Source: Candidatus Limnocylindria bacterium
GTDB taxonomy: Bacteria; Chloroflexota; Limnocylindria; QHBO01
DNA: 64,000 bases
Reading direction: 5' to 3'
Assembly (NCBI GenBank): GCA_035708065.1
Contig: DASSTC010000049.1
Span: forward strand, 1,694-65,693
In this document: in pieces, positions 1 to 64,000 of the stretch
Numbering within the stretch: position 1 is the first letter of the stretch
Layout: the number at the start of each line of letters is the position of its first letter
Program-made: the position numbers and the translations under genes
The notes under the pieces: generated by a model
What the model was told of the DNA's origin: nothing
Seen by the model: only the letters and a program-made list of their open reading frames with translations
Database searches by the model: none

Positions 1-1
1 G

Positions 2-223
2 GGCGTCTCGCCCGACGGACGGCTCGTCGAGTTCATCGAGCTCCAGGACCATCCGTTCTTCGTCGCCACCCAGGCGCATCCGGAGCTGAAGAGCCGGCCC
101 AACCGCCCCCACCCGCTCTTCCGCGAGTTCGTCGGCGCGGTCGCGCGGCGCGCCGGCATCGAGCCGGCCGGCGATGAGGGCACCAGCCGCTCGGCGAGCT
201 CGGCGGTTTCGGGGAGGGCATGA
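2..223 (+). CDS. pyrG: CTP synthase, C-terminal fragment (5' part lies upstream of the window)
   Basis: Frame-2 translation [46 protein letters not shown] matches the conserved C-terminus of the glutamine amidotransferase domain of PyrG (HPFF..QFHPE..SRP..PHPLF); stop TGA at 221-223 overlaps the next start (ATGA). Confidence 0.8.
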
Positions 224-1797
224 CCACCGCCGCCCGCGGTCGACGCCGGCGAGCGCCGGCGTTCGATCTCGATGCATACCAGCGTGAGCTCGAGACGTTC
301 GGTTCCGCGCGTGGCGAGGCGCGCTACGCGGCGCTGACCGGCGGCCCGGCGCTCGTGACGGCGCCGCTCTACGAGCAGCACGCCTCTCTCTTCGGACGCG
401 ATGCCGTCGAGGCACTCACCAGGCTGCGCGACGGGGATGGCGCCGAAGCTCGGCAGGCGGCGGCGCTGCTGCCGTTCGCGGCCGAGGGCAACGTCGAGTC
501 GCAGGTCGCCGAGCTGACGGACCGGATCGCCGCCGCCGAGGCGAGCGCGGTGGTCATCTGGCGCGGCGAGCGGATCGCCTACGCCACGGTTCCCTCACGC
601 ATTGCCGAGATCAGCGAGCGCTCGGAGCGCAACGCGCTCGACGCCAGCTACCGCGAGGCGGTCGAGGCGATCAACCCGTTGCGCGAGGAGCGGCTCGACG
701 GGCTGCGCCGGGCATGGCAGGCGCTCGGCCATCCCGACCCGTTCGGTTTCGTGGCGTCAACGCAGGGAATCGATCTGCAGGCGATCAGCGGCCAGATGGA
801 CCGCTTCCTGGTCGAGTCCGAGACGCCGTACTTCGCCGCGCTGCGGCGCTTCCTGGCCGAGATCGACATCGAGCAAGGCGATGCCTCGATCGCCGACCTG
901 TGGCACGTGCTGCGCGGCGTCGGCTGGGACGCCTGGTTCGCCGAGCGCCAGCTGCCCGCCGTCGTCGGCGAGACGCTGGGCAACATGGGCATCGACCTGG
1001 GCGCACAGTCGAACCTCCGCCTCGAGATGCAATCGGACGAGGGAGCGCCGTTCGCAGCGGCCGTGCCGGTCAGCGTGCCGGGTGACGTGCGCGTCGTGTT
1101 CCGCGCGGGCGGCGGCCACGCCGACTACCGCGCGCTCCTCGGCGCCGTCGGCCGGGCGGAAGCGGACGCCCATGCATCGACCGATGCGCCGGCCTCGTAT
1201 CGGTATGCCGGCGATGACAGCGTCGGGGAGGCGTACGCCTGGATGTTCGGCAACCTCACCGTTGAGGCGGACTGGCTGGCCACCGAGCTGCGGATGTCGG
1301 AGGACGAGATCGTCAGCTGGCTCGACTTTGCCGCGTTCCGGATGCTGCACGACATGCGGCGCACCATCGCCAGCGTCTCGTACCAGCGGCGTTTGCACGG
1401 CCCCGGCGGCACGGCGCTGCATCGGGCCTACTACAGCGGCACGCTGAGCCTGTTGACCGGCGTGCGGCATCCCGAATCGAGCTACCTCGCCGACGTCCCG
1501 GAGCACCTCGGGGACGTCGGACGCTTCCGCGGCTGGTGCCTGGGGACCACCCTGGGCGACCGGCAGCGGCAGCAGCACGGCGCGAGCTGGTGGCGCAATC
1601 CGGCGGCCGTGGCCGAGCTCACCAGGGGCTGGAGGCGCGGTCGAGAGCTGAATGCGGACGCGCTGGTTGCGCATGTCGGGTATGATCGTCTGGATTGGCG
1701 ACCGATCCTGCGTCAGATACGGACGCAACTCATCGGCGAGATGAGTGGATACGGCGGACCCAACATCACCACCCGCGCCGGCACCCGCAAGGTCTGA
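220..1797 (+). CDS. hypothetical protein (525 aa). It contains a degenerate metallopeptidase-like segment ([12 protein letters not shown]) with no intact HExxH
   Basis: Long ORF with strong GC3 codon bias; start overlaps pyrG stop; no recognisable catalytic motif. Confidence 0.55.
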
Positions 1798-1850
1798 TCA
1801 CCTCCGACCGAGGCGCACGCCCCGCGCATCACTAGGTTCCCGAGAGGTTC

Positions 1851-3329
1851 ATGAACGACGAAGCACGACCCCGCCGTGGTCGACCGCGACGCCGCTCCGA
1901 TGGGAGCGGTGGCCAGCGCCGGCAGTCGACGGCACGCGCCACCTATCCGCGGCGCCGTAGCGAATACGGGGCCGGGCAGTACTCCTCGATCTACGCCGGT
2001 CCGTTCCCGACCGACGAGGACGGCGAAGACCAGGGGCTGAGCCTCGCTGCACTCCAGTCGAAGCCAATCGAGGAGCTGCGCGAGCTCGCCGGCGAGCACG
2101 GCATCGAGAACGCCGACGACCTGGAGCACTCGGACCTCGTGCTGAAGCTGCTCGACGTCGTGCCGCTCGCGCCGCCGAAGTCCGAGCAGAACGGCCAGCC
2201 TCAGCAGCCCGGCCTGGCCGAGGGCGTCCTCGAGATCGTCGACGAGGGGTTCGGCTTCCTGCGACGCCACGGCGTCATGCCGTCGCACGACGACATCTAC
2301 GTCAGCTCCAGCCAGGTCCGCCGCTTCGGCCTGCGCACCGGTGACAAGGTCACCGGCCAGACGCGGCCGCCGAAGGACCAGGAGAAGTACTGGGGGCTGC
2401 TGCGCGTCGACACCGTCAATGGCGTCGAGCCCGAGGTCGCCAAGCGGCGACCCTACTTCGACACCCTGGTTCCGGTCTTCCCGGACCAGATGTTCGACCT
2501 CGAGACCGACCAGAAGAACCTGACCCAGCGGCTCGTCAACCTCATCGCACCGATCGGCATGGGACAGCGTGGCCTGATCCTGTCGCCGGCCAAGGCCGGC
2601 AAGACGACCGTTCTCAAGCAGATCGCCCACGGCATCACCGAGAACTATCCCGAAGCCCTCCTCATGGTCGCGCTCATCGGCGAGCGCCCCGAGGAGGTCA
2701 CCGACATGCAGCGCAGCGTGAAGGGCGAGATCTACGCGTCGACCTTCGACGAGCCGACCGAGAACCATACCCGCGTCGCCGAGATGACCCTCGAGATCGC
2801 CAAGCGGCAGGTCGAGACGGGCCGCGACGTGGTGATCCTGCTCGACTCGATCACTCGCCTTGCACGCGCCTACAACCTCGCCCTGCCGGCATCCGGCAAG
2901 ACACTGTCCGGCGGTGTCGACCCGGTCGCGCTCTATCCGCCGAAGCGCTTCTTCGGCGCGGCGCGCAACATCGAGCACGGCGGCTCGCTGACGATCATCG
3001 CCACCTGCCTGGTCGACACCGGCTCGCGGATGGACGACGTGATCTACGAGGAGTTCAAGGGTACCGGCAACATGGAGCTCGCCCTCGACCGCAAGCTCAG
3101 CGAGAAGCGCATCTTCCCCGCGATCGACGTCCTGCGCTCCGGTACCCGCCGCGAGGAGCTGCTGCTCGACGAGAACACCCTGAAGATGGTGTGGACCATG
3201 CGCCGCATGCTCTCCGCGGTCGGCCCGAACGAAGGGATCGAGCTGCTCATGCAGCGCCTGGGCAAGACGAAGAACAACGCCGAGTTCCTCGTCTCGCTGA
3301 CCAAGTCCGTCGAGGCCTCCGAGCGCTAG
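1851..3329 (+). CDS. rho: transcription termination factor Rho with an Arg/Gly-rich N-terminal extension
   Basis: Walker A GKT ([18 protein letters not shown]), conserved [27 protein letters not shown] and [18 protein letters not shown] blocks; GFGFLR of the cold-shock domain; ~65 extra basic residues before the canonical N-terminal helix; SD GAGAGG before the ATG. Confidence 0.9.
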
Positions 3330-3336
3330 CTCGTTC

Positions 3337-4728
3337 GTGTCCCTTTCGCGCGGGCGTTTCCTCGTCCCCCTCCTGGTGCTGGCGCTGACCGCCTGCGGCA
3401 GCCAGCCGTCGCCGTCCCCGGTCGTCTCTCCTCCCGGACAGACCGATGCGTCGCCTGCGGCGCCGAGCAGCGCGCCGCCTTCGGGCGGCGTCATCGGTGC
3501 CCCCGGCTCGTCGAGCGAGATCTACGCGCCGAACCCGAAGGCGATCACCGTCGCCATCGATCCGGGCCACGGTGGCTGCCTGGACTGGGGTGTCCCCGAT
3601 CCGTCGAAGCGCGGGACGGCGTACTCCGAGAAGGCGATGACCCTGGGCATCGGCCTGGCGCTCCGCGACATGCTCGAGGCGCAGGGGATCACCGTGGTGA
3701 TGACCCGCGACGGCGACGTGGCCCTGGCCGGTGATGACTACCCGCAGCTCGGCTGCAGCGGGCCCGCCTGGCGCGACGTCGACGGCGACGGCCAGGCCGG
3801 CTTCGAGGAGAGCGGCCGGGTTCGAACCCGCGACGAGCTCCAGGCGCGGATCGACGTCGCGAACCTGGCTCGCGCCGACGTGCTGGTCAGCATTCACATC
3901 AACTCGCCGACCCAGGACGGCGTGCCCGTCAGGATCGCGTTCAGCGAGACGTACTACGACGACGAGACGCCGTGGGGCGTCGAGCGCACGAAGCGTCTGG
4001 CCGAGGACGTCCAGTCGGGCGTTGCGCGCGCGTTGACGGGCGTGGACTACGACCGCCAGGATCGGGGCGTCGAGGCGCGTGCCTTTTACCTCATCGCGCG
4101 GCAATGGGCCGCCGGCGACACCTGCCAGACGCCGGGCGACACGTGGTGCTCGCCACACCGCGGGCTGCAGACCCCGGGGGTGCTCAGCGAGGTCGGCTCG
4201 ATCAGCCTGCCTGCCGAGCAGGACCTGCTTGTCACGGAGCCTGGCCAGCTGATGGTCGCCTCGGGGATCACCAAGGCGCTGGCGAGCTATTTCGCCGACC
4301 GGCCGCTGGCGGTGCGCTACGACGCGCTGCTGCCCGGCGGCGAGGCGGGCGTGCGCCCGGCTGAGGTCCCCGGCGACGGCGCGCCGTTCGTGGCGACCGC
4401 GCTCCCTGCCGAGGCTGTCGCGGACGGCGTCGCCACCATTCCGATGCGGCTGACGAACACCGGCACCGCCGCCTGGCCGGCCGGCCTGCGACTGCTCGCC
4501 GGCTGGCAGGCGAGCGACGCGCCGTATCTCGCCGCTGCGCCATCGCAGCTCGAGCCGCTCGACGTCGACGTGCCGGCGCTCGCGCCCGGGGAGTCGGTCG
4601 AGGTCACCGCCTCGCTGCCGATTCCGGGCGTCGCCGGACGACAGCTGGCCTGGATCACGCTCGCCGGCGACCACCCGTTCACCGACGACGGATCACCGGC
4701 CCTGCAGCTGGCTCGCGAGGAACGTTGA
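3337..4728 (+). CDS. N-acetylmuramoyl-L-alanine amidase (Amidase_3 family) lipoprotein
   Basis: Lipobox LALTAC; AIDPGHGG motif and ADVLVSIHINS typical of MurNAc-L-Ala amidase (AmiC/CwlD-like). Confidence 0.8.
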   Translation: MSLSRGRFLVPLLVLALTACGSQPSPSPVVSPPGQTDASPAAPSSAPPSGGVIGAPGSSSEIYAPNPKAITVAIDPGHGGCLDWGVPDPSKRGTAYSEKAMTLGIGLALRDMLEAQGITVVMTRDGDVALAGDDYPQLGCSGPAWRDVDGDGQAGFEESGRVRTRDELQARIDVANLARADVLVSIHINSPTQDGVPVRIAFSETYYDDETPWGVERTKRLAEDVQSGVARALTGVDYDRQDRGVEARAFYLIARQWAAGDTCQTPGDTWCSPHRGLQTPGVLSEVGSISLPAEQDLLVTEPGQLMVASGITKALASYFADRPLAVRYDALLPGGEAGVRPAEVPGDGAPFVATALPAEAVADGVATIPMRLTNTGTAAWPAGLRLLAGWQASDAPYLAAAPSQLEPLDVDVPALAPGESVEVTASLPIPGVAGRQLAWITLAGDHPFTDDGSPALQLAREER

Positions 4729-4857
4729 CCCGACCTCGTTAGCACTGCTACCATCGGCTCGCGCGACCTTGGCCGGCGATTTCATCGCTTCCGGCTCCGG
4801 GGATGAGCGAGGTCGAGCAACCGAGAACCACCGCGTGCATCGCCTCGGAGCTTCGTA

Positions 4858-5616
4858 TTGCCCGACCTGCGACAACCGCTTCGCCGCGTCACCGGATCAC
4901 GCCTGCTGGCGCGCACGACCGCGCATCTGCTCGTGATCGGGCTGCTCGTCGCCAGCTCGGCGTTCGCCTTCGTTTCCGCGCAGACCTCCGACATCCCGCC
5001 TGACGATGGCTTCCGCGACGTCGCCTTCGCCATCGTCGGTCAGGCGCGTGGCGCCGACATCGACAACGGAGTCGAGCAGAGCGCGATCTACAACCTCCAG
5101 GCCGATCCGCTCCACAACGACCCGATGCTCTCGCGGAAGTCCGGACCCACTCAGCCGCCGACGCCAGCCGCGACGCCGGTCAAGCCACCCCCCGCATCGC
5201 CCGAGCCGCCGAAGGCTGGCGCTGCGACGCAGCTCGGGATCGCGACCGCGTCGCGCAGCGGACGCCTGCTGTGGCCCGTGCCAGGCGGGGTGATCACCCA
5301 GTACTACCATGCCGGACACCTGGCCCTCGACATCGCCGCGCCGTACGGAACGCGCGTGAACGCCGCGGATGGCGGCGTGGTGGTCTGGGCCGGCTGGCGC
5401 AACAACGGTGGTGGCTACGTCGTGCAGATCGACCACGGCAACGGCCTGCAGACCGCCTACAACCATCTCAGCGCGATCTGGGTCCGGGTCGGCCAGCAGG
5501 TCGCGCGCGGCCAGGGCATTGCGGCGGTCGGCTGCACCGGCGACTGCACGGGCCCGCACTGTCACTTCGAGGTCATCGTCGGCGGCGTCTTCGTCAACCC
5601 GCTGCGCTACCTCTGA
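4858..5616 (+). CDS. M23 family metallopeptidase (LytM/lysostaphin-like), secreted
   Basis: HxxxD (HLALDIAAP) ... GGYVVQIDHGNGLQTAYNHL ... GCTGDCTGPHCHFEV, the characteristic M23 motifs; Pro/Ala-rich linker; start codon (TTG at 4858) uncertain. Confidence 0.8.
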   Translation: MPDLRQPLRRVTGSRLLARTTAHLLVIGLLVASSAFAFVSAQTSDIPPDDGFRDVAFAIVGQARGADIDNGVEQSAIYNLQADPLHNDPMLSRKSGPTQPPTPAATPVKPPPASPEPPKAGAATQLGIATASRSGRLLWPVPGGVITQYYHAGHLALDIAAPYGTRVNAADGGVVVWAGWRNNGGGYVVQIDHGNGLQTAYNHLSAIWVRVGQQVARGQGIAAVGCTGDCTGPHCHFEVIVGGVFVNPLRYL

Positions 5617-5652
5617 CCGGCAACTGAGCGCCCGCGGGCTATCCTGCCGGGC

Positions 5653-6930
5653 ATGTTCGCCGACCACGTCCGCATCTTCGTTGCAGCCGGTGACGGTGGC
5701 GACGGTTCTGCGTCGTTCCGTCGCGAGGCGCACGTCCCCCGTGGCGGCCCGGACGGCGGCGACGGTGGCCGCGGCGGTGACGTCGTGCTGCTGGCCGCCG
5801 CGGGCATGACGACGCTCGGCGACTACCGTCGGGCTCGTCACTTCCGTGCGAAGCCCGGCGGCAACGGCGGGCGCCGGCGATCGCATGGCCGCAACGCAGC
5901 CACTGTGGAGCTACGCGTTCCGCCCGGCACCGTGGTCCGCACCTCGCCCGACGGCGAGTGGCTGGGCGAGCTGCTGGAGCCGGGGGATAGGCTGGTGGTC
6001 GCACGCGGCGGCCGCGGCGGCCGCGGAAACGTCCATTTCGCCAGCTCCACCCACCAGGCGCCGAAGCACGCCGAGAAGGGCGATCCCGGCGAGGAGCGCT
6101 GGATCGATCTCGAGCTGAAGCTCATCGCCGACATCGGGCTGGTCGGGCAGCCGAACGCCGGCAAGTCGACGTTGCTGGCGGCATTGACCGCCGCGACGCC
6201 GCGGATCGGCAACTATCCGTTCACCACGACCAGCCCGAACCTCGGCGTGGTGGAGCTCCCCAACGAGCGCATGGCGGTCATCGCCGACGTGCCGGGACTG
6301 ATCGAGGGCGCGCACGAGGGCCAGGGGCTCGGCCACGAATTCTTGCGGCACGTCGAGCGCACCAGAGTGCTGGTCGGCGTCGTCGACGGCGCGGCGGCGG
6401 ATCCGATCGCCGAGTGGCAGGTCGTCGCCGACGAGCTGCGGCTGCACGACGCGACGCTTCTCGACCGCCCGATGCCGATCGTTGTCACCAAGCTCGACGT
6501 GCCCGCGGTCGCCGAGCGCTGGCCCGGCCTGCGCGCCGGGCTCACCCACGACGGCCAGGTGCCGATCGGCGTGTCGTCGCACGATGGCACGGGCCTCGAC
6601 GAGCTGCGGCTCGCGCTTGCCGAGGCGCTCACCGATGCCGACGAGCGCGAGCGCGAGGAGGTCGAGCGCGGCGAGCTGCTGGTGCATCGGTTCGATCCGC
6701 TCGAGGAGGGCTGGGAGGTCGTCGCCGAAGCCGACGGCCTGCGTGTGCGCGGCCGGCGCGTCGAAGAGGCCGCCAACCGCACGAACTTCGACAACGAGGA
6801 GTCGCGCGAGCGCTTCCAGCGACTGCTCGAGCGGCTCGGGATCGAGCCGGAGCTTCGCCGCATGGGAGCCGGGGACGGGATGACCGTGCGGATCGGTCGC
6901 GCCGAGCTCGAATGGGGCGAGGACGAGTGA
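5653..6930 (+). CDS. obg: GTPase Obg/CgtA
   Basis: N-terminal Obg fold with Gly-rich repeats (AGDGGDGSASF), G1 GLVGQPNAGKSTLL, G3 DVPGLIEGA; C-terminal OCT-like tail. Confidence 0.92.
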   Translation: MFADHVRIFVAAGDGGDGSASFRREAHVPRGGPDGGDGGRGGDVVLLAAAGMTTLGDYRRARHFRAKPGGNGGRRRSHGRNAATVELRVPPGTVVRTSPDGEWLGELLEPGDRLVVARGGRGGRGNVHFASSTHQAPKHAEKGDPGEERWIDLELKLIADIGLVGQPNAGKSTLLAALTAATPRIGNYPFTTTSPNLGVVELPNERMAVIADVPGLIEGAHEGQGLGHEFLRHVERTRVLVGVVDGAAADPIAEWQVVADELRLHDATLLDRPMPIVVTKLDVPAVAERWPGLRAGLTHDGQVPIGVSSHDGTGLDELRLALAEALTDADEREREEVERGELLVHRFDPLEEGWEVVAEADGLRVRGRRVEEAANRTNFDNEESRERFQRLLERLGIEPELRRMGAGDGMTVRIGRAELEWGEDE

Positions 6931-7025
6931 GCCCCTCGAGCGTGCTGCTGGCGCCGGCGCGGGGGCCGGCCGCGGCCACGCCGCGACGGCACGGAACCAC
7001 GAAAGCATCGTCGGCACGCGAGAGC

Positions 7026-7676
7026 GTGGTTGTCGACAGTAGGCGCATCGGTATCCTCGGCGGCACCTTCGACCCTCCGCACGTCGGGCACCTGTGGCTG
7101 GCCAGCTTGGCCGCCGACGCGATGCGGCTCGACCGCGTGCTGTTCATGCCGGCCGCGCAGCCGCCGCACAAGCGCCGCCGCAAGATGAGCAGCGCGACCG
7201 ATCGGCTGTTGATGACGCGGGTCGCGATCGGCCACGATCCGCTCTTCGAGCTGTCGGCGATCGAGATGGAGCGGCCCGGGCCGTCGTTCACCATCGACAG
7301 CGTCCGTCAGCTGCTGTCCGACTACGGCGGCGAGGCGCAGCTGTTCCTGGTCATGGCCGCCGACTCGCTCGAGCAGATCGACACCTGGCGCCAGCCGGAC
7401 GAGCTGCTGGAGCTCATCGAGTGGATCGTCGGTCCGCGGCCGGGCGCGACGCTGCCGGACCGCGACTTTCTGGCCGCGCGCTTCGGCGCGCGTGCCGAGC
7501 GGATCCATCTGCTCGACGGGCCGTCGCTCGACGTCAGCTCGTCGGAGATCCGCCGGCGGGTGGCGGCCGGTCGGGTCATCCGCTACCTTGTGCCACGTTC
7601 GGTCGAGGAGTTGATCGTCGACCGTGGCCTGTACCGTGCATCGGGCAGCCGGCAACCCACCGCGCAGAGGAGCTGA
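7026..7676 (+). CDS. nadD: nicotinate-nucleotide adenylyltransferase
   Basis: IGILGGTFDPPHVGH (H/TxGH nucleotidyltransferase motif), SSSEIRRR. The reading frame is open back into obg; the most plausible start is GTG 7026 (alternative GTG 6927). Confidence 0.85.
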   Translation: MVVDSRRIGILGGTFDPPHVGHLWLASLAADAMRLDRVLFMPAAQPPHKRRRKMSSATDRLLMTRVAIGHDPLFELSAIEMERPGPSFTIDSVRQLLSDYGGEAQLFLVMAADSLEQIDTWRQPDELLELIEWIVGPRPGATLPDRDFLAARFGARAERIHLLDGPSLDVSSSEIRRRVAAGRVIRYLVPRSVEELIVDRGLYRASGSRQPTAQRS

Positions 7677-7709
7677 ATCATCGAGGACCGGATCGTCGAA
7701 CGCGAACCG

Positions 7710-8054
7710 ATGGAGCCCGGCGAGCTTGCGCATCGGATCGTGGATCTCGCCTCGGATAAGAAGGGCGTCGACATCGTCATGCTGCGCACCGCCGAGCTGA
7801 CGACCATGGCCGACTACTTCGTGATCTGCTCCGGACGCAGCGATCGCCAGGTCCAGGCACTCGCCGGCGCCATCGTCGACACGCTGCGAGAGGAGGGCGT
7901 GCGGCCCATCGGCGTCGAGGGCCAGTCGTCGTCACGCTGGATCCTGGTCGACTACGGCAGCGTGATCGTGCACGTCTTCGCCCCGGAAGAGCGCGCCTAC
8001 TACGGGCTCGAGCGCCTGTGGAGCAACGCCGCGCAGGTCGTCCGCGTGGTCTAG
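7710..8054 (+). CDS. rsfS: ribosome silencing factor RsfS (Iojap)
   Basis: 114 aa, DYFVICSGRSDRQVQAL...WILVDYGSVIVHVFAPEERAYYGLERLW typical RsfS; conserved obg-nadD-rsfS neighbourhood. Confidence 0.9.
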   Translation: MEPGELAHRIVDLASDKKGVDIVMLRTAELTTMADYFVICSGRSDRQVQALAGAIVDTLREEGVRPIGVEGQSSSRWILVDYGSVIVHVFAPEERAYYGLERLWSNAAQVVRVV

Positions 8055-8085
8055 TACCGCCCCGGTACTACCCGGTACTGCACCG

Positions 8086-8451
8086 GTGCTCCTATTGAGG
8101 CCGATGCGCGGCGCACCCATCCTGCCGGCCATGTCCCGGCACACGCGCGCGCCGCGCCGCACCGATCGTCGCAACGAGTCCTGCCGCTTCTGCGGCGGCG
8201 AGCTGCTGGCCAGCGTGTTCGACACCGTCTTCCGCAGCGAGGGCAATGCGGCGGGCTCGATTGCCGTCGCGGACCAGCCGGAGAGCGGACCGGGCGACGA
8301 GCGCCTCTTCTTCGCGATTCCCGGCGCCCTGTGCGTGCCGTGCCGGCAGCTCTACGTCGACCAGCAGCTCATCGGCATCCTCGGCCTCGGCGACGCCCGC
8401 TGCACGTTCGCCATCGAGAGCGACCGGGTGCTGCGCGCCGGCGCCGTCTGA
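8086..8451 (+). CDS. hypothetical small protein with CxxC...CxxC zinc-ribbon-like pairs (start may be the ATG at 8134)
   Basis: High GC3 ORF; CRFCGG ... CVPC; converges on holA. Confidence 0.45.
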   Translation: MLLLRPMRGAPILPAMSRHTRAPRRTDRRNESCRFCGGELLASVFDTVFRSEGNAAGSIAVADQPESGPGDERLFFAIPGALCVPCRQLYVDQQLIGILGLGDARCTFAIESDRVLRAGAV

Positions 8452-8467
8452 CCTCCGGGCTTCGTCG

Positions 8468-9496
8468 TCAACCCTTGCGGGCGCCGAGCAGGTGCTCGCC
8501 GAGCCAGGCGCTCAGCGCCGGCGCCGGCTCCATCGCGTTGGACTTGATCGCCAGGTCCGCCTCAAACAGCCCGTCCAGCATCCCCTCCAGCTCCTCGTTC
8601 GAGTAACGCTTCGCCGCGTCGACGAGGCGTTCCGCGACCCGCGCATTGCCGCGCCCGATCCGCTTCGCCATCTCGCTCGCCGGCGTCCTGCGCGCCGCGA
8701 GGTCGCGCGCCGCGAGCAGGTCGGCGACCCGTCCCTCGAGTGAGGCGAGGATGCGCAGTGCCGGCTGGCCCTCGTCGAGCGCTCGCTGCAGGGCACGGGC
8801 CGCCGCCGCCGGTTCGCGGCGGTCGATCGCATTGCTGATGGCGAAGACCGATGCCGGACGCGTGTCGGGCGTCAGTGCCTCCACGTCGGCCGCGCCGATC
8901 GCCCGCTCGCCGGCGTAGGTCGCCAGCTTGCGCAGCTCGCTGTCGGCGACACGGGTCTGCTCGCCGCGCTCGATATCCGACTCCCACACCGCGCCGCCGA
9001 TCCGTTCGGCGAGCAGCGCGGCGGCGCGCGGCTCGATCTCGACGCCCATCGCTTTGGCATGCCCGCGGATCCAGCCGCCGAGCTCATTGCGGCGCGGCGC
9101 GTTGCGCTCGAGGACCAATCCGCCGCGCGCCATCACCGCGTCGCCGAGCCGCTTCAGCAGCGCCGGCGGCCGGCCGACATCGCGCGACGGGCGCTCCTCG
9201 ACGAGCGCCAGCGCCGCCCCGTCGGGCAGCTGCTCGACGAGCGCCAGGAGGCGGTCGGTGGCACTCGTCGATCGACCGGCGGCACGCAGCGGCTGGCGCA
9301 GCACCGCGAGGTGTGCGCCGAACATGCCGACGGATGCGGCGGCGACCCCCGCGCGGTCGATGGCCGCCTCGTCCGGCATGCGCTCGGCGACGACCTCCTC
9401 GTGGTCGTCGGCGCCAATCCGCCGGGCGAACGTCGCAACCTCGCCCGCCAGCGCGAAGCTGTCGTCTCCGTGGACCAGCAGGAGCTCGACGCTCAC
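8468..9496 (-). CDS. holA: DNA polymerase III delta subunit
   Basis: 342 aa, LLLVHGDDSFAL N-terminus and overall delta-subunit (clamp-loader) pattern; GTG start overlaps the stop of the HD gene. Confidence 0.8.
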   Translation of the reverse strand: MSVELLLVHGDDSFALAGEVATFARRIGADDHEEVVAERMPDEAAIDRAGVAAASVGMFGAHLAVLRQPLRAAGRSTSATDRLLALVEQLPDGAALALVEERPSRDVGRPPALLKRLGDAVMARGGLVLERNAPRRNELGGWIRGHAKAMGVEIEPRAAALLAERIGGAVWESDIERGEQTRVADSELRKLATYAGERAIGAADVEALTPDTRPASVFAISNAIDRREPAAAARALQRALDEGQPALRILASLEGRVADLLAARDLAARRTPASEMAKRIGRGNARVAERLVDAAKRYSNEELEGMLDGLFEADLAIKSNAMEPAPALSAWLGEHLLGARKG

Positions 9497-10059
9497 CCTT
9501 CGGTCTCTCCGGCGTGCCAGGCGGCAGCCAGCCGCTCGACGACCTCGTCAGTCGAGATCCCGAGCACGTCGCCGAGCTCCTGCTCCAGGGCATGCGCCGG
9601 GCGCCGGGCCGAGTTGATCTCGCCGGCGAATTCGGGGTAGCGGCGCGCCATGTCATCGAGGCGCTCGTCGAGGGTCACGAACTCCTGGGCGACGTGCTTG
9701 TCGGCGAGCGAGACGAGCACCGACGGCCACCCGATCGGGAAGCGCTCGTCGTCGAGCAGACAGCTCAGCGGGTGCGAGGCGACCGGCACTGCCAGCTCGT
9801 CGTAGCCCATCTCGCTCAGCCAGCGGGCGCCGACGATGCCGTGAGGCTCACCCGAGGCTCGCGTTCGCGGCTTGTCGATGTCGTGGAGCATGGCGGCGAC
9901 CTCGACGAGGCGCACGTCGACCGGGATCCCGGCGTGAAGCACCATCCGCGCGGCCTCCGCCGCGACGCGGCGCACGCCCTCCGAGTGGCGGACGATGCCC
10001 TCGGGAAGCTCGTAGCCGGCAAGGATCTCGCGGGCGTGGTCGAGTCCGGGAACGGCCAT
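9493..10059 (-). CDS. HD-domain (HDIG) phosphohydrolase
   Basis: H...HD signature (VRHSEGV ... AAMLHDIDKP); 188 aa. Confidence 0.8.
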   Translation of the reverse strand: MAVPGLDHAREILAGYELPEGIVRHSEGVRRVAAEAARMVLHAGIPVDVRLVEVAAMLHDIDKPRTRASGEPHGIVGARWLSEMGYDELAVPVASHPLSCLLDDERFPIGWPSVLVSLADKHVAQEFVTLDERLDDMARRYPEFAGEINSARRPAHALEQELGDVLGISTDEVVERLAAAWHAGETEG

Positions 10060-12554
10060 GGACCGATGCTACCCGCAAGCGGCAGCAGCCGGGCGAGTGC
10101 CCGTGCCGGCCGGCTCGGATCACGCGCGACCCGGCTGACCACCTCGTACGAGCGGCCGTCGCTTATCACCTCCACGCTGCCCTCCAGGTCCGTGCGCCGC
10201 ACACGGGTCCCGGCGGCGGCGAGCGCAACCAGCGTCTCGCGGCTCGGATGGCCGTACTCGTTGTCGACGCCGTCCGAGATGAGCGCGACGACCGGACGCG
10301 CACCGGCGAGCATCGGCGGCGAGGTCGAGGAATGCGAGCCGTGGTGACCGACCTTCAGCACGTCGACCGGTGCGACCAGGCCGCGCTCGGCAAGCCGCGC
10401 CTCGACCGGCGCCTCGGCGTCGCCGGTGAGCAGGGCGCTGAATGCGCCGAACTCCAGGCGGGCGACCACCGACGCATTGTTGATGTCCTCGTCGGGCAGC
10501 GGCCCGGTGGCATCGGCCTGGGTGGGGTACAGGACGAGGATCGACGTCCGAGTGTCGAGCGCGAGGCGCTGCCCTGCGCGTGCCTCGCGCAGCCGTGGCC
10601 CGGCGAGCTCGAGGAAGCGCGCGTACGACGGGTTGCCGAACGCGCGCCCCGAATCGAGCACGACGCCGACACGGTAGCGACGCAGCACCTCGACCAGGCC
10701 GGCCACGTGGTCCTGGTGCGGGTGCGTCAGCAGCACGACATCGATCTGCCGCTGGAAGAACGGCAGTGCCTCGCCCATCCGGCCGAGCGTCAGATCGGGA
10801 TCTGGTCCGCCGTCGATGAGCAGCGTCCGACCGGTCGGACCCTCGATCAATATCGCGTCTCCCTGCCCGACGTCGAGCATGGTGAGGTGCAGCCGGCCGT
10901 CGGGCAGGGAGGCGAGCGTCAGTGCGCCGAGCAGCAGCGTGCTGAGCGCGAGCAGGCCTCGCGGGCGAGCGAGCGCGCGCAGCAGCGCGGGCATAGGCCT
11001 GGGCTCGCCGGTCGGGGTGGCGAGTTCGAGTGCCTGGAGCGGATCGGGCACCGCCGTCGAGTGGCGTGAACGCAGCGACACTGTGGCCAGCAGCGGGTAC
11101 CACAGGAATGCCAGCCAGCCGGGCGCCGTGAGCGGGACCGATGCGAACGGCACTGCCGCAGCAGCCTTGCCGGCGAGCACCATGAGGTGCAGGTAAAGCC
11201 AGGCGCTGCCGCCGGCCAGCCAGGTGGCCGTATCACCGAGCAGCGGGACGTGGAGCGCGGCGTCGATTGCACCGATCGGCGCGCACACGGCGCAACACAG
11301 CATCACCAGCGGGACGAGCGGCACGACGACCACGTTGGCGAGGGGCGCGACAAGCGACAGGCGTTCGAAGTTCAGCAGGATCACCGGCAGGGTGGTCAGC
11401 TGCGCGGCGAGGGTCAGCGCCACCGGCTCGCGGAGGAACGTCGGCAGCCGCCGCAGCCGCGCCTCGACCGTGGCGCCGAACCAGATCAGTCCGCCCGTCG
11501 CCAGCAGCGACAGCTGGAAGCCAACGTCCCACAGCACCGGTGGCGCGGCGAGCAGCATCACCAGCGCCGCGAGCAGCAGCGCGCCGGCGGCGTGCGCCCG
11601 CGAGCCGCCGAGGCGCGCGATGAGCATGGCGGCCGCCATCAGCGCCGCCCGCACGACCGACGGGCTGGATCCGGTGAGGACGACGTAGCCGGCGATCGCG
11701 CTGACCGTGGCGACCGGCACGATCCAGCGTCCGCCGGGGCGCCGGCCGAGCGGACGCAGCGCCGCCGCCACGAGCGCCGCGACGATGGCGATGTTCCAGC
11801 CGGAGATCGCCACCACGTGGGTGAGCCCGGCCGTGGCGAAGGCGTCGCCGATCTCCGGGCTGATGCTGCTGCGCACGCCGAGCAGGATCCCGGCGCCGAG
11901 CGCCGCTTCCGGCTCGGGAACGGTGCGGTTCAGCCCATCGAGCAGCCAGCGCCGAACCGCGTTCGCGATCTCTGCGCCGGGACCCAGCCGGTGGCCGACC
12001 ACTGTCGCGTCGTAGGCACGCGCAATGGCGCCGATGCCCTGGCGAGCGAGGTAGGCACGATAGGCAAAGCCATCGAAGTCGCGCGGTTCGTCGAGCGCGG
12101 CGCGCAGCGCGATCCGGTCGCCCGCGCTTGCCTCGGTCGATCGCGGCAGCCAGACGAGCACGCGTCCCTTCGCCGGTTGCGGTGCGTTGTCGCGGGTCGC
12201 TGCCGTGATCTCGTCGAGGATGAGCTGCGCGCGTTCGCCCTTCGGGCGCGGCTCCTCGACGAGCGTGCCGCTCAGTCGCCACTCGGTCGAGCCGACCAGG
12301 GAGCCGACGCTTCCCGGGCCGGTGGGCAGGCCCGCCGCCGCGCCGCGCCACGCGCCCAGCCCGAGGCCCACCGCCAGCGCGGCACACACGACAAGGATTC
12401 CGGCGCGGCTGGCACGCGCCGCGGCCGCCAGGAGCGCGGCGCCGGCCAGCAGGGCCGGCGTGACCGCGGCCGAGAGCAGGCCGGCGTCGGCCAGCAGGAT
12501 GCCGGTCGCCATGGCGGCGACGACGCCCGGCAGCACCAGCGCCGAGGGCACCAC
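9816..12554 (-). CDS. comEC: DNA internalization competence protein ComEC/Rec2 (membrane competence domain plus metallo-beta-lactamase domain)
   Basis: Multi-TM N-terminal region, MBL motif LLTHPHQDHVAGL, VLKVGHHGSHSST. The conserved domain ends ~100 codons before the stop, and the low-complexity tail overlaps the HD gene by ~243 nt (the 3' boundary is doubtful). Confidence 0.8.
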   Translation of the reverse strand: MVPSALVLPGVVAAMATGILLADAGLLSAAVTPALLAGAALLAAAARASRAGILVVCAALAVGLGLGAWRGAAAGLPTGPGSVGSLVGSTEWRLSGTLVEEPRPKGERAQLILDEITAATRDNAPQPAKGRVLVWLPRSTEASAGDRIALRAALDEPRDFDGFAYRAYLARQGIGAIARAYDATVVGHRLGPGAEIANAVRRWLLDGLNRTVPEPEAALGAGILLGVRSSISPEIGDAFATAGLTHVVAISGWNIAIVAALVAAALRPLGRRPGGRWIVPVATVSAIAGYVVLTGSSPSVVRAALMAAAMLIARLGGSRAHAAGALLLAALVMLLAAPPVLWDVGFQLSLLATGGLIWFGATVEARLRRLPTFLREPVALTLAAQLTTLPVILLNFERLSLVAPLANVVVVPLVPLVMLCCAVCAPIGAIDAALHVPLLGDTATWLAGGSAWLYLHLMVLAGKAAAAVPFASVPLTAPGWLAFLWYPLLATVSLRSRHSTAVPDPLQALELATPTGEPRPMPALLRALARPRGLLALSTLLLGALTLASLPDGRLHLTMLDVGQGDAILIEGPTGRTLLIDGGPDPDLTLGRMGEALPFFQRQIDVVLLTHPHQDHVAGLVEVLRRYRVGVVLDSGRAFGNPSYARFLELAGPRLREARAGQRLALDTRTSILVLYPTQADATGPLPDEDINNASVVARLEFGAFSALLTGDAEAPVEARLAERGLVAPVDVLKVGHHGSHSSTSPPMLAGARPVVALISDGVDNEYGHPSRETLVALAAAGTRVRRTDLEGSVEVISDGRSYEVVSRVARDPSRPARALARLLPLAGSIGPWPFPDSTTPARSLPATSFPRASSATRRACAASRRRPRGWCFTPGSRSTCASSRSPPCSTTSTSREREPRVSLTASSAPAG

Positions 12555-12577
12555 GATTATCGCCCTGACGCTCGACC

Positions 12578-13189
12578 TCAGACCGTCACGAGGTCGCGGA
12601 TCTTGTCCAGCTGGCCGTTGTTCAGCACCTTGCGCTCGACGAGCTCCTCGAGCGTCGCGAATGGCTGCTCCTGCCGGGCGGCGACGATCTTCTGCACGGT
12701 GACCGGACCGATGCCCGGCAGGGCGTCGAGCTCCTCCGGCGTCGCGGTGTTGAGGTTCACCGGTCCGCCGCTCGTCGCGCCGCCGGCCGCGGCCGAGCCG
12801 CCCGAGCGCGGCGCCGCGACGCCGACGATCGGCACGTAGATCTGCTGGCCGTCCGTCAGCGGCGCCGCGAGGTTGAGCGCCGCCGCGGCCGCGAGGATGT
12901 CAGCGTCCTTCGAGTAGCCTCCGGCTGCGGCGATCGCGTCGCCGAGGCGGGCCCCGGCCGGCAGCTCGACGATGCCTGGCCGCGCGACGCCGCCCTCGAC
13001 GTCGAGCAGCAGCATCCCTCCGGCTGCCGGGCTCGCGCTGACAGCGGCCGAGGGCGCGAACGCGACGCCATCCGACGGCGCCGGCGCTTCCGCAGTCGTC
13101 GCCGGAGCGACGAGCAGCCAGGCGCTGAGCGCCACGGCGATGAGCGCCGCGCCGGCGGCGCCGAAGAGGAGCTGGTCACGTGGCGCCAT
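12578..13189 (-). CDS. comEA: competence protein ComEA (helix-hairpin-helix DNA-binding)
   Basis: TM anchor, SLBB-like domain (GIVELPAGARLGDAIAAAGG), C-terminal tandem HhH (VNLNTATPEELDALPGIGPVTVQKIV); start taken at the internal ATG (MAPRDQ). Confidence 0.85.
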   Translation of the reverse strand: MAPRDQLLFGAAGAALIAVALSAWLLVAPATTAEAPAPSDGVAFAPSAAVSASPAAGGMLLLDVEGGVARPGIVELPAGARLGDAIAAAGGYSKDADILAAAAALNLAAPLTDGQQIYVPIVGVAAPRSGGSAAAGGATSGGPVNLNTATPEELDALPGIGPVTVQKIVAARQEQPFATLEELVERKVLNNGQLDKIRDLVTV

Positions 13190-13343
13190 GGAGCCTCCGC
13201 TCGGGAGGCGAGCGCGGGACGTGGATCTGCGTCCGGAGCCCGGCGTCCGGGCACTCGACGCCCGGCTCCGGAAGCAGGGCGGCACCATACCGCACCGCCC
13301 ATTACCGCACGCTTACCAGCGGCTCAACGCCGCCGATGGGACG

Positions 13344-15839
13344 TCAGCGAGGCGTCACCACGTTGACGAGCTTGCCAGCGATGTACACCACGCGCGCCGG
13401 CTGTCGTCCCGCGAGGTACCGCTGCACGTGCTCGGACTCGAGTGCCATGCGCTCGATCTCCTCGGCGGGGGTGTCGGGCGTAACCACCAGCCGGTCGCGC
13501 AGCTTGCCGTCGACCTGCACCGGCAGCTCGATCGTCTCGGCCACGGCCAGCGCCGGATCGTAGGCCGGCCACGGCTGCTGGTGGATCGAGTACGGCTGCC
13601 CGCGGCGCGCCCACAGCTCCTCGGTGATGTGCGGTGCCATCGGCGCCAGCAGCAGCAGGAGCGTGTCGACTGCCTCGCCGAACGCCGCCGAGCCGGCGAC
13701 ACCGCTCTCGCGGGCGCGCGTGATCGTGTTGGCCAGCTCCATGAGCTTTGCCAGCGCCGTGTTGAAGCGGAACGCCTCGACGTCCTCGCTCACCTCGGCG
13801 ATGGTGACGTGCGTGGCTCGGCGCAGCGCACGCTCGATCTCGTCGCGTTCGACAGCCACCGGTGCGGAGGCATCGGTCTCGCCGGGCAGCGACATCGACC
13901 ACACGCGGCCCAGGAAGCGATGCACACCGTCGATCCCGGTCGGATTCCATGGCCCACCCTGGTCCCAGGGCCCGATGAACATCAGGAAGCAACGGACGGC
14001 ATCGGCCCCGTAGCGCTCGACCAGCTCGTCGGGGTTGGCGACGTTGCCGCGCGACTTGCTCATGCGCTGGTGGTCGGCGCCCAGGATCTGGCCCTGGTTG
14101 CGCAGCGCGGTAAAGGGCTCGTCGAACGACAGGTGTCCCATGTCGCGCAGCGCCTTGATGAAGAAGCGCGCGTACATCAGGTGCAGGACGGCGTGCTCCG
14201 CGCCGCCGGTGTACAGGTCGACCGGCATCCACATTCGCACGCGGTCGGGGTCCCATGCCTGCGAGTCGTCGTGCGGCGAGCAGTAGCGCAGGAAATACCA
14301 CGAGGAGTCGACGAATGTGTCCATCGTGTCGGTCTCGCGCCGTGCCGGACCACCGCACACCGGACAGCTCGCGGCCAGGAACTCGGCGTCGGACTGCAGC
14401 GGCGAGACGCCCGTCGGCGCGAAGTCGACGTCGTGCGGCAGGGTGACCGGCAGCTCGTCGTCGGGCACCAGCTGCGCGCCATGATCGGGGCAGTACACGA
14501 TCGGGATCGGCGCTCCCCAATAGCGCTGGCGGCTGACCAGCCAGTCGCGCAGCCGATAGCTCACCGCGAACGACCCCAGGCCGATGTCGACGAGCTGCTG
14601 CGTGATCGCGCCGATCGCATCGGTCGCGCGCATGCCGCTGAATTCGCCCGAATTGGTCAGGACTTCGTCTGCCGAGTGGGCGGTGAACGCCTCGCCGTCC
14701 GGCACTTCACCCGAAGGCGGCACGACGACGTAGCGGATCGGCAGGTCGTACGTCCGCGCGAAGGCGAAGTCGCGCTCGTCGTGGGCCGGGACGGCCATGA
14801 TCGCGCCCGTGCCGTAGCCGGGCAGGACGTAGTCGGCGATCCAGATCGGGATCCGCTCGTTGTTCAGCGGGTTGACCGCGTAGGCACCGATGAACACGCC
14901 GGTCTTGTCGCGGTCGGTGCTCATCCGGTCGATCTCGCTCTCGCGACGGGCGGCGACGACGTAGGAGTCGACCGCCTCGCGCTGCGCATCGGTGGTCAGC
15001 ACGTCGACCAGCGGGTGCTCGGGCGCCAGCACCATGAACGTCGCGCCGAAGATCGTGTCCGGCCGGGTGGTGAAGACGCGGATGGGCTCGACCCGATCGG
15101 CCTCGACCGGAAAGTCGATCTCGGCGCCTTCGGATCGACCGATCCAGTTCGTCTGCATCAGCCGGATCGGCTCCGGCCAGTCGATGTCCGAGAAGTCGAG
15201 CAGCTCGTCGGCGTACTTCGTGATGCGGAAGAACCACTGCTCCAGGTCGCGCTTGATGACCGGCGTGCCGCAGCGCCAGCAATGCCGGTCGACACCCTCG
15301 ACCTGCTCGCGCGCCAGGACCACCTGGTCCTTCGGGCACCAGTCGACCGGCGCCATGGCCCGATACGCCAGCCCCGCCTTGAAGAACTGAGCGAACAGCC
15401 ACTGGGTCCAGTGGTAATACGACGGGTCGCTGGTGACGACCTCCCGCGTCCAGTCGAACATGCAGCCCATCGTTCGGAACTGCGCGCGCATGCGCTCGAT
15501 GTTGTTGGCCGTCCAAACCGCCGGGTGGATGCCGCGGTCGATCGCCGCGTTCTCCGCAGGTAGCCCGAAGCTGTCGAAGCCCATGGGGAACATGACGTTG
15601 TCGCCCTGCATCCGGCGCTTGCGCGCCACGATGTCCGGCCCGGTCGCCGCGTACCAGTGACCGATGTGCAGGTCACCCGACGGATACGGATACATCGTCA
15701 GCAGGTACTGCTTGTCACGCGGGTCGTCGTCGCGGGCGCGGTACAGCTGGTCCGCCTCCCAGCGCTCGCGCCACTTCGCCTCGTAGGTCGCGGGGTCGAA
15801 CCGCTCGACGCGCGGTCTCGCCTGGGTGGTGGTGGTCAC
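13344..15839 (-). CDS. leuS: leucyl-tRNA synthetase
   Basis: HIGH (PYPSGDLHIGH), KMSKS (QRMSKSRGN), CP1 editing domain; 831 aa; GTG start after a GGAGG SD. Confidence 0.95.
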   Translation of the reverse strand: MTTTTQARPRVERFDPATYEAKWRERWEADQLYRARDDDPRDKQYLLTMYPYPSGDLHIGHWYAATGPDIVARKRRMQGDNVMFPMGFDSFGLPAENAAIDRGIHPAVWTANNIERMRAQFRTMGCMFDWTREVVTSDPSYYHWTQWLFAQFFKAGLAYRAMAPVDWCPKDQVVLAREQVEGVDRHCWRCGTPVIKRDLEQWFFRITKYADELLDFSDIDWPEPIRLMQTNWIGRSEGAEIDFPVEADRVEPIRVFTTRPDTIFGATFMVLAPEHPLVDVLTTDAQREAVDSYVVAARRESEIDRMSTDRDKTGVFIGAYAVNPLNNERIPIWIADYVLPGYGTGAIMAVPAHDERDFAFARTYDLPIRYVVVPPSGEVPDGEAFTAHSADEVLTNSGEFSGMRATDAIGAITQQLVDIGLGSFAVSYRLRDWLVSRQRYWGAPIPIVYCPDHGAQLVPDDELPVTLPHDVDFAPTGVSPLQSDAEFLAASCPVCGGPARRETDTMDTFVDSSWYFLRYCSPHDDSQAWDPDRVRMWMPVDLYTGGAEHAVLHLMYARFFIKALRDMGHLSFDEPFTALRNQGQILGADHQRMSKSRGNVANPDELVERYGADAVRCFLMFIGPWDQGGPWNPTGIDGVHRFLGRVWSMSLPGETDASAPVAVERDEIERALRRATHVTIAEVSEDVEAFRFNTALAKLMELANTITRARESGVAGSAAFGEAVDTLLLLLAPMAPHITEELWARRGQPYSIHQQPWPAYDPALAVAETIELPVQVDGKLRDRLVVTPDTPAEEIERMALESEHVQRYLAGRQPARVVYIAGKLVNVVTPR

Positions 15840-16399
15840 GCCTCTACCTCCTCATCGGGGAACCAGGCCATCAGCACCTCGTCGCGGAACGTGTTGTTCG
15901 GTCCGCGGTACTGGCGTCGCCGCAGGCCCTCGTGCACGAAGCCGACGTGCTCGTAGACCGCGATCGCGCGCGCGTTGTCCGGAAAGACGCCGAGCGCCAC
16001 CTTCCCGAGGCCGCGCTGCTTCGCCCAGTCCTGGGCAGCGCGCATCAGTGCGGTACCGATGCCGGCGTCGCGCCAGTCATGGGCGACGCAGATCGACAGG
16101 GTGCCCATGTGATCACTCGACGCGCTGCGCTCGACGCCGATGAGCACGTTGCCGACCACGTCGCCCGCGGCCTCGGCGACCAGTGCCAGGCTGCCGTCGC
16201 CGCGGATCATCTCGCCGATGAAGAACGCCTCGGACGGCTCGCTCACCGCGGTCGGCGGCGTGATCAGGTAGCGGCCCTCGGCGCGGACCTCGGCGAACAG
16301 GTGGGCCAGGGCGCGCGCATCGGTCGGGCGGGCAGGACGGAGCGTCCAGGCACGGCCATCCCTGGTCTGCTGTCGCGTCGTGTCGATCGTCGTCATCAT
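15836..16399 (-). CDS. GNAT family N-acetyltransferase
   Basis: 187 aa with acetyl-CoA motif A region (RDAGIGTALMRAAQDWAKQRG); overlaps leuS start by 4 nt. Confidence 0.8.
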   Translation of the reverse strand: MMTTIDTTRQQTRDGRAWTLRPARPTDARALAHLFAEVRAEGRYLITPPTAVSEPSEAFFIGEMIRGDGSLALVAEAAGDVVGNVLIGVERSASSDHMGTLSICVAHDWRDAGIGTALMRAAQDWAKQRGLGKVALGVFPDNARAIAVYEHVGFVHEGLRRRQYRGPNNTFRDEVLMAWFPDEEVEA

Positions 16400-16502
16400 C
16401 GGTGCCCGCCCGTATCGGTCAAACAGAACGCCCCTCCGTCGTCAGGACGAAGGGGCTCTTCGCGGTACCACCTGAGCTTGACCGATGCCTCCGCCGAGGA
16501 GG

Positions 16503-16578
16503 TGGTGGAGCTGGGGGGACTCGAACCCCCGACCCCCTGCATGCCATGCAGGTGCTCTCCCAGCTGAGCTACAACCCC
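16503..16578 (-). tRNA. tRNA-Ala (anticodon GGC)
   Basis: Reverse complement GGGGTTGTAGCTCAGCTGGGAGAGCACCTGCATGGCATGCAGGGGGTCGGGGGTTCGAGTCCCCCCAGCTCCACCA folds as a cloverleaf with the G3:U70 alanine identity pair, anticodon loop AT-GGC-AT, T-loop GGTTCGAGTCC, encoded CCA. Confidence 0.9.
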
Positions 16579-16770
16579 ACGATCGGTCCACTCGTCGGCG
16601 TGGTATCGGGCGCCAATCGGCCGCGTTTGTCACGGCTGCTCGGCGGGCGAGTTCGGCGCTCACGATTGCCGGCTCACACCGTCCCGGCTCGCTGTCGTCA
16701 TCGAGGGCAGCGCCTACTGCTCCCGCGTCATCGCGTTGCCGGCGAGAATAGCACAGGCGCTCGAATCGCC

Positions 16771-17208
16771 TCAATCGGCGGCTTCGATCAGGTCCTTCAG
16801 ACGATCGAGGCTGCGCGTGATGTCGGCTTCCGCGGCCGCCGCGATCATCGACTCCATGAAGCCGGTCAGGCCGGATGCGCGGATCTCCATCGCAAACGTG
16901 ATCCGTGCGCCGTGACCGCGCGGCTTCACCACCAGGCTCGCATCCGCACGCACGCCGCTGACCACCGAGTGCAGCTCCAGCAGGCTCGGTGGGTCGTAGG
17001 CAGTCACCTCGAGCGGCGCCTCGATGTGCTGCCCGAGCAGGTCACGCACGACGAGCGCCTTCGACCCGATGCCGATCGGGCCGTCACTCAGCAGCCGAGC
17101 GCTGCTGATCCCCGACTGCCAGCGGGCGATGTTCTCGAGCGACGAGGCGTAGTCGAAGACCTCCTCGGGGCTGGCGGAGATGGCGATGCTCTGCTCGACG
17201 CGCTTCAC
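16771..17208 (-). CDS. SRPBCC (Bet v1/START-like, polyketide cyclase/dehydrase fold) protein
   Basis: ~146 aa from GTG 17208; VKRVEQSIAISASPEEVFDYASSLENIARWQ typical SRPBCC N-terminus; the longer ORF in the table is an artefact of the open frame. Confidence 0.6.
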   Translation of the reverse strand: MKRVEQSIAISASPEEVFDYASSLENIARWQSGISSARLLSDGPIGIGSKALVVRDLLGQHIEAPLEVTAYDPPSLLELHSVVSGVRADASLVVKPRGHGARITFAMEIRASGLTGFMESMIAAAAEADITRSLDRLKDLIEAAD

Positions 17209-17225
17209 GCTGCGAACCCTAGCGG

Positions 17226-17852
17226 TCAGCGCCCGATCGCGTCGGCGATGCGTCGCAGGTCGGCCACCATGCCGAGGTAGGCCGCATGGCGAGCATCGGC
17301 GTCCGGCGCGCGCAGGATCGACGAGGGATGGACGGTCGCCGCGATCGGCGGCCCGAGCGTTGACGGCAGCACCTCGCCGTGCTGCACGGTCACCCGGAAG
17401 TCGCGGCTGATGAGCGACTGGGCGGCCGTAGCGCCGAGGCACACCACGGCGCGCGGCCGCACCCGCGACAGCTCGGCATCGAGCCACGGCCGGCAGGCGC
17501 GCTGCTCAGCGACATTCGGCTTCTGGTGGATGCGGCGCTTGCCGCGCGGCTTCCACTTGAAGTGCTTCACGACGTTGGTGACGTAGACGCGCCGCCGGTC
17601 GATGCCCGCCTCGTCGAGCGCCCGGTCGAGCATCTCGCCGGCCGGACCGACGAACGGCGAGCCGGTGAGGTCCTCCTTGTCGCCCGGCTGCTCGCCGACG
17701 AGCATGAGCCAGGCACCGGCGTCGCCCTCACCGAACACCGTCTGCGTGGCGTGCTCCCACAGGTCGCAGCCGTGGCACGTGGCGGCGGCATCGCGCAGCT
17801 CGTCGAGCGCGGGCGCGCCGCCGGGCACCGGTGCGGGTGGCCAGTCGGTCAT
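17226..17852 (-). CDS. uracil-DNA glycosylase, family 4 (4Fe-4S type)
   Basis: From ATG 17852: CHGCDLW ... GEGDAGAWLMLVGEQPG ... FVGPAG ... HPSSILR, the canonical family-4 UDG motifs; the upstream 218 codons of the ORF-table entry are an open-frame artefact. Confidence 0.85.
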   Translation of the reverse strand: MTDWPPAPVPGGAPALDELRDAAATCHGCDLWEHATQTVFGEGDAGAWLMLVGEQPGDKEDLTGSPFVGPAGEMLDRALDEAGIDRRRVYVTNVVKHFKWKPRGKRRIHQKPNVAEQRACRPWLDAELSRVRPRAVVCLGATAAQSLISRDFRVTVQHGEVLPSTLGPPIAATVHPSSILRAPDADARHAAYLGMVADLRRIADAIGR

Positions 17853-17978
17853 GGGCCGGCGAGGAGCAGGGGAGATGCCACGGCGGCGCGGGCATCGGTC
17901 CCGATCGCCTTGCGGAGGACGCTGTCGTATGCTTCCGCGGCGCCGCCCGGGCTTGCTGTCGAGACCGGGTTCCGCGAC

Positions 17979-18779
17979 ATGAGGGGTACTTCGCGCGTGG
18001 TTCGACTGATTTCCAGCCTGGCCGTCGTGACGCTGCTGCTGGCAGCCTGCGGTGGCGCATCGGCACCGACGCCGCCGCCGCTCGACGGCAAGCAGATCGT
18101 CACCAAGGGCATGGAGGCGACCGCCAACCTGAAGAGCTTCCACGTCGCCGTGGCGCTCGACGGCGACGTCAAGGTCGAGCAGCTGGGGTCCAGCGCGCTG
18201 AAGCTCAAGGGCACGCAGCTGGACGGCGACATCGACGTCGCGGAGAAGCAGGCGCACCTGACCTTCGCGGCGCCGACGCTGCTCGGGCTGGAGGGGGAGG
18301 TCGTGGCCACCGAGGCGGCGACGTACGTGAAGACCAGCCTGACCGGGCCGAAGTGGCAGAAGCAGGCGAACGACACCGGTCCGCTGCCGAGCGAGGTCCA
18401 GGATCCGACGAAGGCGCTCGATGACCTGAAGGCGTTCCTCGAGAAGGACGGCGTCGCGGTGAAGAAGCTCGACGATATCGCCTGCGGAAGCTCGACCTGC
18501 TACCACGTCGAGGTCACCGTCCCGAGCGAGCTGCTGAACGATGCGACGGCGTCGCCGGGCACCTCGGCATCGGGCGTCCTGACCGAGGACCTCGTGCTCG
18601 ACATGCAGTTCGACCGGACGAAGCTGTACCTCACCTCGGTCTCGACCAGCGTCACCTCCGACCAGGTCGGCGCGCTGCGGGCGACGGTCACCCTCTCGGC
18701 GTTCGACCAGCCGGTGAGCGTGACGGTTCCACCCGACAGCCAGGTCGACACCAGCGGTGGCGGCTTCACCCTCCCGTGA
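17979..18779 (+). CDS. secreted lipoprotein of unknown function (possibly LppX/LprG-like)
   Basis: Signal peptide plus lipobox LLLAACGG; 266 aa; divergent from the UDG operon. Confidence 0.6.
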   Translation: MRGTSRVVRLISSLAVVTLLLAACGGASAPTPPPLDGKQIVTKGMEATANLKSFHVAVALDGDVKVEQLGSSALKLKGTQLDGDIDVAEKQAHLTFAAPTLLGLEGEVVATEAATYVKTSLTGPKWQKQANDTGPLPSEVQDPTKALDDLKAFLEKDGVAVKKLDDIACGSSTCYHVEVTVPSELLNDATASPGTSASGVLTEDLVLDMQFDRTKLYLTSVSTSVTSDQVGALRATVTLSAFDQPVSVTVPPDSQVDTSGGGFTLP

Positions 18780-18790
18780 CTGCCTGACCG

Positions 18791-19360
18791 ATGCGCCCGG
18801 TCCTGGCCTCCCGCCTGCGCGACGCCTCGGTCGACTGCCGGCGGTGGCAGGCGGCTCGCCAGACCGATGCCGGGGGACTGGATGCCGGAGCCGGTGAACG
18901 TCACCGCGCCGAGCTGACGTTCGACGGCGACAAGGGACGCTTCGAGCGCGCGCTCGACCTGGTGATGCGCTACGCCATGTTCCCGGCGTCGTGGCTGATC
19001 CCGACGGTCTGCAGCGACGACGGTCGCCTGGCGCCCGACGTCACCGTGGTGCAGCGCGTGTTCATGGGACCGGTCGGGGTGGAATCGGGCGTGCGGGTGA
19101 TGGACGTCTTCGACGAGGCTGGAGCGGACGCCGGGGAGGGCCGGCGGGCCGGCTTCACGTGCGGCACGCTGCTCGGCCATCCCGAGCGCGGCGTCGAGCG
19201 ATTCATGCTCGTGCTGCACGAAGGGCAGATCACGTTCTCGCTCGAGTCACGATCCGAGCTGGCGACGTGGTACGCGCGCCTGGTGCCGCCGATCGCGCGC
19301 TTCTTCCAGCATCGTGCCGTGGCGGCGGCCATGCGGCACGTCGAGGAGCAGTCTCGCTGA
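18791..19360 (+). CDS. DUF1990-like hypothetical protein
   Basis: 189 aa, coding-like GC3; the family assignment is from memory of DUF1990 proteins and is uncertain. Confidence 0.5.
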   Translation: MRPVLASRLRDASVDCRRWQAARQTDAGGLDAGAGERHRAELTFDGDKGRFERALDLVMRYAMFPASWLIPTVCSDDGRLAPDVTVVQRVFMGPVGVESGVRVMDVFDEAGADAGEGRRAGFTCGTLLGHPERGVERFMLVLHEGQITFSLESRSELATWYARLVPPIARFFQHRAVAAAMRHVEEQSR

Positions 19361-19466
19361 TCCTGCTCACCAATCGATCGCTGCACAGCCCGGGCGAATG
19401 CGTCGTTGGACCCGGTGTTGGGGTGGACGGCATCGGTTCAGCAGGGTCGACACTGCGGTCCGCCCG

Positions 19467-20387
19467 TCATCCGGTGGCGACAGAACGCTCCGCGGACCTC
19501 GCGACGTCAGCCAGCGCTTCGATGAACTCGGGCATGACATTCAGTGACTCGATCCGGGCAAAGGCCATGCCCGCTGCCTCGGCCTGCTCACGCGCGCCGA
19601 TGTCGACGTCATACAGGATCTCGAGGTGATCCGCCAGGAACTGGATCGGCGCAACGAGAAGTGCGATGTGTCCGGCCGCACGCAGCTCGGGCACCAGGTC
19701 GGCAAAGTCGGGCTTCATCCACTCGCCCGGCTCATGCCCGGCGGACTGCCAGCAGAAGTGCCAGCGCGCATCGTCGAGTCCGGCGGCTGCAGCGACCGAC
19801 TCCGCCGTCTCACGCAGCTGGTCCAGATAGCCGGGCTCGGCGTCGGCCACGCGGCGGGGGAGCGAGTGTGCCGTGAGCAGCACCGGCGCATCCGCCGGCA
19901 ACCTCTCGAGCCCCTCACTGATGCGCTGCGCCACGGCCGCGACGAAATGGTCGTTGCGGTACCAGGCCGGCGCGAGCTCAACCTGTGGTGCGCCCGCACC
20001 GATCTCGTCGCGCGCGGCGTCCAGTGCACGCCGGTAGCCGCTCATCAGCAGCTCGGAGTACTGCGGGCTCATCACGATGCCGACCACCGCATCGCAGCCG
20101 TCGTCCGCCAGGCGGCGCAGGCCGGCGGTGGCCGAAGGCTCGCTGAACCGCATGCCGACCTCGACCCGCGATCCGTCGCCGAGCCGCTCCTCGAGGGCTG
20201 CGGCCTGTGCGCGGGTGACCGGGATCAGCGGCGAGCCGCCGATCAGCTCGTATCGGCGCCGAAACTCGACGAGCAATTCCTCGTCCGGCGCACGTCCGCC
20301 ACGCACCGCCGCGAGGTAGCCGGCCAGGTCGTGGAGGTCGTCGGCCGGTGATCCGTACGTCATGAGCAGCACGCCCGTGCGGCTCAT
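19467..20387 (-). CDS. hemH: coproporphyrin ferrochelatase (HemH/CpfC)
   Basis: 306 aa from ATG 20387 (MSRTGVLLMTYGSP ... LLTAHSLP ... HFCWQS); the ORF-table entry 19467..21257 is this gene plus an out-of-frame extension. Confidence 0.85.
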   Translation of the reverse strand: MSRTGVLLMTYGSPADDLHDLAGYLAAVRGGRAPDEELLVEFRRRYELIGGSPLIPVTRAQAAALEERLGDGSRVEVGMRFSEPSATAGLRRLADDGCDAVVGIVMSPQYSELLMSGYRRALDAARDEIGAGAPQVELAPAWYRNDHFVAAVAQRISEGLERLPADAPVLLTAHSLPRRVADAEPGYLDQLRETAESVAAAAGLDDARWHFCWQSAGHEPGEWMKPDFADLVPELRAAGHIALLVAPIQFLADHLEILYDVDIGAREQAEAAGMAFARIESLNVMPEFIEALADVARSAERSVATG

Positions 20388-21422
20388 GACGCGGTCTCGC
20401 GGTGGACGAAATCGACCAGGCGGCGCAGCACGTCCGGATCGGTCTGCGGCAGGACGCCGTGTCCCAGGTTGAAGATGTGCCCCGGTCGTCGGCCCGCCCG
20501 TCGCAGCACGTCGCGAGCGCCGTCCTCGGTCGCCGGCCAGCCGGCCAGCAACCGCGTTGCGTCGAGGTTGCCCTGAATCCCGCGGTCGAATCCGATCCGC
20601 GCCCACGCTTCGTCGAGCAGCTGCCGTGCGTCGATCGAGATGAGATCGCCGCCGGCATCGGCGAGGCGCTCGAGCAGAGCTGCCGTCGAGGTGCCGAAGT
20701 GGATGGTCGGCACTGCCGTGACCGCCGAGAAGATCGACCGCACGTGCGGCGCGACATACGTGTCGTAATCTGCGGGCGAGAGGGCACCGACCCAGGAGTC
20801 GAACAGCTGCACGACCTGCGCGCCGGCCGCGATCTGCGCGTTCAGGTAGCGCGTCACGACCGTCGACAGCTTGGCCATCAGCGCGTGCCAGGCATCCGGC
20901 TCGCGGTACATGAACGCCTTGGCGATGGCGTACTCGCGGCTCGGGCGTCCCTCCACGAGGTAGCAGGCCAGCGTGAACGGTGCGCCCGAGAAGCCGATGA
21001 CGCCGGCCCGGCCGTCGAGCTCGCGGCGCACCAGCCGGATGGCGTCCATCACGAACGCCACGTCGTGCTCTGGCTCGATGAGCCGGAGCCGGGCGACGTC
21101 CGCCGCCGATCGGATGGGGTTGTAGATGATCGGGCCGACCTCCGGCTGGATCTCGAGCGAGACGCCCATCGGCTCCAGCGGCAGCATGATGTCCGCAAAC
21201 ATGACGGCGGCATCCACGCCGAATGCGTCGACCGGCATCTGCGTCACCTGGGCGCACAGCTCCGGCGTCTTCGCCAGGGTGAGAATCTCGTACCGTTCGC
21301 GCAGCCGACGGTAATCGGCGAGGCAGCGCCCGGCCTGGCGCATGAACCAGACCGGCGTTGCATCGCCCCGCTCGTGCCGGAGGGCGGCCCCGAGGCGTTC
21401 CTCGCCCGTCGCGATGCTGGCG

Positions 21423-21430
<8 letters not shown>
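20384..21430 (-). CDS. hemE: uroporphyrinogen decarboxylase
   Basis: PVWFMRQAGR N-terminal signature of HemE; 348 aa from ATG 21430; 4-nt overlap with hemH. Confidence 0.9.
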
Positions 21431-22672
<1,242 letters not shown>

Positions 22673-22676
<4 letters not shown>

Positions 22677-23359
22677 CGGTCGGGACCCGACAGCAGGCGG
22701 AGGATCTCGCCGAGCGGACGGTGAATGCCGACGATGATCGGCGTGTCGCGCACCGTGGCGCGCCGCGATTCGGACGAGCGCAGGTCGCGAACCAGGTCCG
22801 AGAACGCGACGAGGTCATCGGTCTCGTAGGCGACGATGAAGTCCTGGTCGTCCAGCCCGAAGGAGTAGGCCAGCAGCTGGCGGACCTGCGGGTAGCGATG
22901 GCCGATCTTCATGTGCCCGTTCATCACCTTCTGTCGCTCCTCGGCGGGCAACAGGTACCAGTCGGTCGACTTGGTGAACGGGTAGACGATGAGGTATGGC
23001 GAGCGCTCGCCGGTGAACAGCGACTGCTCCTGGGTTGTCGGCTTGCGCACGTACTGCGACGGCCGGGTCATCCCGAGCAGGCTGATCGTCGGCGTCAGCC
23101 ATGCGCCGATGCCGGCGGCGAGCAGTGCGGCCGCGGACGACTCGAGCTGTTCGGGGCCGTCGGCCATGCGCCACAGGAGGATTTCACCCTCGGTGCGCAA
23201 CCCGATGGTGGAGTACGCATGCTGCAGGATCTGTTCGGAGGCGACTCCGGCGACGGCGCAGAAGGCATCGACGTCGCGCCGGCGCTCGGCCGCCGAGCGA
23301 CGTCGCCACGCGGGATCGAGACGAAGCAACCAGGCGTGGACAAACCGTTCGTCGGTCAT
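22673..23359 (-). CDS. hemQ: coproheme decarboxylase (HemQ/ChdC, chlorite-dismutase-like)
   Basis: 228 aa chlorite-dismutase-fold protein embedded in a heme operon next to hemH; conserved YLIVYPFTKSTDWY block. Confidence 0.75.
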
Positions 23360-24357
23360 GAGTCGGACTCCTCGGCTAGCCAGGCGGCGGCGTCCGCCGC
23401 GAAGTAGGTGATCAGCACGTCGGCGCCGGCCCGGGCGATGGCGGTCAGGCTCTCGAGCGCAACCGCTCGCAGGTCGAGCCAGCCATTGCGTGCCGCGGCG
23501 ACGAGCGACGCGTACTCGCCGGACACCTGGTAGGCGGCGATCGGCAGGGTCGTGCGTGCACGGGCAGCGGCGATCAGGTCGAGGGCCGGCAGTGCCGGCT
23601 TGACTATCACGATGTCGGCGCCTTCGGCGATATCGCGGTCGATCTCGGTGAGCGCCTCCCGGCCGTTCGCCACGTCCATCTGGTACGCCCGCCGGTTGCC
23701 CTGCTGGGGGGCCGATTCGGCGGCGTCGCGGAACGGGCCGTAGAACGCGGAGGCGTGCTTGGCGGCGTAGGCCATGATCGCCGTCTCCTGGCGACCGTCG
23801 TCGTCCAGCGCGCGACGGATGGCAGCGACCTGGCCGTCCATCATGGCGCTCGGCGCGACGATGTCAGCCCCGGCGCGTCGAAGTGAGACCGCCGTTTCGG
23901 CGAGCAGCGGGAGCGTCGCGTCGTTGTCGACCGTGTCGCCGTGGAGCACGCCGCAATGGCCGTGGCTGGTGTACTCGCACAGGCACACGTCGGCGATCAG
24001 CGTCAGCTCGGGATCGGCCTGGCGCAGCGTGCGCAGCGCCTGCTGCACGATCCCGTCGTCGGCCCACGCGCCCGACCCCTCGTCATCCTTCACCGCGGGA
24101 AGGCCGAAGAGCAGGACCGCACGCACCCCCGCCTGGCGCAGCCGGCTGGCCTCGGCGGGTAGTTCGTCGGGTGACAGCCGAAACTGTCCGGGCATGGCGC
24201 CGATCTCCTCGCGCAGCTCGTGCCCGGTTCGCACGAAGAGCGGCTGCACCAGCATGTCCGGGTGGAGCCGCGTCTCGCGAACCAGGTTGCGCAGGCCGGC
24301 CGTGCGCCGCAGCCGCCGGCCGCGTGCGACAGGGAGCGACCGTCCGGTGATGGTCAT
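23356..24357 (-). CDS. hemB: porphobilinogen synthase (ALA dehydratase)
   Basis: From ATG 24357: active-site region DVCLCEYTSHGHCG (Cys-rich Zn site), QVSGEYA, PxxxRxxR. Confidence 0.9.
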   Translation of the reverse strand: MTITGRSLPVARGRRLRRTAGLRNLVRETRLHPDMLVQPLFVRTGHELREEIGAMPGQFRLSPDELPAEASRLRQAGVRAVLLFGLPAVKDDEGSGAWADDGIVQQALRTLRQADPELTLIADVCLCEYTSHGHCGVLHGDTVDNDATLPLLAETAVSLRRAGADIVAPSAMMDGQVAAIRRALDDDGRQETAIMAYAAKHASAFYGPFRDAAESAPQQGNRRAYQMDVANGREALTEIDRDIAEGADIVIVKPALPALDLIAAARARTTLPIAAYQVSGEYASLVAAARNGWLDLRAVALESLTAIARAGADVLITYFAADAAAWLAEESDS

Positions 24358-25088
24358 GCAATCGCCCCCATCTCGAAGTGCGCGGCCACCGCGCGCACCA
24401 GACCGATGCCCGTGTGCTCCTCCGCCACGACCGGCACGCTGAATCCGACCTGCTTCGCCTGCCCGGCGGTCACCGGGCCGATGCACAGCGCCGGGATGCG
24501 CAGCGCTTCCGCTCGCTCGCCGGCGTCGAGCAGCGCGAGCAAGCCGCGCACGGCCGAAGCGCTGTTGAACACGATCGCGTCCAGGTTCGTGGCCAGCGCC
24601 TCTTGCAGCGGACCGCGAGATGCCGGCGGTCCTTCGACGGTTCGGTACGCAATCGCCTCGGTGACCCGGGCGCCCGCGTCGCGCAGCGTCCGGCGCAGCT
24701 CGGGCGTGGCCGCGTCGGCGCGTGCCAGGAGGACGCGCCGCCCCTGGAGGTCACCGAGGCCGGCAGCGATCGCCGCACTGCGGTACTGGGTCGGGACATG
24801 ATCGACGCGCATCCCGGCATCGAGCAGCGCCGCGGCGGTCGTCGTCCCGACCGCCGCGACCCGCACGCCCGGCGGGACGCGGTTGGCCAGGGGCGGGACG
24901 GCGTTGGCGCTCGTCACGATGAGCCAATCGAACCTCTCCGCGCGTCCCAGGGCGCGGGCCAGCGAGCCGTCGTCGGCGGGCTCGATCGAGATCGTCGGCA
25001 CGCAGATCGTCTCGAATCCGCTGCGGCGCAGCCGTTCCCCCAGCGATGCGGCCTCCGGGCGCGGCCGCGTCACGAGCAGCCTGGTCAC
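24354..25088 (-). CDS. hemD: uroporphyrinogen-III synthase
   Basis: 244 aa HemD-like two-lobe protein (LLVTRP ... VTSANAV), positioned between hemC and hemB. Confidence 0.75.
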   Translation of the reverse strand: MTRLLVTRPRPEAASLGERLRRSGFETICVPTISIEPADDGSLARALGRAERFDWLIVTSANAVPPLANRVPPGVRVAAVGTTTAAALLDAGMRVDHVPTQYRSAAIAAGLGDLQGRRVLLARADAATPELRRTLRDAGARVTEAIAYRTVEGPPASRGPLQEALATNLDAIVFNSASAVRGLLALLDAGERAEALRIPALCIGPVTAGQAKQVGFSVPVVAEEHTGIGLVRAVAAHFEMGAIA

Positions 25089-26002
25089 GCCGCTGCCTCG
25101 TCGAGCCGTCGTGCCGCCTCGGACACCACGCCTGCGCCGTCCTCGGCGCGGCCATCCACGTCGATCCGGACAAGGTGCCCGTCGGGCAGCTCGTAGGCGG
25201 CTCGCAGCCGCAGCCGCGCGGCGCGCACCTCGCCGAGGGCACCGAGCGGTGCCAGGCAGCCACCGCCGACGGTCGCCAGCAGTGCGCGCTCGGCGCCGAC
25301 CGCAGTGCGTGTCGGCTGATGGTCGACGCCCGCGAGCCGTTCGCGGAGGGCCGCGTCGTCCGCTCGGATCTGGAGCGCCAGCGCGGCCTGTGCCGGCGCG
25401 GGCAGCATGATCTCGAACGGCAGGAGCGCCGCGCTCGGGATGGGGATCCCGAGCCGCTGCAGGCCGGCCGCCGCGAGCAGGAGGCCGTCGAACTCGCCGG
25501 CGCGGAGGCGGCGCAGCCGGGTCTCGACATTGCCGCGGATCGGGATGGCGACGAGATCCGGGCGGACCGCAGCCAGCTGAGCGGCCCTGCGCGTGCTGCT
25601 CGTGGCGATGCGCGCGCCGAACGGCAGGTCATCGAGCGCGGCGTCGGTGGCGGTGAGCAGCGCGTCGCGCGGATCGCCGCGCTCGAGCACCGCCCCGATG
25701 AGCAGGCGGGGATCGGTCGCGGTCGGCAGATCCTTGTACGAATGGACCACGACGTCGATCTCGCCGGCGAGCAACAAGCGCTCGAGATCCGAGGTGAACT
25801 GCCCGTCGGTGAGCTCCCAGCGGCCGCCGGGGCGTCGCTCGCTGAGGACATCACCGCGCGTTCGGACCGGTACCGGCTGCATCGGTCCCAGGCCGCCGGC
25901 GGTCATCGCGGCACACGCGATCTCGGTCTGCGCCAGCGCCAGCCGGCTGCCGCGGGTGCCGATGCGCAGCGTCCGTGGAGCGATCGGTGTGGCGGTCGTC
26001 AT
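25085..26002 (-). CDS. hemC: hydroxymethylbilane synthase (porphobilinogen deaminase)
   Basis: From ATG 26002: LRIGTRGSRLALAQT, IPIRGNVETRLRRL, cofactor Cys in GGGCLAPLGA. Confidence 0.9.
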   Translation of the reverse strand: MTTATPIAPRTLRIGTRGSRLALAQTEIACAAMTAGGLGPMQPVPVRTRGDVLSERRPGGRWELTDGQFTSDLERLLLAGEIDVVVHSYKDLPTATDPRLLIGAVLERGDPRDALLTATDAALDDLPFGARIATSSTRRAAQLAAVRPDLVAIPIRGNVETRLRRLRAGEFDGLLLAAAGLQRLGIPIPSAALLPFEIMLPAPAQAALALQIRADDAALRERLAGVDHQPTRTAVGAERALLATVGGGCLAPLGALGEVRAARLRLRAAYELPDGHLVRIDVDGRAEDGAGVVSEAARRLDEAAA

Positions 26003-27153
26003 CGTGCCTGGGCCTGCCGTCGCAGCCGAACCGTCTGGTCGTGCAGGAGCTCGTTGACGAGCGCGATCGTCATGCGTTCCACCTCGGCAAGCTGGTCCTC
26101 CGCCAGGTCGCCGTGACCGCGAAGCCGATCCAGGTGCCGTCGCCGCGCGTCCTCGGCGGCGCTCCGCAGCTCGACGATGCGCCCGGTGGCGGTGCGCTCG
26201 GCGAGCCACGCGACGAACCGGTCGCGTTCGTCGGCGAGCTCGGCCCGCAACCGGCGTTCGACAGCGGCGGGCAGGGCGTTCGTCGCGTGACCCAGCCGGT
26301 CGAGGTCGACGAGCCGCGCGCCGAGGACCGGTCGCAGCGCCGGGTCCACGGCCGAAGGCGCGCAGAGGTCGACGACGAGGCCGCGCGATCTGCTGCTGCG
26401 CAGCAACGGGCCGGCGGTTCGCGTGGCGAGGACGATCACGCCGGGATCGGCGCCCGTCTCGGCCCCGGTCTCGAATGCGCTGTCGAGCAGCATCCCGCGG
26501 TGCGGGCCACCGGGCAGCATGTTCGCCAGCTGTTCGGCGCGCTCCGCCGAACGCGAGGCGACGGTGCACCGCGTTCCCGCGGCGGCCAGCCCTGCGGCCA
26601 CCTCGCGCGCGACGATGCCGGTGCCGACGATGAGCGCGGTCTCATGCGCGCCGTGCCCCGCGATCCAGGCCAGGGCGCGCTGCGCCAGCGATCGATCGCC
26701 GCCGGGCAGCGCCGAGGAGCGCACGTGCTTCCCGAAGCGGAGGGCCCGACGCATCAGCTCGTTGAGGATCGGCCCGGTCTCGTGGCGGGCGAGTGCGGCG
26801 GTGTACGTGTCACGCACCTGGCCGAGCAGCTGCTCCTCGGCGACGACCGCGGAGTCGAGCCCGGCGACGACGGTGAGGACGCGCTCGACGGCATCGGCGC
26901 CACGAACGGCAGGCAGGGCCACGTCCTGTTCGCCGCTGTCGAGCACGGCGAGGAGCTCGGCACGGTGGCAGGTGTGCAGCAGCAGCCGCTCGGCAACACC
27001 GTCGCGGAGGGTGGCCAGGTGGTCGGCCAGGTGCTCGCGATCATCGGTCGGGAGGTCGTGGAAGGTGCCCGCGATGACGACCAGGCGGTCGAGATCGGTG
27101 CCGGGCGCGGAGGTTGGCGGCCGATCCATATCGGTCAGGGGGTGATGGGACAA
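25999..27153 (-). CDS. hemA: glutamyl-tRNA reductase
   Basis: LLHTCHRAEL (catalytic Cys region), NADPH-binding ALIVGTGIVAREVAAGL, dimerisation tail; the start could instead be the downstream MDRPP (27129). Confidence 0.85.
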   Translation of the reverse strand: MSHHPLTDMDRPPTSAPGTDLDRLVVIAGTFHDLPTDDREHLADHLATLRDGVAERLLLHTCHRAELLAVLDSGEQDVALPAVRGADAVERVLTVVAGLDSAVVAEEQLLGQVRDTYTAALARHETGPILNELMRRALRFGKHVRSSALPGGDRSLAQRALAWIAGHGAHETALIVGTGIVAREVAAGLAAAGTRCTVASRSAERAEQLANMLPGGPHRGMLLDSAFETGAETGADPGVIVLATRTAGPLLRSSRSRGLVVDLCAPSAVDPALRPVLGARLVDLDRLGHATNALPAAVERRLRAELADERDRFVAWLAERTATGRIVELRSAAEDARRRHLDRLRGHGDLAEDQLAEVERMTIALVNELLHDQTVRLRRQAQAR

Positions 27154-27469
27154 AGGCTGGATCCCGCTGACGGGTGCAGAGCTGGTGGCTCGCCAGCCTA
27201 GGCAGGGCGCCGGCCGAGGGTCAAACCTAAGTCATAGATTTGCGGCTTTGTGCGGAGATTCGGCCGGGCGGCCGTTCGCTGGCCGTGAACCCTCCGGATG
27301 CATGTCAGGCGTGCACGACGCACCCCGGAGTGCCCTCGAGGCGTTCGGATTCACACGTCCGCGTGCATGCGGGAGGGTGCGAGGGCGGTTTGAGCGGGAA
27401 CCGGCGCACAACGGTCGCGTGGTGTGCATCGGGAGGATCGGCGCTCCAGGAAGGGAGCGGAGCGAAGCG

Positions 27470-27545
27470 TGGTGGAGATGAGGGGACTCGAACCCCTGAC
27501 CCCCGCGATGCGAACGCGGTGCTCTCCCAGCTGAGCTACATCCCC
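27470..27545 (-). tRNA. tRNA-Ala (anticodon CGC)
   Basis: Reverse complement GGGGATGTAGCTCAGCTGGGAGAGCACCGCGTTCGCATCGCGGGGGTCAGGGGTTCGAGTCCCCTCATCTCCACCA: G3:U70, anticodon loop TT-CGC-AT, encoded CCA. Confidence 0.9.
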
Positions 27546-27577
27546 GGGCCGCCGGGAGTATAACAAAGCCTTGCTGC

Positions 27578-27593
27578 TAGAACATCCGTTCTA
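27578..27593. promoter_or_regulatory. LexA operator (Cheo-type SOS box, TAGAACATCCGTTCTA) embedded in the imuA promoter
   Basis: Perfect GAAC-N4-GTTC palindrome 13 nt upstream of the imuA ATG; the identical 16-mer recurs upstream of dnaE2. Flanking TTGCTG ... TATATG are plausible -35/-10 elements with the box in the spacer. Confidence 0.75.
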
Positions 27594-27605
27594 TATGATC
27601 GACCG

Positions 27606-28403
27606 ATGCACACGCAGGCTGCCCGTCCTCTCACCGATGTCCTCGAGGCGCTGCGCGAGAAAGGCCTGCGCAAGGGGGTCGGACCGATGCCCGGGCAGGT
27701 CGACGGGCCGTCGATCTCCACCGGCCATCCTCGGCTCGACGACGCGCTGCGCACCGGCGGCTGGCCTCGCGGCTCCCTCGCCCTGCTCGATGCGCCGCTC
27801 GGCAACGGCGCGACCTCGCTGGCGCTCGCCTCGCTGGCCGCCTGCCAGGCGGCCGGTGGCCTCGTCGCCTGGCTCGACCTCGAGGGCAGCTTCGACCCGT
27901 CGACCGCTGCCCGTGCGGACGTCAACCTCGAGTGGCTGCTGCTGGCACGTCCGCGTGACACCGGCGAGGCGGTGGAGCTCGCCGCCTGGCTGGCACGCAC
28001 GCGCCTGCTCGACGTCGTCGTGCTGGACCTGGGCGTGGCGGCCGTCGCCTCACGGACGCTGTCACGGCTGCCGGAGCTGCTGACCCGCTTCGGCGGCATC
28101 GTCCTGGCGCTGGCTCCCGCCGCCCGCGAGACCGTCGCCGGCGTCGCCGGGATCCGCGTCATGCTCGAGCGTCGGGCCTGGCTGTCGGTCGGCCGTGACG
28201 TGGTTGGGGAGCGGGTCGAGGCGATCGTCGCGCGTCACCGCTGGGCACTGGCCGGCGCCTCGACCGAGCTCGACCTGTGGTTCAGTGAAGGCCGGCGCGT
28301 CGACGCGCTGCTTCGGTCGCTGGCTTCGCCAGTCGCCGCCCGCGACCTCGAGCACCTGCGACCGATCGACCAGCAGCCTGCCCTCCGCGTCCTCTCCGCA
28401 TGA
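27606..28403 (+). CDS. imuA: ImuA (SulA/RecA-fold translesion mutasome protein)
   Basis: ISTGHPRLDDALRTGGWPRGSLALLDAPLGNGATSLAL ... VAWLDLEGSFDP is the ImuA signature; preceded by a LexA box and followed by imuB with ATGA overlap. Confidence 0.85.
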   Translation: MHTQAARPLTDVLEALREKGLRKGVGPMPGQVDGPSISTGHPRLDDALRTGGWPRGSLALLDAPLGNGATSLALASLAACQAAGGLVAWLDLEGSFDPSTAARADVNLEWLLLARPRDTGEAVELAAWLARTRLLDVVVLDLGVAAVASRTLSRLPELLTRFGGIVLALAPAARETVAGVAGIRVMLERRAWLSVGRDVVGERVEAIVARHRWALAGASTELDLWFSEGRRVDALLRSLASPVAARDLEHLRPIDQQPALRVLSA

Positions 28404-29620
28404 TCGATGCGCGCCTGCTGGCCCTGGTCTGGCCCGACCTCCGCCTGGCCGATGCCGACGTAGCGCCCTTCCAGCCGATGCTCGACGCGCTCGACGACCT
28501 CTCCCCGAGGATCGAGGCGGTCGACGTCGGGGTGGCGCTGGTCGATATCACGGGCCTCGGAGCGCTCTTCGGCAGCGAACGCCGGATCGCGGCACGCGCC
28601 GCAGCGCTGGCCCGCGAGGTCGCGCCGCTGGACGTCCGGGCCGGGATTGGCGACAACCGCTGGCTGGCGGTGCTCGCCGCGCGCCTCGGCCTGACAGGGG
28701 ACGCGCCGCTGCGCATCCTCGATCGGTCGGAGCTTCCCCAGCTCCCGCTCACCCTGCTGCCGGCCGATCCGGCGACGCGCCAGCGCTTCTCGCTCTTCGG
28801 GCTGACGACCTTCGGGCAGCTGGCGGCATTGCCACGCTCGGCGGTCGGTGCGCAGTTCGGCGCGACCGGCGAGCGGCTCCAGCAGCTCGCGCGCGGCAAC
28901 GACCCGCGGCCACTCGTCCCGCGCCGGCGTCCCGAGCGCCTCGTCGCCGAGCGCGCCTTCGAGCCGCCGCTGAGCGACGTCGGCGCGGCCGGTCTGGCGC
29001 TTCGCGCGCTCGTCACCGAGCTCGTCGACCGGCTGCGCGACCGCCACCTGGCGCCCGGACGCGCTGCCCTCGAGCTCGAGCGCGAGGATGCGGCACCGCT
29101 GCGCATCGAGCTTGCCTTCCCGCAGCCGGCGCTCGAGCCGGACTGGATCGCGCGCCTCCTCCTGTCACGCCTGGAGGCCGCGGCCCGTGGGTCCTTGCCA
29201 AACTTCAATCAGGACCGGCCAAGGCCGCCGGACCGGTCGAGTCAAGGACAGATGCAGGCACAGGAACTGGGCAAATCTATGCCGCACAGTCGGCATCGGC
29301 CCGATACCGCCGGCCCCAACCGGCCTAAGCCCGCTGTGGTCGGAGTTTGGCAAGCAGGCGACGACGAGCCAGGCGACGACGAGCCACAGGACGAGCCACG
29401 CATCGTGGGCATCGGTCTGGCCTTCGACCGGCTGAGCGACCCGCAGAGCCGCCAGCTGGCCGCCTTCGAGCCGCAGGCCGGTCGCTGGGAGGAGCTGCGC
29501 TGGTCGCTGGAGCGGGTGCGCGCGCGGTTCGGCGACGGCCGCCTGTGGCGTGCCGAGCACGTCCGCCCGAGCGCGTCGCTCGCCGAGCAGCGGTCGCGCC
29601 TGGTCGACATCGGACCATGA
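28400..29620 (+). CDS. imuB: ImuB (inactive Y-family polymerase-like mutasome subunit), carrying an in-frame palindromic-element insertion
   Basis: N-terminal RLLALVWPDLRL ... VALVDITG ... RAGIGDNRWLAVLAA Y-family fold lacking catalytic acidic residues; ImuA/ImuB/DnaE2 context. Confidence 0.85.
   Translation: MIDARLLALVWPDLRLADADVAPFQPMLDALDDLSPRIEAVDVGVALVDITGLGALFGSERRIAARAAALAREVAPLDVRAGIGDNRWLAVLAARLGLTGDAPLRILDRSELPQLPLTLLPADPATRQRFSLFGLTTFGQLAALPRSAVGAQFGATGERLQQLARGNDPRPLVPRRRPERLVAERAFEPPLSDVGAAGLALRALVTELVDRLRDRHLAPGRAALELEREDAAPLRIELAFPQPALEPDWIARLLLSRLEAAARGSLPNFNQDRPRPPDRSSQGQMQAQELGKSMPHSRHRPDTAGPNRPKPAVVGVWQAGDDEPGDDEPQDEPRIVGIGLAFDRLSDPQSRQLAAFEPQAGRWEELRWSLERVRARFGDGRLWRAEHVRPSASLAEQRSRLVDIGP
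29194..29354. repeat. small palindromic insertion element (TIR CTTGCCAAACT / AGTTTGGCAAG), in frame inside imuB
   Basis: 11-bp perfect terminal inverted repeats with imperfectly complementary extension to ~30 bp; a second copy with the same termini occurs in frame in dnaE2 (37541-37720). Confidence 0.65.
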
Positions 29621-29871
29621 CCAGGCTGTATGCGGACCATCCGCTGGTCCAGGTCGAGACCGATGCCGCCGGGACGCCGACCCGCCTGCGGATGGACGGC
29701 ATCGGTCATGGGGAGGTGGGGATCTGCAACCGCTGGCGCGTCGACGACGACTGGTGGCGCGCCCCGGTCGCGCGGCTCTACTTCAAGCTGGTGACGCGCG
29801 ACGGCCTGCTGTGCACGATCTTCCTCGACGAGATCCGCGGCACCTGGCACCTCGAGCGCATCTTCGACTAG
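29617..29871 (+). CDS. hypothetical 84-aa protein translationally coupled to imuB
   Basis: ATG overlaps the imuB stop (ATGA); strong GC3 bias; Trp-rich (NRWRVDDDWWRAP); no family recognised. Confidence 0.55.
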   Translation: MTRLYADHPLVQVETDAAGTPTRLRMDGIGHGEVGICNRWRVDDDWWRAPVARLYFKLVTRDGLLCTIFLDEIRGTWHLERIFD

Positions 29872-30608
29872 GCCGATGACCAGGCAGATGCGATGAGCGC
29901 CAGCCCGAGGATCGCCACCAGCACGAACACCGAGCGCCGGAAGACCGGCTCGGGCAGGCGCCGCAGGATCGGTCCGCCGAGCAGCGTGCCGGCCAGCACG
30001 CCGATCGCCGCAACGACGACCACCGGCCAGTTGCCGAGCATCTCGCCGCCGCCGGTCGCCAGGTAGACCGGGATTCGGGCGAAGTCCACGACCAGCCCGA
30101 TCGCCGTGGCGGTGGCCACCACCGCGCGGCCGTCCATCGGGAAGTGGAGCAGCGCCGCGGAGCGGATCCCGCCCTGGTTGCCGACCAGCCCGCCGAAGCC
30201 ACCGGAGAGCGCCCCGGCCAGGATTGCCCACGGCGCGCCGCTGATCCGGAAGCGCCGCGACAGCCCGCTGGCGCCGGAGACGCCGGCGAAGATGAGGAGG
30301 ATGCCCAGGACGACCGACAGCAGGGAGCTGCTGGCCGCTGCATGCAGCAGCGCCCCCACCAGGCCGCCCGCTGCGCTCGCCGCGCCGAACGTCAGCAGCA
30401 CGCGGCGGTCGATCGCATCGCGCAGCATCCAGGCGCGCAGCGCCGTGGCGGCGACGTGCGGCAGGGCGACGAGCAGCACCGCGACCTTGGTGCCGTAGCT
30501 CAGCGCCAGCAGCGGCGTCAGCATGCTGCCGATGCCGAAGCCGGCGATCGCCGCGACGCCACCCGCCAGGACCGCGACCAGCAGCGTGGCGAGGAGCAGC
30601 AGGAGCAT
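29868..30608 (-). CDS. TauE/SafE (DUF81) family sulfite/anion exporter membrane protein
   Basis: 246 aa, 7-8 TM helices with duplicated Gly-rich halves (GFGIGSMLTPLL ... GGFGGLVGNQGG). Confidence 0.75.
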   Translation of the reverse strand: MLLLLLATLLVAVLAGGVAAIAGFGIGSMLTPLLALSYGTKVAVLLVALPHVAATALRAWMLRDAIDRRVLLTFGAASAAGGLVGALLHAAASSSLLSVVLGILLIFAGVSGASGLSRRFRISGAPWAILAGALSGGFGGLVGNQGGIRSAALLHFPMDGRAVVATATAIGLVVDFARIPVYLATGGGEMLGNWPVVVVAAIGVLAGTLLGGPILRRLPEPVFRRSVFVLVAILGLALIASAWSSA

Positions 30609-30654
30609 CGGCCGATGCTAGGCATGTGGCACCGCTCGTGCACCCGGCAAGCGC

Positions 30655-31080
30655 ATGACTGATTTCGAACGGAACCCGGGGGCCATCGACGACCCGAGCG
30701 GTCGCGGCGGCCAGGATGTCGACCCGCACCGCCTGCCGCCCGGCGACACGGCCGATGACGTGGGCGGCCCGGGCGAGCCGGAGGCTGCCGAGCTCGACCT
30801 GCCGGGGCCGGACGACCCGGTGGCGTGGAACTATGTCGAGAAGGGAACGAAGGTCGTCGGCCCGAACGGGGAGAAGCTCGGCAGCGTGAAGGAGATGCTC
30901 GGCACCGACGAGGGCATCTTCCATGGCGTGGCCGTCGATGCTGACGGCCACGGCATCGTGCGCATGGTGCCCGCGGCACAGGTGACGCTGCTCACGCCAT
31001 CGAAGGTCGGCGTCGCGGTCGACGCCGACGCGCTGAAGCGTCTCGAGCGCTACGAGCCGCCGTCGACCGTCACCGTCTAG
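30655..31080 (+). CDS. PRC-barrel-like (DUF2171-like) hypothetical protein
   Basis: 141 aa; acidic N-terminus then a beta-barrel-like VVGPNGEKLGSVKEMLGTDEGIFHGVAVDADGHGIVRMVPAAQV segment. Confidence 0.5.
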   Translation: MTDFERNPGAIDDPSGRGGQDVDPHRLPPGDTADDVGGPGEPEAAELDLPGPDDPVAWNYVEKGTKVVGPNGEKLGSVKEMLGTDEGIFHGVAVDADGHGIVRMVPAAQVTLLTPSKVGVAVDADALKRLERYEPPSTVTV

Positions 31081-31089
31081 CATCGCGGC

Positions 31090-31851
31090 GTGAGCGACTA
31101 TCGCGTCGACCGGCTCTTCCCGGATCCGCAGGCCGGTCTCCTGCTCGACGAGGCGTTCGCCGACCTGGCGCTGCCCTCGCCGCCTGCCGGGCGGCCGTAC
31201 GTCGCGGTCAACATGGTCACGAGCGTCGACGGACGGGCGCAGGTCGCCGGCGCGGCGGAGGGCCTGGGCTCGCGGGTCGACCGCCGCCTGATGCGGCTGC
31301 TGCGCGCCGGGTTCGACGCGATCGGCACCGGGTCCGGGACGCTGCGTGCCGCCGGATTCTGGCCGCGGCTGCCGGACGACCTCGCGGCGCGACGGCGCAG
31401 CGCCGGCATGGCGGGGCAGCCGGTCAGCGTGGTGATCGCCGGATCGACCCCCGTCCCGCTCGAGCGGTGGCACGCCGGGGACGAGCCGCGGCTCCTGTTC
31501 GTCGGACGCGACAATCCGCAGGAGCCTCCGACGGACGGCAGCCAGCTGCTTCGCGCGCCGACTGCCGATCCGGCGCCGGCGTGGATCCTCGACGCGCTGG
31601 CAGAGCGCGGGATCGCCTCGCTCCTGCTCGAGGGCGGACCGACCGCCAACGCTGCCTTCCTGGCCAATCAGACGCTCGACGAGATCTTCTGGACGCTCGG
31701 CGCCTCGCTCGTCGGCAGCGACGCCCTGGGCATGATCGCGCCGATCCCCGGCGGCTCGCCGTGGGCTGACGATCCTCGGCGCGGCGCGCTGGTCAGCGTC
31801 CATCGCAACGGCGATGAGCTCTTCCTGCGCTACCGCTTCGCGGCGGCGTAG
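31090..31851 (+). CDS. RibD C-terminal-domain (dihydrofolate-reductase-like) reductase
   Basis: YVAVNMVTSVDGR ... GSGTL ... LLLEGGPTANAAFL resembles the RibD_C / DHFR-like NADPH-binding fold. Confidence 0.7.
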   Translation: MSDYRVDRLFPDPQAGLLLDEAFADLALPSPPAGRPYVAVNMVTSVDGRAQVAGAAEGLGSRVDRRLMRLLRAGFDAIGTGSGTLRAAGFWPRLPDDLAARRRSAGMAGQPVSVVIAGSTPVPLERWHAGDEPRLLFVGRDNPQEPPTDGSQLLRAPTADPAPAWILDALAERGIASLLLEGGPTANAAFLANQTLDEIFWTLGASLVGSDALGMIAPIPGGSPWADDPRRGALVSVHRNGDELFLRYRFAAA

Positions 31852-31860
31852 CATCGCTCC

Positions 31861-32769
31861 ATGGCCAACCTCGATCTCGGCCGGCTCGGCATCTGGGGCC
31901 ATCTCGACAGCCTCGACATCGATGCCGCGCGCGCCTACGCGCGGCGCGTCGACGAGCTCGGCTACGGCACGCTGTGGGTGCCGGAGACCGTCGGCCGTGA
32001 CCCGTTCACCCTGCTCGGCCTGATCGCCGGCTCGACGGGCTCGGTGCGGCTGGGCACCTCGATCTCCAGCATCTGGGGGCACGACGCGCAGTCGACCCGC
32101 ATGGCGGCGATGACCCTCCACGAGGCGACCGGCGGCCGGTTCGTGCTGGGGCTCGGCGTTTCGCACCCCCATCTCGCGGAAAAGCTGCGCGGCCACGACT
32201 ACGGCCGCCCGCTGACCCAGATGCGCGAGTTCCTGGCCGCCTACCGTTCCGCGATCTATCGAGGACCGATGCCCCCCGAACCCGTGGCCGATCCGCCCGT
32301 GCTGCTGGCGGCACTCCGCGAGCGGATGCTGGCGCTGTCAGCCACCGACGCGGACGGCGCGTTCCCGTACCTGGTGACGCCCGCGCGCGTGGCCGAGATG
32401 CGCGCGCTGCTCGACGGCGCGGTCGCCGGCGCCGACGCGCCACGTGCCACCCTGGCCGTCAGCCTGCCGGTCGCGCTCGACTCGATGGTCGACGACACGC
32501 AGGCCGCGGCACGCGGCTACCTCGCGCCGTACCTGCGCACGCCGAACTACCACGCCAGCTGGACGCTGCAGGGCTTCGAGGAGGCCGACTGGCAGAAGCC
32601 CGGCAGCGATCGGTTGGTCGACGCGATGGTGGCGTGCGGCAGCGTCGACGACGTGCGGCAGCGGATCGCCGCGTTCCTCGATGCGGGAGCGGACCACGTG
32701 GCGCTCATCCCGCTCGACGCCGAGGGCAGGACCGAGCACCTCGAAACGGTCGAGGCGTTCGCCGGCTGA
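31861..32769 (+). CDS. LLM-class (luciferase-like) F420-dependent oxidoreductase
   Basis: LGIWGHLD ... GYGTLWVPE ... RFVLGLGVSHP ... DAGADHVALIP, typical of TIGR03564/03619-like F420 LLM proteins. Confidence 0.75.
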   Translation: MANLDLGRLGIWGHLDSLDIDAARAYARRVDELGYGTLWVPETVGRDPFTLLGLIAGSTGSVRLGTSISSIWGHDAQSTRMAAMTLHEATGGRFVLGLGVSHPHLAEKLRGHDYGRPLTQMREFLAAYRSAIYRGPMPPEPVADPPVLLAALRERMLALSATDADGAFPYLVTPARVAEMRALLDGAVAGADAPRATLAVSLPVALDSMVDDTQAAARGYLAPYLRTPNYHASWTLQGFEEADWQKPGSDRLVDAMVACGSVDDVRQRIAAFLDAGADHVALIPLDAEGRTEHLETVEAFAG

Positions 32770-32820
32770 CGAACGCCTCGATCCTCCGTTGCCCGGCGAC
32801 TCCGTTGAGCCGCCGCATCG

Positions 32821-35148
32821 TCAGCCGCCGATGAGCTTCAGCAGCTGGCTCTGCACGTTGGTGCTGACCACGCCGGTCCCGCCGAGGATCACCACCGTCT
32901 TGGCCCCCAGGCGCTTGATCTCGGTCGACGTCGCGGCCGGGATCGTGTCCTTGGTCACGAGCAGCAGCGGCGCGCCCTGGACCGATGCCGGTGGACCGCC
33001 GGCCAGCGCATCAGGGAAGTTCAGGCCGTTCGCCACGTAGACCACCTTCGCCCCGGTCGGGAACACCGCCTTCGAGACCGCCACGGCGGTCGACCAGCGG
33101 TCGGTGCCGGCGAGGCGAGTGACGTTGGCCGTCACCGTCTTCAGCTCGTTGACGGCCGTGCCGGAGACGACGCCCGTCCCGCCGAGCACGACGATCCTCG
33201 CCGGCTTCAGCCGCTTGAGCTCGGCCATGATCACCGTCGGCACGTCGTCCTTGGTGGTCAGCAGGATCGGCCCGTGCTGTCGCCCCGCCGCCGGGACGCC
33301 GGCGAGCGCGTCGGGGAAGTTCACGCCCGTCGCCACGTACACGACCGGCACCGGGATGGTGCTGAACGTCGTCGAGGAGATCGTCGCCGAGGTCGAGTAG
33401 CGGTCCGCGCCCGCGCGCCGCACGACGACCGACGAGTACTTGGCGAGGTCCGATTTGATCTTGTCGGAGACGACCCCGGTGCCCCCGACGACCACGATCT
33501 TCTTCGGCTTCAGCCGCGTCAGCTCGCTCGCCGTCTCGGTTGGGATCCCGGTTGGCGCCACCAGCAGGACCGGTCCGCCTTCCTTCGCCGCTGCCGGCCC
33601 GGCCGACAGCGCATCGGCGAATCCGGTCCCGGTGGCGATATAGACGACCGGCACCGGGACGGTCTTGTATCGGTTGAAGGAGACCGATGCCGCCGTCGCG
33701 TAGCGGTTCGCGCCGGAGTAGCGCACCACGGTCGGCTTCGTCGTCGGCGTCGCGGTCGCGGTCGGCTTCGGGGTAGCCGTCGCGCTCGGTTTCGGGGTCG
33801 CCGTGGCGGTCGGCTTCGCTGTCGCCGACGGCGTGGCGGTCGGCGGCGGGCTCGACAGCGAGGTGAAGCTGTGCAGGTAGTAGCCCGACTTCCGGTCGGA
33901 CCCGACGACGAGCATGCCCGTCGTCGCGCTCGGATTCTGCTTGCTGGTCGACGGGTCGTTGATCGCGGTGTCGCTACTGCTCTGCATCAGCGCCGTCCCC
34001 TTGCCCGCCGGGAACGTGAGCGTGCTCAGCGGGGCCCACTTGTAGTAGACGACGCCGCCATTCTCGGACTCGGCGGCGAAGAAGTAGATGCGGCTATTGG
34101 CCGTGTCGATCGCGATCTGCGGTCGGGTCTGGTTGTTGTCCACGCCGGCGACGTCACGCAGGGTCACCCCGTGCGTGCTCCAGGCCCCCGTGGCGCTGCG
34201 AGCCGCGAGGTAGGTGACGTACTCCTCGGACTGGTCGGTCATCGTCTTCAGCGCCGCGTAGACCACGCCGTTCAGGGTTTTGAGGTTCATGTGGTCGTTG
34301 GCGATCGTCTTGCCCCAGGCGACCTTCTCGCGCGTCGACCAGGTCCCGGTGGGGTCGCCGTCGGTATGCGTCGAGAACCAGAAGCCGGTCTCACCGTTTC
34401 CATCGGCCACCTGGTCGCTCCACATCACGCCGATCTTGTTCGGGGCGAAGGCGATCACCGCCGAGATGTCGTCTGCAGCGGGCGAAGAGCCCTGACTGGG
34501 CAGCACCTGATTTGACCAGGTGAGGCCGTCAGTGCTGCTCGCAATCCACACGTCGTCCCGGGCCGTGTTGGCGTTGGGCAGCGTGTAGGTGACCCACATG
34601 CGCCCGGTCGAGTCCCGCGCGATCGTCGCCGACTCGGCGGCGCCGGCATCGATCGTGACGCCGGTCAGGATCGGGAAGCCGGCGTCCGCGGTGTAGGTGC
34701 CCGATGCGAACGTGTAGCGGAAGACATGCACGCCCGGCGTCGACGCCGAGTCGTCGGTCGAGACGACCCACAGCTTGTTGTTGGCGCCGTCGAACAGGTA
34801 ATCGCCGTGCGACTTGTTGCGCTCGTCGATCTTGACGCCGGTGGTCGTCCAGGTCTGCGTCGACGTATTGAGCTGGTAGATCTCGTACTCGCCGTTGCCG
34901 CCGCCGGCCGGCAGGTGGAACAGGCCGCCCCACCACGAGCCGCCGGCGTACCAGACCTTGGACTGCGGCTTGTCGGCGGTTGCCCGGAACGTGTTGGTGG
35001 TACTGGCGGGCTGGTACTGGAAGTCCCGATAGCCGGCCGTGACGGCCACGGCGTTGCTCGTCCCCGTCGCGATGGTGACCGCGGCGACCATGGCGGCGAC
35101 GAAGGCGACGAACGGCAGACGGAGTGAGCGCAGGGTACGCGCGGGCAA
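32821..35148 (-). CDS. secreted surface protein: N-terminal BNR/sialidase-like beta-propeller region, Pro/Thr/Ala linker, three CWB2 (cell-wall-binding 2) repeats
   Basis: Signal peptide from TTG 35148 after a GGGGGAGG SD; STDGLTWSN BNR-like motif; three C-terminal ~100-aa repeats (RYSGANRYATAASVS...VVGGTGVVS) of the CWB2 type. Hand counts of three 60-nt lines in this gene gave 60-68% GC against ~78% for one flanking line. Confidence 0.75.
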   Translation of the reverse strand: MPARTLRSLRLPFVAFVAAMVAAVTIATGTSNAVAVTAGYRDFQYQPASTTNTFRATADKPQSKVWYAGGSWWGGLFHLPAGGGNGEYEIYQLNTSTQTWTTTGVKIDERNKSHGDYLFDGANNKLWVVSTDDSASTPGVHVFRYTFASGTYTADAGFPILTGVTIDAGAAESATIARDSTGRMWVTYTLPNANTARDDVWIASSTDGLTWSNQVLPSQGSSPAADDISAVIAFAPNKIGVMWSDQVADGNGETGFWFSTHTDGDPTGTWSTREKVAWGKTIANDHMNLKTLNGVVYAALKTMTDQSEEYVTYLAARSATGAWSTHGVTLRDVAGVDNNQTRPQIAIDTANSRIYFFAAESENGGVVYYKWAPLSTLTFPAGKGTALMQSSSDTAINDPSTSKQNPSATTGMLVVGSDRKSGYYLHSFTSLSSPPPTATPSATAKPTATATPKPSATATPKPTATATPTTKPTVVRYSGANRYATAASVSFNRYKTVPVPVVYIATGTGFADALSAGPAAAKEGGPVLLVAPTGIPTETASELTRLKPKKIVVVGGTGVVSDKIKSDLAKYSSVVVRRAGADRYSTSATISSTTFSTIPVPVVYVATGVNFPDALAGVPAAGRQHGPILLTTKDDVPTVIMAELKRLKPARIVVLGGTGVVSGTAVNELKTVTANVTRLAGTDRWSTAVAVSKAVFPTGAKVVYVANGLNFPDALAGGPPASVQGAPLLLVTKDTIPAATSTEIKRLGAKTVVILGGTGVVSTNVQSQLLKLIGG

Positions 35149-35586
35149 CAGAACCTCCCCCTCGGTGCGAGGAATGATCTTCCGCCAGAGAGCAGCGGAA
35201 CGATGGAGCGTGCAGCCTACCCCAAAGTACTGGCGCAGTACCAGACCCGGTGCCCGGCGCTGTTGACGTGCGGAAACGGTTTGGTCTTGATCCGCTGTCG
35301 AACTTCGTGCCGCGACTTCGCACCGGCGACTCCGGCTGCGCCGAGGGCGCACATGCCGTCCTGGTGCGCGCTAACCGAGTCCGCGGCGCCCAGCGGCGGC
35401 TTCGTCGTGCTCGGTCACGCTCAGGTCCAGCGTCAGGGTGCCTCTGCCACTCACCTAACGCGCACCAGCGCGGCATATGCGCGGTCGAAGCGAAGCGCCG
35501 GGCCTGGTGCGCTCCGGAGGCGCAGTCGCACGGCCGAAGTCCATTCGAATCGGCTGCTGAGCTCACGCCTGCACCCCCGTACCAGT

Positions 35587-35602
35587 TAGAACATCCGTTC
35601 TA
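35587..35602. promoter_or_regulatory. LexA operator (TAGAACATCCGTTCTA) in the dnaE2 promoter
   Basis: Identical 16-mer to the imuA box (18-bp identity including the flanking TA), 14 nt upstream of the dnaE2 ATG; TATACT -10-like hexamer overlaps its 3' edge. Confidence 0.75.
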
Positions 35603-35616
35603 TACTGCACGGTCCG

Positions 35617-38600
35617 ATGCCGACGCCGGACGACCCCGCCGCCTACTGCGAGCTGCACGCGCACAGCAACTTCAGCTTCCTCGACGGCGCGAGCCACGTC
35701 GAGGATCTGGTGGCCCTGGCGGCGCTCCTCGATCTCCCGGCGCTGGCGATCACCGATCACGCCGGCCTGTACGCCGCCGTCCGGCTGGTCAAGGCAGCCG
35801 AGCAGACCCAGACCGATGCCGCACGGTCCGCTGGCCTCTCCCCGGTCCGCCCCATCATCGGCCTGGAGCTGTCGATTCCCCGTGACGAGCACGAGCTGCG
35901 GCTCGCGCGTCGCGGTCGCAAGCTGAACGACCCGCTGCGTGGCGAGCGCGCCAGCCGCGGCTGGCCGGGCGAGCTGCATGCCGGACCGATGCCCGGCGAC
36001 CATCTCGTGCTGCTGGCACGCGATGGCGACGGCTACACCGCCCTGTCGCGCCTGGCCAGCCGCGGCCATCTCGCCGGGGAGAAGCAGTTCCCGATCTTCG
36101 AGCGCTCGCTCGTCGAGGCGGCGCTCGACGAGGCACGCGGCCACCTCATCGGGCTGTCCGGCTGTCGCAACGGCGAGGTGCCGCGCCGCCTGCTGGCCGG
36201 CGACGACGGCGAGGCGCTGGCCACGGCGCAACGCTGGGCGAGCCACTTCCCGGAGGGAGGCTTCGGCGTGGAGCTCAGCCATCACCTGCAGCCCGACGAC
36301 GACTGGCTCGTCGCACAGCTCGCCGAGCTGGCGCGGCGCGCCGGGCTGCCCACGGTGGTCACCAACGAGGTGCACTACGCCGAGCCCGGCGGGCATCGGC
36401 TTCAGGACGTCCTCGTCTGCATCCGCCACGGGGCGACGCTGACCGAGGCCCGCGAGCTGCTGCTGCCGAACGCCGAGTACCGGCTGAAGTCAGCGGCCGA
36501 GCTCGCAGCCATCGGTGCCGTCCTGCCCGAGGCGAGTGCGCGCCGGGCGTGGCGGCAGGGGATGGCCGAGGCGGCCCGCATCGGTCAGGCCTGCCGGCTG
36601 GATCTCAATTTCGAGCGCTATCGGTTTCCGGGCTTCACGGTCCCCGAGGGCGAGACGCCGTTCTCATATCTGTACCAGCTTGCACACGACGGCTTACTGC
36701 GCCGTTACCGGCCCATTACCAAGCGCGCACTGCAGCAGCTGACCCACGAGCTGGACATCATCGAGCGGACGCACCTCGCCGAGTTCTTCCTGATCGTGTG
36801 GGACCTGATGGAGTTCGCGCGACGGCGCGGGATCATCGGGCAGGGGCGGGGGAGCGCCGGCGACTCGATCGTGGCCTACTGCCTGGGCATCACCAAGGTC
36901 GATCCGATCGAGCACAAGCTGCTCTTCGAGCGCTTCATCAACGAGGCGCGCACGCTGCCCGACATCGACCTCGACTTCGACGTCAACCGCCGCGAGGAGG
37001 TGATCCAGTACCTGTACACCACGTACGGCGCGGATCACGCCGCGATGGTCTGCACCATCGTCACCTACCGGGCCCGATCGGCCGTGCGCGAGGTGGCCAA
37101 GGCGCTGGGCTTCCCGGCGGCATCGGTCGACCGGCTGGCCAAGGCGCTCGACACGCGCGATGCCTCGGACGTTGCCCGTGACCTGGCGTTGGACGGCTCG
37201 TTCGCCTGGCTCTTCGACGAGCTGGGGATCGACATGGATGCGGCGGCGGTGCCACCCGGCCGCGACGGTCGCGGCCAGCCGGTCTCGGAGGGCGGCTGGT
37301 ACCCGCCGAAGCGGCCGCGCGTCTTCGACCAGTCGGTGACCGCCATCCGATTCGAGGCGACCCAGACGAAGCGCTACGCTGCGGGCGTTGTGCCCGAGCA
37401 CTTGCCGCAGCCCCGCGACACCGGGTCGCCCGGTCCGGCCAGCGAGCGGCGCGCCGTCGTCCGCGTCGATCCGGAGAGCGGGATGCCGATCGAGGAGCGA
37501 CGTGCGCGGTCGGTGATGTTGATCGCTGGCGGTCCGCAACCTGGCCAAACTTCAACCAGGATCGGCTTAGACAAAGACAAGGCGTCCGGGATGGGTGGCG
37601 GCGACGGAAATCGGCCCGCAAACCCCGCAAATCTTGGCACCCAAGGCGCTCGGAAGCCATCCGCGGCCTCGGCGCCCGGTACTCGCCTGCCTAAGCCCGG
37701 TGTCATTCAAGTTTGGCAAGAATCGGGCGAATCAGGCGCGGATGCGACGGATGCGACCGATGCCACCGATCCCACCGATGGGACCGCAGCCACGGCAGCC
37801 ACCACTCCCCACGCCGCTCCCCGCAACCGGTGGCAATGGCTGCTCCAGCTGTGCGGCGAGATCGACGCCTTCCCGCGTCACCTCGGCATCCACGTCGGCG
37901 GAATGCTGGTGACCCGCACCCCGCTCATCGACCTCGTGCCGATCGAAAAGGCGACGATGCCGAACCGGGTCGTGACCCAGTACGACAAGGAGGACATCGA
38001 GCAGCTCGGCCTGGTGAAGATCGACCTGCTCAGCCTGCGCACCCTCGGCGTGGTGGCCGATGCGCTCGACCGCATCGAGCGCGACACGCAGACGCGGCCC
38101 GACCTCGATCAACTCCCCCACGACGACCCCGACGTCTTCAAGACCATCCGCACTGCCGATACGGTCGGCATGTTCCAGATCGAGAGCCGCGCGCAGATGC
38201 AGGCGCTGCCCAAAGCCCGTCCCGAGCGCTTCGAGGACCTCGTCGTGCAGGTCGCGATCATCCGGCCCGGCCCGATCCAGGGCAACGCCGTGCATCCCTA
38301 CCTGCGACGGCGTGCCGGTGCCGAGGAGGTGACCTACCTCCATCCGAGCCTTGAGCCGATCCTCAGCGACACGCTCGGCGTGATCCTCTACCAGGAGCAG
38401 GTGATGCAGATCGCCATCGACGTCTGCGGCTACACGCCGCTCGAGGCGGACATCTTCCGCAAGGCGATGGGCAGCCATCGCAGCCATCGCGAGATGGAGA
38501 AGGAGCACGCGCGCTTCGTGACCGGCGCCCAGCGCACCGGGCTGACAGGCGACGACGCCGAGGAGCTCTTCAAGCGCTGCGGCGCATTCGCCGAGTTCGG

Positions 38601-39570
38601 CTTCGCTCGAGCGCACGCCGCGGCCTTCGCCAAGATCACCTACGACACCGCCTGGCTGAAGCTGCATTACCCGGCGCACTACTACGCCGGCATCCTCAAC
38701 AACCAGCCGATGGGCTTCTACTCCCCGGCGGTGATCGTCAACGACGCCAAGCGTCACGGCATCGCCGTCCTGCCCGTCGACGTCAACGAGTCGGCATGGG
38801 AGCACGACACCCGACCGATGCCGGACGGCAGGTTCGCCCTGCGCCTGGGGCTGAGCCAGGTCAAGGGCATCGGCGAGGCCGAGCGGGAGCGTCTCACCAT
38901 CGAACGTGCAACCGGTCCGTATCGGTCCGTCAGGGAGTTCGTGGCGCGCACCGGACTGGGCGAGCAGGTCATCGAACGGCTGATCAGCATCGGTGCCTTC
39001 GACTGGACCGATGCGCCGCGTCGCGAGCTGCTCTGGCAGCTGCGCAGCACCCTGGCCGACGCGAACCCCGCGCATCCCGCGCTGGGCCTGACCGATGACG
39101 CCCAGCGCACGCTGGGTGCCTCCCTGCCGGCGATGACCGATGCAGAACGGGTCGCCGCCGACTACCGCGACACCGGCGTCTCGCCGAATCTCCACGCCGT
39201 CGAGCTGTACCGCGAGCGCCTGGCTGGTGCCGGCGTGATCCCGGTGGCCGATGCCGGCCGGCGCCGGGATCGCTCGATGATCCGGCTGGCAGGGCTGGCG
39301 GTCAGCATCCAGCACCCGATGACCGCCAAGCACTTCGTCTTCATCGCGCTCGAGGACGAGAGCGGCATGATCAACGTCACCCTGCGGCCGGACGTCTACC
39401 AGCGCTACCGCGGCCTGCTGCATCGCCACCCGCTGCTGGTGATCGACGGCGTCCTGCAGGTGGAGGGCGAGGTCCTCAACGTCGTCGCGCGGCGAGTGCG
39501 CGGCGTCGACGAGGTCGTGGCCGAGACGACCCGGATGGATCTCACGCGGCAGCAGCGGATGTTCCGCTAG
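35617..39570 (+). CDS. dnaE2: error-prone DNA polymerase DnaE2 (ImuC), with a ~200-aa low-complexity insertion
   Basis: N-terminus YCELHAHSNFSFLDGASHVEDLV (the DnaE2-type PHP start), palm/fingers motifs (HVGGMLV, PDIDLDF), OB fold; 1317 aa against ~1050-1100 typical. Confidence 0.9.
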   Translation: MPTPDDPAAYCELHAHSNFSFLDGASHVEDLVALAALLDLPALAITDHAGLYAAVRLVKAAEQTQTDAARSAGLSPVRPIIGLELSIPRDEHELRLARRGRKLNDPLRGERASRGWPGELHAGPMPGDHLVLLARDGDGYTALSRLASRGHLAGEKQFPIFERSLVEAALDEARGHLIGLSGCRNGEVPRRLLAGDDGEALATAQRWASHFPEGGFGVELSHHLQPDDDWLVAQLAELARRAGLPTVVTNEVHYAEPGGHRLQDVLVCIRHGATLTEARELLLPNAEYRLKSAAELAAIGAVLPEASARRAWRQGMAEAARIGQACRLDLNFERYRFPGFTVPEGETPFSYLYQLAHDGLLRRYRPITKRALQQLTHELDIIERTHLAEFFLIVWDLMEFARRRGIIGQGRGSAGDSIVAYCLGITKVDPIEHKLLFERFINEARTLPDIDLDFDVNRREEVIQYLYTTYGADHAAMVCTIVTYRARSAVREVAKALGFPAASVDRLAKALDTRDASDVARDLALDGSFAWLFDELGIDMDAAAVPPGRDGRGQPVSEGGWYPPKRPRVFDQSVTAIRFEATQTKRYAAGVVPEHLPQPRDTGSPGPASERRAVVRVDPESGMPIEERRARSVMLIAGGPQPGQTSTRIGLDKDKASGMGGGDGNRPANPANLGTQGARKPSAASAPGTRLPKPGVIQVWQESGESGADATDATDATDPTDGTAATAATTPHAAPRNRWQWLLQLCGEIDAFPRHLGIHVGGMLVTRTPLIDLVPIEKATMPNRVVTQYDKEDIEQLGLVKIDLLSLRTLGVVADALDRIERDTQTRPDLDQLPHDDPDVFKTIRTADTVGMFQIESRAQMQALPKARPERFEDLVVQVAIIRPGPIQGNAVHPYLRRRAGAEEVTYLHPSLEPILSDTLGVILYQEQVMQIAIDVCGYTPLEADIFRKAMGSHRSHREMEKEHARFVTGAQRTGLTGDDAEELFKRCGAFAEFGFARAHAAAFAKITYDTAWLKLHYPAHYYAGILNNQPMGFYSPAVIVNDAKRHGIAVLPVDVNESAWEHDTRPMPDGRFALRLGLSQVKGIGEAERERLTIERATGPYRSVREFVARTGLGEQVIERLISIGAFDWTDAPRRELLWQLRSTLADANPAHPALGLTDDAQRTLGASLPAMTDAERVAADYRDTGVSPNLHAVELYRERLAGAGVIPVADAGRRRDRSMIRLAGLAVSIQHPMTAKHFVFIALEDESGMINVTLRPDVYQRYRGLLHRHPLLVIDGVLQVEGEVLNVVARRVRGVDEVVAETTRMDLTRQQRMFR
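37541..37720. repeat. second copy of the palindromic insertion element (TIR CTGGCCAAACTTCAA / TTCAAGTTTGGCAAG), in frame inside dnaE2
   Basis: Shares the termini and the internal CCTAAGCCCG block with the imuB copy; both copies end by encoding ...PKP.V..VWQ.. in the host frame. Confidence 0.65.
37738..37803. repeat. 9-bp tandem repeat (GATGCGACS x5, then GCAGCCACS x2), in frame inside dnaE2
   Basis: gatgcgacg gatgcgacc gatgccacc gatcccacc gatgggacc gcagccacg gcagccacc, encoding DAT-DAT-DAT-DPT-DGT-AAT-AAT, immediately 3' of the palindromic element. Confidence 0.7.
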
Positions 39571-39666
39571 CCCGTATACTCGCCGCCTGACCCGATCCGG
39601 CACGAATCCGGCAAGCCTGGCCTCGCACGCCACAGTGCGAGCGCCGCAGCTCGCGTCAGGAGAGCC

Positions 39667-40455
39667 ATGAACGCCGTCCTGCAGTCTCGCGTCGACGTCG
39701 CGCCACTGCCCGCCACGACCGCCGCGGTCGTCATCGTCCCGGCCTACAACGAGGAGGCCGGGCTGGCGGCCGTGCTGCACGAGCTCGCTCCGCTGCGCGA
39801 GCAGGGCATCGAGGTGCTCGTCGTCGACGACGCCTCGACCGATCGCACCGTGCTTGTCGCCGAGGCGGCCGGCGTGCGGGTCATTCGCCGCCGCCGTAAC
39901 GGCGGCAAGGGTGCGGCCATCCGCACGGGCGTCGCGGCGGTCGACGCGCCGAAGGTCGTGACCATCGACGCCGACGGTACCTATCCGGTCGAGGCGATCG
40001 TGCCGATCGTGCGCCTGCTCGACGATCACGACATCGTCCTCGGCGCGCGCACAGTCGGGCGCGGCAACATCCCCATCTTCAACCGGCTGGGCAACACCGC
40101 GCTGCGGCTCGTGATCCGCGCGGCGTCGGGCTTCGGATCCGCGGATCCGCTCACCGGCCTGTACGGCATTCGCCGCGAGCATCTCGACGCGATGGAGCTG
40201 CGCTCCGACGGCTTCGCGATCGAGGCCGAGATCGCGGTGAAGAGCGCCCGGCTCGGACTGCGGCACGTCGACTACCCGATCGGCTACGCCGAGCGCATCG
40301 GCGAGTCGAAGCTCAACCCGGTGCGCGACGGGAGCGTCATCGCCGCCACGATCCTGCGGCTGGTGCTCGACGGCAGCCTCACCCGGCTGACGCGCCGCCG
40401 GCGACGGCGCCGCGCTCGCTTGCTGGCTCGTGCCCGGCGGATGACCCGCAGCTGA
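39667..40455 (+). CDS. family-2 glycosyltransferase (polyprenyl-phosphate sugar synthase, DPM1/ArnC-like)
   Basis: VVIVPAYNEE ... VVDDASTD ... DADGTYP motifs of GT2 (DxD); 262 aa. Confidence 0.8.
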   Translation: MNAVLQSRVDVAPLPATTAAVVIVPAYNEEAGLAAVLHELAPLREQGIEVLVVDDASTDRTVLVAEAAGVRVIRRRRNGGKGAAIRTGVAAVDAPKVVTIDADGTYPVEAIVPIVRLLDDHDIVLGARTVGRGNIPIFNRLGNTALRLVIRAASGFGSADPLTGLYGIRREHLDAMELRSDGFAIEAEIAVKSARLGLRHVDYPIGYAERIGESKLNPVRDGSVIAATILRLVLDGSLTRLTRRRRRRRARLLARARRMTRS

Positions 40456-40619
40456 TCAGCCGGCGATCCCCGGCGGACCGCTCGCCGGCCGCAACCGCCG
40501 CGCTGCTCGTCGTCGCGGTAGGAGCGCTGTCGAGCGCCGCGCTCGTCATCGCCTCCGCGGTCCGGCTCGTCTCGCTCGGGCCGTCGCTGCCGCTGCGCCT
40601 GCTGATCGGGGCGCCGCTG

Positions 40620-42380
40620 GTGCTGGTCATCGGGCTGGCGCTGCTCTGGATCGTCGGCCGACGCCTGTCGCCCCGCGACCTGGGGCACCGCGCGGCGGTC
40701 ATGCTGGCTGCCGTCTCGTTGCCGGTCGCCGTGGCGCTGCCACTGAGCTGGTTCGCCGGCGTCTCCCGGGACGTGGGTCTCTTCGAGGTGTGCCTGCTCG
40801 TCGCCGCCGTCCTCGCCGTCCTCACGGGCGCCACGCTGGCGCTCGCCCGCCCTCCGCTCGGCGCCTGGCTTCGGCGTCCGAGCCTGGCGGGCGCCTCGCG
40901 CGCCGAGCTGCTGCTGATCGGAGGAATCCTTGTGCTCTTCGCGGCAATCGTGGTGCGGCTCATCGCGGTCCGCCCGGTGATGGGCTTCGATGAGTCGATC
41001 TACGCGCTGACCTCGCGCTGGTGGGTGAGCGGCACGCCGAACACCGGCTGGTCGGCGCACCGCTCGCCGGGGATGTCGCTGCTGGGCATTGTCGCCGTGC
41101 CGTTCGCACCGGCCGAGGCACCGTTCCGGGTGTTCGGCCTGCTGTTCGGACTCGGCGCGCTGGCGGTCACCTGGCGGCTCGGCCGGGAGCTGGCCGGGCC
41201 GGCGGCCGGAGTCGCCGCCGCGCTGACGGTCGCCACCATTCCCGACTTCCAGCTGAATGCCGGCGCGTTCCTCACCGACGTGCCGTCGGCGGCGCTGATG
41301 ATCCTGCTCATGCTGCTCGCCTGGCGCTGCTTTGAGACCGGGGCCGAAGCCGACCCGGCTGGCGCGCGTCGCGGGCTGCTGCTCCTTGCTCCCGTCGCCG
41401 CGATCACGTTCTACGTCCGCTACGGCGCCGCGGTGCCGATCGTGCTGCTCGTCGCGACCGTCCTCCTGCTGTGGCCGGGGCGCATCTGGCGCTGGTGGCG
41501 GAGCGTGCTCGTCACGGCGGCGCTCCTCGTCGTGCTGCTGGTGCCGCACATGATCTATGCCACCAGCCTGCTCGGTGCCCCCTGGAGCATCGCGCTCAGC
41601 GCGCGGAACCTCGCCGCGCCGGCGTACCTCGGCCAGGCGCTGCAGATCTACCTGTCGCAGTTCTTCACCACCGTTGCGGGACCGATCGCCGGGGCGCTCG
41701 CCGTGGCCGGCATCGGGGGCGCGGCGTTCCACCTCCTGGCTCGGCGTCGGTTCGATCGCCTGTCGAGGGCGTACCTGTTCGTCCTGCTCCCGGCCCTCTC
41801 GGTTGGCCTGCTGCTCGGCCTCGTCACGCTGGCACAGACGCGCTACATCTACGTGTCGCTGATCCTCCTCGCGGTTGCCGGCGGCCTCGCCATCGCGCCG
41901 CTCTGGCGGCGCCTGCCCACGCTGCCGCGCATCGGAACGGCCACGCTCGCGTTCGTCGCGATCGCCATCGCGATGCTGAACGCAGGCACGACCATGGTCG
42001 CCGCGCAGGCGGCGTATGCCCGCACCCAGCGCGACATCGTCATCGCCAGCGAACGGATCCGGGCCGATGCGCTGGACTCCAGCCCGGGTGGCCACCTCGA
42101 CTGCTCGGTGCTCGCCTTCCCGGTGCCGGCGGTGACCTGGTATTCCGGCTGCGCGACGTTCCACTTCGGTTATCCGGCACAGCCCGGTCGCGATGCACTG
42201 CTCACCGGGCCGCATCGGTATCTCGTGCTCCTCTCGGGAACGACCGTTCGCCAGCCGCAGGGACCGATGCTCGACGGCTACCTGCGCCTCGTCGAGCCGC
42301 AGCCATTCGCCACGGTCGATGACCAGGCCGCCGGCGGCATCGCGGTCCGGATCTACCGGTTCCGCACCCCCGCGAACTGA
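40620..42380 (+). CDS. GT-C fold membrane glycosyltransferase (ArnT/PMT family, GT39/GT83-like)
   Basis: 586 aa polytopic membrane protein with a MGFDESIYAL ... W-rich periplasmic-loop signature typical of ArnT/PMT family; GTG start; follows the GT2 gene. Confidence 0.7.
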   Translation: MLVIGLALLWIVGRRLSPRDLGHRAAVMLAAVSLPVAVALPLSWFAGVSRDVGLFEVCLLVAAVLAVLTGATLALARPPLGAWLRRPSLAGASRAELLLIGGILVLFAAIVVRLIAVRPVMGFDESIYALTSRWWVSGTPNTGWSAHRSPGMSLLGIVAVPFAPAEAPFRVFGLLFGLGALAVTWRLGRELAGPAAGVAAALTVATIPDFQLNAGAFLTDVPSAALMILLMLLAWRCFETGAEADPAGARRGLLLLAPVAAITFYVRYGAAVPIVLLVATVLLLWPGRIWRWWRSVLVTAALLVVLLVPHMIYATSLLGAPWSIALSARNLAAPAYLGQALQIYLSQFFTTVAGPIAGALAVAGIGGAAFHLLARRRFDRLSRAYLFVLLPALSVGLLLGLVTLAQTRYIYVSLILLAVAGGLAIAPLWRRLPTLPRIGTATLAFVAIAIAMLNAGTTMVAAQAAYARTQRDIVIASERIRADALDSSPGGHLDCSVLAFPVPAVTWYSGCATFHFGYPAQPGRDALLTGPHRYLVLLSGTTVRQPQGPMLDGYLRLVEPQPFATVDDQAAGGIAVRIYRFRTPAN

Positions 42381-42393
42381 CCGGCCGCCGTCG

Positions 42394-43203
42394 TCAGCCG
42401 GACGACGCGCCGAGGAGCGCCGGCAGCACGCTGCCGAAGAAGTACCCGACGATGCCGGCGAAGGCGCCCAGCAGGACGATCTCGCTGCCGGACTGGAACC
42501 AGCGCCGTCGGGTCCAGCGTGACTTCATGACGCCGATGCCGAACAGCACCGCCACGGTGAGCACCACCGATACGTAGGTTGCCCCGCCGCCGCTCACCGG
42601 CAGGAAGACATAGGGGACCAGCGGGAATGCCGAGCCGAGCCCGAAGGCCGCTCCCATGATCACCGACCCCTGGAATGGCGAGCCGTGCGCCTCCTCGACC
42701 GCGAGCCCGAGCTCCTTCTCGACCATCGTCTTGAGCAGGACATCGGGATGGCGCGCCATCACTGCGGCCACGTCGGCGGCGTCGGCTCGCGGCAGACCGT
42801 CCTCCTCGAGCATGTAGGCGATCTCGGCCTCGGCCTCGCCGGGCCGCTCGGCGACCTCCTCACGCTCGCCGGCGATCTGCGCGTCGAAGATCTCGCGCTG
42901 GCTCTTGCTGCTCGTGTACTCGCCGGCCGCCATGCTGAAGATCCCCGCCAGGGCCGATGCAATGCCGGCCACCATGATCGGGAAGCGGTCCGGCGTCGCG
43001 CCGGCGACCGTGCTGACCACCGCGAGGGTGGAGACGAGGCCGTCCTGCGCCCCGAAGATCGCCTCCCGGATCTCACCCAGCAGGCCGGCACGCCGGCGCT
43101 CCTCGGCGAGGTGCGCCGCGACCCAGGCACGGTCGAACTCGTGCGCGTCGAGCTCGGCGCGCACCGCCTCGTCGTCCATCCGCCGCAGGTCGTCGGCCTC
43201 CAT
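42394..43203 (-). CDS. VIT1/CCC1 family iron/manganese transporter
   Basis: N-terminal ferritin-like cytosolic region plus five TM helices with FGAQDGLVSTLAVVSTVAG. Confidence 0.75.
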   Translation of the reverse strand: MEADDLRRMDDEAVRAELDAHEFDRAWVAAHLAEERRRAGLLGEIREAIFGAQDGLVSTLAVVSTVAGATPDRFPIMVAGIASALAGIFSMAAGEYTSSKSQREIFDAQIAGEREEVAERPGEAEAEIAYMLEEDGLPRADAADVAAVMARHPDVLLKTMVEKELGLAVEEAHGSPFQGSVIMGAAFGLGSAFPLVPYVFLPVSGGGATYVSVVLTVAVLFGIGVMKSRWTRRRWFQSGSEIVLLGAFAGIVGYFFGSVLPALLGASSG

Positions 43204-43302
43204 CGCCTGATCCTAGCCCCCGCCGCTCGTCGCGCGCCGCCGCGGGAACCGCTGCGCGTCGCGCACGTCTTGAGTGCAACCAGCAATCTTCGGGAGGATC
43301 AC

Positions 43303-44223
43303 ATGTCCCGCACCGATGCGCCCCGCGCAGCCCATCGTCGCGCTGCGCTCGTACCCATCACCCTGCTCGTCGCCTTGCTGCTCGTCGCCTGCAGCGGCGG
43401 CGCCGGCACGGCCCAGCCGCCAGTGCCGGCGGCAGGGGTGGGAGACCGCCTCGCCGAGGCGCCGAAAGGAGGATCGGCGGCCGGACCGTCCGGCGCGCCG
43501 GACGCGGCCGAGGTCGATGCCGAGCGACGGATCGTGAAGACCGGCGAGATCAGCATCCGCGTGCCGAATGTCGCCGAGGCGCTCGCCAGCGTGCGCGCCA
43601 CGACCCAGCGGCTCGGCGGCTACGTCGGCGGCTCGCAGGCCGGCACCCTCGAGGATGCTGCGACGCTGACGCTGCGGATCCCCGCGGACCGCTTCGATGA
43701 CGCGCTGGCGGCGCTCCACGAGCTCGACGGCAAGGTCCTCGTCGAGGCGACCCGCGAGGAGGACGTCACGTCGACGATCGTCGACCTCGACGCACGGATC
43801 GCGAACCTCGTGGCCTCCGAGGCGCAGTACCGCGCGCTCCTGGCACGCGCCGAGAAGATCGACGACGTCCTCAGCGTCCAGTCGCGGCTCGACGAGGTGC
43901 GCGGCCAGATCGAGCAGCTCAAGGGCCAGCTGAAGTCGGTGAGCGGCCAGGCCGATCTCGCCACGCTGACCGTGACGCTGACGCCCGACGACAAGCCGGT
44001 CCAGCAGGCGTCGAGCAACTGGGATCCCGGCGCCACCGCATCGCAGGCGCTCGCGGCGCTGGTCGAGATCGGGCAAGGACTGGCGTCGGCGGTGATCTGG
44101 TTCGGCATCGTCTGGCTGCCGGTGCTGCTGATCCTGGCCATCGTCGCCACGCTCGTGCTGCGTGCGCTGCTCGAGCTGCGCCGGAGGCTGCCCGCCACGC
44201 CGAGCGACACGTCGGCCGGCTGA
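43303..44223 (+). CDS. DUF4349 domain lipoprotein
   Basis: ATG 43303 after a GGGAGGA SD; lipobox LLLVACSGG; coiled-coil middle; C-terminal TM. Confidence 0.65.
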   Translation: MSRTDAPRAAHRRAALVPITLLVALLLVACSGGAGTAQPPVPAAGVGDRLAEAPKGGSAAGPSGAPDAAEVDAERRIVKTGEISIRVPNVAEALASVRATTQRLGGYVGGSQAGTLEDAATLTLRIPADRFDDALAALHELDGKVLVEATREEDVTSTIVDLDARIANLVASEAQYRALLARAEKIDDVLSVQSRLDEVRGQIEQLKGQLKSVSGQADLATLTVTLTPDDKPVQQASSNWDPGATASQALAALVEIGQGLASAVIWFGIVWLPVLLILAIVATLVLRALLELRRRLPATPSDTSAG

Positions 44224-44300
44224 GCAAACGGCTCAGCGGATGCGCTAGACTCACCCCGGTCCTTTAAGACCGGCACCGAGATGCCGGAAAGGAGCGGGTG

Positions 44301-45494
44301 ATGACCCAGACTGTCGCGCGAACCGAACCGATGACGCCAGCCGCCGAAGCGCGGCCGGCGTCTTTTTCGTCTCCGGAGGTCTTGCCCTCGCCCGGCCTGA
44401 TTGCCCTGGAGGAGGGCAGCGTCCACCGCGGCGTCCTGCGCGGAGCACCGGTTTCCGCCGAGGGGGATCTCATCTTCACCACCGCCGCCAGCGGTTGGGG
44501 TGAGATCCTGACCGATCCCTCCTACGCCGGACAGATCGTGGTGCTGACCCATCCCATGGCCGGCAACTACCGGATCGATCCGGCCGAGCTCGAGTCGTCG
44601 CGGGTGCATGCCCGGGCGCTCGTCGTGTCGCGGCTGGTGACCCCACCCGACGGACCGGGCAGAAGCCTCGAGGAGGTGCTGCACGAGGCGCGCATCCCGG
44701 CGCTGGCCGGCGTCGACACGCGGGCGCTGACGCTCGAGCTGCGGCGCGGCGTCCGGCGGCGCGCGGTCATTCGCCGCGCGGCCAGCGCGGACAGTCCCGC
44801 GCCGGAGGACCTGCAGGCGGTCGCCGAGGCGGCCGACACGGTGCCCTGGGAGAGCGTCGACCATGTCGCCGCGGTCGCCACGCGCGAACGCCGTGTGCTG
44901 GCGCCCATCGGCGCGCGCCGTGCCCGGGCGGTCCTGGTCGACTACGGCGTGAAGCGCTCGCTGCTCGCGGCCCTCCGCCAGCGCGGCCTGGAGATCGTCG
45001 TGCTGCCGCCGGACGCGACGGCGGCCGACGTCGCGTCGAACGCGCCGGATCTCATCGTTCTGTCGCCCGGCCCCGGCGACCCGTCGCGCATGGCCGCCCA
45101 GATCGCGATGGTCGGCACGCTGGCCGCCGACGCGATTGGCGGCGGGACGCCGATCCTCGGGATCTGCCTCGGGCATCAGCTGCTGGCGCTCGCCGCGGGG
45201 GCGAGGACGCATCGGCTCGGGGTGGGTCATCACGGCGGCAATCACGCGGTGGTCGACGGCAGCGGCCGGGTCGACATCGGCGCGCACAACCACGAGATCG
45301 CGGTGATCGACGATGTGGCGCTCGCCGCAGCGGGCTACGAGGTGACGCATCGCGATCTGAACGACGGCACCGTCGAGGGCCTGCGCCATGCTTCGGGGCG
45401 CGTGGCATCGGTCCAGTTTCACCCGGAGGGAGCGCCCGGGCCGATCGACGCCGCGCGGATCTTCGACCTGGCCGTGGCCTCAGCCGCCCGATGA
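44301..45494 (+). CDS. carA: carbamoyl-phosphate synthase small (glutaminase) subunit
   Basis: GICLGHQLL catalytic Cys, HNHE ... FHPE His/Glu triad region. ATG 44301 has better SD spacing than GTG 44298; ~30-aa N-terminal extension relative to the canonical CarA. Confidence 0.9.
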   Translation: MTQTVARTEPMTPAAEARPASFSSPEVLPSPGLIALEEGSVHRGVLRGAPVSAEGDLIFTTAASGWGEILTDPSYAGQIVVLTHPMAGNYRIDPAELESSRVHARALVVSRLVTPPDGPGRSLEEVLHEARIPALAGVDTRALTLELRRGVRRRAVIRRAASADSPAPEDLQAVAEAADTVPWESVDHVAAVATRERRVLAPIGARRARAVLVDYGVKRSLLAALRQRGLEIVVLPPDATAADVASNAPDLIVLSPGPGDPSRMAAQIAMVGTLAADAIGGGTPILGICLGHQLLALAAGARTHRLGVGHHGGNHAVVDGSGRVDIGAHNHEIAVIDDVALAAAGYEVTHRDLNDGTVEGLRHASGRVASVQFHPEGAPGPIDAARIFDLAVASAAR

Positions 45495-46684
45495 GTCTCG
45501 GCGAGCGCGACCTGGGCCGAGCGGCCGGCATCGCGGCGCTCGTCATCTTCGGCCTGCTGTTGCTGAGCGGCCGATCCGGCGACCTGCTGCCCTCCCAGGC
45601 GCGCCTCGGGCTGGTCCTCGCCCTGCCGGTCGTCGGCCTCGCCTTCTGGTGGTGGAACGAGCCGGTCCTGGTGGTCGCCTACCTCCTGTTGGGCGGGGTG
45701 CTGCTGCGGCTCGTCGATTTCCCGCCGGGTGGTGCCGGTGGGAGCGACGTGCTGGCCGCGGTGAACGAGGGCATCGGCGTGGTGCTCGGCGGCGGGAATC
45801 CGTACGACCACGTCTACCAGGCGACCCGCCCCGCGGGGCAGCCGATGCCGTACCCGCCCGGCGCGCTGCTCATCCACCTGCCCGGCCACCTGTGGTCGGG
45901 GCTGTACGGCGTCCAGATGACCGAGGTCGTGCTCGCGACCAGTGCGATGCTGCTGCTCGCGCTCCTCGGCTCGGTCGCAGGTTCCCTGGCGCTGGCCACG
46001 CCGGCGGTCGCGCTGTACGCGGGGCTCGGCAACCTGGTCAACCTGTCCGTGGACGGTTCGAACGACACCGGCACCGGCGCCCTGCTGCTGGCGGCGCTGG
46101 TGGCGCTCGCCTGGGCGCTGCGGCGCAATGCACGACCGCTGGAGCTGGCCGCTGCCGGGCTCCTGGCCGGCGTCGCGCTGTCGATGAAGCAGAGCGCCCT
46201 GCCGCTGGCCGTGCTGCCCGCCGCATACCTGTGGTGGACTCGTGGCCGGCCGGCGACGGTGCCGTACCTCGGCGGCCTGGTGGCGCTGGTCGGCCTCGTC
46301 TCGCTGCCGTTCCTGGCGATGGGACCTGCGGCCTTCGTGGGACGCCTCGCGAGCTTCAGCGGCGTGCACACCGACGTCTATGGCTGGAACGTGTGGACCT
46401 TCGCGCAGTCGATCGGCTGGCCTGTGGCGGACGTGGCGACGGCCGGCACGATCACCATCCTGGTCGGCGGCCTGGCGCTGGTCATCGCCCTGGTCATGCC
46501 GTACCGGCGGCTGGCGGCCGCGGTGCTGGCCGCGGTCGGCGTCACGCTGGCCGCCTTCTTCGCCGCGCGATGGACGACGTACGCCTACTTCGCCATGCTC
46601 GCGCCGGTCGTCCTGGCGATCCCGATGCTGCTCGCGGTCGACCGCGAGCAGGCGACACCCGCGGGCGCGGCGCTGCCCGCATGA
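45491..46684 (+). CDS. polytopic membrane protein of unknown function (possibly a GT-C/DUF2029-like glycosyltransferase) inserted between carA and carB
   Basis: 397 aa, ~10 hydrophobic helices; ATGA overlaps with both the carA stop and the carB start. The co-linear frame that extends carB upstream is Arg-rich nonsense, so this frame is the real one. Confidence 0.65.
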   Translation: MSLGERDLGRAAGIAALVIFGLLLLSGRSGDLLPSQARLGLVLALPVVGLAFWWWNEPVLVVAYLLLGGVLLRLVDFPPGGAGGSDVLAAVNEGIGVVLGGGNPYDHVYQATRPAGQPMPYPPGALLIHLPGHLWSGLYGVQMTEVVLATSAMLLLALLGSVAGSLALATPAVALYAGLGNLVNLSVDGSNDTGTGALLLAALVALAWALRRNARPLELAAAGLLAGVALSMKQSALPLAVLPAAYLWWTRGRPATVPYLGGLVALVGLVSLPFLAMGPAAFVGRLASFSGVHTDVYGWNVWTFAQSIGWPVADVATAGTITILVGGLALVIALVMPYRRLAAAVLAAVGVTLAAFFAARWTTYAYFAMLAPVVLAIPMLLAVDREQATPAGAALPA

Positions 46685-49503
46685 CCGCGCGACGCGTCCT
46701 GGTCATCGGCTCCGGACCGATCCTCATCGGCCAGGCCGCGGAGTTCGACTACGCCGGGGTGCAGGCCTGCCTGGCGCTGCGTGGCGAGGGCGTCGAGACG
46801 ATCCTGGTCAACTCGAACCCGGCGACGGTGATGACCGACCCGGACGTCGGCGGCACGGTGATCATCGGTCCGCTGACGCTCGACAACCTGACGCGCGTCA
46901 TCGAGGAGCACCACCCCGATGCGGTCCTGCCCACGCTCGGCGGCCAGACGGGGCTCAACCTGGCGGTCGCCCTCGACGATGCCGGCGTCCTGGCGCGCCA
47001 CGCCATCGAGGTGCTGGGCACGCCACTGGCGGCGGTCCGTGCCGCGGAGGACCGCGGCGGGTTCCGCGACCTGGTGATCGGCATCGGTGAGCCGGTGCCC
47101 GAGAGTGCGGTGGTCGAGAGCGTCGAGGACGGGATGCGCTTCGTCTCGGCGCTCGGCGCATCGGTCGTGATCAGGCCGGCGTTCACGCTGGGCGGCGGCG
47201 GTGGCGGCTTCGCCCACAGTCCCGAAGAGGCGCGGCAGCGCATCGCTCACGGGCTGGCGGCGAGTCCCATCGGCCAGGTCCTCGTCGAGCGCAGCCTGCT
47301 CGGCTGGAAGGAGATCGAGTTCGAGGTGCTGCGCGATGCGGCGGACACCGCCATCGCCATCTGCGGCATGGAGAATTTCGACCCGATGGGCGTCCACACC
47401 GGCGACTCGATCGTCGTGGCGCCGATCCAGACGCTGCCCGACCCGGTGATCCAGCGCCTGCGCCGCTGCGCGCTGAAGATCGTGCGTGCCCTGAAGCTGG
47501 AGGGCGGCTGCAACGTGCAGCTGGCGGTATCGCCGGATGGCTCGGACTACCGCGTCATCGAGGTCAACCCACGGGTGTCGCGCTCGTCGGCGCTGGCCTC
47601 GAAGGCGACCGGCTACCCGATCGCGCGCATCGCTGCCCTCATCGCCCTGGGCAAGCGCCTCGACGAGATGCCGAACCCGGCCACCGGCGGCAACAGTGCC
47701 GCCTTCGAGCCGGCGGTCGACTACGTCGTCGTCAAGCTGCCCCGCTGGCCGTTCGACAAGTTCCCGAGCGCCGACCGCTCCCTGGGCGTGCAGATGAAGG
47801 CCACCGGCGAGGCGATGGGCATCGATCGCGACTTCGACGCCGCCCTGCTCAAGGCGATCCGCTCGCTGGAGCCACGTGGCCGCGGCTGGTTGTGGGAGGA
47901 CCCCGATTGGAATCTCGAGTACGCCGTCCCGCCTGACCTCGACCGATTCCTGGCGCCGTCCGATACGCGCCTGTGGCGCATGGTCGCGCTGCTGCGCCAC
48001 GGCTGGACCGATGCCGCCCGCTTGTCGGCGCTCACCGGGGTCGCACCCTGGTTCACCGAGCGGCTGGCCGAGATGGTCGAGGCCGAGCGACGCGTCGTCG
48101 GTGCGCCGCTCATCGAGGCGAAGCGCGCCGGCTTTGGCGACGCCGAGATCGCGCAGCTCTCCGGCGTGCCGTCGGTCGCCGTCCGTCGCGCGCGAGTCCG
48201 CGCCGGCATCGTGCCGGTCTACCGCCGTGTCGACACGTGCGCCGGCGAGTTCCCGGCGGAGACGCCCTACTTCTACAGCTCGTACGCGCGTGCCGAGGTG
48301 CCGCCACCGTCCGACCGGCGCAGCGTCATCGTCGTGGGATCCGGCCCGATCCGCATCGGTCAGGGGATCGAGTTCGACTACTGCTCGGTGCGCGCTGCCT
48401 GGGCGATCCGTGACCTCGGCCTGGATGCGGTGGTGATCAACAACAATCCCGAGACCGTCTCGACCGACTACGACGCCTGCTCACGGCTCTACTTCGAGCC
48501 GCTCGACACCGAGAGCGTGCTCGACGTCATCGACCATGAGCGGGCGCTGACCGGCGAGCCGCCGATCGTGGTGCTCACCTTCGGCGGGCAGACGGCGATC
48601 GACCTCGCCAAGGACCTGGCGTACGCCGGCGTGCCGATCGCCGGGCTGGGCGCCGAGGCGATCGAGATCACCGAGGACCGCGAGCGGTTCGCCGGGCTGC
48701 TCGACGAGCTCGGCCTGACCGGGCCGCGCGGGATGCTGGCCGCGAACGCGGGCGAGCTGCGTGCCGCGGTGGATGCGCTGGGCCTGCCGGTGATCGTGCG
48801 GCCCTCGTGGGTCATCGGTGGGCGCGGGATCGCGGTGCTGCGCTCCGACGCGGATGTCGACGCGCTGCTGCGGACGCAGGTTGGCTGGCCGCTGCGCGTC
48901 GACGAGCTGATCGATGGGACCGAGCTCGACGTCGACGCGATCAGCGACGGCGAGGCGTGGTGCGTGCCGGGCATTCTCGAGCAGCTCGATCCGCCGGGCG
49001 TCCACTCCGGCGACAGCTACGCGGTCGTCCCGCCGCAGAGCCTGTCGCGCGGGGTGCAGGAGCGTGCCGCAGCAGCAGCCGGTCGGATCGCGACCGCGCT
49101 CGGGCTGCGCGGCATCCTCAACGTGCAGATGATCGTCTCCGGCGAGCGGGTCGTCGTGATCGAGGCCAACCCCCGCGCTTCGCGGACCGTCCCGGTCGTC
49201 GCCAAGGTGACGCAGCGCGACATCGTCGCGGCGGCGGTGCGCTGCGCCCTGGGCGCGTCGCTCGCCGACGTCGGGCTCGTGCCCGGGCTGCTGCCCGACG
49301 CGCCGCTCGTCGCCGTGAAGGCGCCGGTCAGCTCGCTGTGGCGGTTGCCGGGGGTCGATGGGACGCTCGGCCCGGAGATGCGCTCGACCGGCGAGGTGAT
49401 CGGGCTGTCGCAGTCGTATGCGGTCGCGCTGGCGGCGGCGCGGGAGGCGGTCGCCGCCCACGACCCGACCGGTGCGAGGGAGTCAGCGCCCACCCGGGCA
49501 TGA
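46681..49503 (+). CDS. carB: carbamoyl-phosphate synthase large subunit, lacking the C-terminal MGS-like allosteric domain
   Basis: Two ATP-grasp halves (VLVIGSGPILIGQAAEFDY ... and VIVVGSGPIRIGQGIEFDY ...), GPEMRSTGEV. Ends ~25 aa after the second synthetase domain (940 aa against ~1070 typical). Confidence 0.9.
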   Translation: MTARRVLVIGSGPILIGQAAEFDYAGVQACLALRGEGVETILVNSNPATVMTDPDVGGTVIIGPLTLDNLTRVIEEHHPDAVLPTLGGQTGLNLAVALDDAGVLARHAIEVLGTPLAAVRAAEDRGGFRDLVIGIGEPVPESAVVESVEDGMRFVSALGASVVIRPAFTLGGGGGGFAHSPEEARQRIAHGLAASPIGQVLVERSLLGWKEIEFEVLRDAADTAIAICGMENFDPMGVHTGDSIVVAPIQTLPDPVIQRLRRCALKIVRALKLEGGCNVQLAVSPDGSDYRVIEVNPRVSRSSALASKATGYPIARIAALIALGKRLDEMPNPATGGNSAAFEPAVDYVVVKLPRWPFDKFPSADRSLGVQMKATGEAMGIDRDFDAALLKAIRSLEPRGRGWLWEDPDWNLEYAVPPDLDRFLAPSDTRLWRMVALLRHGWTDAARLSALTGVAPWFTERLAEMVEAERRVVGAPLIEAKRAGFGDAEIAQLSGVPSVAVRRARVRAGIVPVYRRVDTCAGEFPAETPYFYSSYARAEVPPPSDRRSVIVVGSGPIRIGQGIEFDYCSVRAAWAIRDLGLDAVVINNNPETVSTDYDACSRLYFEPLDTESVLDVIDHERALTGEPPIVVLTFGGQTAIDLAKDLAYAGVPIAGLGAEAIEITEDRERFAGLLDELGLTGPRGMLAANAGELRAAVDALGLPVIVRPSWVIGGRGIAVLRSDADVDALLRTQVGWPLRVDELIDGTELDVDAISDGEAWCVPGILEQLDPPGVHSGDSYAVVPPQSLSRGVQERAAAAAGRIATALGLRGILNVQMIVSGERVVVIEANPRASRTVPVVAKVTQRDIVAAAVRCALGASLADVGLVPGLLPDAPLVAVKAPVSSLWRLPGVDGTLGPEMRSTGEVIGLSQSYAVALAAAREAVAAHDPTGARESAPTRA

Positions 49504-49745
49504 AGGGAGGGCCGTCGCGGTTCCAGTACGGAGGGTCCTGGAACCACAACGGCCCTCATGAAGACGCTGATTGCGAACGCCCGACCGACGAGGGTGAGGT
49601 CTCTAGCGTCACCGCTGGCCCGAGCTTCCGTTGGTGACAACCATCGCCCGAGGGTGTCGGCGGGATATGGTCCGCTCTGCGTCTACGACGCGCCGAGTCA
49701 GCACGTTGCGTGCCAAGCAGCGTGGTGACCGGCTGTGACCGGTGC

Positions 49746-50399
49746 TCAGCGGCGCCGGCGTTGCGGGGTGCCGGGTCGCGGCTCTGCCATCCTGCGACGA
49801 AGGTAGCCGCCGTAAAAGCCGGCAACCACGCCGATGACCGCCTGGAAGAGACCGCTGAGCGTAAGGCTGATCGCGACGGAACTGATCGGCGCCGATGGCG
49901 GCACCTCGATCCAGCCGGTCGGAAGCCCGATGACGAGGAAGAGCAGATAGCCGAACACCGAGGCAGCGAGCCCGAACGCCCATGGCCGCTGCCAGCCGAT
50001 CCAGCCGGCTGCGATCAGCACGACGAAGGACAGAATCGATGCAATGGAGTACAGCAGCTGTGTGCCCGGCCTGAACATGATCAGGTAGCAGAGACCGAAC
50101 AGGACGCCCGCTGCGATCCATGGCAGGGGATGCTGCCGCAGCAGGTAGAGGGTGGACACGAGGCGCGGCCATCGGCCCTGATAGCCGAAGCCCGCGAGCG
50201 GGTCCGGCTTGCCGCGGAGTGGCGGCGCCGGCGGGAAGATCCGCTGCAGGAAGCCGCCCTGTGGAGCGGCGCGTCGGCTGTTCGCGGCGGCGGATGACTC
50301 GTCGTCGGTTGGCTCGAGTTCGGCGTCCTGGGACGCGGATCGGGCGCGGCGACGCGCTTCCGCCCGCGACGCTGCGTCGCGTCGGGATCGGTTCGACAT
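49746..50399 (-). CDS. hypothetical membrane protein with a basic N-terminus
   Basis: 217 aa from ATG 50399; four predicted TM helices; good GC3 bias. Confidence 0.55.
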   Translation of the reverse strand: MSNRSRRDAASRAEARRRARSASQDAELEPTDDESSAAANSRRAAPQGGFLQRIFPPAPPLRGKPDPLAGFGYQGRWPRLVSTLYLLRQHPLPWIAAGVLFGLCYLIMFRPGTQLLYSIASILSFVVLIAAGWIGWQRPWAFGLAASVFGYLLFLVIGLPTGWIEVPPSAPISSVAISLTLSGLFQAVIGVVAGFYGGYLRRRMAEPRPGTPQRRRR

Positions 50400-50511
50400 G
50401 GGCGGCGATTGTACGCGACGCGGACGGTCAGGGCCGGAGTGAGGCGATAAGCGGACGGTAAGTGGACGGTAACGGCCCATCAGGCATGCTGTCGGCCTGC
50501 CGCCTCCGACA

Positions 50512-53112
50512 GTGAGGTGTGCCGTGCCCGTCCGTCCGTCATCCGTCAGCCGCTCGCGGCTCGTCCCGATCGCAGCCGCGCTGCTGACCGTCCTGCTCGG
50601 CGTCGGGCAGGTCCGCGCGATGTGGCAGGCGGTCGATCCGCTGGTCGCCCAGCTCGGCGAGCCAGCCGGTCATCTCGTCGTCAGCGAGCTGATGACCGGC
50701 GCGGCGAGCGCATCGGACGAGTTCGTCGAGCTCCATAACCCAACGACCTCGGCGCTGCCCCTGGAAGGGCTTGAGCTGATCTACGTGACGGCCAGCGGGG
50801 CGACCGTGACGCGCAAGGCCGCCTGGGCGGTTGGGGCTCCGAGCGTGCCCTCGGGCGGCCACCTGCTCATCGCCAATGAGGCCGGGGCATACGCCGCGAT
50901 TGCCGATGTGACGTACGCGAGCGGCCTGGCAGCGACCGGCGGCAGCATCGCGCTGCGCATCCAGGGCGCCAGCACCGCCATCGACGCGGTCGGCTGGGGG
51001 AACGCCGTCAGTACCTGGCTGGAGGGAACCGTTGCCCCGGCACCCGCGGCCGGCAGCAGTCTCGAACGCCTGCCCGGCGGTGTCGCGGGCAGCTTCCAGG
51101 ACACCGATGACAACGTCATCGACTTCACCGTTCGGACCGTACCGGATCCGCAGAACAGCAATTCACCGATCACCCCTGCGCCGTCGCCGTCGCTCTCGGC
51201 CACGCCGTCGCCAACATCGGAGGCGACGCCATCAGCGACGGTCGCGCCCACAGCCACGCTGCCTGCCACCCCGAGCCCGACGCCACCGACGACGTCGACG
51301 CCAACGGCCGAGCCCACGCAGTCGCCCTCCACGCCACCGACCCCAACTCCATCGCCCACCCCACGCCCGCTGACCACCATCGCCGACGCGCGGCTGCTCC
51401 CCGACGGCAGCAGCGTCACGCTTCACGGAATGACCCTGACCGACTCCGCGTTCACCGATGGCGGCGGCTACCTGGCCGATGCCAGCGGAGGCATTGCCGT
51501 CCTCCTCAGCGACGGCGCCTTCGGGCGCGGCCGAGAGATCGAGGTGACCGGCGTCCTCGACACGCGCTACCAGCAGCGAACGCTGCGCGCCGGCATCGTT
51601 GACATTGACGACTTGGGGACCGGCAGCGAGCCGACGCCGCTGCGTGTGGCGACCGGCAACGTCGGCGAGGGGACCGAAGCCGTGCTGGTTCGCATCGAGG
51701 GCGAAATCGTGTCGTCGGCGACGGTGCTCGCCAGCGGCACAGCCTTCGACGTCGACGATGGGTCCGGTGCGACGCGCGTGCTGCTGATGACATCCGCCGG
51801 CCTCGACACCGCCGCGTGGAGCCGCGGGACGATGGTCGCCGTCGTCGGCGTGGTCGGGCAGCGCGACGCCACCGGAACCGGCTCGTCGGGCTATCGCGTG
51901 CAGCCGCGCGACGCGGCTGATGTCTCGTTCCCGCCGCCCCCGGCAACGCCGTCACCGATTCCGACGCCGTCGGCAAGCAACACGCCCGCACCGACCGCGA
52001 CGCCGGCACCCACCAGCTCGCCCACGCCGACCCCCGCCCCCGGTGTTCCCCTCACCTCCATTGCGGAGGCACGCTCGGCTGCGACTGGCGCCAGCGTTCG
52101 TGTCCGCGGCGTCGTCACGTTGGCCGACCGCCTGATCGATCCGGTGACCGCGGTGATCCAGGACCCGAGCGCCGCCATCGTCCTGCGGCTGAGCGACGAG
52201 GCCGGCAGCCTGCGCCTCGGCCAGCTGGTCGAGGTGACCGGCAAGCGCTCGACGAAGAGCGGCATGCTCACCATTCGCGTCTCCGATCAACCCCTCCAGC
52301 TCGGGACGCAGGCAGAGCCCGATGCGGCCCGGGCGTCGACCTCGGCCCTCGGCGAGGACCTCGAGAGCCGACTGGTCGTGACACGCGGCGCGCTGACCGG
52401 AGCGCCTCGGCGCTCCTCCGCGGGGAGCATCTCGTTCGCCATCGATGACGGCAGCGGCGAGGTGCGCGTCGTTGTCTTCGCCGGAAGCGGGATCGACCTC
52501 GGCGCAATGGCCGGCGGCACATGGATCGAGGTGCGCGGCGTCCTGGGCCAGGACACGACCGGCAGCCAGCCGCTGCGCGGCTACCGCGTATGGCCCCGTT
52601 CGGGTTCGGATCTCAGCGTGCTCGGCCAACCGCCGGCAGCTGCCGGCGGGACCGGCTCGGCGCACCCGACACCACCACCGCCCCGTCAGCCGGCCCCCGG
52701 CGCTGTGCGGCTCACTCGGCTCGACACCGCGGATCCGCTCGCGCCGCCCGCGACGGACGCGGCGATTCCGTCGACGCGTCGCGGAACAGCCTCGAACGAG
52801 GACGAGATCGCATCGGCAGCCGATCCACTGGCGATGCCCGCCGAGCGTTCCGAACCGCGCGACCCACTGACCGTGATCGGTGTGCTCGCCCTTGCACTGG
52901 CCGCACTCGCGGGCCTCTCGTTCGTCGCCTGGCGCGATGGCGTGTTCGCTCGCCTGGGGTCCCTCGTGAGGTCTCGCGGTGTGGCGATGGCGTCGGAGGA
53001 GGGAGACAGCGACGCCGTCACGCCGGCGTCAGAAGCGTCGGCCGGCGAGCTCCTCGCGCCGCTGCCTCGGCTGAGCGTGATCCGGGTGCCGCACGAGCAG
53101 AGCGGGCCGTGA
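50512..53112 (+). CDS. cell-surface protein: signal peptide, lamin-tail domain (LTD), Pro/Thr/Ser linkers, three OB-fold-like repeats, C-terminal TM anchor
   Basis: LTD signature VVSELMTGAASASDEFVELHNPT ... GGHLLIAN; repeated ~90-aa beta-rich modules (LHGMTLTD..GGGYLADASGGIAVLL / VRGVVTL..VIQDPSAAIVLRL / TRGALTG..GSISFAIDDGSGEVRVVV); PTPSPT linkers; hydrophobic anchor LTVIGVLALALAALAGLSFVAW. Confidence 0.7.
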   Translation: MRCAVPVRPSSVSRSRLVPIAAALLTVLLGVGQVRAMWQAVDPLVAQLGEPAGHLVVSELMTGAASASDEFVELHNPTTSALPLEGLELIYVTASGATVTRKAAWAVGAPSVPSGGHLLIANEAGAYAAIADVTYASGLAATGGSIALRIQGASTAIDAVGWGNAVSTWLEGTVAPAPAAGSSLERLPGGVAGSFQDTDDNVIDFTVRTVPDPQNSNSPITPAPSPSLSATPSPTSEATPSATVAPTATLPATPSPTPPTTSTPTAEPTQSPSTPPTPTPSPTPRPLTTIADARLLPDGSSVTLHGMTLTDSAFTDGGGYLADASGGIAVLLSDGAFGRGREIEVTGVLDTRYQQRTLRAGIVDIDDLGTGSEPTPLRVATGNVGEGTEAVLVRIEGEIVSSATVLASGTAFDVDDGSGATRVLLMTSAGLDTAAWSRGTMVAVVGVVGQRDATGTGSSGYRVQPRDAADVSFPPPPATPSPIPTPSASNTPAPTATPAPTSSPTPTPAPGVPLTSIAEARSAATGASVRVRGVVTLADRLIDPVTAVIQDPSAAIVLRLSDEAGSLRLGQLVEVTGKRSTKSGMLTIRVSDQPLQLGTQAEPDAARASTSALGEDLESRLVVTRGALTGAPRRSSAGSISFAIDDGSGEVRVVVFAGSGIDLGAMAGGTWIEVRGVLGQDTTGSQPLRGYRVWPRSGSDLSVLGQPPAAAGGTGSAHPTPPPPRQPAPGAVRLTRLDTADPLAPPATDAAIPSTRRGTASNEDEIASAADPLAMPAERSEPRDPLTVIGVLALALAALAGLSFVAWRDGVFARLGSLVRSRGVAMASEEGDSDAVTPASEASAGELLAPLPRLSVIRVPHEQSGP

Positions 53113-53223
53113 GCGTGGCACGCGCTCACGGCACGCTCGTGCACGCGTATACTCCCGCGGATCCGAGCGTTCCTCGTCGCGAGCCGGGGGCGCAGGCCTG
53201 AACACGCGCGGAGTGCCTGCCGC

Positions 53224-54084
53224 TTGACACAACCGACCGCCGACCTGTCGCGCGCCGACGCGCCGCGCAGCGGCGACCGCCAGTACCACGTGGACCTGGA
53301 GCGCGGCGAGCTCGCGGAGTACGTGCTGCTCGTTGGTGACCCCGGCCGCGTGGCGAAGGTGGCGAGCCACTTCGACAGCGTGACCCTCGAGCGCAGCAAT
53401 CGCGAGATCACGACGGCCACCGGCACGTACCGCGGCATGCCGCTGAGCGTGATGTCGACCGGGATGGGAACCGACAACGTCGAGATCGTGCTCGCCGAGG
53501 TGATGGAGATCACCGATGCGCCGACGTTCATCCGCATCGGCTCGTCGGGGGCGCTGCAGCCGGAGATCGCGCTCGGGGACCTGGTGATCTCCACCGGGGC
53601 GGTGCGGCTCGAGAACACGACGGCGTTCTACGTGCGCGATGGGTACCCGGCGATCGCCCATCGCGACGTGGTCTGGGCGCTCGAATCGGCCTGTCGTGAG
53701 CTGGGCTTGGCGTACCACATCGGGCTGACGGCGACGGCCAGCGGGTTTTTCGCGCCGCAGGGGCGCCAGATGCGCACGCTCCCGGTTCGCTATCCTGAGC
53801 TCGCGGAGGAGCTGCGGCGCGAAGGCGTCGCGAACCTCGAAATGGAATCCTCGGCCCTGTTCATCCTCGCCGGGTTGGCAGGGCTCCGATCGGGAACGAT
53901 CTGCGCGGCCTATGCGCAGCGTACCGACGGCACGTTCCTCGAAGGCGCGGCGAAGGAGGCCGCGGAGGCACGCTGTATCGATGCCGGGCTGGCCGGCATC
54001 CACCTGCTCTGGACGATTGATTCAGGGGACACCGGCGACGCACACGCGCGTTGGGCTTCCCTGGTCGGGCGGCAGGGCCGGTGA
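53224..54084 (+). CDS. purine/uridine nucleoside phosphorylase (PNP/UDP family 1)
   Basis: LLVGDPGRV ... MSTGMGTDNVEIV ... IRIGSSGA ... EMESSALF motifs of PNP_UDP_1; start (TTG 53224) uncertain. Confidence 0.75.
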   Translation: MTQPTADLSRADAPRSGDRQYHVDLERGELAEYVLLVGDPGRVAKVASHFDSVTLERSNREITTATGTYRGMPLSVMSTGMGTDNVEIVLAEVMEITDAPTFIRIGSSGALQPEIALGDLVISTGAVRLENTTAFYVRDGYPAIAHRDVVWALESACRELGLAYHIGLTATASGFFAPQGRQMRTLPVRYPELAEELRREGVANLEMESSALFILAGLAGLRSGTICAAYAQRTDGTFLEGAAKEAAEARCIDAGLAGIHLLWTIDSGDTGDAHARWASLVGRQGR

Positions 54085-54140
54085 GCATCAACGGCACACC
54101 CGGCACCTGAAAAGCCGGAAAGAAGGAGGCAACTGACCAA

Positions 54141-54284
54141 TGGCGACCGAGGCCTATTGCGTGAAGTGCAAGGCAAAGCGCGAGATGAAGAACGAGAACA
54201 AGATCACGATGAAGAACGGCAAGCCGGCGACTGAGGGCACCTGCCCCGTCTGCGGCACCAAGATGTTCAAGATCGGCGGCTGAT
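54141..54284 (+). CDS. DUF5679-like 47-aa zinc-ribbon mini-protein (not in the ORF table because it is under 60 aa)
   Basis: AAGGAGG SD 10 nt upstream of the ATG; MATEAYCVKCKAKREMKNENKITMKNGKPATEGTCPVCGTKMFKIGG with CxxC ... CxxC; Lys-rich with a locally lower GC. Confidence 0.65.
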
Positions 54285-54382
54285 CGCTCGTTCGTAGCTC
54301 TCCACGGCCGCCCGCGCCGTCCGCCGCAAGCCGGCGGGCCGCCCGGGCGGCCGTTTGCGTGCCACCCGGCTAGAATGCCGAC

Positions 54383-56418
<2,036 letters not shown>

Positions 56419-56425
56419 CCGGCCC

Positions 56426-59435
<3,010 letters not shown>

Positions 59436-59710
59436 GTGGGGTCCTCAGCGGGGGATGAGCATGCAAATCGCGCCTCATCGCGAGGCGCCGGTCGGTCAGT
59501 ATAGCATCGGTGGCGCGGTGCGCCAAAACGGGCTACTCGACAGACGGCCGCCCAGCGGCGATACTGCGCCCGCGCCGGGTTTGCAGCGCCCGCCGCAACC
59601 ATTCGCGCGACTCAGACGTCAGTAGGGGAGACAACTCCGGCAGTGCCTGCCGAGACCATGCAGCCCGAGCACTCCGGCGACGCACCGCGTTCCGCTCGCA
59701 CCGTGAGCCG

Positions 59711-61603
59711 ATGACGACCACCACCCTGACCACACCCCGCCTGCACCCCGGATCGGTTCTCGGAACGCCGTCGGGACGGCGCGCCGCACTCCTCGGTTTC
59801 GTCGCGACCCTGCTCCTCGCCCTGCTACTGCTGGTCGGCGCGTCGCTGGCGGTCGACATCACCAGTCGCGGCGCGATCATGCCGGGCGTCAGCGTGGCGG
59901 GTGCGAATCTCGGAGGACTCACGCGCAGCCAGGCGGCGGACCGACTGAACGCGTCGCTGCCATCGCTCAGCAGCGGTACGGCGACGGTCGTCGTCGACGG
60001 CCAGCCGGTGAGCGTGCCATACGCCCGCATCGGGCGCGGCTACGAGACCGACGCCATGCTCGATGCCGCCCTCGGTGTGGCGCGCGACGGCAATCCACTG
60101 TCGGATGGGATCGCTCGCCTCCGCACGCTCTTGCGGGGGACCTCCATTCCGGTCCAGGTGCACGCCTATGACGCCGATGCCATCGATGCCGTGGTCGCCG
60201 AGATCGGCCAGCGCTTCGCCCGCCAGCCGGTCGCCGCGACGGTGGAGAGCGTTGACCAGGGCTTCGAGGTGACGCCCGCGAGCGATGGTGCGCGGCTCGA
60301 TGACGCCGCGCTGCGCGCGCAGCTGGCTGCGGCGGTCGACACCCCGAATCCGGCAGACGTGACGATCTCGATGGCGACGGTCCGCGTGCCGGCGATGGTC
60401 AGCACCGTCGACGCCCAGGCGGTGGCGCGTCGAGCCGAGGCGATGATCGCCGAGCCGCTCGAGCTCGACGTGGCGGACGACGATCCGTTGAAGCTGAGCG
60501 TCAAGCAGCTGCGCGCGCTGGTTGCCTTCGAGAAGGTGGCCGGCAGCCCCTACGGCGTGCATCTGGATGTCGTTGGCCTGCGGAAGCAGCTCGACAAGTT
60601 CGGCGATGAGGTCTCGCGCAAGCCGCGCGACGCGACGTTCGTCTTCGGCGCGAACGGGATCACCGGCGTCAAGCCGGCAGTCGATGGCCGCGAGCTCGAC
60701 ATCGATGCCTCGGTCGCATCGATCAGCGCCGCCCTCGTCGCCCGTGGCGACGGGACGCCGACGCCGAAGGCCGAGCTGGTGATGAGCGTCACGCCCGCGC
60801 CGCTGAGCACCAAGGCGGCCGAGGCGGCGGTATCCAAGATGCGCCGCTTCTCGACCTGGACGACGTGGTACGTGCCGGGCGAGAGCAACTACTGGGGCGC
60901 GAACATCAGCATCCCGGCACGCGACCTCGACGGCTACGTGCTCGGCCCCGGCGAGTGGTTCAGCTTCTGGAACGGCATCGGCCCGGTGAGCACCTCGCGC
61001 GGCTATGGGTACGGCGGCGTGATCATCAACGGCCGGAGCTATCCGACCGGGGCGCTGGCCGGCGGCATCTGCTCGACCTCGACCACGCTGTTCAACGCGG
61101 CGATGCGGGCGGGTCTGGAGATCGGCGACCGGACGAACCACTCTTACTACATCACGCGCTACCCGGTCGGCCTGGACGCGACGGTGCTGAAGACCGATAC
61201 GTCGGTCACCGACATGACGTTCCGCAATGACACTCAGAACCCGATCGTCATCCGCTCCTACACCGGCAGCGGCTTCGTCCGTTTCGACCTGTGGGGCGTG
61301 CCGGACGGTCGCACGGTCAGCCTGTCGAAAGCATCGACCTCGAACCACGTCTCGGCGCGCGACACCACGGTCGTCAACCCGAACATGAAGCCGGGCACCG
61401 CCAAGCGCGTCGAGTACCCGCATGACGGCTTCCATGCCGTGGTGTCGCGGACGGTGCGAGCCAAGGACGGCAGCGTGCTGCACCACGACGTGTGGGAGAG
61501 CTTCTACCGCGTGGTGAACGGCATCACCGAGGTCGGACCGACGCCCAAGGCGCCTCCTCCGCCGCCGTCGGCCTCCCCGAGCCCCAGCCCGTCGGGCGGC
61601 TGA
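59711..61603 (+). CDS. VanW family protein (N-terminal TM anchor, C-terminal Pro-rich tail)
   Basis: VanW-domain region [31 protein letters not shown] ... [20 protein letters not shown]; start taken at ATG 59711. Confidence 0.75.
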
Positions 61604-61676
61604 CGCCGCAGCGTCAGTCGAGCGCGCGCCGCGCCGCCGGCGGCTCGCCGCATCGGTCTTCGATAGACTCGGCCCG

Positions 61677-63487
<1,811 letters not shown>

Positions 63488-63491
<4 letters not shown>

Positions 63492-64000
63492 GCTTCTTCG
63501 ACTCGCTGAGCGTCGCCATCGCCCTCGGGCTGACGCTGTTCCTGGTCCTGCTGCGCTTCGACTCGGAGCGGATCATGCGCTCCGACTACTTCCGCTACCG
63601 CACGCCATGGCTCGGGCCGGTCAGCTACTACGGCCTGGTCATCGCCTTCACGATCGGCATCGCGGTGATCCTGCCGGACGGCCGTCAACAGCTGTTCCTG
63701 ACCGGCGGTGACCCCGACAGCACGCTCGGCGTGATGCTGCTGTTCGTGCTCGTGGCGCTGCTGAATGCCGCGGCGCTGGCCTACCTGCGCTTCGGCGCGA
63801 TCCTGCCGCTCCCATCGCAGCTGCTGCCCGATCGCGTGCTCGGCGCGGCCGCGAACGCCATCGCCGAGGAGCTCCAGTTCCGCTCGATCGTGCTCGGCAT
63901 GCTCCTCTTTGCCGGCGTGCCGACGGGCATCGCGCTCGTCGTCCAGGCGCTGGTCTACGGCCTGGCCCACCGCCGGCTGTGGCAGGAGCGTGACTGGTAC
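63488..64000 (+). CDS. CPBP (CAAX) family intramembrane metalloprotease, 3' truncated by the window edge
   Basis: [11 protein letters not shown] (EExxxR motif 1) and ...LAHRR (His motif); GTG overlaps the lepA stop. Confidence 0.7.

Follow-up and report, generated by a model that had tools for sequence, protein, structure and literature searches.

Analysis of the 64-kb stretch of Limnocylindria DNA (the window) indicated that the locus running from imuA to dnaE2 is very probably a LexA-repressed translesion mutasome organised as two co-oriented SOS transcription units, imuA-imuB-orf84 and dnaE2. The gene identities, the position and conservation of the operators, the synteny and the homology of orf84 to the C-terminal domain of ImuB (ImuB-C) were established by computation, and from these we infer LexA binding, induction and assembly of the complex.

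The window contains exactly two copies of the 16-mer TAGAACATCCGTTCTA, one preceding imuA (27578-27593) and the other preceding dnaE2 (35587-35602), and no match to it was obtained in 100 dinucleotide-preserving shuffles of the window, even with 2 mismatches allowed, which bears out the sequence-only reading that the same box precedes both genes. That reading also placed both boxes 14 bp upstream, which is correct for imuA when counted from the 12-mer core and for dnaE2 when counted from the 16-mer, but no single counting gives both: the spacing to the ATG is 12 nt and 14 nt from the 16-mer, and 14 nt and 16 nt from the core, for imuA and dnaE2, respectively (GTTC of the imuA box ends at 27591 and the ATG is at 27606; the dnaE2 16-mer ends at 35602 and the ATG is at 35617). 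A third GAAC-N4-GTTC, at 42238, was taken as a chance occurrence because it lacks the TA/TA flanks and lies within a PMT_2 glycosyltransferase ORF. Among about 80 Limnocylindria species, 65 of 66 imuA loci and 49 of 52 dnaE2 loci had a perfect GAAC-N4-GTTC at a distance of 2-62 nt ahead of the gene. The form conserved is a perfect TAGAAC-N4-GTTCTA between a -35-like CTTc/g and a TATCAT-type -10 element, in which the arms and TA flanks are kept and the 4-nt spacer varies (12 and 26 variants for the imuA and dnaE2 boxes, respectively). That the two 16-mers are identical has no particular significance; about 3% of genomes are expected to have identical spacers from the spacer frequencies in relatives, and 3 of about 45 had them.

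GAAC-N4-GTTC is the LexA consensus of Gram-positive bacteria and Chloroflexi. In an Anaerolineae relative bearing the same cassette (L087), the divergent lexA-imuA intergenic promoter carries the motif as TTGACAAGAACAGATGTTCTATAGTATAAT, and when 120 arbitrary metagenome occurrences of TAGAACANNNGTTCTAT were inspected, 6 were directly upstream of a lexA homologue (within about 60 nt), far above chance, and about 8 more were beside imu or dnaE2 genes. It could be argued that a repressor other than LexA binds the palindrome, for example a clade-specific HTH regulator of the imu and dnaE2 genes, and that the Cheo box is resembled by coincidence, since no SOS gene was detectable with a small query set at about 100 of the 120 occurrences and since the lexA loci examined came from Anaerolineae, to which all matches of the LexA search belonged, and from metagenomes. 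However, the match to the LexA consensus, the presence of the motif in lexA promoters and the standing of the imuABC cassette as a classic LexA target (PMC3901139) make this very improbable. The proposal of two LexA-type operators, one before imuA-imuB-orf84 and one before dnaE2, is thus upheld by the class-wide conservation of the boxes and by the lexA-imuA promoter of the Anaerolineae relative. As also proposed, neither lexA nor recA is encoded in the 64-kb window, where tblastn with Chloroflexota LexA and RecA matched imuA only.

The imuA promoter (27570..27599, + strand) is composed of a -35-like CTTGCT (27570-27575), the LexA box and a -10 TATGAT (27594-27599), and 67 aligned promoters gave the consensus ggggCTTc.c..a.TAGAACATcTGTTCTATcAt. 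The imuA ATG follows the -10 by 6 nt, so that from the predicted transcription start the mRNA is probably leaderless. In the dnaE2 promoter core (35587..35606, + strand), the box overlaps the -10 TATACT (35601-35606), which is followed by the ATG after 10 nt; the consensus of 50 aligned promoters was AATAGAACA..CGTTCTATcaT.g..cGTCCGATGg. The predicted -35 elements of both promoters are weak, and a generic promoter scan found nothing. Divergent from imuA is a tRNA-Ala(CGC) gene (27470..27545, - strand; ARAGORN and Rfam), whose -10 TATACT (27558-27563, - strand) is conserved as GAGTATAGCA in relatives; this tRNA was upstream of imuA in all 59 Limnocylindria loci checked, and is a conserved neighbour with no part in the mutasome.

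imuA (27606-28403, + strand) encodes a RecA-like protein of 265 aa (Pfam RecA, 2.9e-19), which matched NCBIfam ImuA_translesion at 3.5e-10, under the family cut-off. Its Walker A is degenerate, with GNGATS instead of GxxxxGKT, and in the alignment to RecA 3cmu, GAT occupies the GKT position. The imuB core (28400-29620, + strand), the start of which overlaps the imuA stop by 4 nt, encodes a Y-family polymerase homologue of 406 aa with IMS and IMS_C matches. Aligned to Pol IV 7yll, the protein begins at Pol IV residue 88 and has VDVGVALVD in place of SIDEAYLD; judged from its sequence, ImuB is a predicted inactive, N-terminally short Y-family homologue. It also contains a low-complexity linker, a clamp-like motif RQLAAFE and a conserved C-terminal helix, and has no ImuB-C domain. 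The motifs RQLpAFE and GRWEELRWSLERl..RFGeGRLWRA were conserved in 70 loci, and clamp-binding and RecA-NT-like regions are candidate assignments by resemblance. One relative (L007) carries a toxin-antitoxin pair between these two genes, and imuB there has its own box.

The third gene, orf84 (29617-29871, + strand; 84 aa), starts within the imuB stop (ATGA), and its homologues throughout the class are 84 aa long and 65-93% identical. A profile search gave 1021 cluster representatives, some of which were fused to the C-terminus of ImuB-like proteins (P0133, P0195 and P0227, with Pfam DUF6504) and one to the C-terminus of a RecA-like protein (P0194). The predicted model of orf84 was all-beta (pLDDT 90), with no neighbour in the PDB. 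The sequence-only reading had counted orf84 among six unrelated genes and called its function unknown, although its own title assigned orf84 to the imuAB module; the profile search, the fusions and the literature on standalone ImuB-C identify it as the detached C-terminal domain of ImuB and a part of the mutasome.

The other genes between the two units were largely as first described. A TauE/SafE family transporter gene (29868-30608, - strand; Pfam TauE, 3.6e-26) lies at the junction of orf84 and a PRC-like gene (30655-31080, + strand), whose PRC match is marginal (21.0 bits vs a cut-off of 21.2). The latter is followed by genes for a RibD_C-type reductase (31090-31851, + strand; Pfam/NCBIfam) and an F420-dependent LLM oxidoreductase (31861-32769, + strand; TIGR03620, above cut-off), the three forming a tight unit (30655..32769, + strand) with 9-nt gaps. 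A surface protein gene (32821-35352, - strand) with three CWB2 repeats (Pfam CW_binding_2, 4.2e-58) occupies the LLM/dnaE2 junction; the BNR part ascribed to its product was not recovered, no BNR domain being found at E<=1 in the N-terminal 540 aa. Nor does the description of these genes as unrelated hold, as RibD_C and LLM were present in all 61 loci with at least 3.5 kb of downstream sequence and the PRC-like gene in 44 of 82. Only TauE and CWB2 are lineage-specific insertions, later arrivals at two junctions that accept cargo: TauE was at the orf84/PRC junction in only 4 of 82 other loci, other lineages having a plus-strand ORF of about 300 aa or nothing there, and the CWB2 protein was at the LLM/dnaE2 junction in only one other locus, that of the closest relative (L008).

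Retention of the PRC-like, RibD_C and LLM genes between imuB-C and dnaE2 would be explained if they were mutasome accessories or SOS regulon members, acting on damaged nucleotides or in folate/thymidylate supply and possibly co-transcribed by read-through from the imuA promoter. RibD_C and LLM keep the same order and strand in the 61 loci though ImuA identity falls to 53%, and this conservation does not extend to flanking hemA (6 loci) or GT2 (2 loci); the next gene begins 27-50 nt past orf84 in about 24 loci, read-through from imuB-C being possible in relatives with the RibD_C start 27-41 nt past orf84, and in one locus (L004) the whole imuA-to-dnaE2 stretch is on one strand. We nevertheless consider such a role unlikely. 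No GAAC-N4-GTTC was found before PRC or RibD_C in any locus examined, and the genes have conserved promoter-like elements of their own. In the window this is a sigma54-like -24/-12 element, TGGCACCGCTCGTGC (30627..30641, + strand), 13 nt upstream of the PRC-like ATG; 40 of 44 loci had such a motif (consensus gcgTGGCACCgctCGTGCa, TGGCAC-N5-GTGC) 12-20 nt ahead of the PRC-like gene, with only about 24 other matches in 2.33 Mb, and PRC-less loci have TACCAT followed by 6 nt and ATG. Moreover, a convergent TauE separates orf84 from the three genes in the window, the outgroups L087 and L090 are without them, and synteny alone is weak evidence because the tRNA-Ala(CGC) is equally conserved with no obvious link to translesion synthesis.

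dnaE2 (imuC; 35617-39570, + strand) encodes an error-prone C-family polymerase of 1317 aa, which scored 1056.7 bits against NF004225 'error-prone DNA polymerase' (cut-off 939) and has PHP, DNA_pol3_alpha, finger, HHH_6 and OB domains. Mapping against a 1042-aa Anaerolineae DnaE2 and relatives located an insertion of about 207 aa in the palm region (residues ~532-738), partly of low complexity. Of 42 loci, 40 had dnaE2 on the strand of the imuAB unit, 3.1-8.5 kb downstream of it. In L025, a one-mismatch box was kept before dnaE2 although the LLM-dnaE2 distance there is only about 60 nt; here, as with imuB in L007, a separated fragment of the cassette retains its operator. That the block of about 6 kb was recently inserted or horizontally acquired in this genome, breaking a contiguous cassette, is highly unlikely. 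The Anaerolineae relative does have a contiguous lexA | imuA-imuB-ImuB-C-dnaE2-SMC-like-recA arrangement, TauE and CWB2 are rare at these places, and the GC content falls to 0.66-0.70 across the CWB2 gene; however, dnaE2 was contiguous with orf84 in none of 52 loci (minimum gap 3.1 kb), all of which had the RibD_C-LLM core, and both promoters are conserved class-wide. Recent insertion is thus refuted for the block as a whole, and only its TauE and CWB2 parts are later insertions. The split is old and the invariant arrangement throughout Limnocylindria, the unit of PRC-like, RibD_C and LLM genes having been fixed between imuB-C and dnaE2 since the root of the class; in the other outgroup (L090), the split measures 1.2 kb and dnaE2 again follows a box of its own.

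Warner et al. in 2010 reportedly dealt with the split imuA'-imuB / dnaE2 SOS mutagenesis cassette of Mycobacterium tuberculosis. Such split cassettes, in which each part bears an SOS box of its own, have already been described (PMC3901139), in M. tuberculosis and others by Erill et al. 2006 as relayed there, so that the layout is not, as had been claimed, neither contiguous nor standard split. The M. tuberculosis cassette shares the RecA-like ImuA, dead Y-family ImuB and DnaE2, and separate imuAB and dnaE2 units each with a GAAC-N4-GTTC-type LexA box, whereas here just 6 kb separates the units, which share a strand and keep the original order instead of lying at distant loci, ImuB is without about 60 N-terminal residues and the C-terminal domain (a separate 84-aa protein), DnaE2 has the ~207-aa insertion, and the host belongs to an uncultured Chloroflexota class. 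Compared with the contiguous lexA-imuA-imuB-imuC operon of Pseudomonas putida and Alphaproteobacteria (Abella et al. 2004, as relayed in PMC3901139), the order imuA, imuB, dnaE2 and LexA control are the same, lexA adjoining in the Anaerolineae relative as well, but no lexA is at the locus in the window, dnaE2 is detached with its own operator, and the operator is of Gram-positive rather than proteobacterial type. Standalone ImuB-C has been described by Timinskas and Venclovas (PMC6511836, PMC12926913) in DnaE2X-type systems, in which an inactive PolY, standalone ImuB-C and RecA form a 'split ImuB', as in Kyrpidia tusciae and the lexA-imuY-orf-imuC operon of Deinococcus deserti; these are reported to be entirely without ImuA, RecA being the presumed substitute. 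They resemble this locus in the inactive Y-family protein followed by a small ImuB-C gene, in DnaE2 and in LexA control, but in this locus and in L087 the cassette begins with a dedicated gene for a RecA-like ImuA, so that both combine canonical and split-ImuB features.

By our preferred reading of two SOS units, the first would comprise imuA, imuB and imuB-C with overlapping gene ends, behind a promoter in which the operator fills the spacer, and the second would be dnaE2 behind a promoter built in the same way. As long as the DNA is undamaged, LexA dimers on both operators would block RNA polymerase, and upon DNA damage, RecA-stimulated self-cleavage of LexA would release both units together. 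The catalytically dead ImuB core would then bind the beta clamp via QLxAF, the Walker-A-defective ImuA and the separate beta-barrel ImuB-C may serve as adaptors, and DnaE2 would be the polymerase copying the damaged DNA. The PRC-like, RibD_C and LLM genes would stay outside the SOS units, under a promoter of their own that is sigma54-like here and a plain -10 in relatives without the PRC-like gene. The locus is thus mostly ordinary, representing the usual DNA-damage-inducible error-prone polymerase set, in a known split form, in an uncultured soil class of Chloroflexota; its modest novelty lies in its composition, in which ImuA is combined with a split ImuB, consisting of a predicted inactive Y-family core and a separate ImuB-C, and with DnaE2.

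Genes were called in the window from third-position GC content (the window had 71% GC) and Pfam/NCBIfam matches. On this basis, hemA (25999-27231, minus strand) and a tRNA-Ala(CGC) gene (27470-27545, minus strand) were followed on the plus strand by imuA (27606-28403), imuB (28400-29620) and orf84 (29617-29871), after which came a TauE gene on the minus strand (29868-30608), PRC-like (30655-31080), RibD_C (31090-31851) and F420 LLM (31861-32769, TIGR03620) genes on the plus strand, a gene for a CWB2 protein on the minus strand (32821-35352), and dnaE2 (35617-39570, NF004225) and GT2 (39667-40455) on the plus strand. The PRC-barrel assignment made in the sequence-only reading was retained as a marginal match, and no BNR domain was found in the N-terminal 540 aa of the CWB2 surface protein at E<=1. 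Homologues of orf84 were 84 aa long with 65-93% identity, some being labelled Candidatus Limnocylindria (Chloroflexota). Relatives were collected by a genome scan with an alignment of these homologues, from which the best 80 of 181 confirmed loci were kept, all of Limnocylindria type with a few in bins carrying other taxonomic labels; together with separately found loci they gave a comparison set of 82 non-redundant loci, which was searched with the window proteins by tblastn. The order was invariant and on one strand: imuA, imuB, orf84, the PRC-like gene (in 44 loci), RibD_C, LLM, a variable stretch of 0.08-6.7 kb, and dnaE2. RibD_C and LLM were present in 61/61 loci having at least 3.5 kb 3′ of orf84. 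Of 42 loci, 40 had dnaE2 within 10 kb; it was located 3.1-8.5 kb from orf84 (median 5.7 kb) and was contiguous with it in none.

This invariant order and the lack of any contiguous case among the compared loci show that the split cassette is ancient and class-wide in Limnocylindria. Conservation was poor for hemA (6 loci), GT2 (2), TauE (4) and the CWB2 protein (only in L008, the closest relative), and the cargo at the orf84/PRC junction varied by lineage, being a minus-strand TauE, a plus-strand ORF of about 300 aa, or none. The TauE and CWB2 genes are thus the only recent insertions in the cassette; the idea that the whole block of about 6 kb might be an insertion holds for these two genes and fails for the rest, the split itself being class-wide. 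In eight relatives (L019, L020, L027, L052, L054, L056, L071 and L077), the insertion of about 1 kb at the TauE junction, between orf84 and the PRC-like gene, was the plus-strand ORF of about 300 aa, with the motif FRVRPATPDD...FDVFIPAV. A tRNA-linked genomic island was also considered and rejected, since tRNA-Ala(CGC) was fixed 5′ of imuA in 59/59 loci checked and imuA lay on its 5′ side, so that it does not mark an integration scar. It was also noticed that two tRNA-Ala genes, GGC (16503-16578) and CGC (27470-27545), both on the minus strand, lay upstream of the cassette, and that the pair recurred 5′ of imuA in many relatives with a spacing of 1.4-6 kb and variable intervening genes.

The imuA product was a RecA homologue (Pfam RecA, 2.9e-19) encoded directly 5′ of imuB, with its stop codon overlapping the imuB start; it scored 40 bits against NCBIfam ImuA_translesion, under the 150-bit cut-off, and its Walker A motif had changed from GKT to GAT with loss of the lysine (GNGATS). 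ImuB gave IMS and IMS_C matches (Y-family fold), and its alignment with Pol IV began only at Pol IV residue 88, VDVGVALVD occupying the position of SIDEAYLD in active enzymes and the region of the first catalytic Asp being missing. On these two features ImuB is catalytically dead and N-terminally short. The N-terminus of Limnocylindria ImuB (window 28400-28490) was short of about 60 residues of the Y-family palm/fingers, including the first catalytic Asp position; in the window, the open frame had no start codon available further upstream, and ImuB length in the relatives was 349-407 aa. At its C-terminus, RQLpAFE, which resembles a beta-clamp-binding motif and is a putative one, and a helix, GRWEELRWSLERl..RFGeGRLWRA, were both conserved in 70 loci. 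An exact-sequence look-up of the window ImuB returned no identical record. DnaE2 matched NF004225 ("error-prone DNA polymerase") with 1056.7 bits, the cut-off being 939. DnaE2 was 1237-1363 aa long in this class, 1532 aa in L090 (an outgroup) and 1042 aa in Anaerolineae; the excess was a palm-region insertion of about 207 aa (residues ~532-738, window 37210-37830), common to the relatives, partly conserved (PRDTGSPGPAS..R.DPESGMPIEERR) and partly variable and of low complexity, and the PHP domain had a smaller one of about 50 aa. An intein was considered for the long DnaE2 and rejected, since it contained neither a recognisable intein nor a Hint domain and the extra residues were common to the relatives.

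Canonical ImuB combines a beta-clamp motif, a RecA-NT-like motif and a fused ImuB-C domain. The window ImuB departed from this architecture in having no fused ImuB-C, and this part was present separately as orf84, which began at an ATGA overlap with the imuB stop codon. A profile search with orf84 gave 1021 cluster representatives, mostly standalone proteins of about 84 aa, and matched the C-termini of the ImuB-like proteins P0133 (9e-15), P0195 (6e-12) and P0227 (4e-11); an orf84-like domain was also C-terminal on a RecA-like protein, P0194. Pfam DUF6504, on which nothing relevant was found in the literature, was carried by P0227 and by another matched protein, P0097, while orf84 itself was below Pfam detection. 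The structure model of orf84 was all-beta with seven strands (pLDDT 90), and neither a sequence nor a fold search of the PDB gave a significant neighbour, which agrees with the report of ImuB-C as a beta-barrel of novel fold (PMC12926913). On the profile matches to ImuB C-termini, taken with this model, orf84 is a standalone ImuB-C. Consequently, the description of the intervening genes as unrelated had to be abandoned, orf84 being assigned as an ImuB-C subunit of the mutasome and the PRC-like, RibD_C and LLM genes forming a class-wide unit.

In Gram-positive bacteria the established LexA consensus is GAAC-N4-GTTC, which is also that of Dehalococcoides. TAGAACATCCGTTCTA occurred in exactly two copies in the window, at 27578-27593 (imuA) and 35587-35602 (dnaE2), and had zero matches in 100 dinucleotide-preserving shuffles with two mismatches permitted; the paired 16-mer noticed earlier was thereby borne out, although the spacing of 14 bp given for both sites came from different ways of measuring at imuA and at dnaE2. 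Both boxes had the GAAC-N4-GTTC inverted repeat (extended AGAAC-N4-GTTCT) of the Cheo-type SOS operator. A GAAC-N4-GTTC at 42238 was tried as a third operator and treated as chance, as it had no TA flanks and lay within a PMT_2 glycosyltransferase ORF; relaxed searches of the window gave no additional good boxes. The imuA promoter had a -10 element TATGAT at 27594-27599 with the ATG at 27606, and the dnaE2 promoter had TATACT at 35601-35606 with the ATG at 35617; a generic promoter/terminator scan of the window, at 71% GC, was uninformative. Transcription of tRNA-Ala(CGC) and imuA was back-to-back (window 27546-27600), and 17 nt separated the tRNA -10 element (TATACT, minus strand, 27558-27563) from the LexA box at its left arm. 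In the sub-lineage of the window, LexA bound there could therefore additionally occlude the tRNA -35 region; the distance was 27 nt in other sub-lineages.

Among the relatives, a perfect GAAC-N4-GTTC was located just 5′ of imuA in 65/66 loci and just 5′ of dnaE2 in 49/52, and L025 had a one-mismatch box inside its 60-nt LLM-dnaE2 gap. The promoter consensus was ggggCTTc.c..a.TAGAACATcTGTTCTATcAt for imuA (67 aligned) and ggggCTT..C..AATAGAACA..CGTTCTATcaT.g..cGTCCGATGg for dnaE2 (50 aligned). The box arms and TA flanks were near-invariant, and the 4-nt spacer had 12 forms at imuA and 26 at dnaE2. In the aligned promoters, a TATCAT-type -10 element touched or overlapped the right arm of the box and a -35-like element lay about 6 nt upstream, a placement of the kind that a promoter-occluding repressor needs. 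The start codons of imuA and dnaE2 followed the -10 element by 6-10 nt, which suggests leaderless or near-leaderless mRNAs. Recent promoter duplication was considered as the source of the identical 16-mers in the window; judged by the spacer frequencies of the relatives, the same spacer is expected at both promoters in about 3% of genomes and was seen in 3 of about 45, so the identity needs no special explanation. In one relative, L007, a toxin-antitoxin pair was inserted between imuA and imuB (8195-8800), comprising an antitoxin of RHH type (84 aa) and a toxin resembling RelE/ParE (93 aa). As imuB there has gained a box for itself (TAGAACATTCGTTCTAC, at 8768), the cassette consists of three LexA-fronted pieces.

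Neither lexA nor recA was found in the window by tblastn with Chloroflexota LexA and RecA, in agreement with the sequence-only reading. The link of the motif to LexA came from an outgroup contig, L087, which was found via P0097, a more distant ImuB-C homologue, and was assigned to Anaerolineae from its LexA matches. It contained, contiguously, lexA (minus strand), imuA, imuB (419 aa), ImuB-C (84 aa, DUF6504), dnaE2 (1042 aa), an SMC-like gene and recA, and its lexA-imuA intergenic region had TTGACAAGAACAGATGTTCTATAGTATAAT followed by a second box with one mismatch. In L090, the split was 1.2 kb and GAACAGATGTTC was located 43 nt 5′ of dnaE2. A metagenome scan was made with TAGAACANNNGTTCTAT; among the 120 arbitrary matches listed, 6 had a lexA homologue within about 60 nt, in taxa other than Limnocylindria, and about 8 adjoined Y-family, imuA or dnaE2 genes. 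When a Limnocylindria LexA was sought via the Anaerolineae LexA, the 120 matches listed named only Anaerolineae or unspecific Chloroflexota, and nothing relevant was found in the literature on Limnocylindria LexA or on LexA with F420. Within Limnocylindria, lexA may likewise be autoregulated by this box. In another metagenome sequence (L170, 1-374, minus strand), a LexA-box-pattern match lay directly 5′ of a radical-SAM, SplB-like gene with a CxxxCxxC motif, consistent with a wider SOS regulon sharing the operator in high-GC taxa.

No LexA box was found upstream of the PRC-like or RibD_C start in any locus compared. In the window, the PRC-like, RibD_C and LLM genes were separated by 9-nt gaps, and a sigma54-like element, TGGCACCGCTCGTGC, was located at 30627-30641, 13 nt 5′ of the PRC-like ATG; the sigma54 promoter pattern that it fits is GG-N10-GC within TGGCAC-N5-TTGC, at a fixed distance from the start. 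The consensus of the motif was gcgTGGCACCgctCGTGCa (TGGCAC-N5-GTGC), located 12-20 nt 5′ of the PRC-like gene in 40/44 loci, whereas elsewhere 2.33 Mb of sequence held about 24 matches. The same sigma54-type -24/-12 motif was seen in L001 (10272-10286), L004 (10270-10284) and other relatives, and a second exact TGGCAC-N5-GTGC in the window (49701-49715, minus strand), with no ORF starting on its strand closer than about 220 nt, is probably a chance match. Sigma54 has been reported only in "some Chloroflexi" (PMC3162934), and tblastn with approximate queries for RpoN and the enhancer-binding protein gave no match in the 1.26 Mb of sequence searched. In the PRC-less loci, RibD_C was preceded by GGTACCATCGccgcATG, a -10-like sequence at most about 30 nt from the orf84 stop. 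The block thus has its own putative promoter lacking a LexA box, which argues against direct SOS control of the three genes; transcriptional read-through into the block may occur. It is conceivable, and in our judgement improbable, that the RibD_C-type pyrimidine/pterin reductase, the F420 LLM and the PRC-like protein constitute a redox module working with the mutasome, where they would act, for example, on damaged nucleotides or in folate/thymidylate supply during SOS. If so, selection would explain why RibD_C and LLM stayed between imuB-C and dnaE2 in 61/61 species while the surrounding genes turned over. However, tRNA-Ala(CGC) was an equally conserved neighbour, so synteny alone is no proof of a functional link.

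Split cassettes with LexA boxes at both the imuA′-imuB and imuC (dnaE2) loci have been described, as has separation of all three imu genes with one box each (PMC3901139). With its probable LexA control, the locus is a split mutasome of known kind, and its layout, taken at first to be neither contiguous nor the standard split, is the rule in its lineage. Standalone ImuB-C is known in systems reported without ImuA (PMC6511836). In the 2026 classification, 1) ImuA is paired only with fused ImuB (DnaE2A), and 2) iPolY with ImuB-C and RecA is termed "split ImuB" (DnaE2X) (PMC12926913). The DnaE2X system has no ImuA, whereas here each of the 73 loci with upstream sequence, like the window, had a dedicated RecA-like imuA in front of imuB. 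ImuA with split ImuB, as in Limnocylindria and the Anaerolineae contig L087, is not in either classification (PMC6511836, PMC12926913), which covered complete genomes only, and this composition is one modestly new element. The other novelty is the fixation of RibD_C/LLM inside the cassette. If canonical ImuB was formed by fusion of a Y-family core with ImuB-C, ImuA with split ImuB would be the expected intermediate; alternatively, it may have originated by fission of canonical ImuB. As the role of ImuB-C is poorly understood, its occurrence here as a separate protein offers a natural system for studying the domain alone. The locus mainly confirms, in an uncultured soil lineage, the known SOS rule that when an imu cassette is broken up, every part retains or acquires a LexA operator of its own, a rule at work again after the toxin-antitoxin insertion in L007.

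Follow-up and report, generated by a model that had tools for sequence, protein, structure and literature searches.

Both large subunits of the error-prone ImuA–ImuB–DnaE2 complex of a Candidatus Limnocylindria bacterium contain a translated copy of the same small palindromic DNA element. What is conserved in this element is the complementarity of its arms and the sequence of its core, in any frame and with the core in any orientation, and not the peptide that it encodes. We are inclined to regard the two segments as copies of a small, non-autonomous, MITE-like family of palindromic elements of Ca. Limnocylindria that has persisted since early in the class.

Palindromes that encode protein in frame are a textbook curiosity of Rickettsia and Wolbachia, and the same phenomenon is now seen in a free-living, high-G+C soil/freshwater lineage, the class Limnocylindria of the Chloroflexota. 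Unusual here are the confinement of the element, as far as seen, to the two large mutasome subunits, the occupation of the same two sites through deep divergence, and the conservation of hairpin and core rather than peptide, in various frames and apparently in both orientations. This makes it a clean natural case of translated non-coding DNA, which probes how long selfish hairpins last in genes and lets one ask whether intragenic hairpins persist via turnover, templated correction or use by the host.

Two copies of the element in the window

The window (the whole 64-kb stretch of DNA that was analysed) holds only two copies. Their parts and host genes are as follows:

28400..29620, + strand: imuB, host gene of copy 1 (406 aa; Pfam IMS/IMS_C; uninterrupted ORF)
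29194..29354, + strand: element copy 1, 161 bp, in frame in imuB (ImuB residues ~266–319, LPNFNQ...VGVWQ)
29194..29227, + strand: left arm of copy 1 (outer helix 29195–29208; inner-helix half GGCCAAGGCC at 29217–29226; compensatory changes in the helices)
29264..29286, + strand: asymmetric conserved core of copy 1, GAACTGGGCAAATCTATGCCGCA, read as ELGKSMPH
29321..29354, + strand: right arm of copy 1 (GGCCTAAGCC at 29322–29331 ... GGAGTTTGGCAAG)
29355..29394, + strand: acidic 15-nt tandem repeat AGDDEPGDDEPQDE, directly 3′ of copy 1
35617..39570, + strand: dnaE2, host gene of copy 2 (1317 aa; Pfam PHP/DNA_pol3_alpha/finger/HHH_6; uninterrupted ORF)
37541..37720, + strand: element copy 2, 180 bp, in frame in dnaE2 (DnaE2 residues ~642–701, PGQTSTRIGL...VIQVWQ)
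37541..37573, + strand: left arm of copy 2, in a frame different from that of the copy 1 left arm
37627..37646, + strand: core of copy 2, GCAAATCTTGGCACCCAAGG, read as ANLGTQ
37688..37720, + strand: right arm of copy 2 (GCCTAAGCC at 37689–37697 ... CAAGTTTGGCAAG)
37741..37786, + strand: 9-nt tandem repeat GATGCGACC x5.1 (DATDATDATDPTD), directly 3′ of copy 2

The element consists of two ~32-nt inverted arms, variable spacers and an asymmetric ~20-nt core (AACCTGGGCAAATCTATGCC). When the arms pair, a 14-bp outer helix is followed by an internal loop of ~9 nt and a 6-bp inner helix (GCTTAG/CTAAGC). Individually, the arms are not palindromic. Lengths range from 131 to 180 bp across copies, all with ~32-nt complementary arms. 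The element has no coding capacity of its own, the sole ORF across it being that of the host.

The original prediction described a ~160-bp segment at 29194–29354 with perfect 11-bp terminal inverted repeats and arms that stay imperfectly complementary out to ~30 bp, adding ~54 codons to imuB in frame. Each of these points holds: the termini form a perfect 11-nt inverted pair (CTTGCCAAACT...AGTTTGGCAAG), the 34-nt arms (29194–29227 and 29321–29354) are 74% complementary, and the imuB ORF (28400–29620) continues uninterrupted through the insert. The further in-frame copy with related ends that it reported in dnaE2 (37541–37720) is borne out by an end-to-end alignment of the two copies (61% identity, E 3e-6 within the window), which have arms, inner helix and core in identical order. 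The arms of copy 2 are CTGGCCAAACTTCAACCAGGATCGGCTTAGACA and TGCCTAAGCCCGGTGTCATTCAAGTTTGGCAAG, and their gapped alignment has a score of 14; shuffles average 5.8, and 0/1000 of them attain 14. At one mismatch or fewer, GCCAAACTTCAA occurs three times in the window, each time at an element end (0.01 occurrences expected). By our estimate, a perfect inverted repeat of 11 nt in a 200-nt span is in itself not rare at 71% G+C; what makes the element significant is the sequence that the copies share, the extension of the arms and the comparative evidence.

Both copies had also been said to end in a common peptide, (R/L)PKP.V..VWQ. The 3′ ends do share a frame (RPKPAVVGVWQ and LPKPGVIQVWQ), whereas the 5′ ends differ in frame (LPNFNQDRP in copy 1 and GQTSTRIGL in copy 2), so the likeness lies at the DNA level and not in the peptide.

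Host genes and location of the inserts

The host of the window is a free-living soil member of Ca. Limnocylindria (Chloroflexota) with a genome of 71% G+C. The imuA product (Pfam RecA) forms, with imuB and dnaE2, an imuA–imuB–dnaE2 SOS mutagenesis cassette. Identical GAAC-N4-GTTC boxes (TAGAACATCCGTTCTATA) lie upstream of imuA and of dnaE2, where LexA would be expected to bind. These LexA-type boxes sit in the promoters; the element itself contains no SOS box.

In ImuB, the element lies between the last helix (aa 247–264) and the last strand (aa 335–343) in the model of the little-finger region; an invariant QLxAF (aa 352–356) follows ~30 aa downstream. AlphaFold assigns residues 265–330 (element plus acidic tail) a pLDDT <50, with ordered elements on either side, in keeping with the extra loop that had been proposed; the translated segment of ~55–60 aa is thus predicted to be disordered in ImuB. 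In DnaE2, the element is part of a ~226-aa lineage-specific stretch that takes the place of residues 527–554 in Pol III alpha of Thermus aquaticus and interrupts PF07733. A PDB sequence search for a solved ImuB or mutasome structure gave only distant Pol IV/REV1 matches, over the N-terminal fold.

Arms and core are conserved as nucleic acid

Of the cells in the arm alignment, 89% are paired (48% at most in slid controls), and compensatory double changes occur in 8/20 pairs, a covariation score reached by 0/500 shuffles. Arms match better within a copy (.728) than across copies (.659, p =.006). Self-complementarity also holds for each of eight further copies whose arm sequences are quite different, with scores reached by at most 4 of 1000 shuffles. 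The hairpin potential that had been proposed is thus upheld by the compensatory changes, while single-sequence DNA folding of the two copies only modestly beats shuffles (z -2.4 and -1.6). G.U cells (11) and A.C cells (8) are uninformative on which strand folds. As the compensatory changes show, arms and core are kept by a nucleic-acid constraint, beyond what a passively surviving selfish insert would display.

The encoded peptide behaves differently. In pairwise comparisons the element differs by.45/.42/.52 at codon positions 1/2/3, and the corresponding values for flanking imuB are.17/.15/.42 and.20/.16/.38; GC3 is.59 in the element and.87–.91 in the host gene. Spacers differ at ~.55 per site and approach saturation. 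The core is conserved in all imuB copies and in an untranslated copy elsewhere (L005, see below), and its DNA is read in at least three ways in orthologues, as NLGKSM, GQIY or, reversed, HRF; the left arm gives LPNSNQ or GQTSTR. At the dnaE2 site, cores apparently occur in both orientations, judging from peptide motifs only.

One other reading is that the insert common to ImuB and DnaE2 (LPNxNQ...NLG...PKPxVxxVWQ) is a functional peptide module that mediates a protein–protein contact in the mutasome. Both partners of one complex carry it, 25 type-A ImuB inserts all keep the W of ...WQ, and the right arm varies least at codon position 2 (.33/.23/.385). We nevertheless regard this as highly improbable. 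The variation is flat over codon positions and the GC3 signature of the host is absent; one DNA is read in different frames across orthologues and between the two genes of the window; compensatory arm changes come with radical residue changes (GI to RT in L013); and the segment is predicted to be disordered. The peptide reading is largely refuted by the flat codon variation, the frame changes, the untranslated copy and the many orthologues in which the insert is missing.

Filled, empty and rearranged orthologous sites

Most ImuB and DnaE2 orthologues from Ca. Limnocylindria carry a homologous segment at the respective position, down to overall identities of 63–79% (ImuB) and 70–92% (DnaE2). 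An insert of at least 45 aa is present in 77/105 ImuB homologues, the other 28/105 being empty or carrying footprints; among DnaE2 homologues, the anchors on either side are 45 aa or more apart in 86/113, and a recognisable core motif is present in 56 of those 86. Both ORFs stay open throughout, in the window as in dozens of orthologues, and the element, which fills a permissive loop of ImuB and another of DnaE2, is read through. The original prediction is supported in that some close orthologues are without the element (imuB in L001/P0002, both genes in L008). The inserts are, however, not lineage-specific additions of this genome, as same-site segments extend across Ca. Limnocylindria.

Compared with the element-free imuB allele of L001, the filled site is longer by exactly 153 bp (29198–29350, 51 codons), and no duplication is seen between the filled and empty sites. 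Flanking direct repeats that would mark a target-site duplication are likewise missing at copy 1, copy 2 and the L005 copy; the age of the insertions could have erased them.

The hosts can dispense with the element. In two whole ImuB clades the insert site is a clean 4-aa linker, close relatives are without the element, and a protein 99% identical to that of the window (P0001) is missing 42 aa, a 126-bp internal deletion. This strain-level deletion is bracketed by CACAGGA repeats at 29259–29265 and 29385–29391, 126 nt apart. The element is also structurally unstable, with footprints that retain its ends (P0014, P0066, P0088 and P0106 in ImuB), a tandem B+A element pair (L009), duplicated right ends and a 63-nt mini-hairpin (L017 dnaE2). 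ImuB copies are near-constant in length (~161 nt).

Copies outside imuB and dnaE2

At least one additional copy, in support of the original prediction, exists beyond the two genes. It lies in the sufB–sufD spacer of another MAG (L005), far from any mutasome gene, and is untranslated, reverse-oriented, full-length and consensus-like, with both arms and the core kept. An untranslated reverse copy in another MAG identifies the element as a dispersed DNA repeat. The kinds of site known are three (imuB, dnaE2 and the sufB–sufD spacer), so mobility rests on one extra locus.

An nhmmer search over ~310 kb of related, largely syntenic DNA returned the imuB, dnaE2 and suf copies only. A profile of the 25 ImuB insert peptides, run against 1.84 billion representative proteins, found ImuB only, plus three spurious eukaryotic repeat proteins; it missed even the DnaE2 copies and so has low sensitivity for diverged or other-frame copies. 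The patterns of both large DNA scans were fitted to the window clade and missed known copies. The left-arm pattern GCCAAAYTYSNAYSANNNNNGGCTTAG gave three loci among genome contigs, namely the known imuB copy, the new intergenic copy and a chance match in Pseudoalteromonas; this pattern is over-fitted, and the scan is therefore not a census. Among metagenome contigs, the right-arm pattern GCCTAAGCC-N12-ARTTTGGCAAG had a single chance match, in a low-G+C peptidase gene. L009 fits this pattern yet is absent from the matches, so that the collection evidently lacks the relevant soils. A pattern scan of viral contigs gave 9 chance matches, among which nhmmer found no full-length element, and blastn found no match to the element in PLSDB plasmids. 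No parent IS or transposase was found in the loci read. With E up to 1, Rfam had no match at the element within 27–40 kb; the sole, sub-threshold match in that region, to 'tmRNA', is a tRNA-Ala(CGC).

Likeness to known repeat families

The element family is new and apparently low-copy and MITE-like, nested in permissive loops of two SOS-controlled mutasome genes. With MITEs it shares terminal inverted repeats round a short core, a length below ~400 bp, the lack of a transposase, filled and empty alleles (of both imuB and dnaE2) and a reverse-oriented copy (sufB–sufD), here over only three kinds of locus. Unlike MITEs, it shows no target-site duplication at the three copies inspected.

REP sequences are extragenic palindromic units of ~35 nt, and REPINs are doublets of them. 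They can be vertically inherited over long periods and insert without target-site duplication, and their maintenance is attributed to a single-copy, trans-acting TnpA-like protein (RAYT). The Limnocylindria element resembles them in being hairpin-forming, long inherited and without visible target-site duplication, and differs in that its arms are not self-palindromic, it is intragenic and the loci read contain no RAYT gene. The ERIC/IRU and YPAL elements of enterobacteria are imperfect palindromes of ~127–168 bp with a conserved central core, some of them fused to ORFs. They occur within transcribed operon spacers, in either orientation, and are essentially extragenic and multi-copy. The sufB–sufD copy, in an operon spacer, is similar to these; in contrast, the element has no sequence similarity to them and no Rfam match. 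To our knowledge, its sequence is also unrelated to the RPE families.

Elements RPE-1 to RPE-10 (Ogata et al. 2000, 2002) are palindromes of ~100–150 bp that lie in frame in genes, where they last as additional stretches of peptide that protein function tolerates, and also in intergenic regions, at tens to hundreds per genome and in many unrelated genes; RPE-7 in pheT is an ancient insertion common to all species of the lineage (PMC10969869; PMC1779305). The RPE-like reading in the original prediction fits the Limnocylindria element in several respects: it is hairpin-forming and in frame, the genes are intact, it occupies a loop in ImuB, and it has old same-site insertions as well as an intergenic, reverse copy. 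The abundance of RPEs has no counterpart in our DNA and protein searches, and the element is known only from imuB, dnaE2 and one intergenic site. It further differs in its host (free-living Chloroflexota, 71% G+C), in being read in several frames or orientations, and in the compensatory evolution of its arms at orthologous sites.

Among small elements of other bacteria, bcr1 of Bacillus cereus (~155 bp) and the Neisseria Correia elements are <200 bp and have terminal inverted repeats, no transposase and a long stem-loop; Correia elements have a functional central protein-binding site (PMC3184786; PMC10969869). Both are mostly intergenic, with many copies and clear target-site duplications (5 bp, or TA) (PMC3184786; PMC10969869), none of which is seen in the Limnocylindria element.

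Origin and maintenance

The reading that we favour, a MITE-like family, would have the element arrive by transposition or recombination early in the class. Its dispersal is indicated by the reverse-oriented, consensus-like intergenic copy in another MAG. Thereafter, it would have persisted as a 'nest' at the imuB and dnaE2 sites, whose tolerance of it may stem from their being disordered loops of genes that, as the promoter boxes suggest, are expressed only under LexA/SOS control. The host gene would impose only that the frame is kept and that no stop codons arise. A recombinase or transposase acting in trans probably uses arms and core as its cis sites; alternatively, the arms may be kept matched by hairpin-templated correction together with local turnover (re-insertion or inversion between arms). 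Precedents are the in-frame RPEs, one of which is ancient and common to all Rickettsia (PMC1779305; PMC10969869), and the Bacillus MITE bcr1, with its compensatory changes (PMC3184786). From a purely selfish insert fixed since the class ancestor, arms and core would be expected to be lost, as the spacers nearly are; their retention needs turnover or conversion, or else a function at the level of the host.

Such a function could be that of an exapted cis-acting hairpin, a nucleic-acid module kept by the host that holds down or couples imuB and dnaE2 expression. It could take the form of an mRNA stem, acting through cleavage (an RNase III-type substrate, 14+6 bp), slower translation or the binding of a factor, or of a DNA cruciform or protein site. 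Through compensatory change, deeply diverged orthologues have retained pairing and core while their spacers are near saturation, mini-derivatives keep just the hairpin (L017 dnaE2, P0066), the ImuB copy hardly varies in length, and both operons have the identical SOS box. In addition, both copies of the window lie in two of the three mutasome genes (~6 of 64 kb; chance ~0.01 by length, our estimate). These observations keep exaptation a serious possibility, albeit one we rate as doubtful, given that the element is dispensable (the two ImuB clades with a 4-aa linker, and relatives and a near-identical strain that lost all or part of it), that G.U and A.C cells show no strand preference, and that a copy lies in an unrelated operon (L005). 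The core, apparently in both orientations at dnaE2 and reversed in the suf operon, argues against a sense-RNA function of the core. A domesticated MITE, maintained class-wide as a possibly invertible module whose mRNA or DNA structure limits or couples ImuB and DnaE2 expression, seems to us unlikely.

The palindromes might instead have been generated locally, by in-situ duplication/inversion or template switching in hairpin-prone, low-complexity linkers, with gene conversion between the nearby imuB and dnaE2 copies accounting for their likeness. In the window, the left arms of imuB and dnaE2 are alike at 21/23 positions and match those of their own orthologues at 17–19/23; tandem repeats and duplicated arm ends are plentiful beside the elements, and no target-site duplication is visible. 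A local origin is nonetheless improbable: it leaves unexplained the same order of arms, inner helix and core in the two genes, and the full-length, consensus-like reversed copy in the sufB–sufD spacer of another MAG counts against it.

Whatever its origin, the ~55–60-aa insert is best masked, since in this class it distorts alignments and domain models of ImuB and DnaE2 as well as orthology based on length.

Two copies of a palindromic element in a mutasome cassette

The window (G+C 71%) carries an SOS-type mutasome cassette, arranged in two seemingly SOS-controlled units 6 kb apart (imuA-imuB and dnaE2), since an identical GAAC-N4-GTTC box precedes imuA and dnaE2. By its form, this box is of the Gram-positive LexA type, and it overlaps a TATA-like -10.

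Cassette genes, boxes and element copies (window coordinates)
27578-27595: GAAC-N4-GTTC box TAGAACATCCGTTCTATA, 18 nt, just upstream of imuA
27606-28403: imuA-like gene, RecA-fold
28400-29620: imuB, 406 aa
29194-29354: element copy 1, 161 bp, in imuB; perfect 11-nt inverted termini
35587-35604: GAAC-N4-GTTC box TAGAACATCCGTTCTATA, identical 18 nt, just upstream of dnaE2
35617-39570: dnaE2, 1317 aa, 6 kb beyond imuB
37541-37720: element copy 2, 180 bp, in dnaE2; termini as in copy 1

The original prediction described a palindromic segment in frame within imuB, and a second in dnaE2 that matches it at the termini and in an internal block. Both are present: the two ORFs are open straight through their copies, which share the GCCTAAGCC block and can be aligned end to end. 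The arms (the inverted ends) of copy 1 span 34 nt and are 74% complementary, while the arm alignment of copy 2 is better than all 1000 shuffles. Within the window, GCCAAACTTCAA with at most one mismatch is restricted to element ends (3 matches versus 0.01 expected). The 3′ arms are, as noted, read in one frame in both genes to give PKPxVxxVWQ, but the frames of the 5′ arms differ (LPNFNQDRP in ImuB versus GQTSTRIGL in DnaE2); the likeness of the two inserts is therefore at the DNA level. As anticipated, the ImuB insert falls in a loop: AlphaFold places residues 265-330 (the copy plus an acidic tail) at pLDDT <50, between a helix (247-264) and a strand (335-343). The element segment lies ~30 residues upstream of an invariant QLxAF, which we infer to be the beta-clamp motif.

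A DNA element rather than a protein module

Seven ImuB copies from diverged hosts were compared pairwise by codon position.

Pairwise differences and G+C at codon positions 1/2/3
Flanking imuB, upstream: differences.165/.146/.42; G+C.88/.54/.91
Flanking imuB, downstream: differences.195/.158/.377; G+C.79/.54/.87
Whole element: differences.451/.416/.521; G+C.64/.58/.59
Element spacers (variable stretches): differences.545/.501/.593

By these values, the element is without coding-type constraint and without the GC3 signature of its host. The peptide 'types' of orthologues are accounted for by six-frame translation of the consensus. Its conserved core, AACCTGGGCAAATCTATGCC, is read as NLGKSM in 48 ImuB inserts and as GQIY in 5, while its reverse complement reads RHRFAQV; the left arm is read as LPNSNQDRLR or GQTSTRIGLG; among DnaE2 homologues, 38 have only the NLG motif, 16 only HRF and 2 both. 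In another Limnocylindria MAG (L005), a full-length copy lies reversed in the sufB-sufD spacer (~5388-5527), with no single ORF running through it, yet both arms and the core are kept; no other copy has arms nearer to the family consensus, and they match those of other copies at.81-.87 identity. A function of the inserted peptide is essentially excluded.

Constraint on arm pairing and core

The predicted hairpin potential was found in a nine-copy alignment, which gives a 14-bp terminal helix and a 6-bp helix (GCTTAG/CTAAGC) separated by a ~9-nt internal loop, with standard pairs in 89.4% of cells. Both sides have changed in 8 of the 20 pairs, the covariation score was reached by none of 500 column shuffles, and sliding one arm by 1-3 columns lowers pairing to 15-48%. 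The copy in the related locus L013 has TACGAA in both arms, where others have TTCCAA or TACCAA, at the cost of replacing Gly-Ile by Arg-Thr in the encoded peptide. Arms are more alike within a copy than across copies (.728 versus.659, permutation p =.006). Eight further copies (ImuB types B and C, which are other insert classes at the same site as type A; four from DnaE2; the window DnaE2 copy; and a 63-nt 'mini' in the related locus L017, with little left besides two arms) have arms that differ greatly between lineages, each significantly self-complementary. Together, these observations place the constraint on arm pairing and core sequence. On the sense strand, 11 G.U versus 8 A.C cells do not discriminate between strands, or between RNA and DNA.

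Distribution, loss and turnover

Close ImuB and DnaE2 homologues all come from soil or freshwater metagenomes and MAGs labelled Chloroflexota or Candidatus Limnocylindria. ImuB lengths are bimodal (~346-353 versus ~393-437 aa), and the gap is the insert, exactly at the window's position: at least 45 aa in 77 of the 105 homologues having both flanking anchors, and below 25 aa in the other 28. The corresponding DnaE2 site, between ...DPESGMPIEERRRPSV and NRWQW, holds at least 45 aa in 86 of 113 homologues with both anchors (the core motif is recognisable in 56 of these inserts) and a short linker in 27. The proposal that the inserts are specific to this genome does not hold: they occur in orthologues only 63-79% (ImuB) or 70-92% (DnaE2) identical. 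That they are insertions is upheld by empty relatives: a clean 4-aa linker takes its place in two ImuB clades, the allele of a close relative (L001, 80% identical) is shorter by exactly the 153 bp of 29198-29350, and at locus L008 neither gene contains the element. Against solved Pol III alpha, DnaE2 is interrupted by a 226-aa stretch in place of Taq residues 527-554, splitting PF07733.

This DnaE2 insertion spans window ~37150-37830 (residues ~513-738). Conservation among orthologues is good over its first ~120 aa (GGWYPPKRP...TQTKRYA...PRDxGSPGP...VVRVDPESGMPIEER); this part has no relation to the palindromic element and may form a domain not yet recognised. One DnaE2 clade (P0160, P0193, P0214, P0223) has a different insert at the same site, with repeated peptide ends (MHGVNEIAPE...TPEGxDPRDLMHPMNE), which may represent another element type. 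The type-C ImuB insert (L017 10804-10934, ERZ25039576 contig_34056, SFPGPELTAKK...KFAVSSARGQ) has its own inverted arms with a perfect 13-nt CGGAACTAACGGC and was undetected by the type-A nhmmer profile. Either the element has diverged extremely here, or another palindromic element occupies this site.

Element ends alone persist as footprints in P0001, P0014, P0066, P0088 and P0106. At 99% identity to the window ImuB, P0001 lacks 42 aa in frame, which fits a slippage deletion between the CACAGGA repeats at 29259-29265 and 29385-29391, spaced exactly 126 nt apart; the population thus has segregating deletion alleles of the element. A near-identical strain has the full allele (P0241). Locus L009 holds a tandem pair, in which a type-B element with its own arms (GTTTCCGCC..TACCA) and core (GAATATGCGCAAAGCTATGCC) immediately precedes one of type A, and right ends are duplicated in several DnaE2 proteins. 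In neighbour-joining trees of the host proteins, occupied, empty and type-A/B/C states are mixed among close relatives, as are forward- and reverse-core states in DnaE2. Short tandem repeats of variable length follow both window copies. All this is what one would expect if the insertion is old and its sites have since undergone recurrent deletion and duplication, along with either re-insertion or inversion between the arms.

The window repeats, in frame directly 3′ of the copies (29355-29394, 15-mer x2.4; 37741-37786, 9-mer x5.1), encode acidic or Ala/Thr-rich low-complexity sequence; orthologues have other units and lengths in the same place (e.g. ADAAPADAAP..., AEYAEYAEY).

Copy number and origin

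One copy is known outside the mutasome genes, the suf spacer copy, which was also the one genuine addition from pattern scans of genome, metagenome and viral collections. The DNA patterns used in these scans had been modelled on the window clade, and they demonstrably failed to return some copies already known. Across up to ~310 kb of DNA from the window and its relatives, a five-copy nhmmer profile found nothing beyond the copies in imuB, dnaE2 and the suf spacer, and a profile of 25 ImuB insert peptides matched only ImuB among 1.84 billion representative proteins. Of the three mutasome genes, which take up about 6 kb of the 64 kb, two contain the window's copies (estimated chance about 0.01). 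The family thus looks low-copy and mutasome-associated in DNA that is largely one syntenic neighbourhood.

Rickettsia palindromic elements, which are in-frame, loop-forming and sometimes ancient and shared (PMC1779305, PMC10969869), are the nearest system in behaviour. The suggested resemblance extends that far; the host belongs to another phylum, the sequences are not homologous, and a comparable abundance was not seen in the DNA covered, which sets the Limnocylindria element outside those families. Compensatory changes likewise preserve the stem of the structured MITE bcr1 of Bacillus (PMC3184786), whereas the target-site duplication of classical MITEs is absent here. A literature search turned up no such element, either from Chloroflexota or within imuB/dnaE2.

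We lean, at somewhat better than even confidence, towards a MITE-like, non-autonomous palindromic element that, early in Limnocylindria, would have inserted into two disordered loops that tolerate it, in genes restricted to the SOS response. It would be translated as a junk loop, the only host constraint being that it stay open and in frame; arms and core would act as cis sites for a trans-acting recombinase, and/or hairpin-templated correction together with local turnover would keep them matched. The main alternative, in which the hairpin has been exapted to regulate imuB and dnaE2 in cis from within the genes, would better explain the long-term conservation and the mutasome association, but frequent losses, two core orientations and the suf copy fit it uneasily, and we consider it fairly unlikely. 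It is also unlikely that the element arose purely locally, with no transposition, since the suf copy is unlinked.

Neighbouring features

An 84-aa ORF (29617-29871, +), whose ATG overlaps the imuB stop (ATGA), follows imuB at the same position in every related locus read (L001, L003, L007, L008, L009, L011, L012, L013, L015, L016, L017); a Pfam search gave no match, and it may be an uncharacterised fourth cassette component. In the L013 MAG contig (17320-20492), gene calling splits dnaE2 into three, and the frame shifts between DPESG and NRWQW; this is a pseudogene or an assembly error. Directly upstream of imuA lies a tRNA-Ala(CGC) (27470-27545, -), which Rfam matches below threshold as tmRNA, an artefact caused by the tRNA-like domain; another tRNA-Ala, with anticodon GGC, is found at 16503-16578 (-).

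Follow-up and report, generated by a model that had tools for sequence, protein, structure and literature searches.

A nonamer array next to an in-frame palindromic insertion in the hypervariable thumb linker of dnaE2 from a Limnocylindria bacterium

Why does an SOS mutagenic polymerase have, in the middle of the coding sequence for its catalytic subunit, a short run of nine-base repeats next to a palindromic element, and do the two together constitute a switch, a relic or a simple spacer? The question is raised by dnaE2 of a soil Chloroflexota bacterium (Candidatus Limnocylindria, a metagenome-assembled genome, MAG, with 70% GC), analysed here within a window, the whole stretch of 64 kb of DNA that surrounds the gene. 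The array is quite probably a product of replication slippage in an unconstrained loop of the DnaE2 thumb, which already contained an old in-frame palindromic (MITE/REP-like) insertion. On present evidence, it constitutes a spacer length polymorphism, and neither an on/off switch nor a tuned functional module.

The host gene and its nonamer array

The features of the host gene and of its partners in the window are the following:

35617-39570, + strand: dnaE2 ORF (from the ORF list), 1317 aa, error-prone Pol III alpha, on a 71,612-bp MAG contig
35589-35600, + strand: LexA-type box GAACATCCGTTC, 17 nt before the dnaE2 start codon, kept in the relative L094
27580-27591, + strand: identical LexA-type box GAACATCCGTTC, 14 nt before imuA
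27606-28403, + strand: imuA-like ORF (RecA-like; Pfam RecA), overlapping the imuB start
28400-29620, + strand: imuB-like ORF, 406 aa, Y-family polymerase-like (Pfam IMS and IMS_C)

The encoded DnaE2 matches HET8571407.1 exactly in the protein collection, and its Pfam domains are PHP, DNA_pol3_alpha (in two stretches), finger, HHH_6, and OB. The imuA-imuB pair lies 6 kb upstream of dnaE2, and ImuB orthologues are found upstream of dnaE2 in about 40 loci. A pattern search returned three LexA-type boxes in the window (vs. 0.48 expected), and the resemblance of the GAACATCCGTTC boxes to the consensus GAAC-N4-GTTC suggests that LexA would bind them. With the domains, the partners, and the predicted LexA-type operators all present, dnaE2 is a member of an imuA-imuB-dnaE2 SOS mutagenesis cassette. 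Another palindrome, I1, located upstream of dnaE2, is without relatives, the closest lineage included.

Within dnaE2, the repeats are arranged as follows:

37720-37738, + strand: two-copy 9-bp repeat GAATCGGGC GAATCAGGC, encoding ESG ESG, detected by TRF
37741-37785, + strand: five in-phase nonamers GATGCGACG GATGCGACC GATGCCACC GATCCCACC GATGGGACC, encoding DAT DAT DAT DPT DGT
37786-37803, + strand: two nonamers GCAGCCACG GCAGCCACC (2 x GCAGCCACS), encoding AAT AAT

A first, sequence-only reading had described a perfect-phase repeat of five GATGCGACS and two GCAGCCACS units, encoding (DAT)n and (AAT)2 and directly following the palindromic element. The nonamer array, its GCAGCCACS pair, and (AAT)2 are all real, and the array is in phase with the ORF, because 37741 - 35617 = 2124 = 708 x 3. 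The array is, nevertheless, not perfect: only units 1-2 are identical to GATGCGACS, while units 3-5 are off by 1, 2, and 2 bases, and (DAT)n has to be read as (DAT)3 plus the variants DPT and DGT. TRF delimits the array at 37741-37786, with a period of 9, 5.1 copies, 83% matches, and a score of 57. As in coding tandem repeats (VNTRs), the period is a multiple of three, and 37741 is a first codon base. The array does not abut the element either, as 20 nt (AATCGGGCGAATCAGGCGCG) intervene, made up of the ESG ESG repeat. This repeat, where relatives carry GAATCGGGTGATTCGGAC or GAATCGGGCGGATCGGAC, duplicates the element's 3'-terminal nonamer and takes in its last base (37720). At the place of the window's GCAGCCACG GCAGCCACC, relatives have four A/T-rich units.

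The proposal that the array is a slipped-strand hotspot could be followed up among close relatives, and it is borne out. Four of them (P0122, P0123, P0012, and P0124) carry WQESG(G/D)SDAHATDAADATDATDATDAGATAATTATTAATHAAPR, while P0125 and P0127 carry WQESGDSDAHATDAADATDAGATASTAATTAATHAAPR instead, in proteins with 96.9-97.7% identical flanks. At the DNA level, these two JGI alleles contain three (L001/L093) vs. one (L094) consecutive perfect GATGCGACC, separated by a gap of exactly 18 nt, i.e., two units. Both are found side by side in contig L094, pointing to two co-occurring strain variants. The window allele, WQESGESGADATDATDATDPTDGTAATAATTPHAAPR, is a third one, seen in one MAG/assembly only (an exact look-up of the window DnaE2 in the contig index gave no record). 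Whole 9-nt units have thus been gained or lost at about 97% flanking protein identity, and the comparison of strains that had been suggested, together with its check of the reading frame, finds all three alleles in frame. The present slippage rate in the window is probably low, because the array is degenerate and has only two identical adjacent units.

It is hardly credible that the array is an assembly error, an outcome that would have undermined the first reading. Metagenomic contigs do often break in or near the region (L001 starts inside the element, and many others are fragments), and one contig contains a 471-nt duplication of the region. However, the array consists of only 63 nt of non-identical, diverged units and is shorter than a read, and homologous arrays in the same register occur in at least six independent JGI contigs, which together make an artefact unlikely; the dnaE2 ORF is, moreover, intact. 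The array does serve as a warning that metagenome assemblies break in this region.

A phase-variable on/off switch can be rejected. Contingency loci turn expression on or off when repeats are gained or lost, through a frameshift or an altered promoter. The dnaE2 array resembles them as a slippage-prone repeat within a gene affecting mutability, but a 9-nt unit, being a multiple of three, cannot shift the frame, and all variants remain in frame, with no frameshift or switching. The array is closer to the coding VNTRs and minisatellites of disordered linkers, which share its multiple-of-three unit, its whole-unit differences between strains, its preserved frame, and its location in a low-complexity region that is acidic or Thr-rich. 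It differs from the usual ones in being short and degenerate, and in its host, the catalytic subunit of an SOS polymerase and not a surface protein. By itself, the nonamer array is an ordinary polymorphism of coding length, usable as a strain marker.

The hypervariable thumb linker

The array and the element both lie in one larger feature:

37486-37824, + strand: hypervariable linker ('site 1') of the thumb domain, between ...VDPESGM and NRWQWLL

This insertion had been placed between the PHP domain and the polymerase core, but it is actually located in the thumb. Pfam PF07733 is split around it, and the alignment positions the linker between residues 526 and 555 of Taq Pol III alpha, in which the thumb helix-loop-helix corresponds to residues 513-552 (PMC3919608). 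Its extent had also been overstated, at about 200 aa of low complexity: among the extra residues of DnaE2, only about aa 636-735 are hypervariable, whereas conservation across the class extends over roughly aa 545-635. The description as a length-variable linker in an SOS mutagenic polymerase is, in turn, correct. Across 75 Limnocylindria orthologues, from 75 species, the linker ranges from 84 to 393 nt and is in frame in 74 of them; it thus accepts nearly every in-frame sequence of 28 to 131 aa. Timinskas et al. 2014 (PMC3919608) reportedly described length heterogeneity of the DnaE2 thumb without attributing it to palindromic insertions or tandem repeats, in a survey said not to cover the class Limnocylindria. 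The insertion in the thumb helix-loop-helix is alike in kind.

The linker may be disordered, as is weakly suggested by an AlphaFold model of a 427-aa fragment, in which it shows no secondary structure and a pLDDT of 30-40; the suggestion is a weak one because the model itself is poor (mean pLDDT 48.7). Its net charge is -3.9 +/- 2.5 at any length (r = -0.17). In dnaE2, the element-encoded peptide carries a charge of +4 and the adjacent repeats -6, and in imuB, these values are +4 and -7. Acidity is, perhaps, kept by charge compensation, in the sense of a correlation.

Tandem arrays with a TRF score of at least 50 are present in 13 of 76 linkers (18.9 kb), vs. 7 loci in 115.5 kb of downstream dnaE2 coding DNA. 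Such strong arrays are, thus, about 11-fold denser in the linker, although they are not rare in the GC-rich window as a whole (about 9 in 64 kb). They are found on both sides of the element and arise repeatedly, mostly with periods that are multiples of 3 (9, 12, and 15 nt), and their units vary by species. For example, SNATT x3 (15 bp) is found in L002, a 12-bp unit x7.5 in L005, PTT (9 bp) in L060, EDP x5 (9 bp) in L023, and DAD/VSD (9 bp) in L003.

According to the slippage reading, the thumb loop would first have held an old in-frame palindrome, in the vicinity of which the nonamers would then have grown by replication slippage. Whole 9-nt units are gained and lost among strains with the frame kept, and selection would act only on the openness of the ORF, perhaps also on the acidity of the loop. 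The neighbouring palindrome may stall replication and so promote slippage, a suggestion based on co-occurrence. The imuB gene of the same window repeats this architecture, with an element and an adjacent tandem repeat.

Two palindromic elements in the window

Both copies belong to family 1:

37541-37720, + strand: palindromic element copy B in dnaE2, 180 nt, in-frame read-through, codons 642-702
29194-29354, + strand: palindromic element copy A in imuB, 161 nt, in frame, in the ImuB little-finger loop
29355-29399, + strand: 15-bp tandem repeat CAGGCGACGACGAGC x2 plus a partial copy, encoding GDDEP GDDEP QDEP, directly 3' of copy A

The ends of copy B, CTGGCCAAACTTCAA and TTCAAGTTTGGCAAG, match over 15 nt (0 such matches expected by chance), and enclose an inner GGCTTAG/CTAAGCC pair and the centre CCGCAAATCT. 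The copy clusters with 36 dnaE2 and 7 imuB copies. As a palindrome it is weak, with an arm-arm score of 24 vs. a shuffle 95th percentile of 21.5. Inteins measure at least about 130 aa, with Cys/Ser/Thr at the N-junction and His-Asn followed by Cys/Ser/Thr at the C-junction. An intein was rejected for copy B, as the insert is about 60 aa long, its junctions are ..GGPQ/PGQT.. and ..VWQ/ESG.., and no Pfam intein domain is present.

Copy A is the second-longest inverted repeat in the window (I2), and its adjacent 15-bp repeat has a TRF score of 64, with 100% matches. In a close relative, 153 nt (positions 29195-29347) are missing; its ImuB (P0132) has 351 aa and is found in more than 24 contigs. 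The difference between the filled and empty sites is flanked by TCC/T...TT/TGG, with no clear target-site duplication, and a deletion is more likely than an insertion because the outgroup L004 has the element. This element-less relative contains a single unit, GGCGACGGCGAGGAA, without duplication. As the unit pre-exists singly there, the imuB repeat is a host flank and not a tail of the element.

Distribution of the elements and their possible origin

Two related families of elements occur at the imuA-imuB junction, in the imuB loop, and at dnaE2 sites 1 and 2, family 2 consisting of GTTGC-N7-GCAAC hairpins in inverted pairs. The ORF is open through the insertions at the imuB site, at dnaE2 site 1 (74/75 loci), and at site 2 (in the loci examined). 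Occupancy is patchy, with 16 of about 42 imuB sites filled, and 12 loci at dnaE2 site 2. Outside mutasome genes, neither the 64-kb window nor about 0.82 Mb of neighbouring DNA from 80 genomes yielded a copy to nhmmer and blast; this sampling, about 10 kb per genome, limits dispersed copies to fewer than about 12 in each. Pattern searches gave 0 matches for the 3' arm in the genome contig collection, and 0 for the two arms in the metagenome contig collection. The subfamily-1a arm gave 10 matches in metagenome contigs, 4 of them true and all at dnaE2 site 1, the other 6 being chance matches in DNA of 46-63% GC. A peptide-profile search for other host proteins returned nothing at E <= 10, with a profile too weak to inform.

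REP, REPIN, and BIME elements, like MITEs (Correia, ERIC, Nezha), lie outside genes and number from tens to hundreds of copies, and REP/REPIN have a cognate RAYT gene. The window elements resemble them as short imperfect palindromes with no coding genes of their own, and family 2 resembles REP doublets. They also show the 15-nt matching ends, the inner TTAG/CTAA pair, and the lengths (161 and 180 nt, below the limit of about 400 bp) of a MITE, with no transposase ORF. Unlike REP/REPIN, however, the copies are intragenic save at the imuA-imuB junction (inside the operon), and, in the sample, they are low-copy and confined to one gene set. Many copies were not found in the sampled DNA; in the available data, the element is not a dispersed MITE.

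Closer in situation are the Rickettsia palindromic elements (RPEs; Ogata et al. 2000 and 2002), described in PMC10969869 as palindromes of about 150 bp, inserted in frame in ORFs and translated at fold-compatible positions, and scattered through many unrelated genes with a conserved encoded peptide. The window elements are likewise palindromic and in frame, with the host protein intact. They differ from RPEs in being found only in imuA/imuB/dnaE2, in having nucleotides read in different frames, and in their host, a member of the Chloroflexota with a 70% GC genome. The array and the element could, by analogy, be the dead remains of a dispersed MITE burst, surviving only where in-frame junk is tolerated, with the array as the element's variable tail and a parent IS that would have the ends TTGCCAAA...TTTGGCAA. 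This origin is possible but rather less likely than slippage in the loop. It agrees with palindromes of 130-180 nt, devoid of their own ORF and read through in frame, as in the RPE situation outlined in PMC10969869, as well as with the tandem arrays that abut the 3' arm not only in the two window copies but also in many species, the ESG-ESG repeat as the doubled last nonamer of the element, and the decay visible in arm mismatches. Nevertheless, dispersed copies were not found in the scans and the sampled DNA, the array units are unrelated between copies and species, and the imuB unit is already single-copy in the element-less relative. Moreover, the arms are better kept than the interior, which is unexpected for a dead relic.

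A more specific proposal is that the elements and their repeat tails are not passive relics but a cis-acting DNA feature specific to SOS mutasome genes. Such a feature might be maintained or regenerated by a factor acting in trans, for instance an HUH/RAYT-like nuclease or a regulator, or else through insertions targeted to LexA-induced genes. The proposal is unlikely, and so, to the same degree, is its extended form, i.e., a Limnocylindria-wide palindrome superfamily (about 130-180 nt) specific to LexA-controlled mutasome genes, with arms homogenised between imuB and dnaE2 within a genome and subfamilies swapped among close species. If such a superfamily existed, it would imply either that SOS-induced genes are targets for insertion or that the elements serve the mutasome at the DNA level, and slippage provoked by hairpins would have left the adjacent tandem repeats as a by-product. 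The catalytic and accessory subunits of an SOS polymerase carry related palindromes and slippage tracts in surface loops throughout a whole uncultured soil class. Should the gene-set specificity hold in complete genomes, this would be a rare repeat family tied to one functional module, and a handle on the coupling of hairpin DNA, SOS induction, and insertion/deletion. Should it fail, these would be the first RPE-like translated palindromes described beyond Rickettsia-type genomes.

Specificity is favoured by the occurrence of families 1 and 2 at mutasome sites with none in about 0.82 Mb of other DNA, by the true subfamily-1a matches at dnaE2 site 1 only, and by the arms themselves. The motif GCAAATCT is read as A-N-L, G-K-S, or Q-I-Y across copies, and TTGCCAAAC as LPN or GQT; as the frame varies over these common motifs, it is the nucleotide sequence of the arms that is conserved. 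A comparison of the window with L093 gives 89-91% identity for the arms, vs. 70% for the interior and 83.5% for flanking third codon positions. For this comparison, only the pairs chosen a priori (window-L093 and window-L003) were relied on, as other pairs are not independent of arm identity, and the trend over many species pairs is suggestive. Pairwise identity of element vs. flank was uninformative, with gap-rich global alignments and a baseline of about 75%. In the window and L004, the imuB and dnaE2 arms resemble each other most within one genome, whereas each centre is closest to that of its orthologue. The arms also covary, with 83.5% of positions paired vs. 71.3% in shuffles, and 15 double-change pairs vs. 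9.5 (0/500 shuffles in both cases). The very close species L039 and L041, with 94% identical flanks, have arms of different subfamilies that are only 58% identical.

Arm covariation, together with the same LexA-type box before both host genes and the fold of the imuB copy (z = -2.0), could also point to a structured RNA in the imuB and dnaE2 mRNAs, such as an RNase III site or a regulatory hairpin, with the repeat as a context-keeping spacer. An RNA role is, however, very improbable. Shuffled sequences fold as well as the dnaE2 copy (z = +0.27), G.U-compatible arm mismatches are not in excess over A.C-type ones (75 vs. 104), showing no wobble preference, and the RNAalifold consensus reaches only -9.5 kcal/mol, with a covariation term of -0.3. 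No known RNA family was matched in Rfam, either by the window at the gathering threshold or by either copy at E <= 1, and the element is dispensable in a close relative. An RNA hairpin under selection is, thus, not supported.

A number of observations speak against a mutasome-specific feature. The sampling of about 10 kb per genome leaves room for fewer than about 12 dispersed copies, occupancy is patchy at the imuB site and dnaE2 site 2, and the element has been deleted without harm in an abundant close relative. Concerted arms were found within just 2 of the 6 genomes tested, and the arm mismatches are mostly transversions, as in decay.

Cassette context and placement of the linker

The DNA polymerase encoded at 35617-39570, whose sequence is identical to HET8571407.1 (Candidatus Limnocylindria, Chloroflexota, from a MAG contig of 71.6 kb), carries the domain set of Pol III alpha. 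Together with two LexA-type boxes and the imuA-imuB pair, these domains identify the host gene as the dnaE2 of an SOS mutagenesis cassette that is split, for which the box consensus suggests LexA control.

Features of the cassette and of dnaE2
27580-27591: LexA-type box GAACATCCGTTC, 14 nt upstream of imuA
27606-28403: imuA, RecA-like, overlapping imuB
28400-29620: imuB (IMS/IMS_C), overlapping imuA by 4 nt
29194-29354: second copy of the palindromic element, in frame, in a little-finger loop of ImuB
35589-35600: LexA-type box, the identical 12-mer, 17 nt upstream of the dnaE2 start codon
35617-39570 (+): dnaE2, 1317 aa (PHP, DNA_pol3_alpha, finger, HHH_6, OB)
37541-37720: palindromic element, 180 nt, with 15-nt matching ends
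37720-37738: two-copy nonamer, GAATCGGGC GAATCAGGC
37741-37785: five nonamers in phase, GATGCGACG GATGCGACC GATGCCACC GATCCCACC GATGGGACC
after 37785, to 37803: two nonamers, GCAGCCACG GCAGCCACC
38797-38853: second dnaE2 insertion site (site 2; WEHDTRP...ALRLGLRQVKG, ahead of the HhH motif), empty here

A third GAAC-N4-GTTC match, at 42238 within a PMT_2-like ORF, is probably due to chance. A tRNA gene (27473-27545, -) ends 35 nt ahead of the imuA box and could indicate where the cassette integrated.

The Pfam domain PF07733 is split into two stretches in this DnaE2, the first stopping at residue 516. Alignment to Taq Pol III alpha (2HPI) pairs residues 371-512 with Taq 383-526, and 739-821 with Taq 555-635, while the thumb helix-loop-helix spans Taq 513-552 (PMC3919608). 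By this alignment, the ~200 extra residues take the place of the tip of the thumb helix-loop-helix and do not lie between the PHP domain and the polymerase core, where the sequence-only reading had put them. Length variation of the DnaE2 thumb has already been reported (PMC3919608). When nine relatives are aligned, amino acids ~545-635 are kept across the class, and the hypervariable part is limited to the stretch from ...VDPESGMPIEERR to ...APRNRWQWLL. A structure model of a fragment, poor overall (mean pLDDT 48.7), gives residues 551-736 a pLDDT of 30-40, without secondary structure.

Repeat array and length variation

The nonamer tracts encode ESG ESG A DAT DAT DAT DPT DGT AAT AAT. The array is real, but its earlier description as a perfect repeat directly following the element was idealised: just two units match GATGCGACS, and 20 nt lie in between. 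The expectation of a slippage-prone, length-variable linker is supported. Three array alleles occur among the window and its close relatives (JGI proteins in 90%-identity clusters around the window protein and P0012), with flanks 96.9-97.7% identical: the window's own; a long allele reading HAT DAA DAT DAT DAT DAG, then four A/T units (P0122, P0123, P0012, P0124); and a short allele lacking exactly two DAT units relative to the long one (P0125, P0127). At the DNA level, consecutive perfect GATGCGACC units number three in the long allele (loci L001 and L093) versus one in the short (L094), a difference of 18 nt that preserves the frame. In L094 (JGI Ga0483897_42127, 6001-10461) the entire linker region is also duplicated in tandem (471 nt), which gives a dnaE2 of 1486 aa; the first copy has the short allele and several odd substitutions, the second the long allele. 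Most simply, two co-occurring strain variants were probably put in series by the assembler.

Across 75 species-level orthologues from GTDB genomes, the linker measures 84-393 nt and is in frame in all but one (74/75). Of 76 linkers (18.9 kb), 13 hold a tandem array with a TRF score of at least 50; the dnaE2 coding DNA downstream, 115.5 kb, has seven such loci, two of them in the second insertion site. The units vary by species (9, 12 or 15 nt). The tract is accordingly a recurrent hot spot of slippage and no conserved motif. A contingency (phase-variation) switch was rejected, since a 9-nt unit cannot shift the frame. The nonamer array is a coding VNTR within a putatively disordered loop, and by itself ordinary.

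The linker and the upstream palindrome are very often where metagenomic contigs and gene calls begin or end (L001:1-60, L093:1-303, and many proteins), so that DnaE2 is often annotated as two 'partial' proteins of ~600-740 aa. Frameshifted tails terminate several proteins from long-read MAGs.

Palindromic elements in mutasome genes

The part worth following is the class-wide and unexplained concentration of related palindromes, with adjoining slippage tracts, in SOS mutasome genes. When the inserts of every locus are clustered, two main families emerge.

Element families
Family 1: ends TTGCCAAA...TTTGGCAAG; inner CTTAG...CTAAG pair; centre often G(C/T)AAATCT; 36 dnaE2 and 7 imuB copies
Family 2: AGTTGCCG..GGAGCTAACGGCC...GGCCGTTAGCTCC..CGGCAACT; dnaE2 in 5 loci, imuB in at least 3

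Profile searches also place family 2 at dnaE2 site 2 and at the imuA-imuB junction. At site 2, 12 loci/species (L003:7453-7608, L005, L025, L032, L045, L063, L068, L072, L073, L075, L077, L082) have in-frame inserts 33-80 aa long, composed of two or three GTTGC-N7-GCAAC hairpins. Several encode CxxC...CxC peptides (RCATCN...GRCRCGN in L073), which look like zinc knuckles. Palindromic elements lie between imuA and imuB at L034:1278-1442 (a family 2 match, E = 3e-7), L021:529-688, L006:800-936 and L081:2997-3287.

Neither family was found in the remaining window or in further DNA from the neighbourhood of dnaE2 (~0.82 Mb, 80 genomes), a sample of ~10 kb of non-mutasome DNA per genome that bounds dispersed copies only to fewer than ~12 per genome; the enrichment within the ~6 kb of mutasome genes exceeds 100-fold. 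Collection scans with the window's arms gave zero matches, and a scan with an arm of the commonest subfamily gave four true copies, all at the dnaE2 linker (site 1). Rickettsia palindromic elements are likewise translated palindromes sitting in permissive loops (PMC10969869), but two of their defining features, many unrelated host genes and a conserved peptide, are absent here. REP/REPIN sequences are similar in architecture, whereas the present element is intragenic and low-copy. An intein and an Rfam family were tested and rejected.

Directly 3' of the imuB element, two copies of CAGGCGACGACGAGC and a partial copy encode GDDEP GDDEP QDEP. An abundant close JGI lineage (ImuB P0132, 351 aa; more than 24 contigs, e.g., L095:9001-10056, L096, L097) is without 153 nt of the element (window 29195-29347), has a single repeat unit, GGCGACGGCGAGGAA, and retains TCGCAAGCAGGC in place of the window's TGGCAAGCAGGC. 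This looks like an in-frame deletion that spared the right arm's final 7 nt. As the element occupies the same imuB site in the more distant L004, with an orthologous centre, the close lineage most likely lost it. In this one natural comparison, element and adjoining duplication are present or absent together, and the repeat unit is shown by it to be host flank rather than part of the element. The element-encoded peptide has a net charge of +4 in both genes and the repeats -6 (dnaE2) and -7 (imuB); the dnaE2 linker averages -3.9 +/- 2.5, independent of length, which suggests, without proving, that acidity is seen by selection.

Constraint on the element and neighbouring repeats

The translation of GCAAATCT differs by gene: A-N-L in dnaE2 and G-K-S in imuB of the window, Q-I-Y in L039 imuB. 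TTGCCAAAC yields LPN or GQT; the same motifs in different frames indicate conservation at the nucleotide level. In most copies the arms are more complementary than shuffles (scores 30-45; shuffle mean 15.5); the dnaE2 copy of the window reaches just 24. Over 13 orthologous copies of 153 nt, the paired fraction of cells is 83.5% versus 71.3% in shuffles (0/500), with slid controls at 30-42%, and double-change pairs number 15 versus 9.5 expected (0/500). A selected RNA hairpin is not supported: arm mismatches comprise 75 of G.U type versus 104 of A.C type, plus 199 transversions, hence no wobble preference, and thermodynamic support is weak. Pairing is therefore a DNA-level property, visibly decaying.

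Compared with L093, its closest relative here, the window has flanks that are 93% identical (third codon positions 83.5%), element arms 89-91% and an interior 70% identical. In the window and L004, imuB arms are closest to the same-genome dnaE2 arms (41 vs 31; 44 vs 27), while centres are closest between orthologues (34); such arm similarity was not seen in four other genomes compared. Even very close species can differ in subfamily at site 1, as do L039 and L041, with flanks 94% and arms 58% identical. A simple dead relic does not account for these observations, though their number is too small for a mechanism to be established; quasi-palindrome correction via template switching, short gene conversions, linker recombination between lineages, and recognition by a trans factor are possible explanations. 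Trimmed to common alignment columns, the well-diverged family 1 copies (L002-L060) include 10 of exactly 132 nt and 13 of exactly 153 nt. The element itself seems not to admit indels, while flank length is free to change.

The longest inverted repeat of the 64-kb window (35342-35487; 39-nt arms, 77% complementary, 68 nt apart) is intergenic, 130-275 nt upstream of dnaE2, and its sequence is not related to that of family 1 or family 2. L094, the closest relative, does not have it; there the intergenic region upstream of dnaE2 holds another palindrome, CGCCTCGACT...AGTCGAGGCG. Between imuB and dnaE2, an 843-aa ORF (32821-35352, -), with no Pfam match recorded in relatives, has three internal repeats of ~300 nt and an 18/24-bp tandem array, especially at 32859-33526 and 33729-33856, which is the window's strongest tandem repeat (TRF score up to 112).
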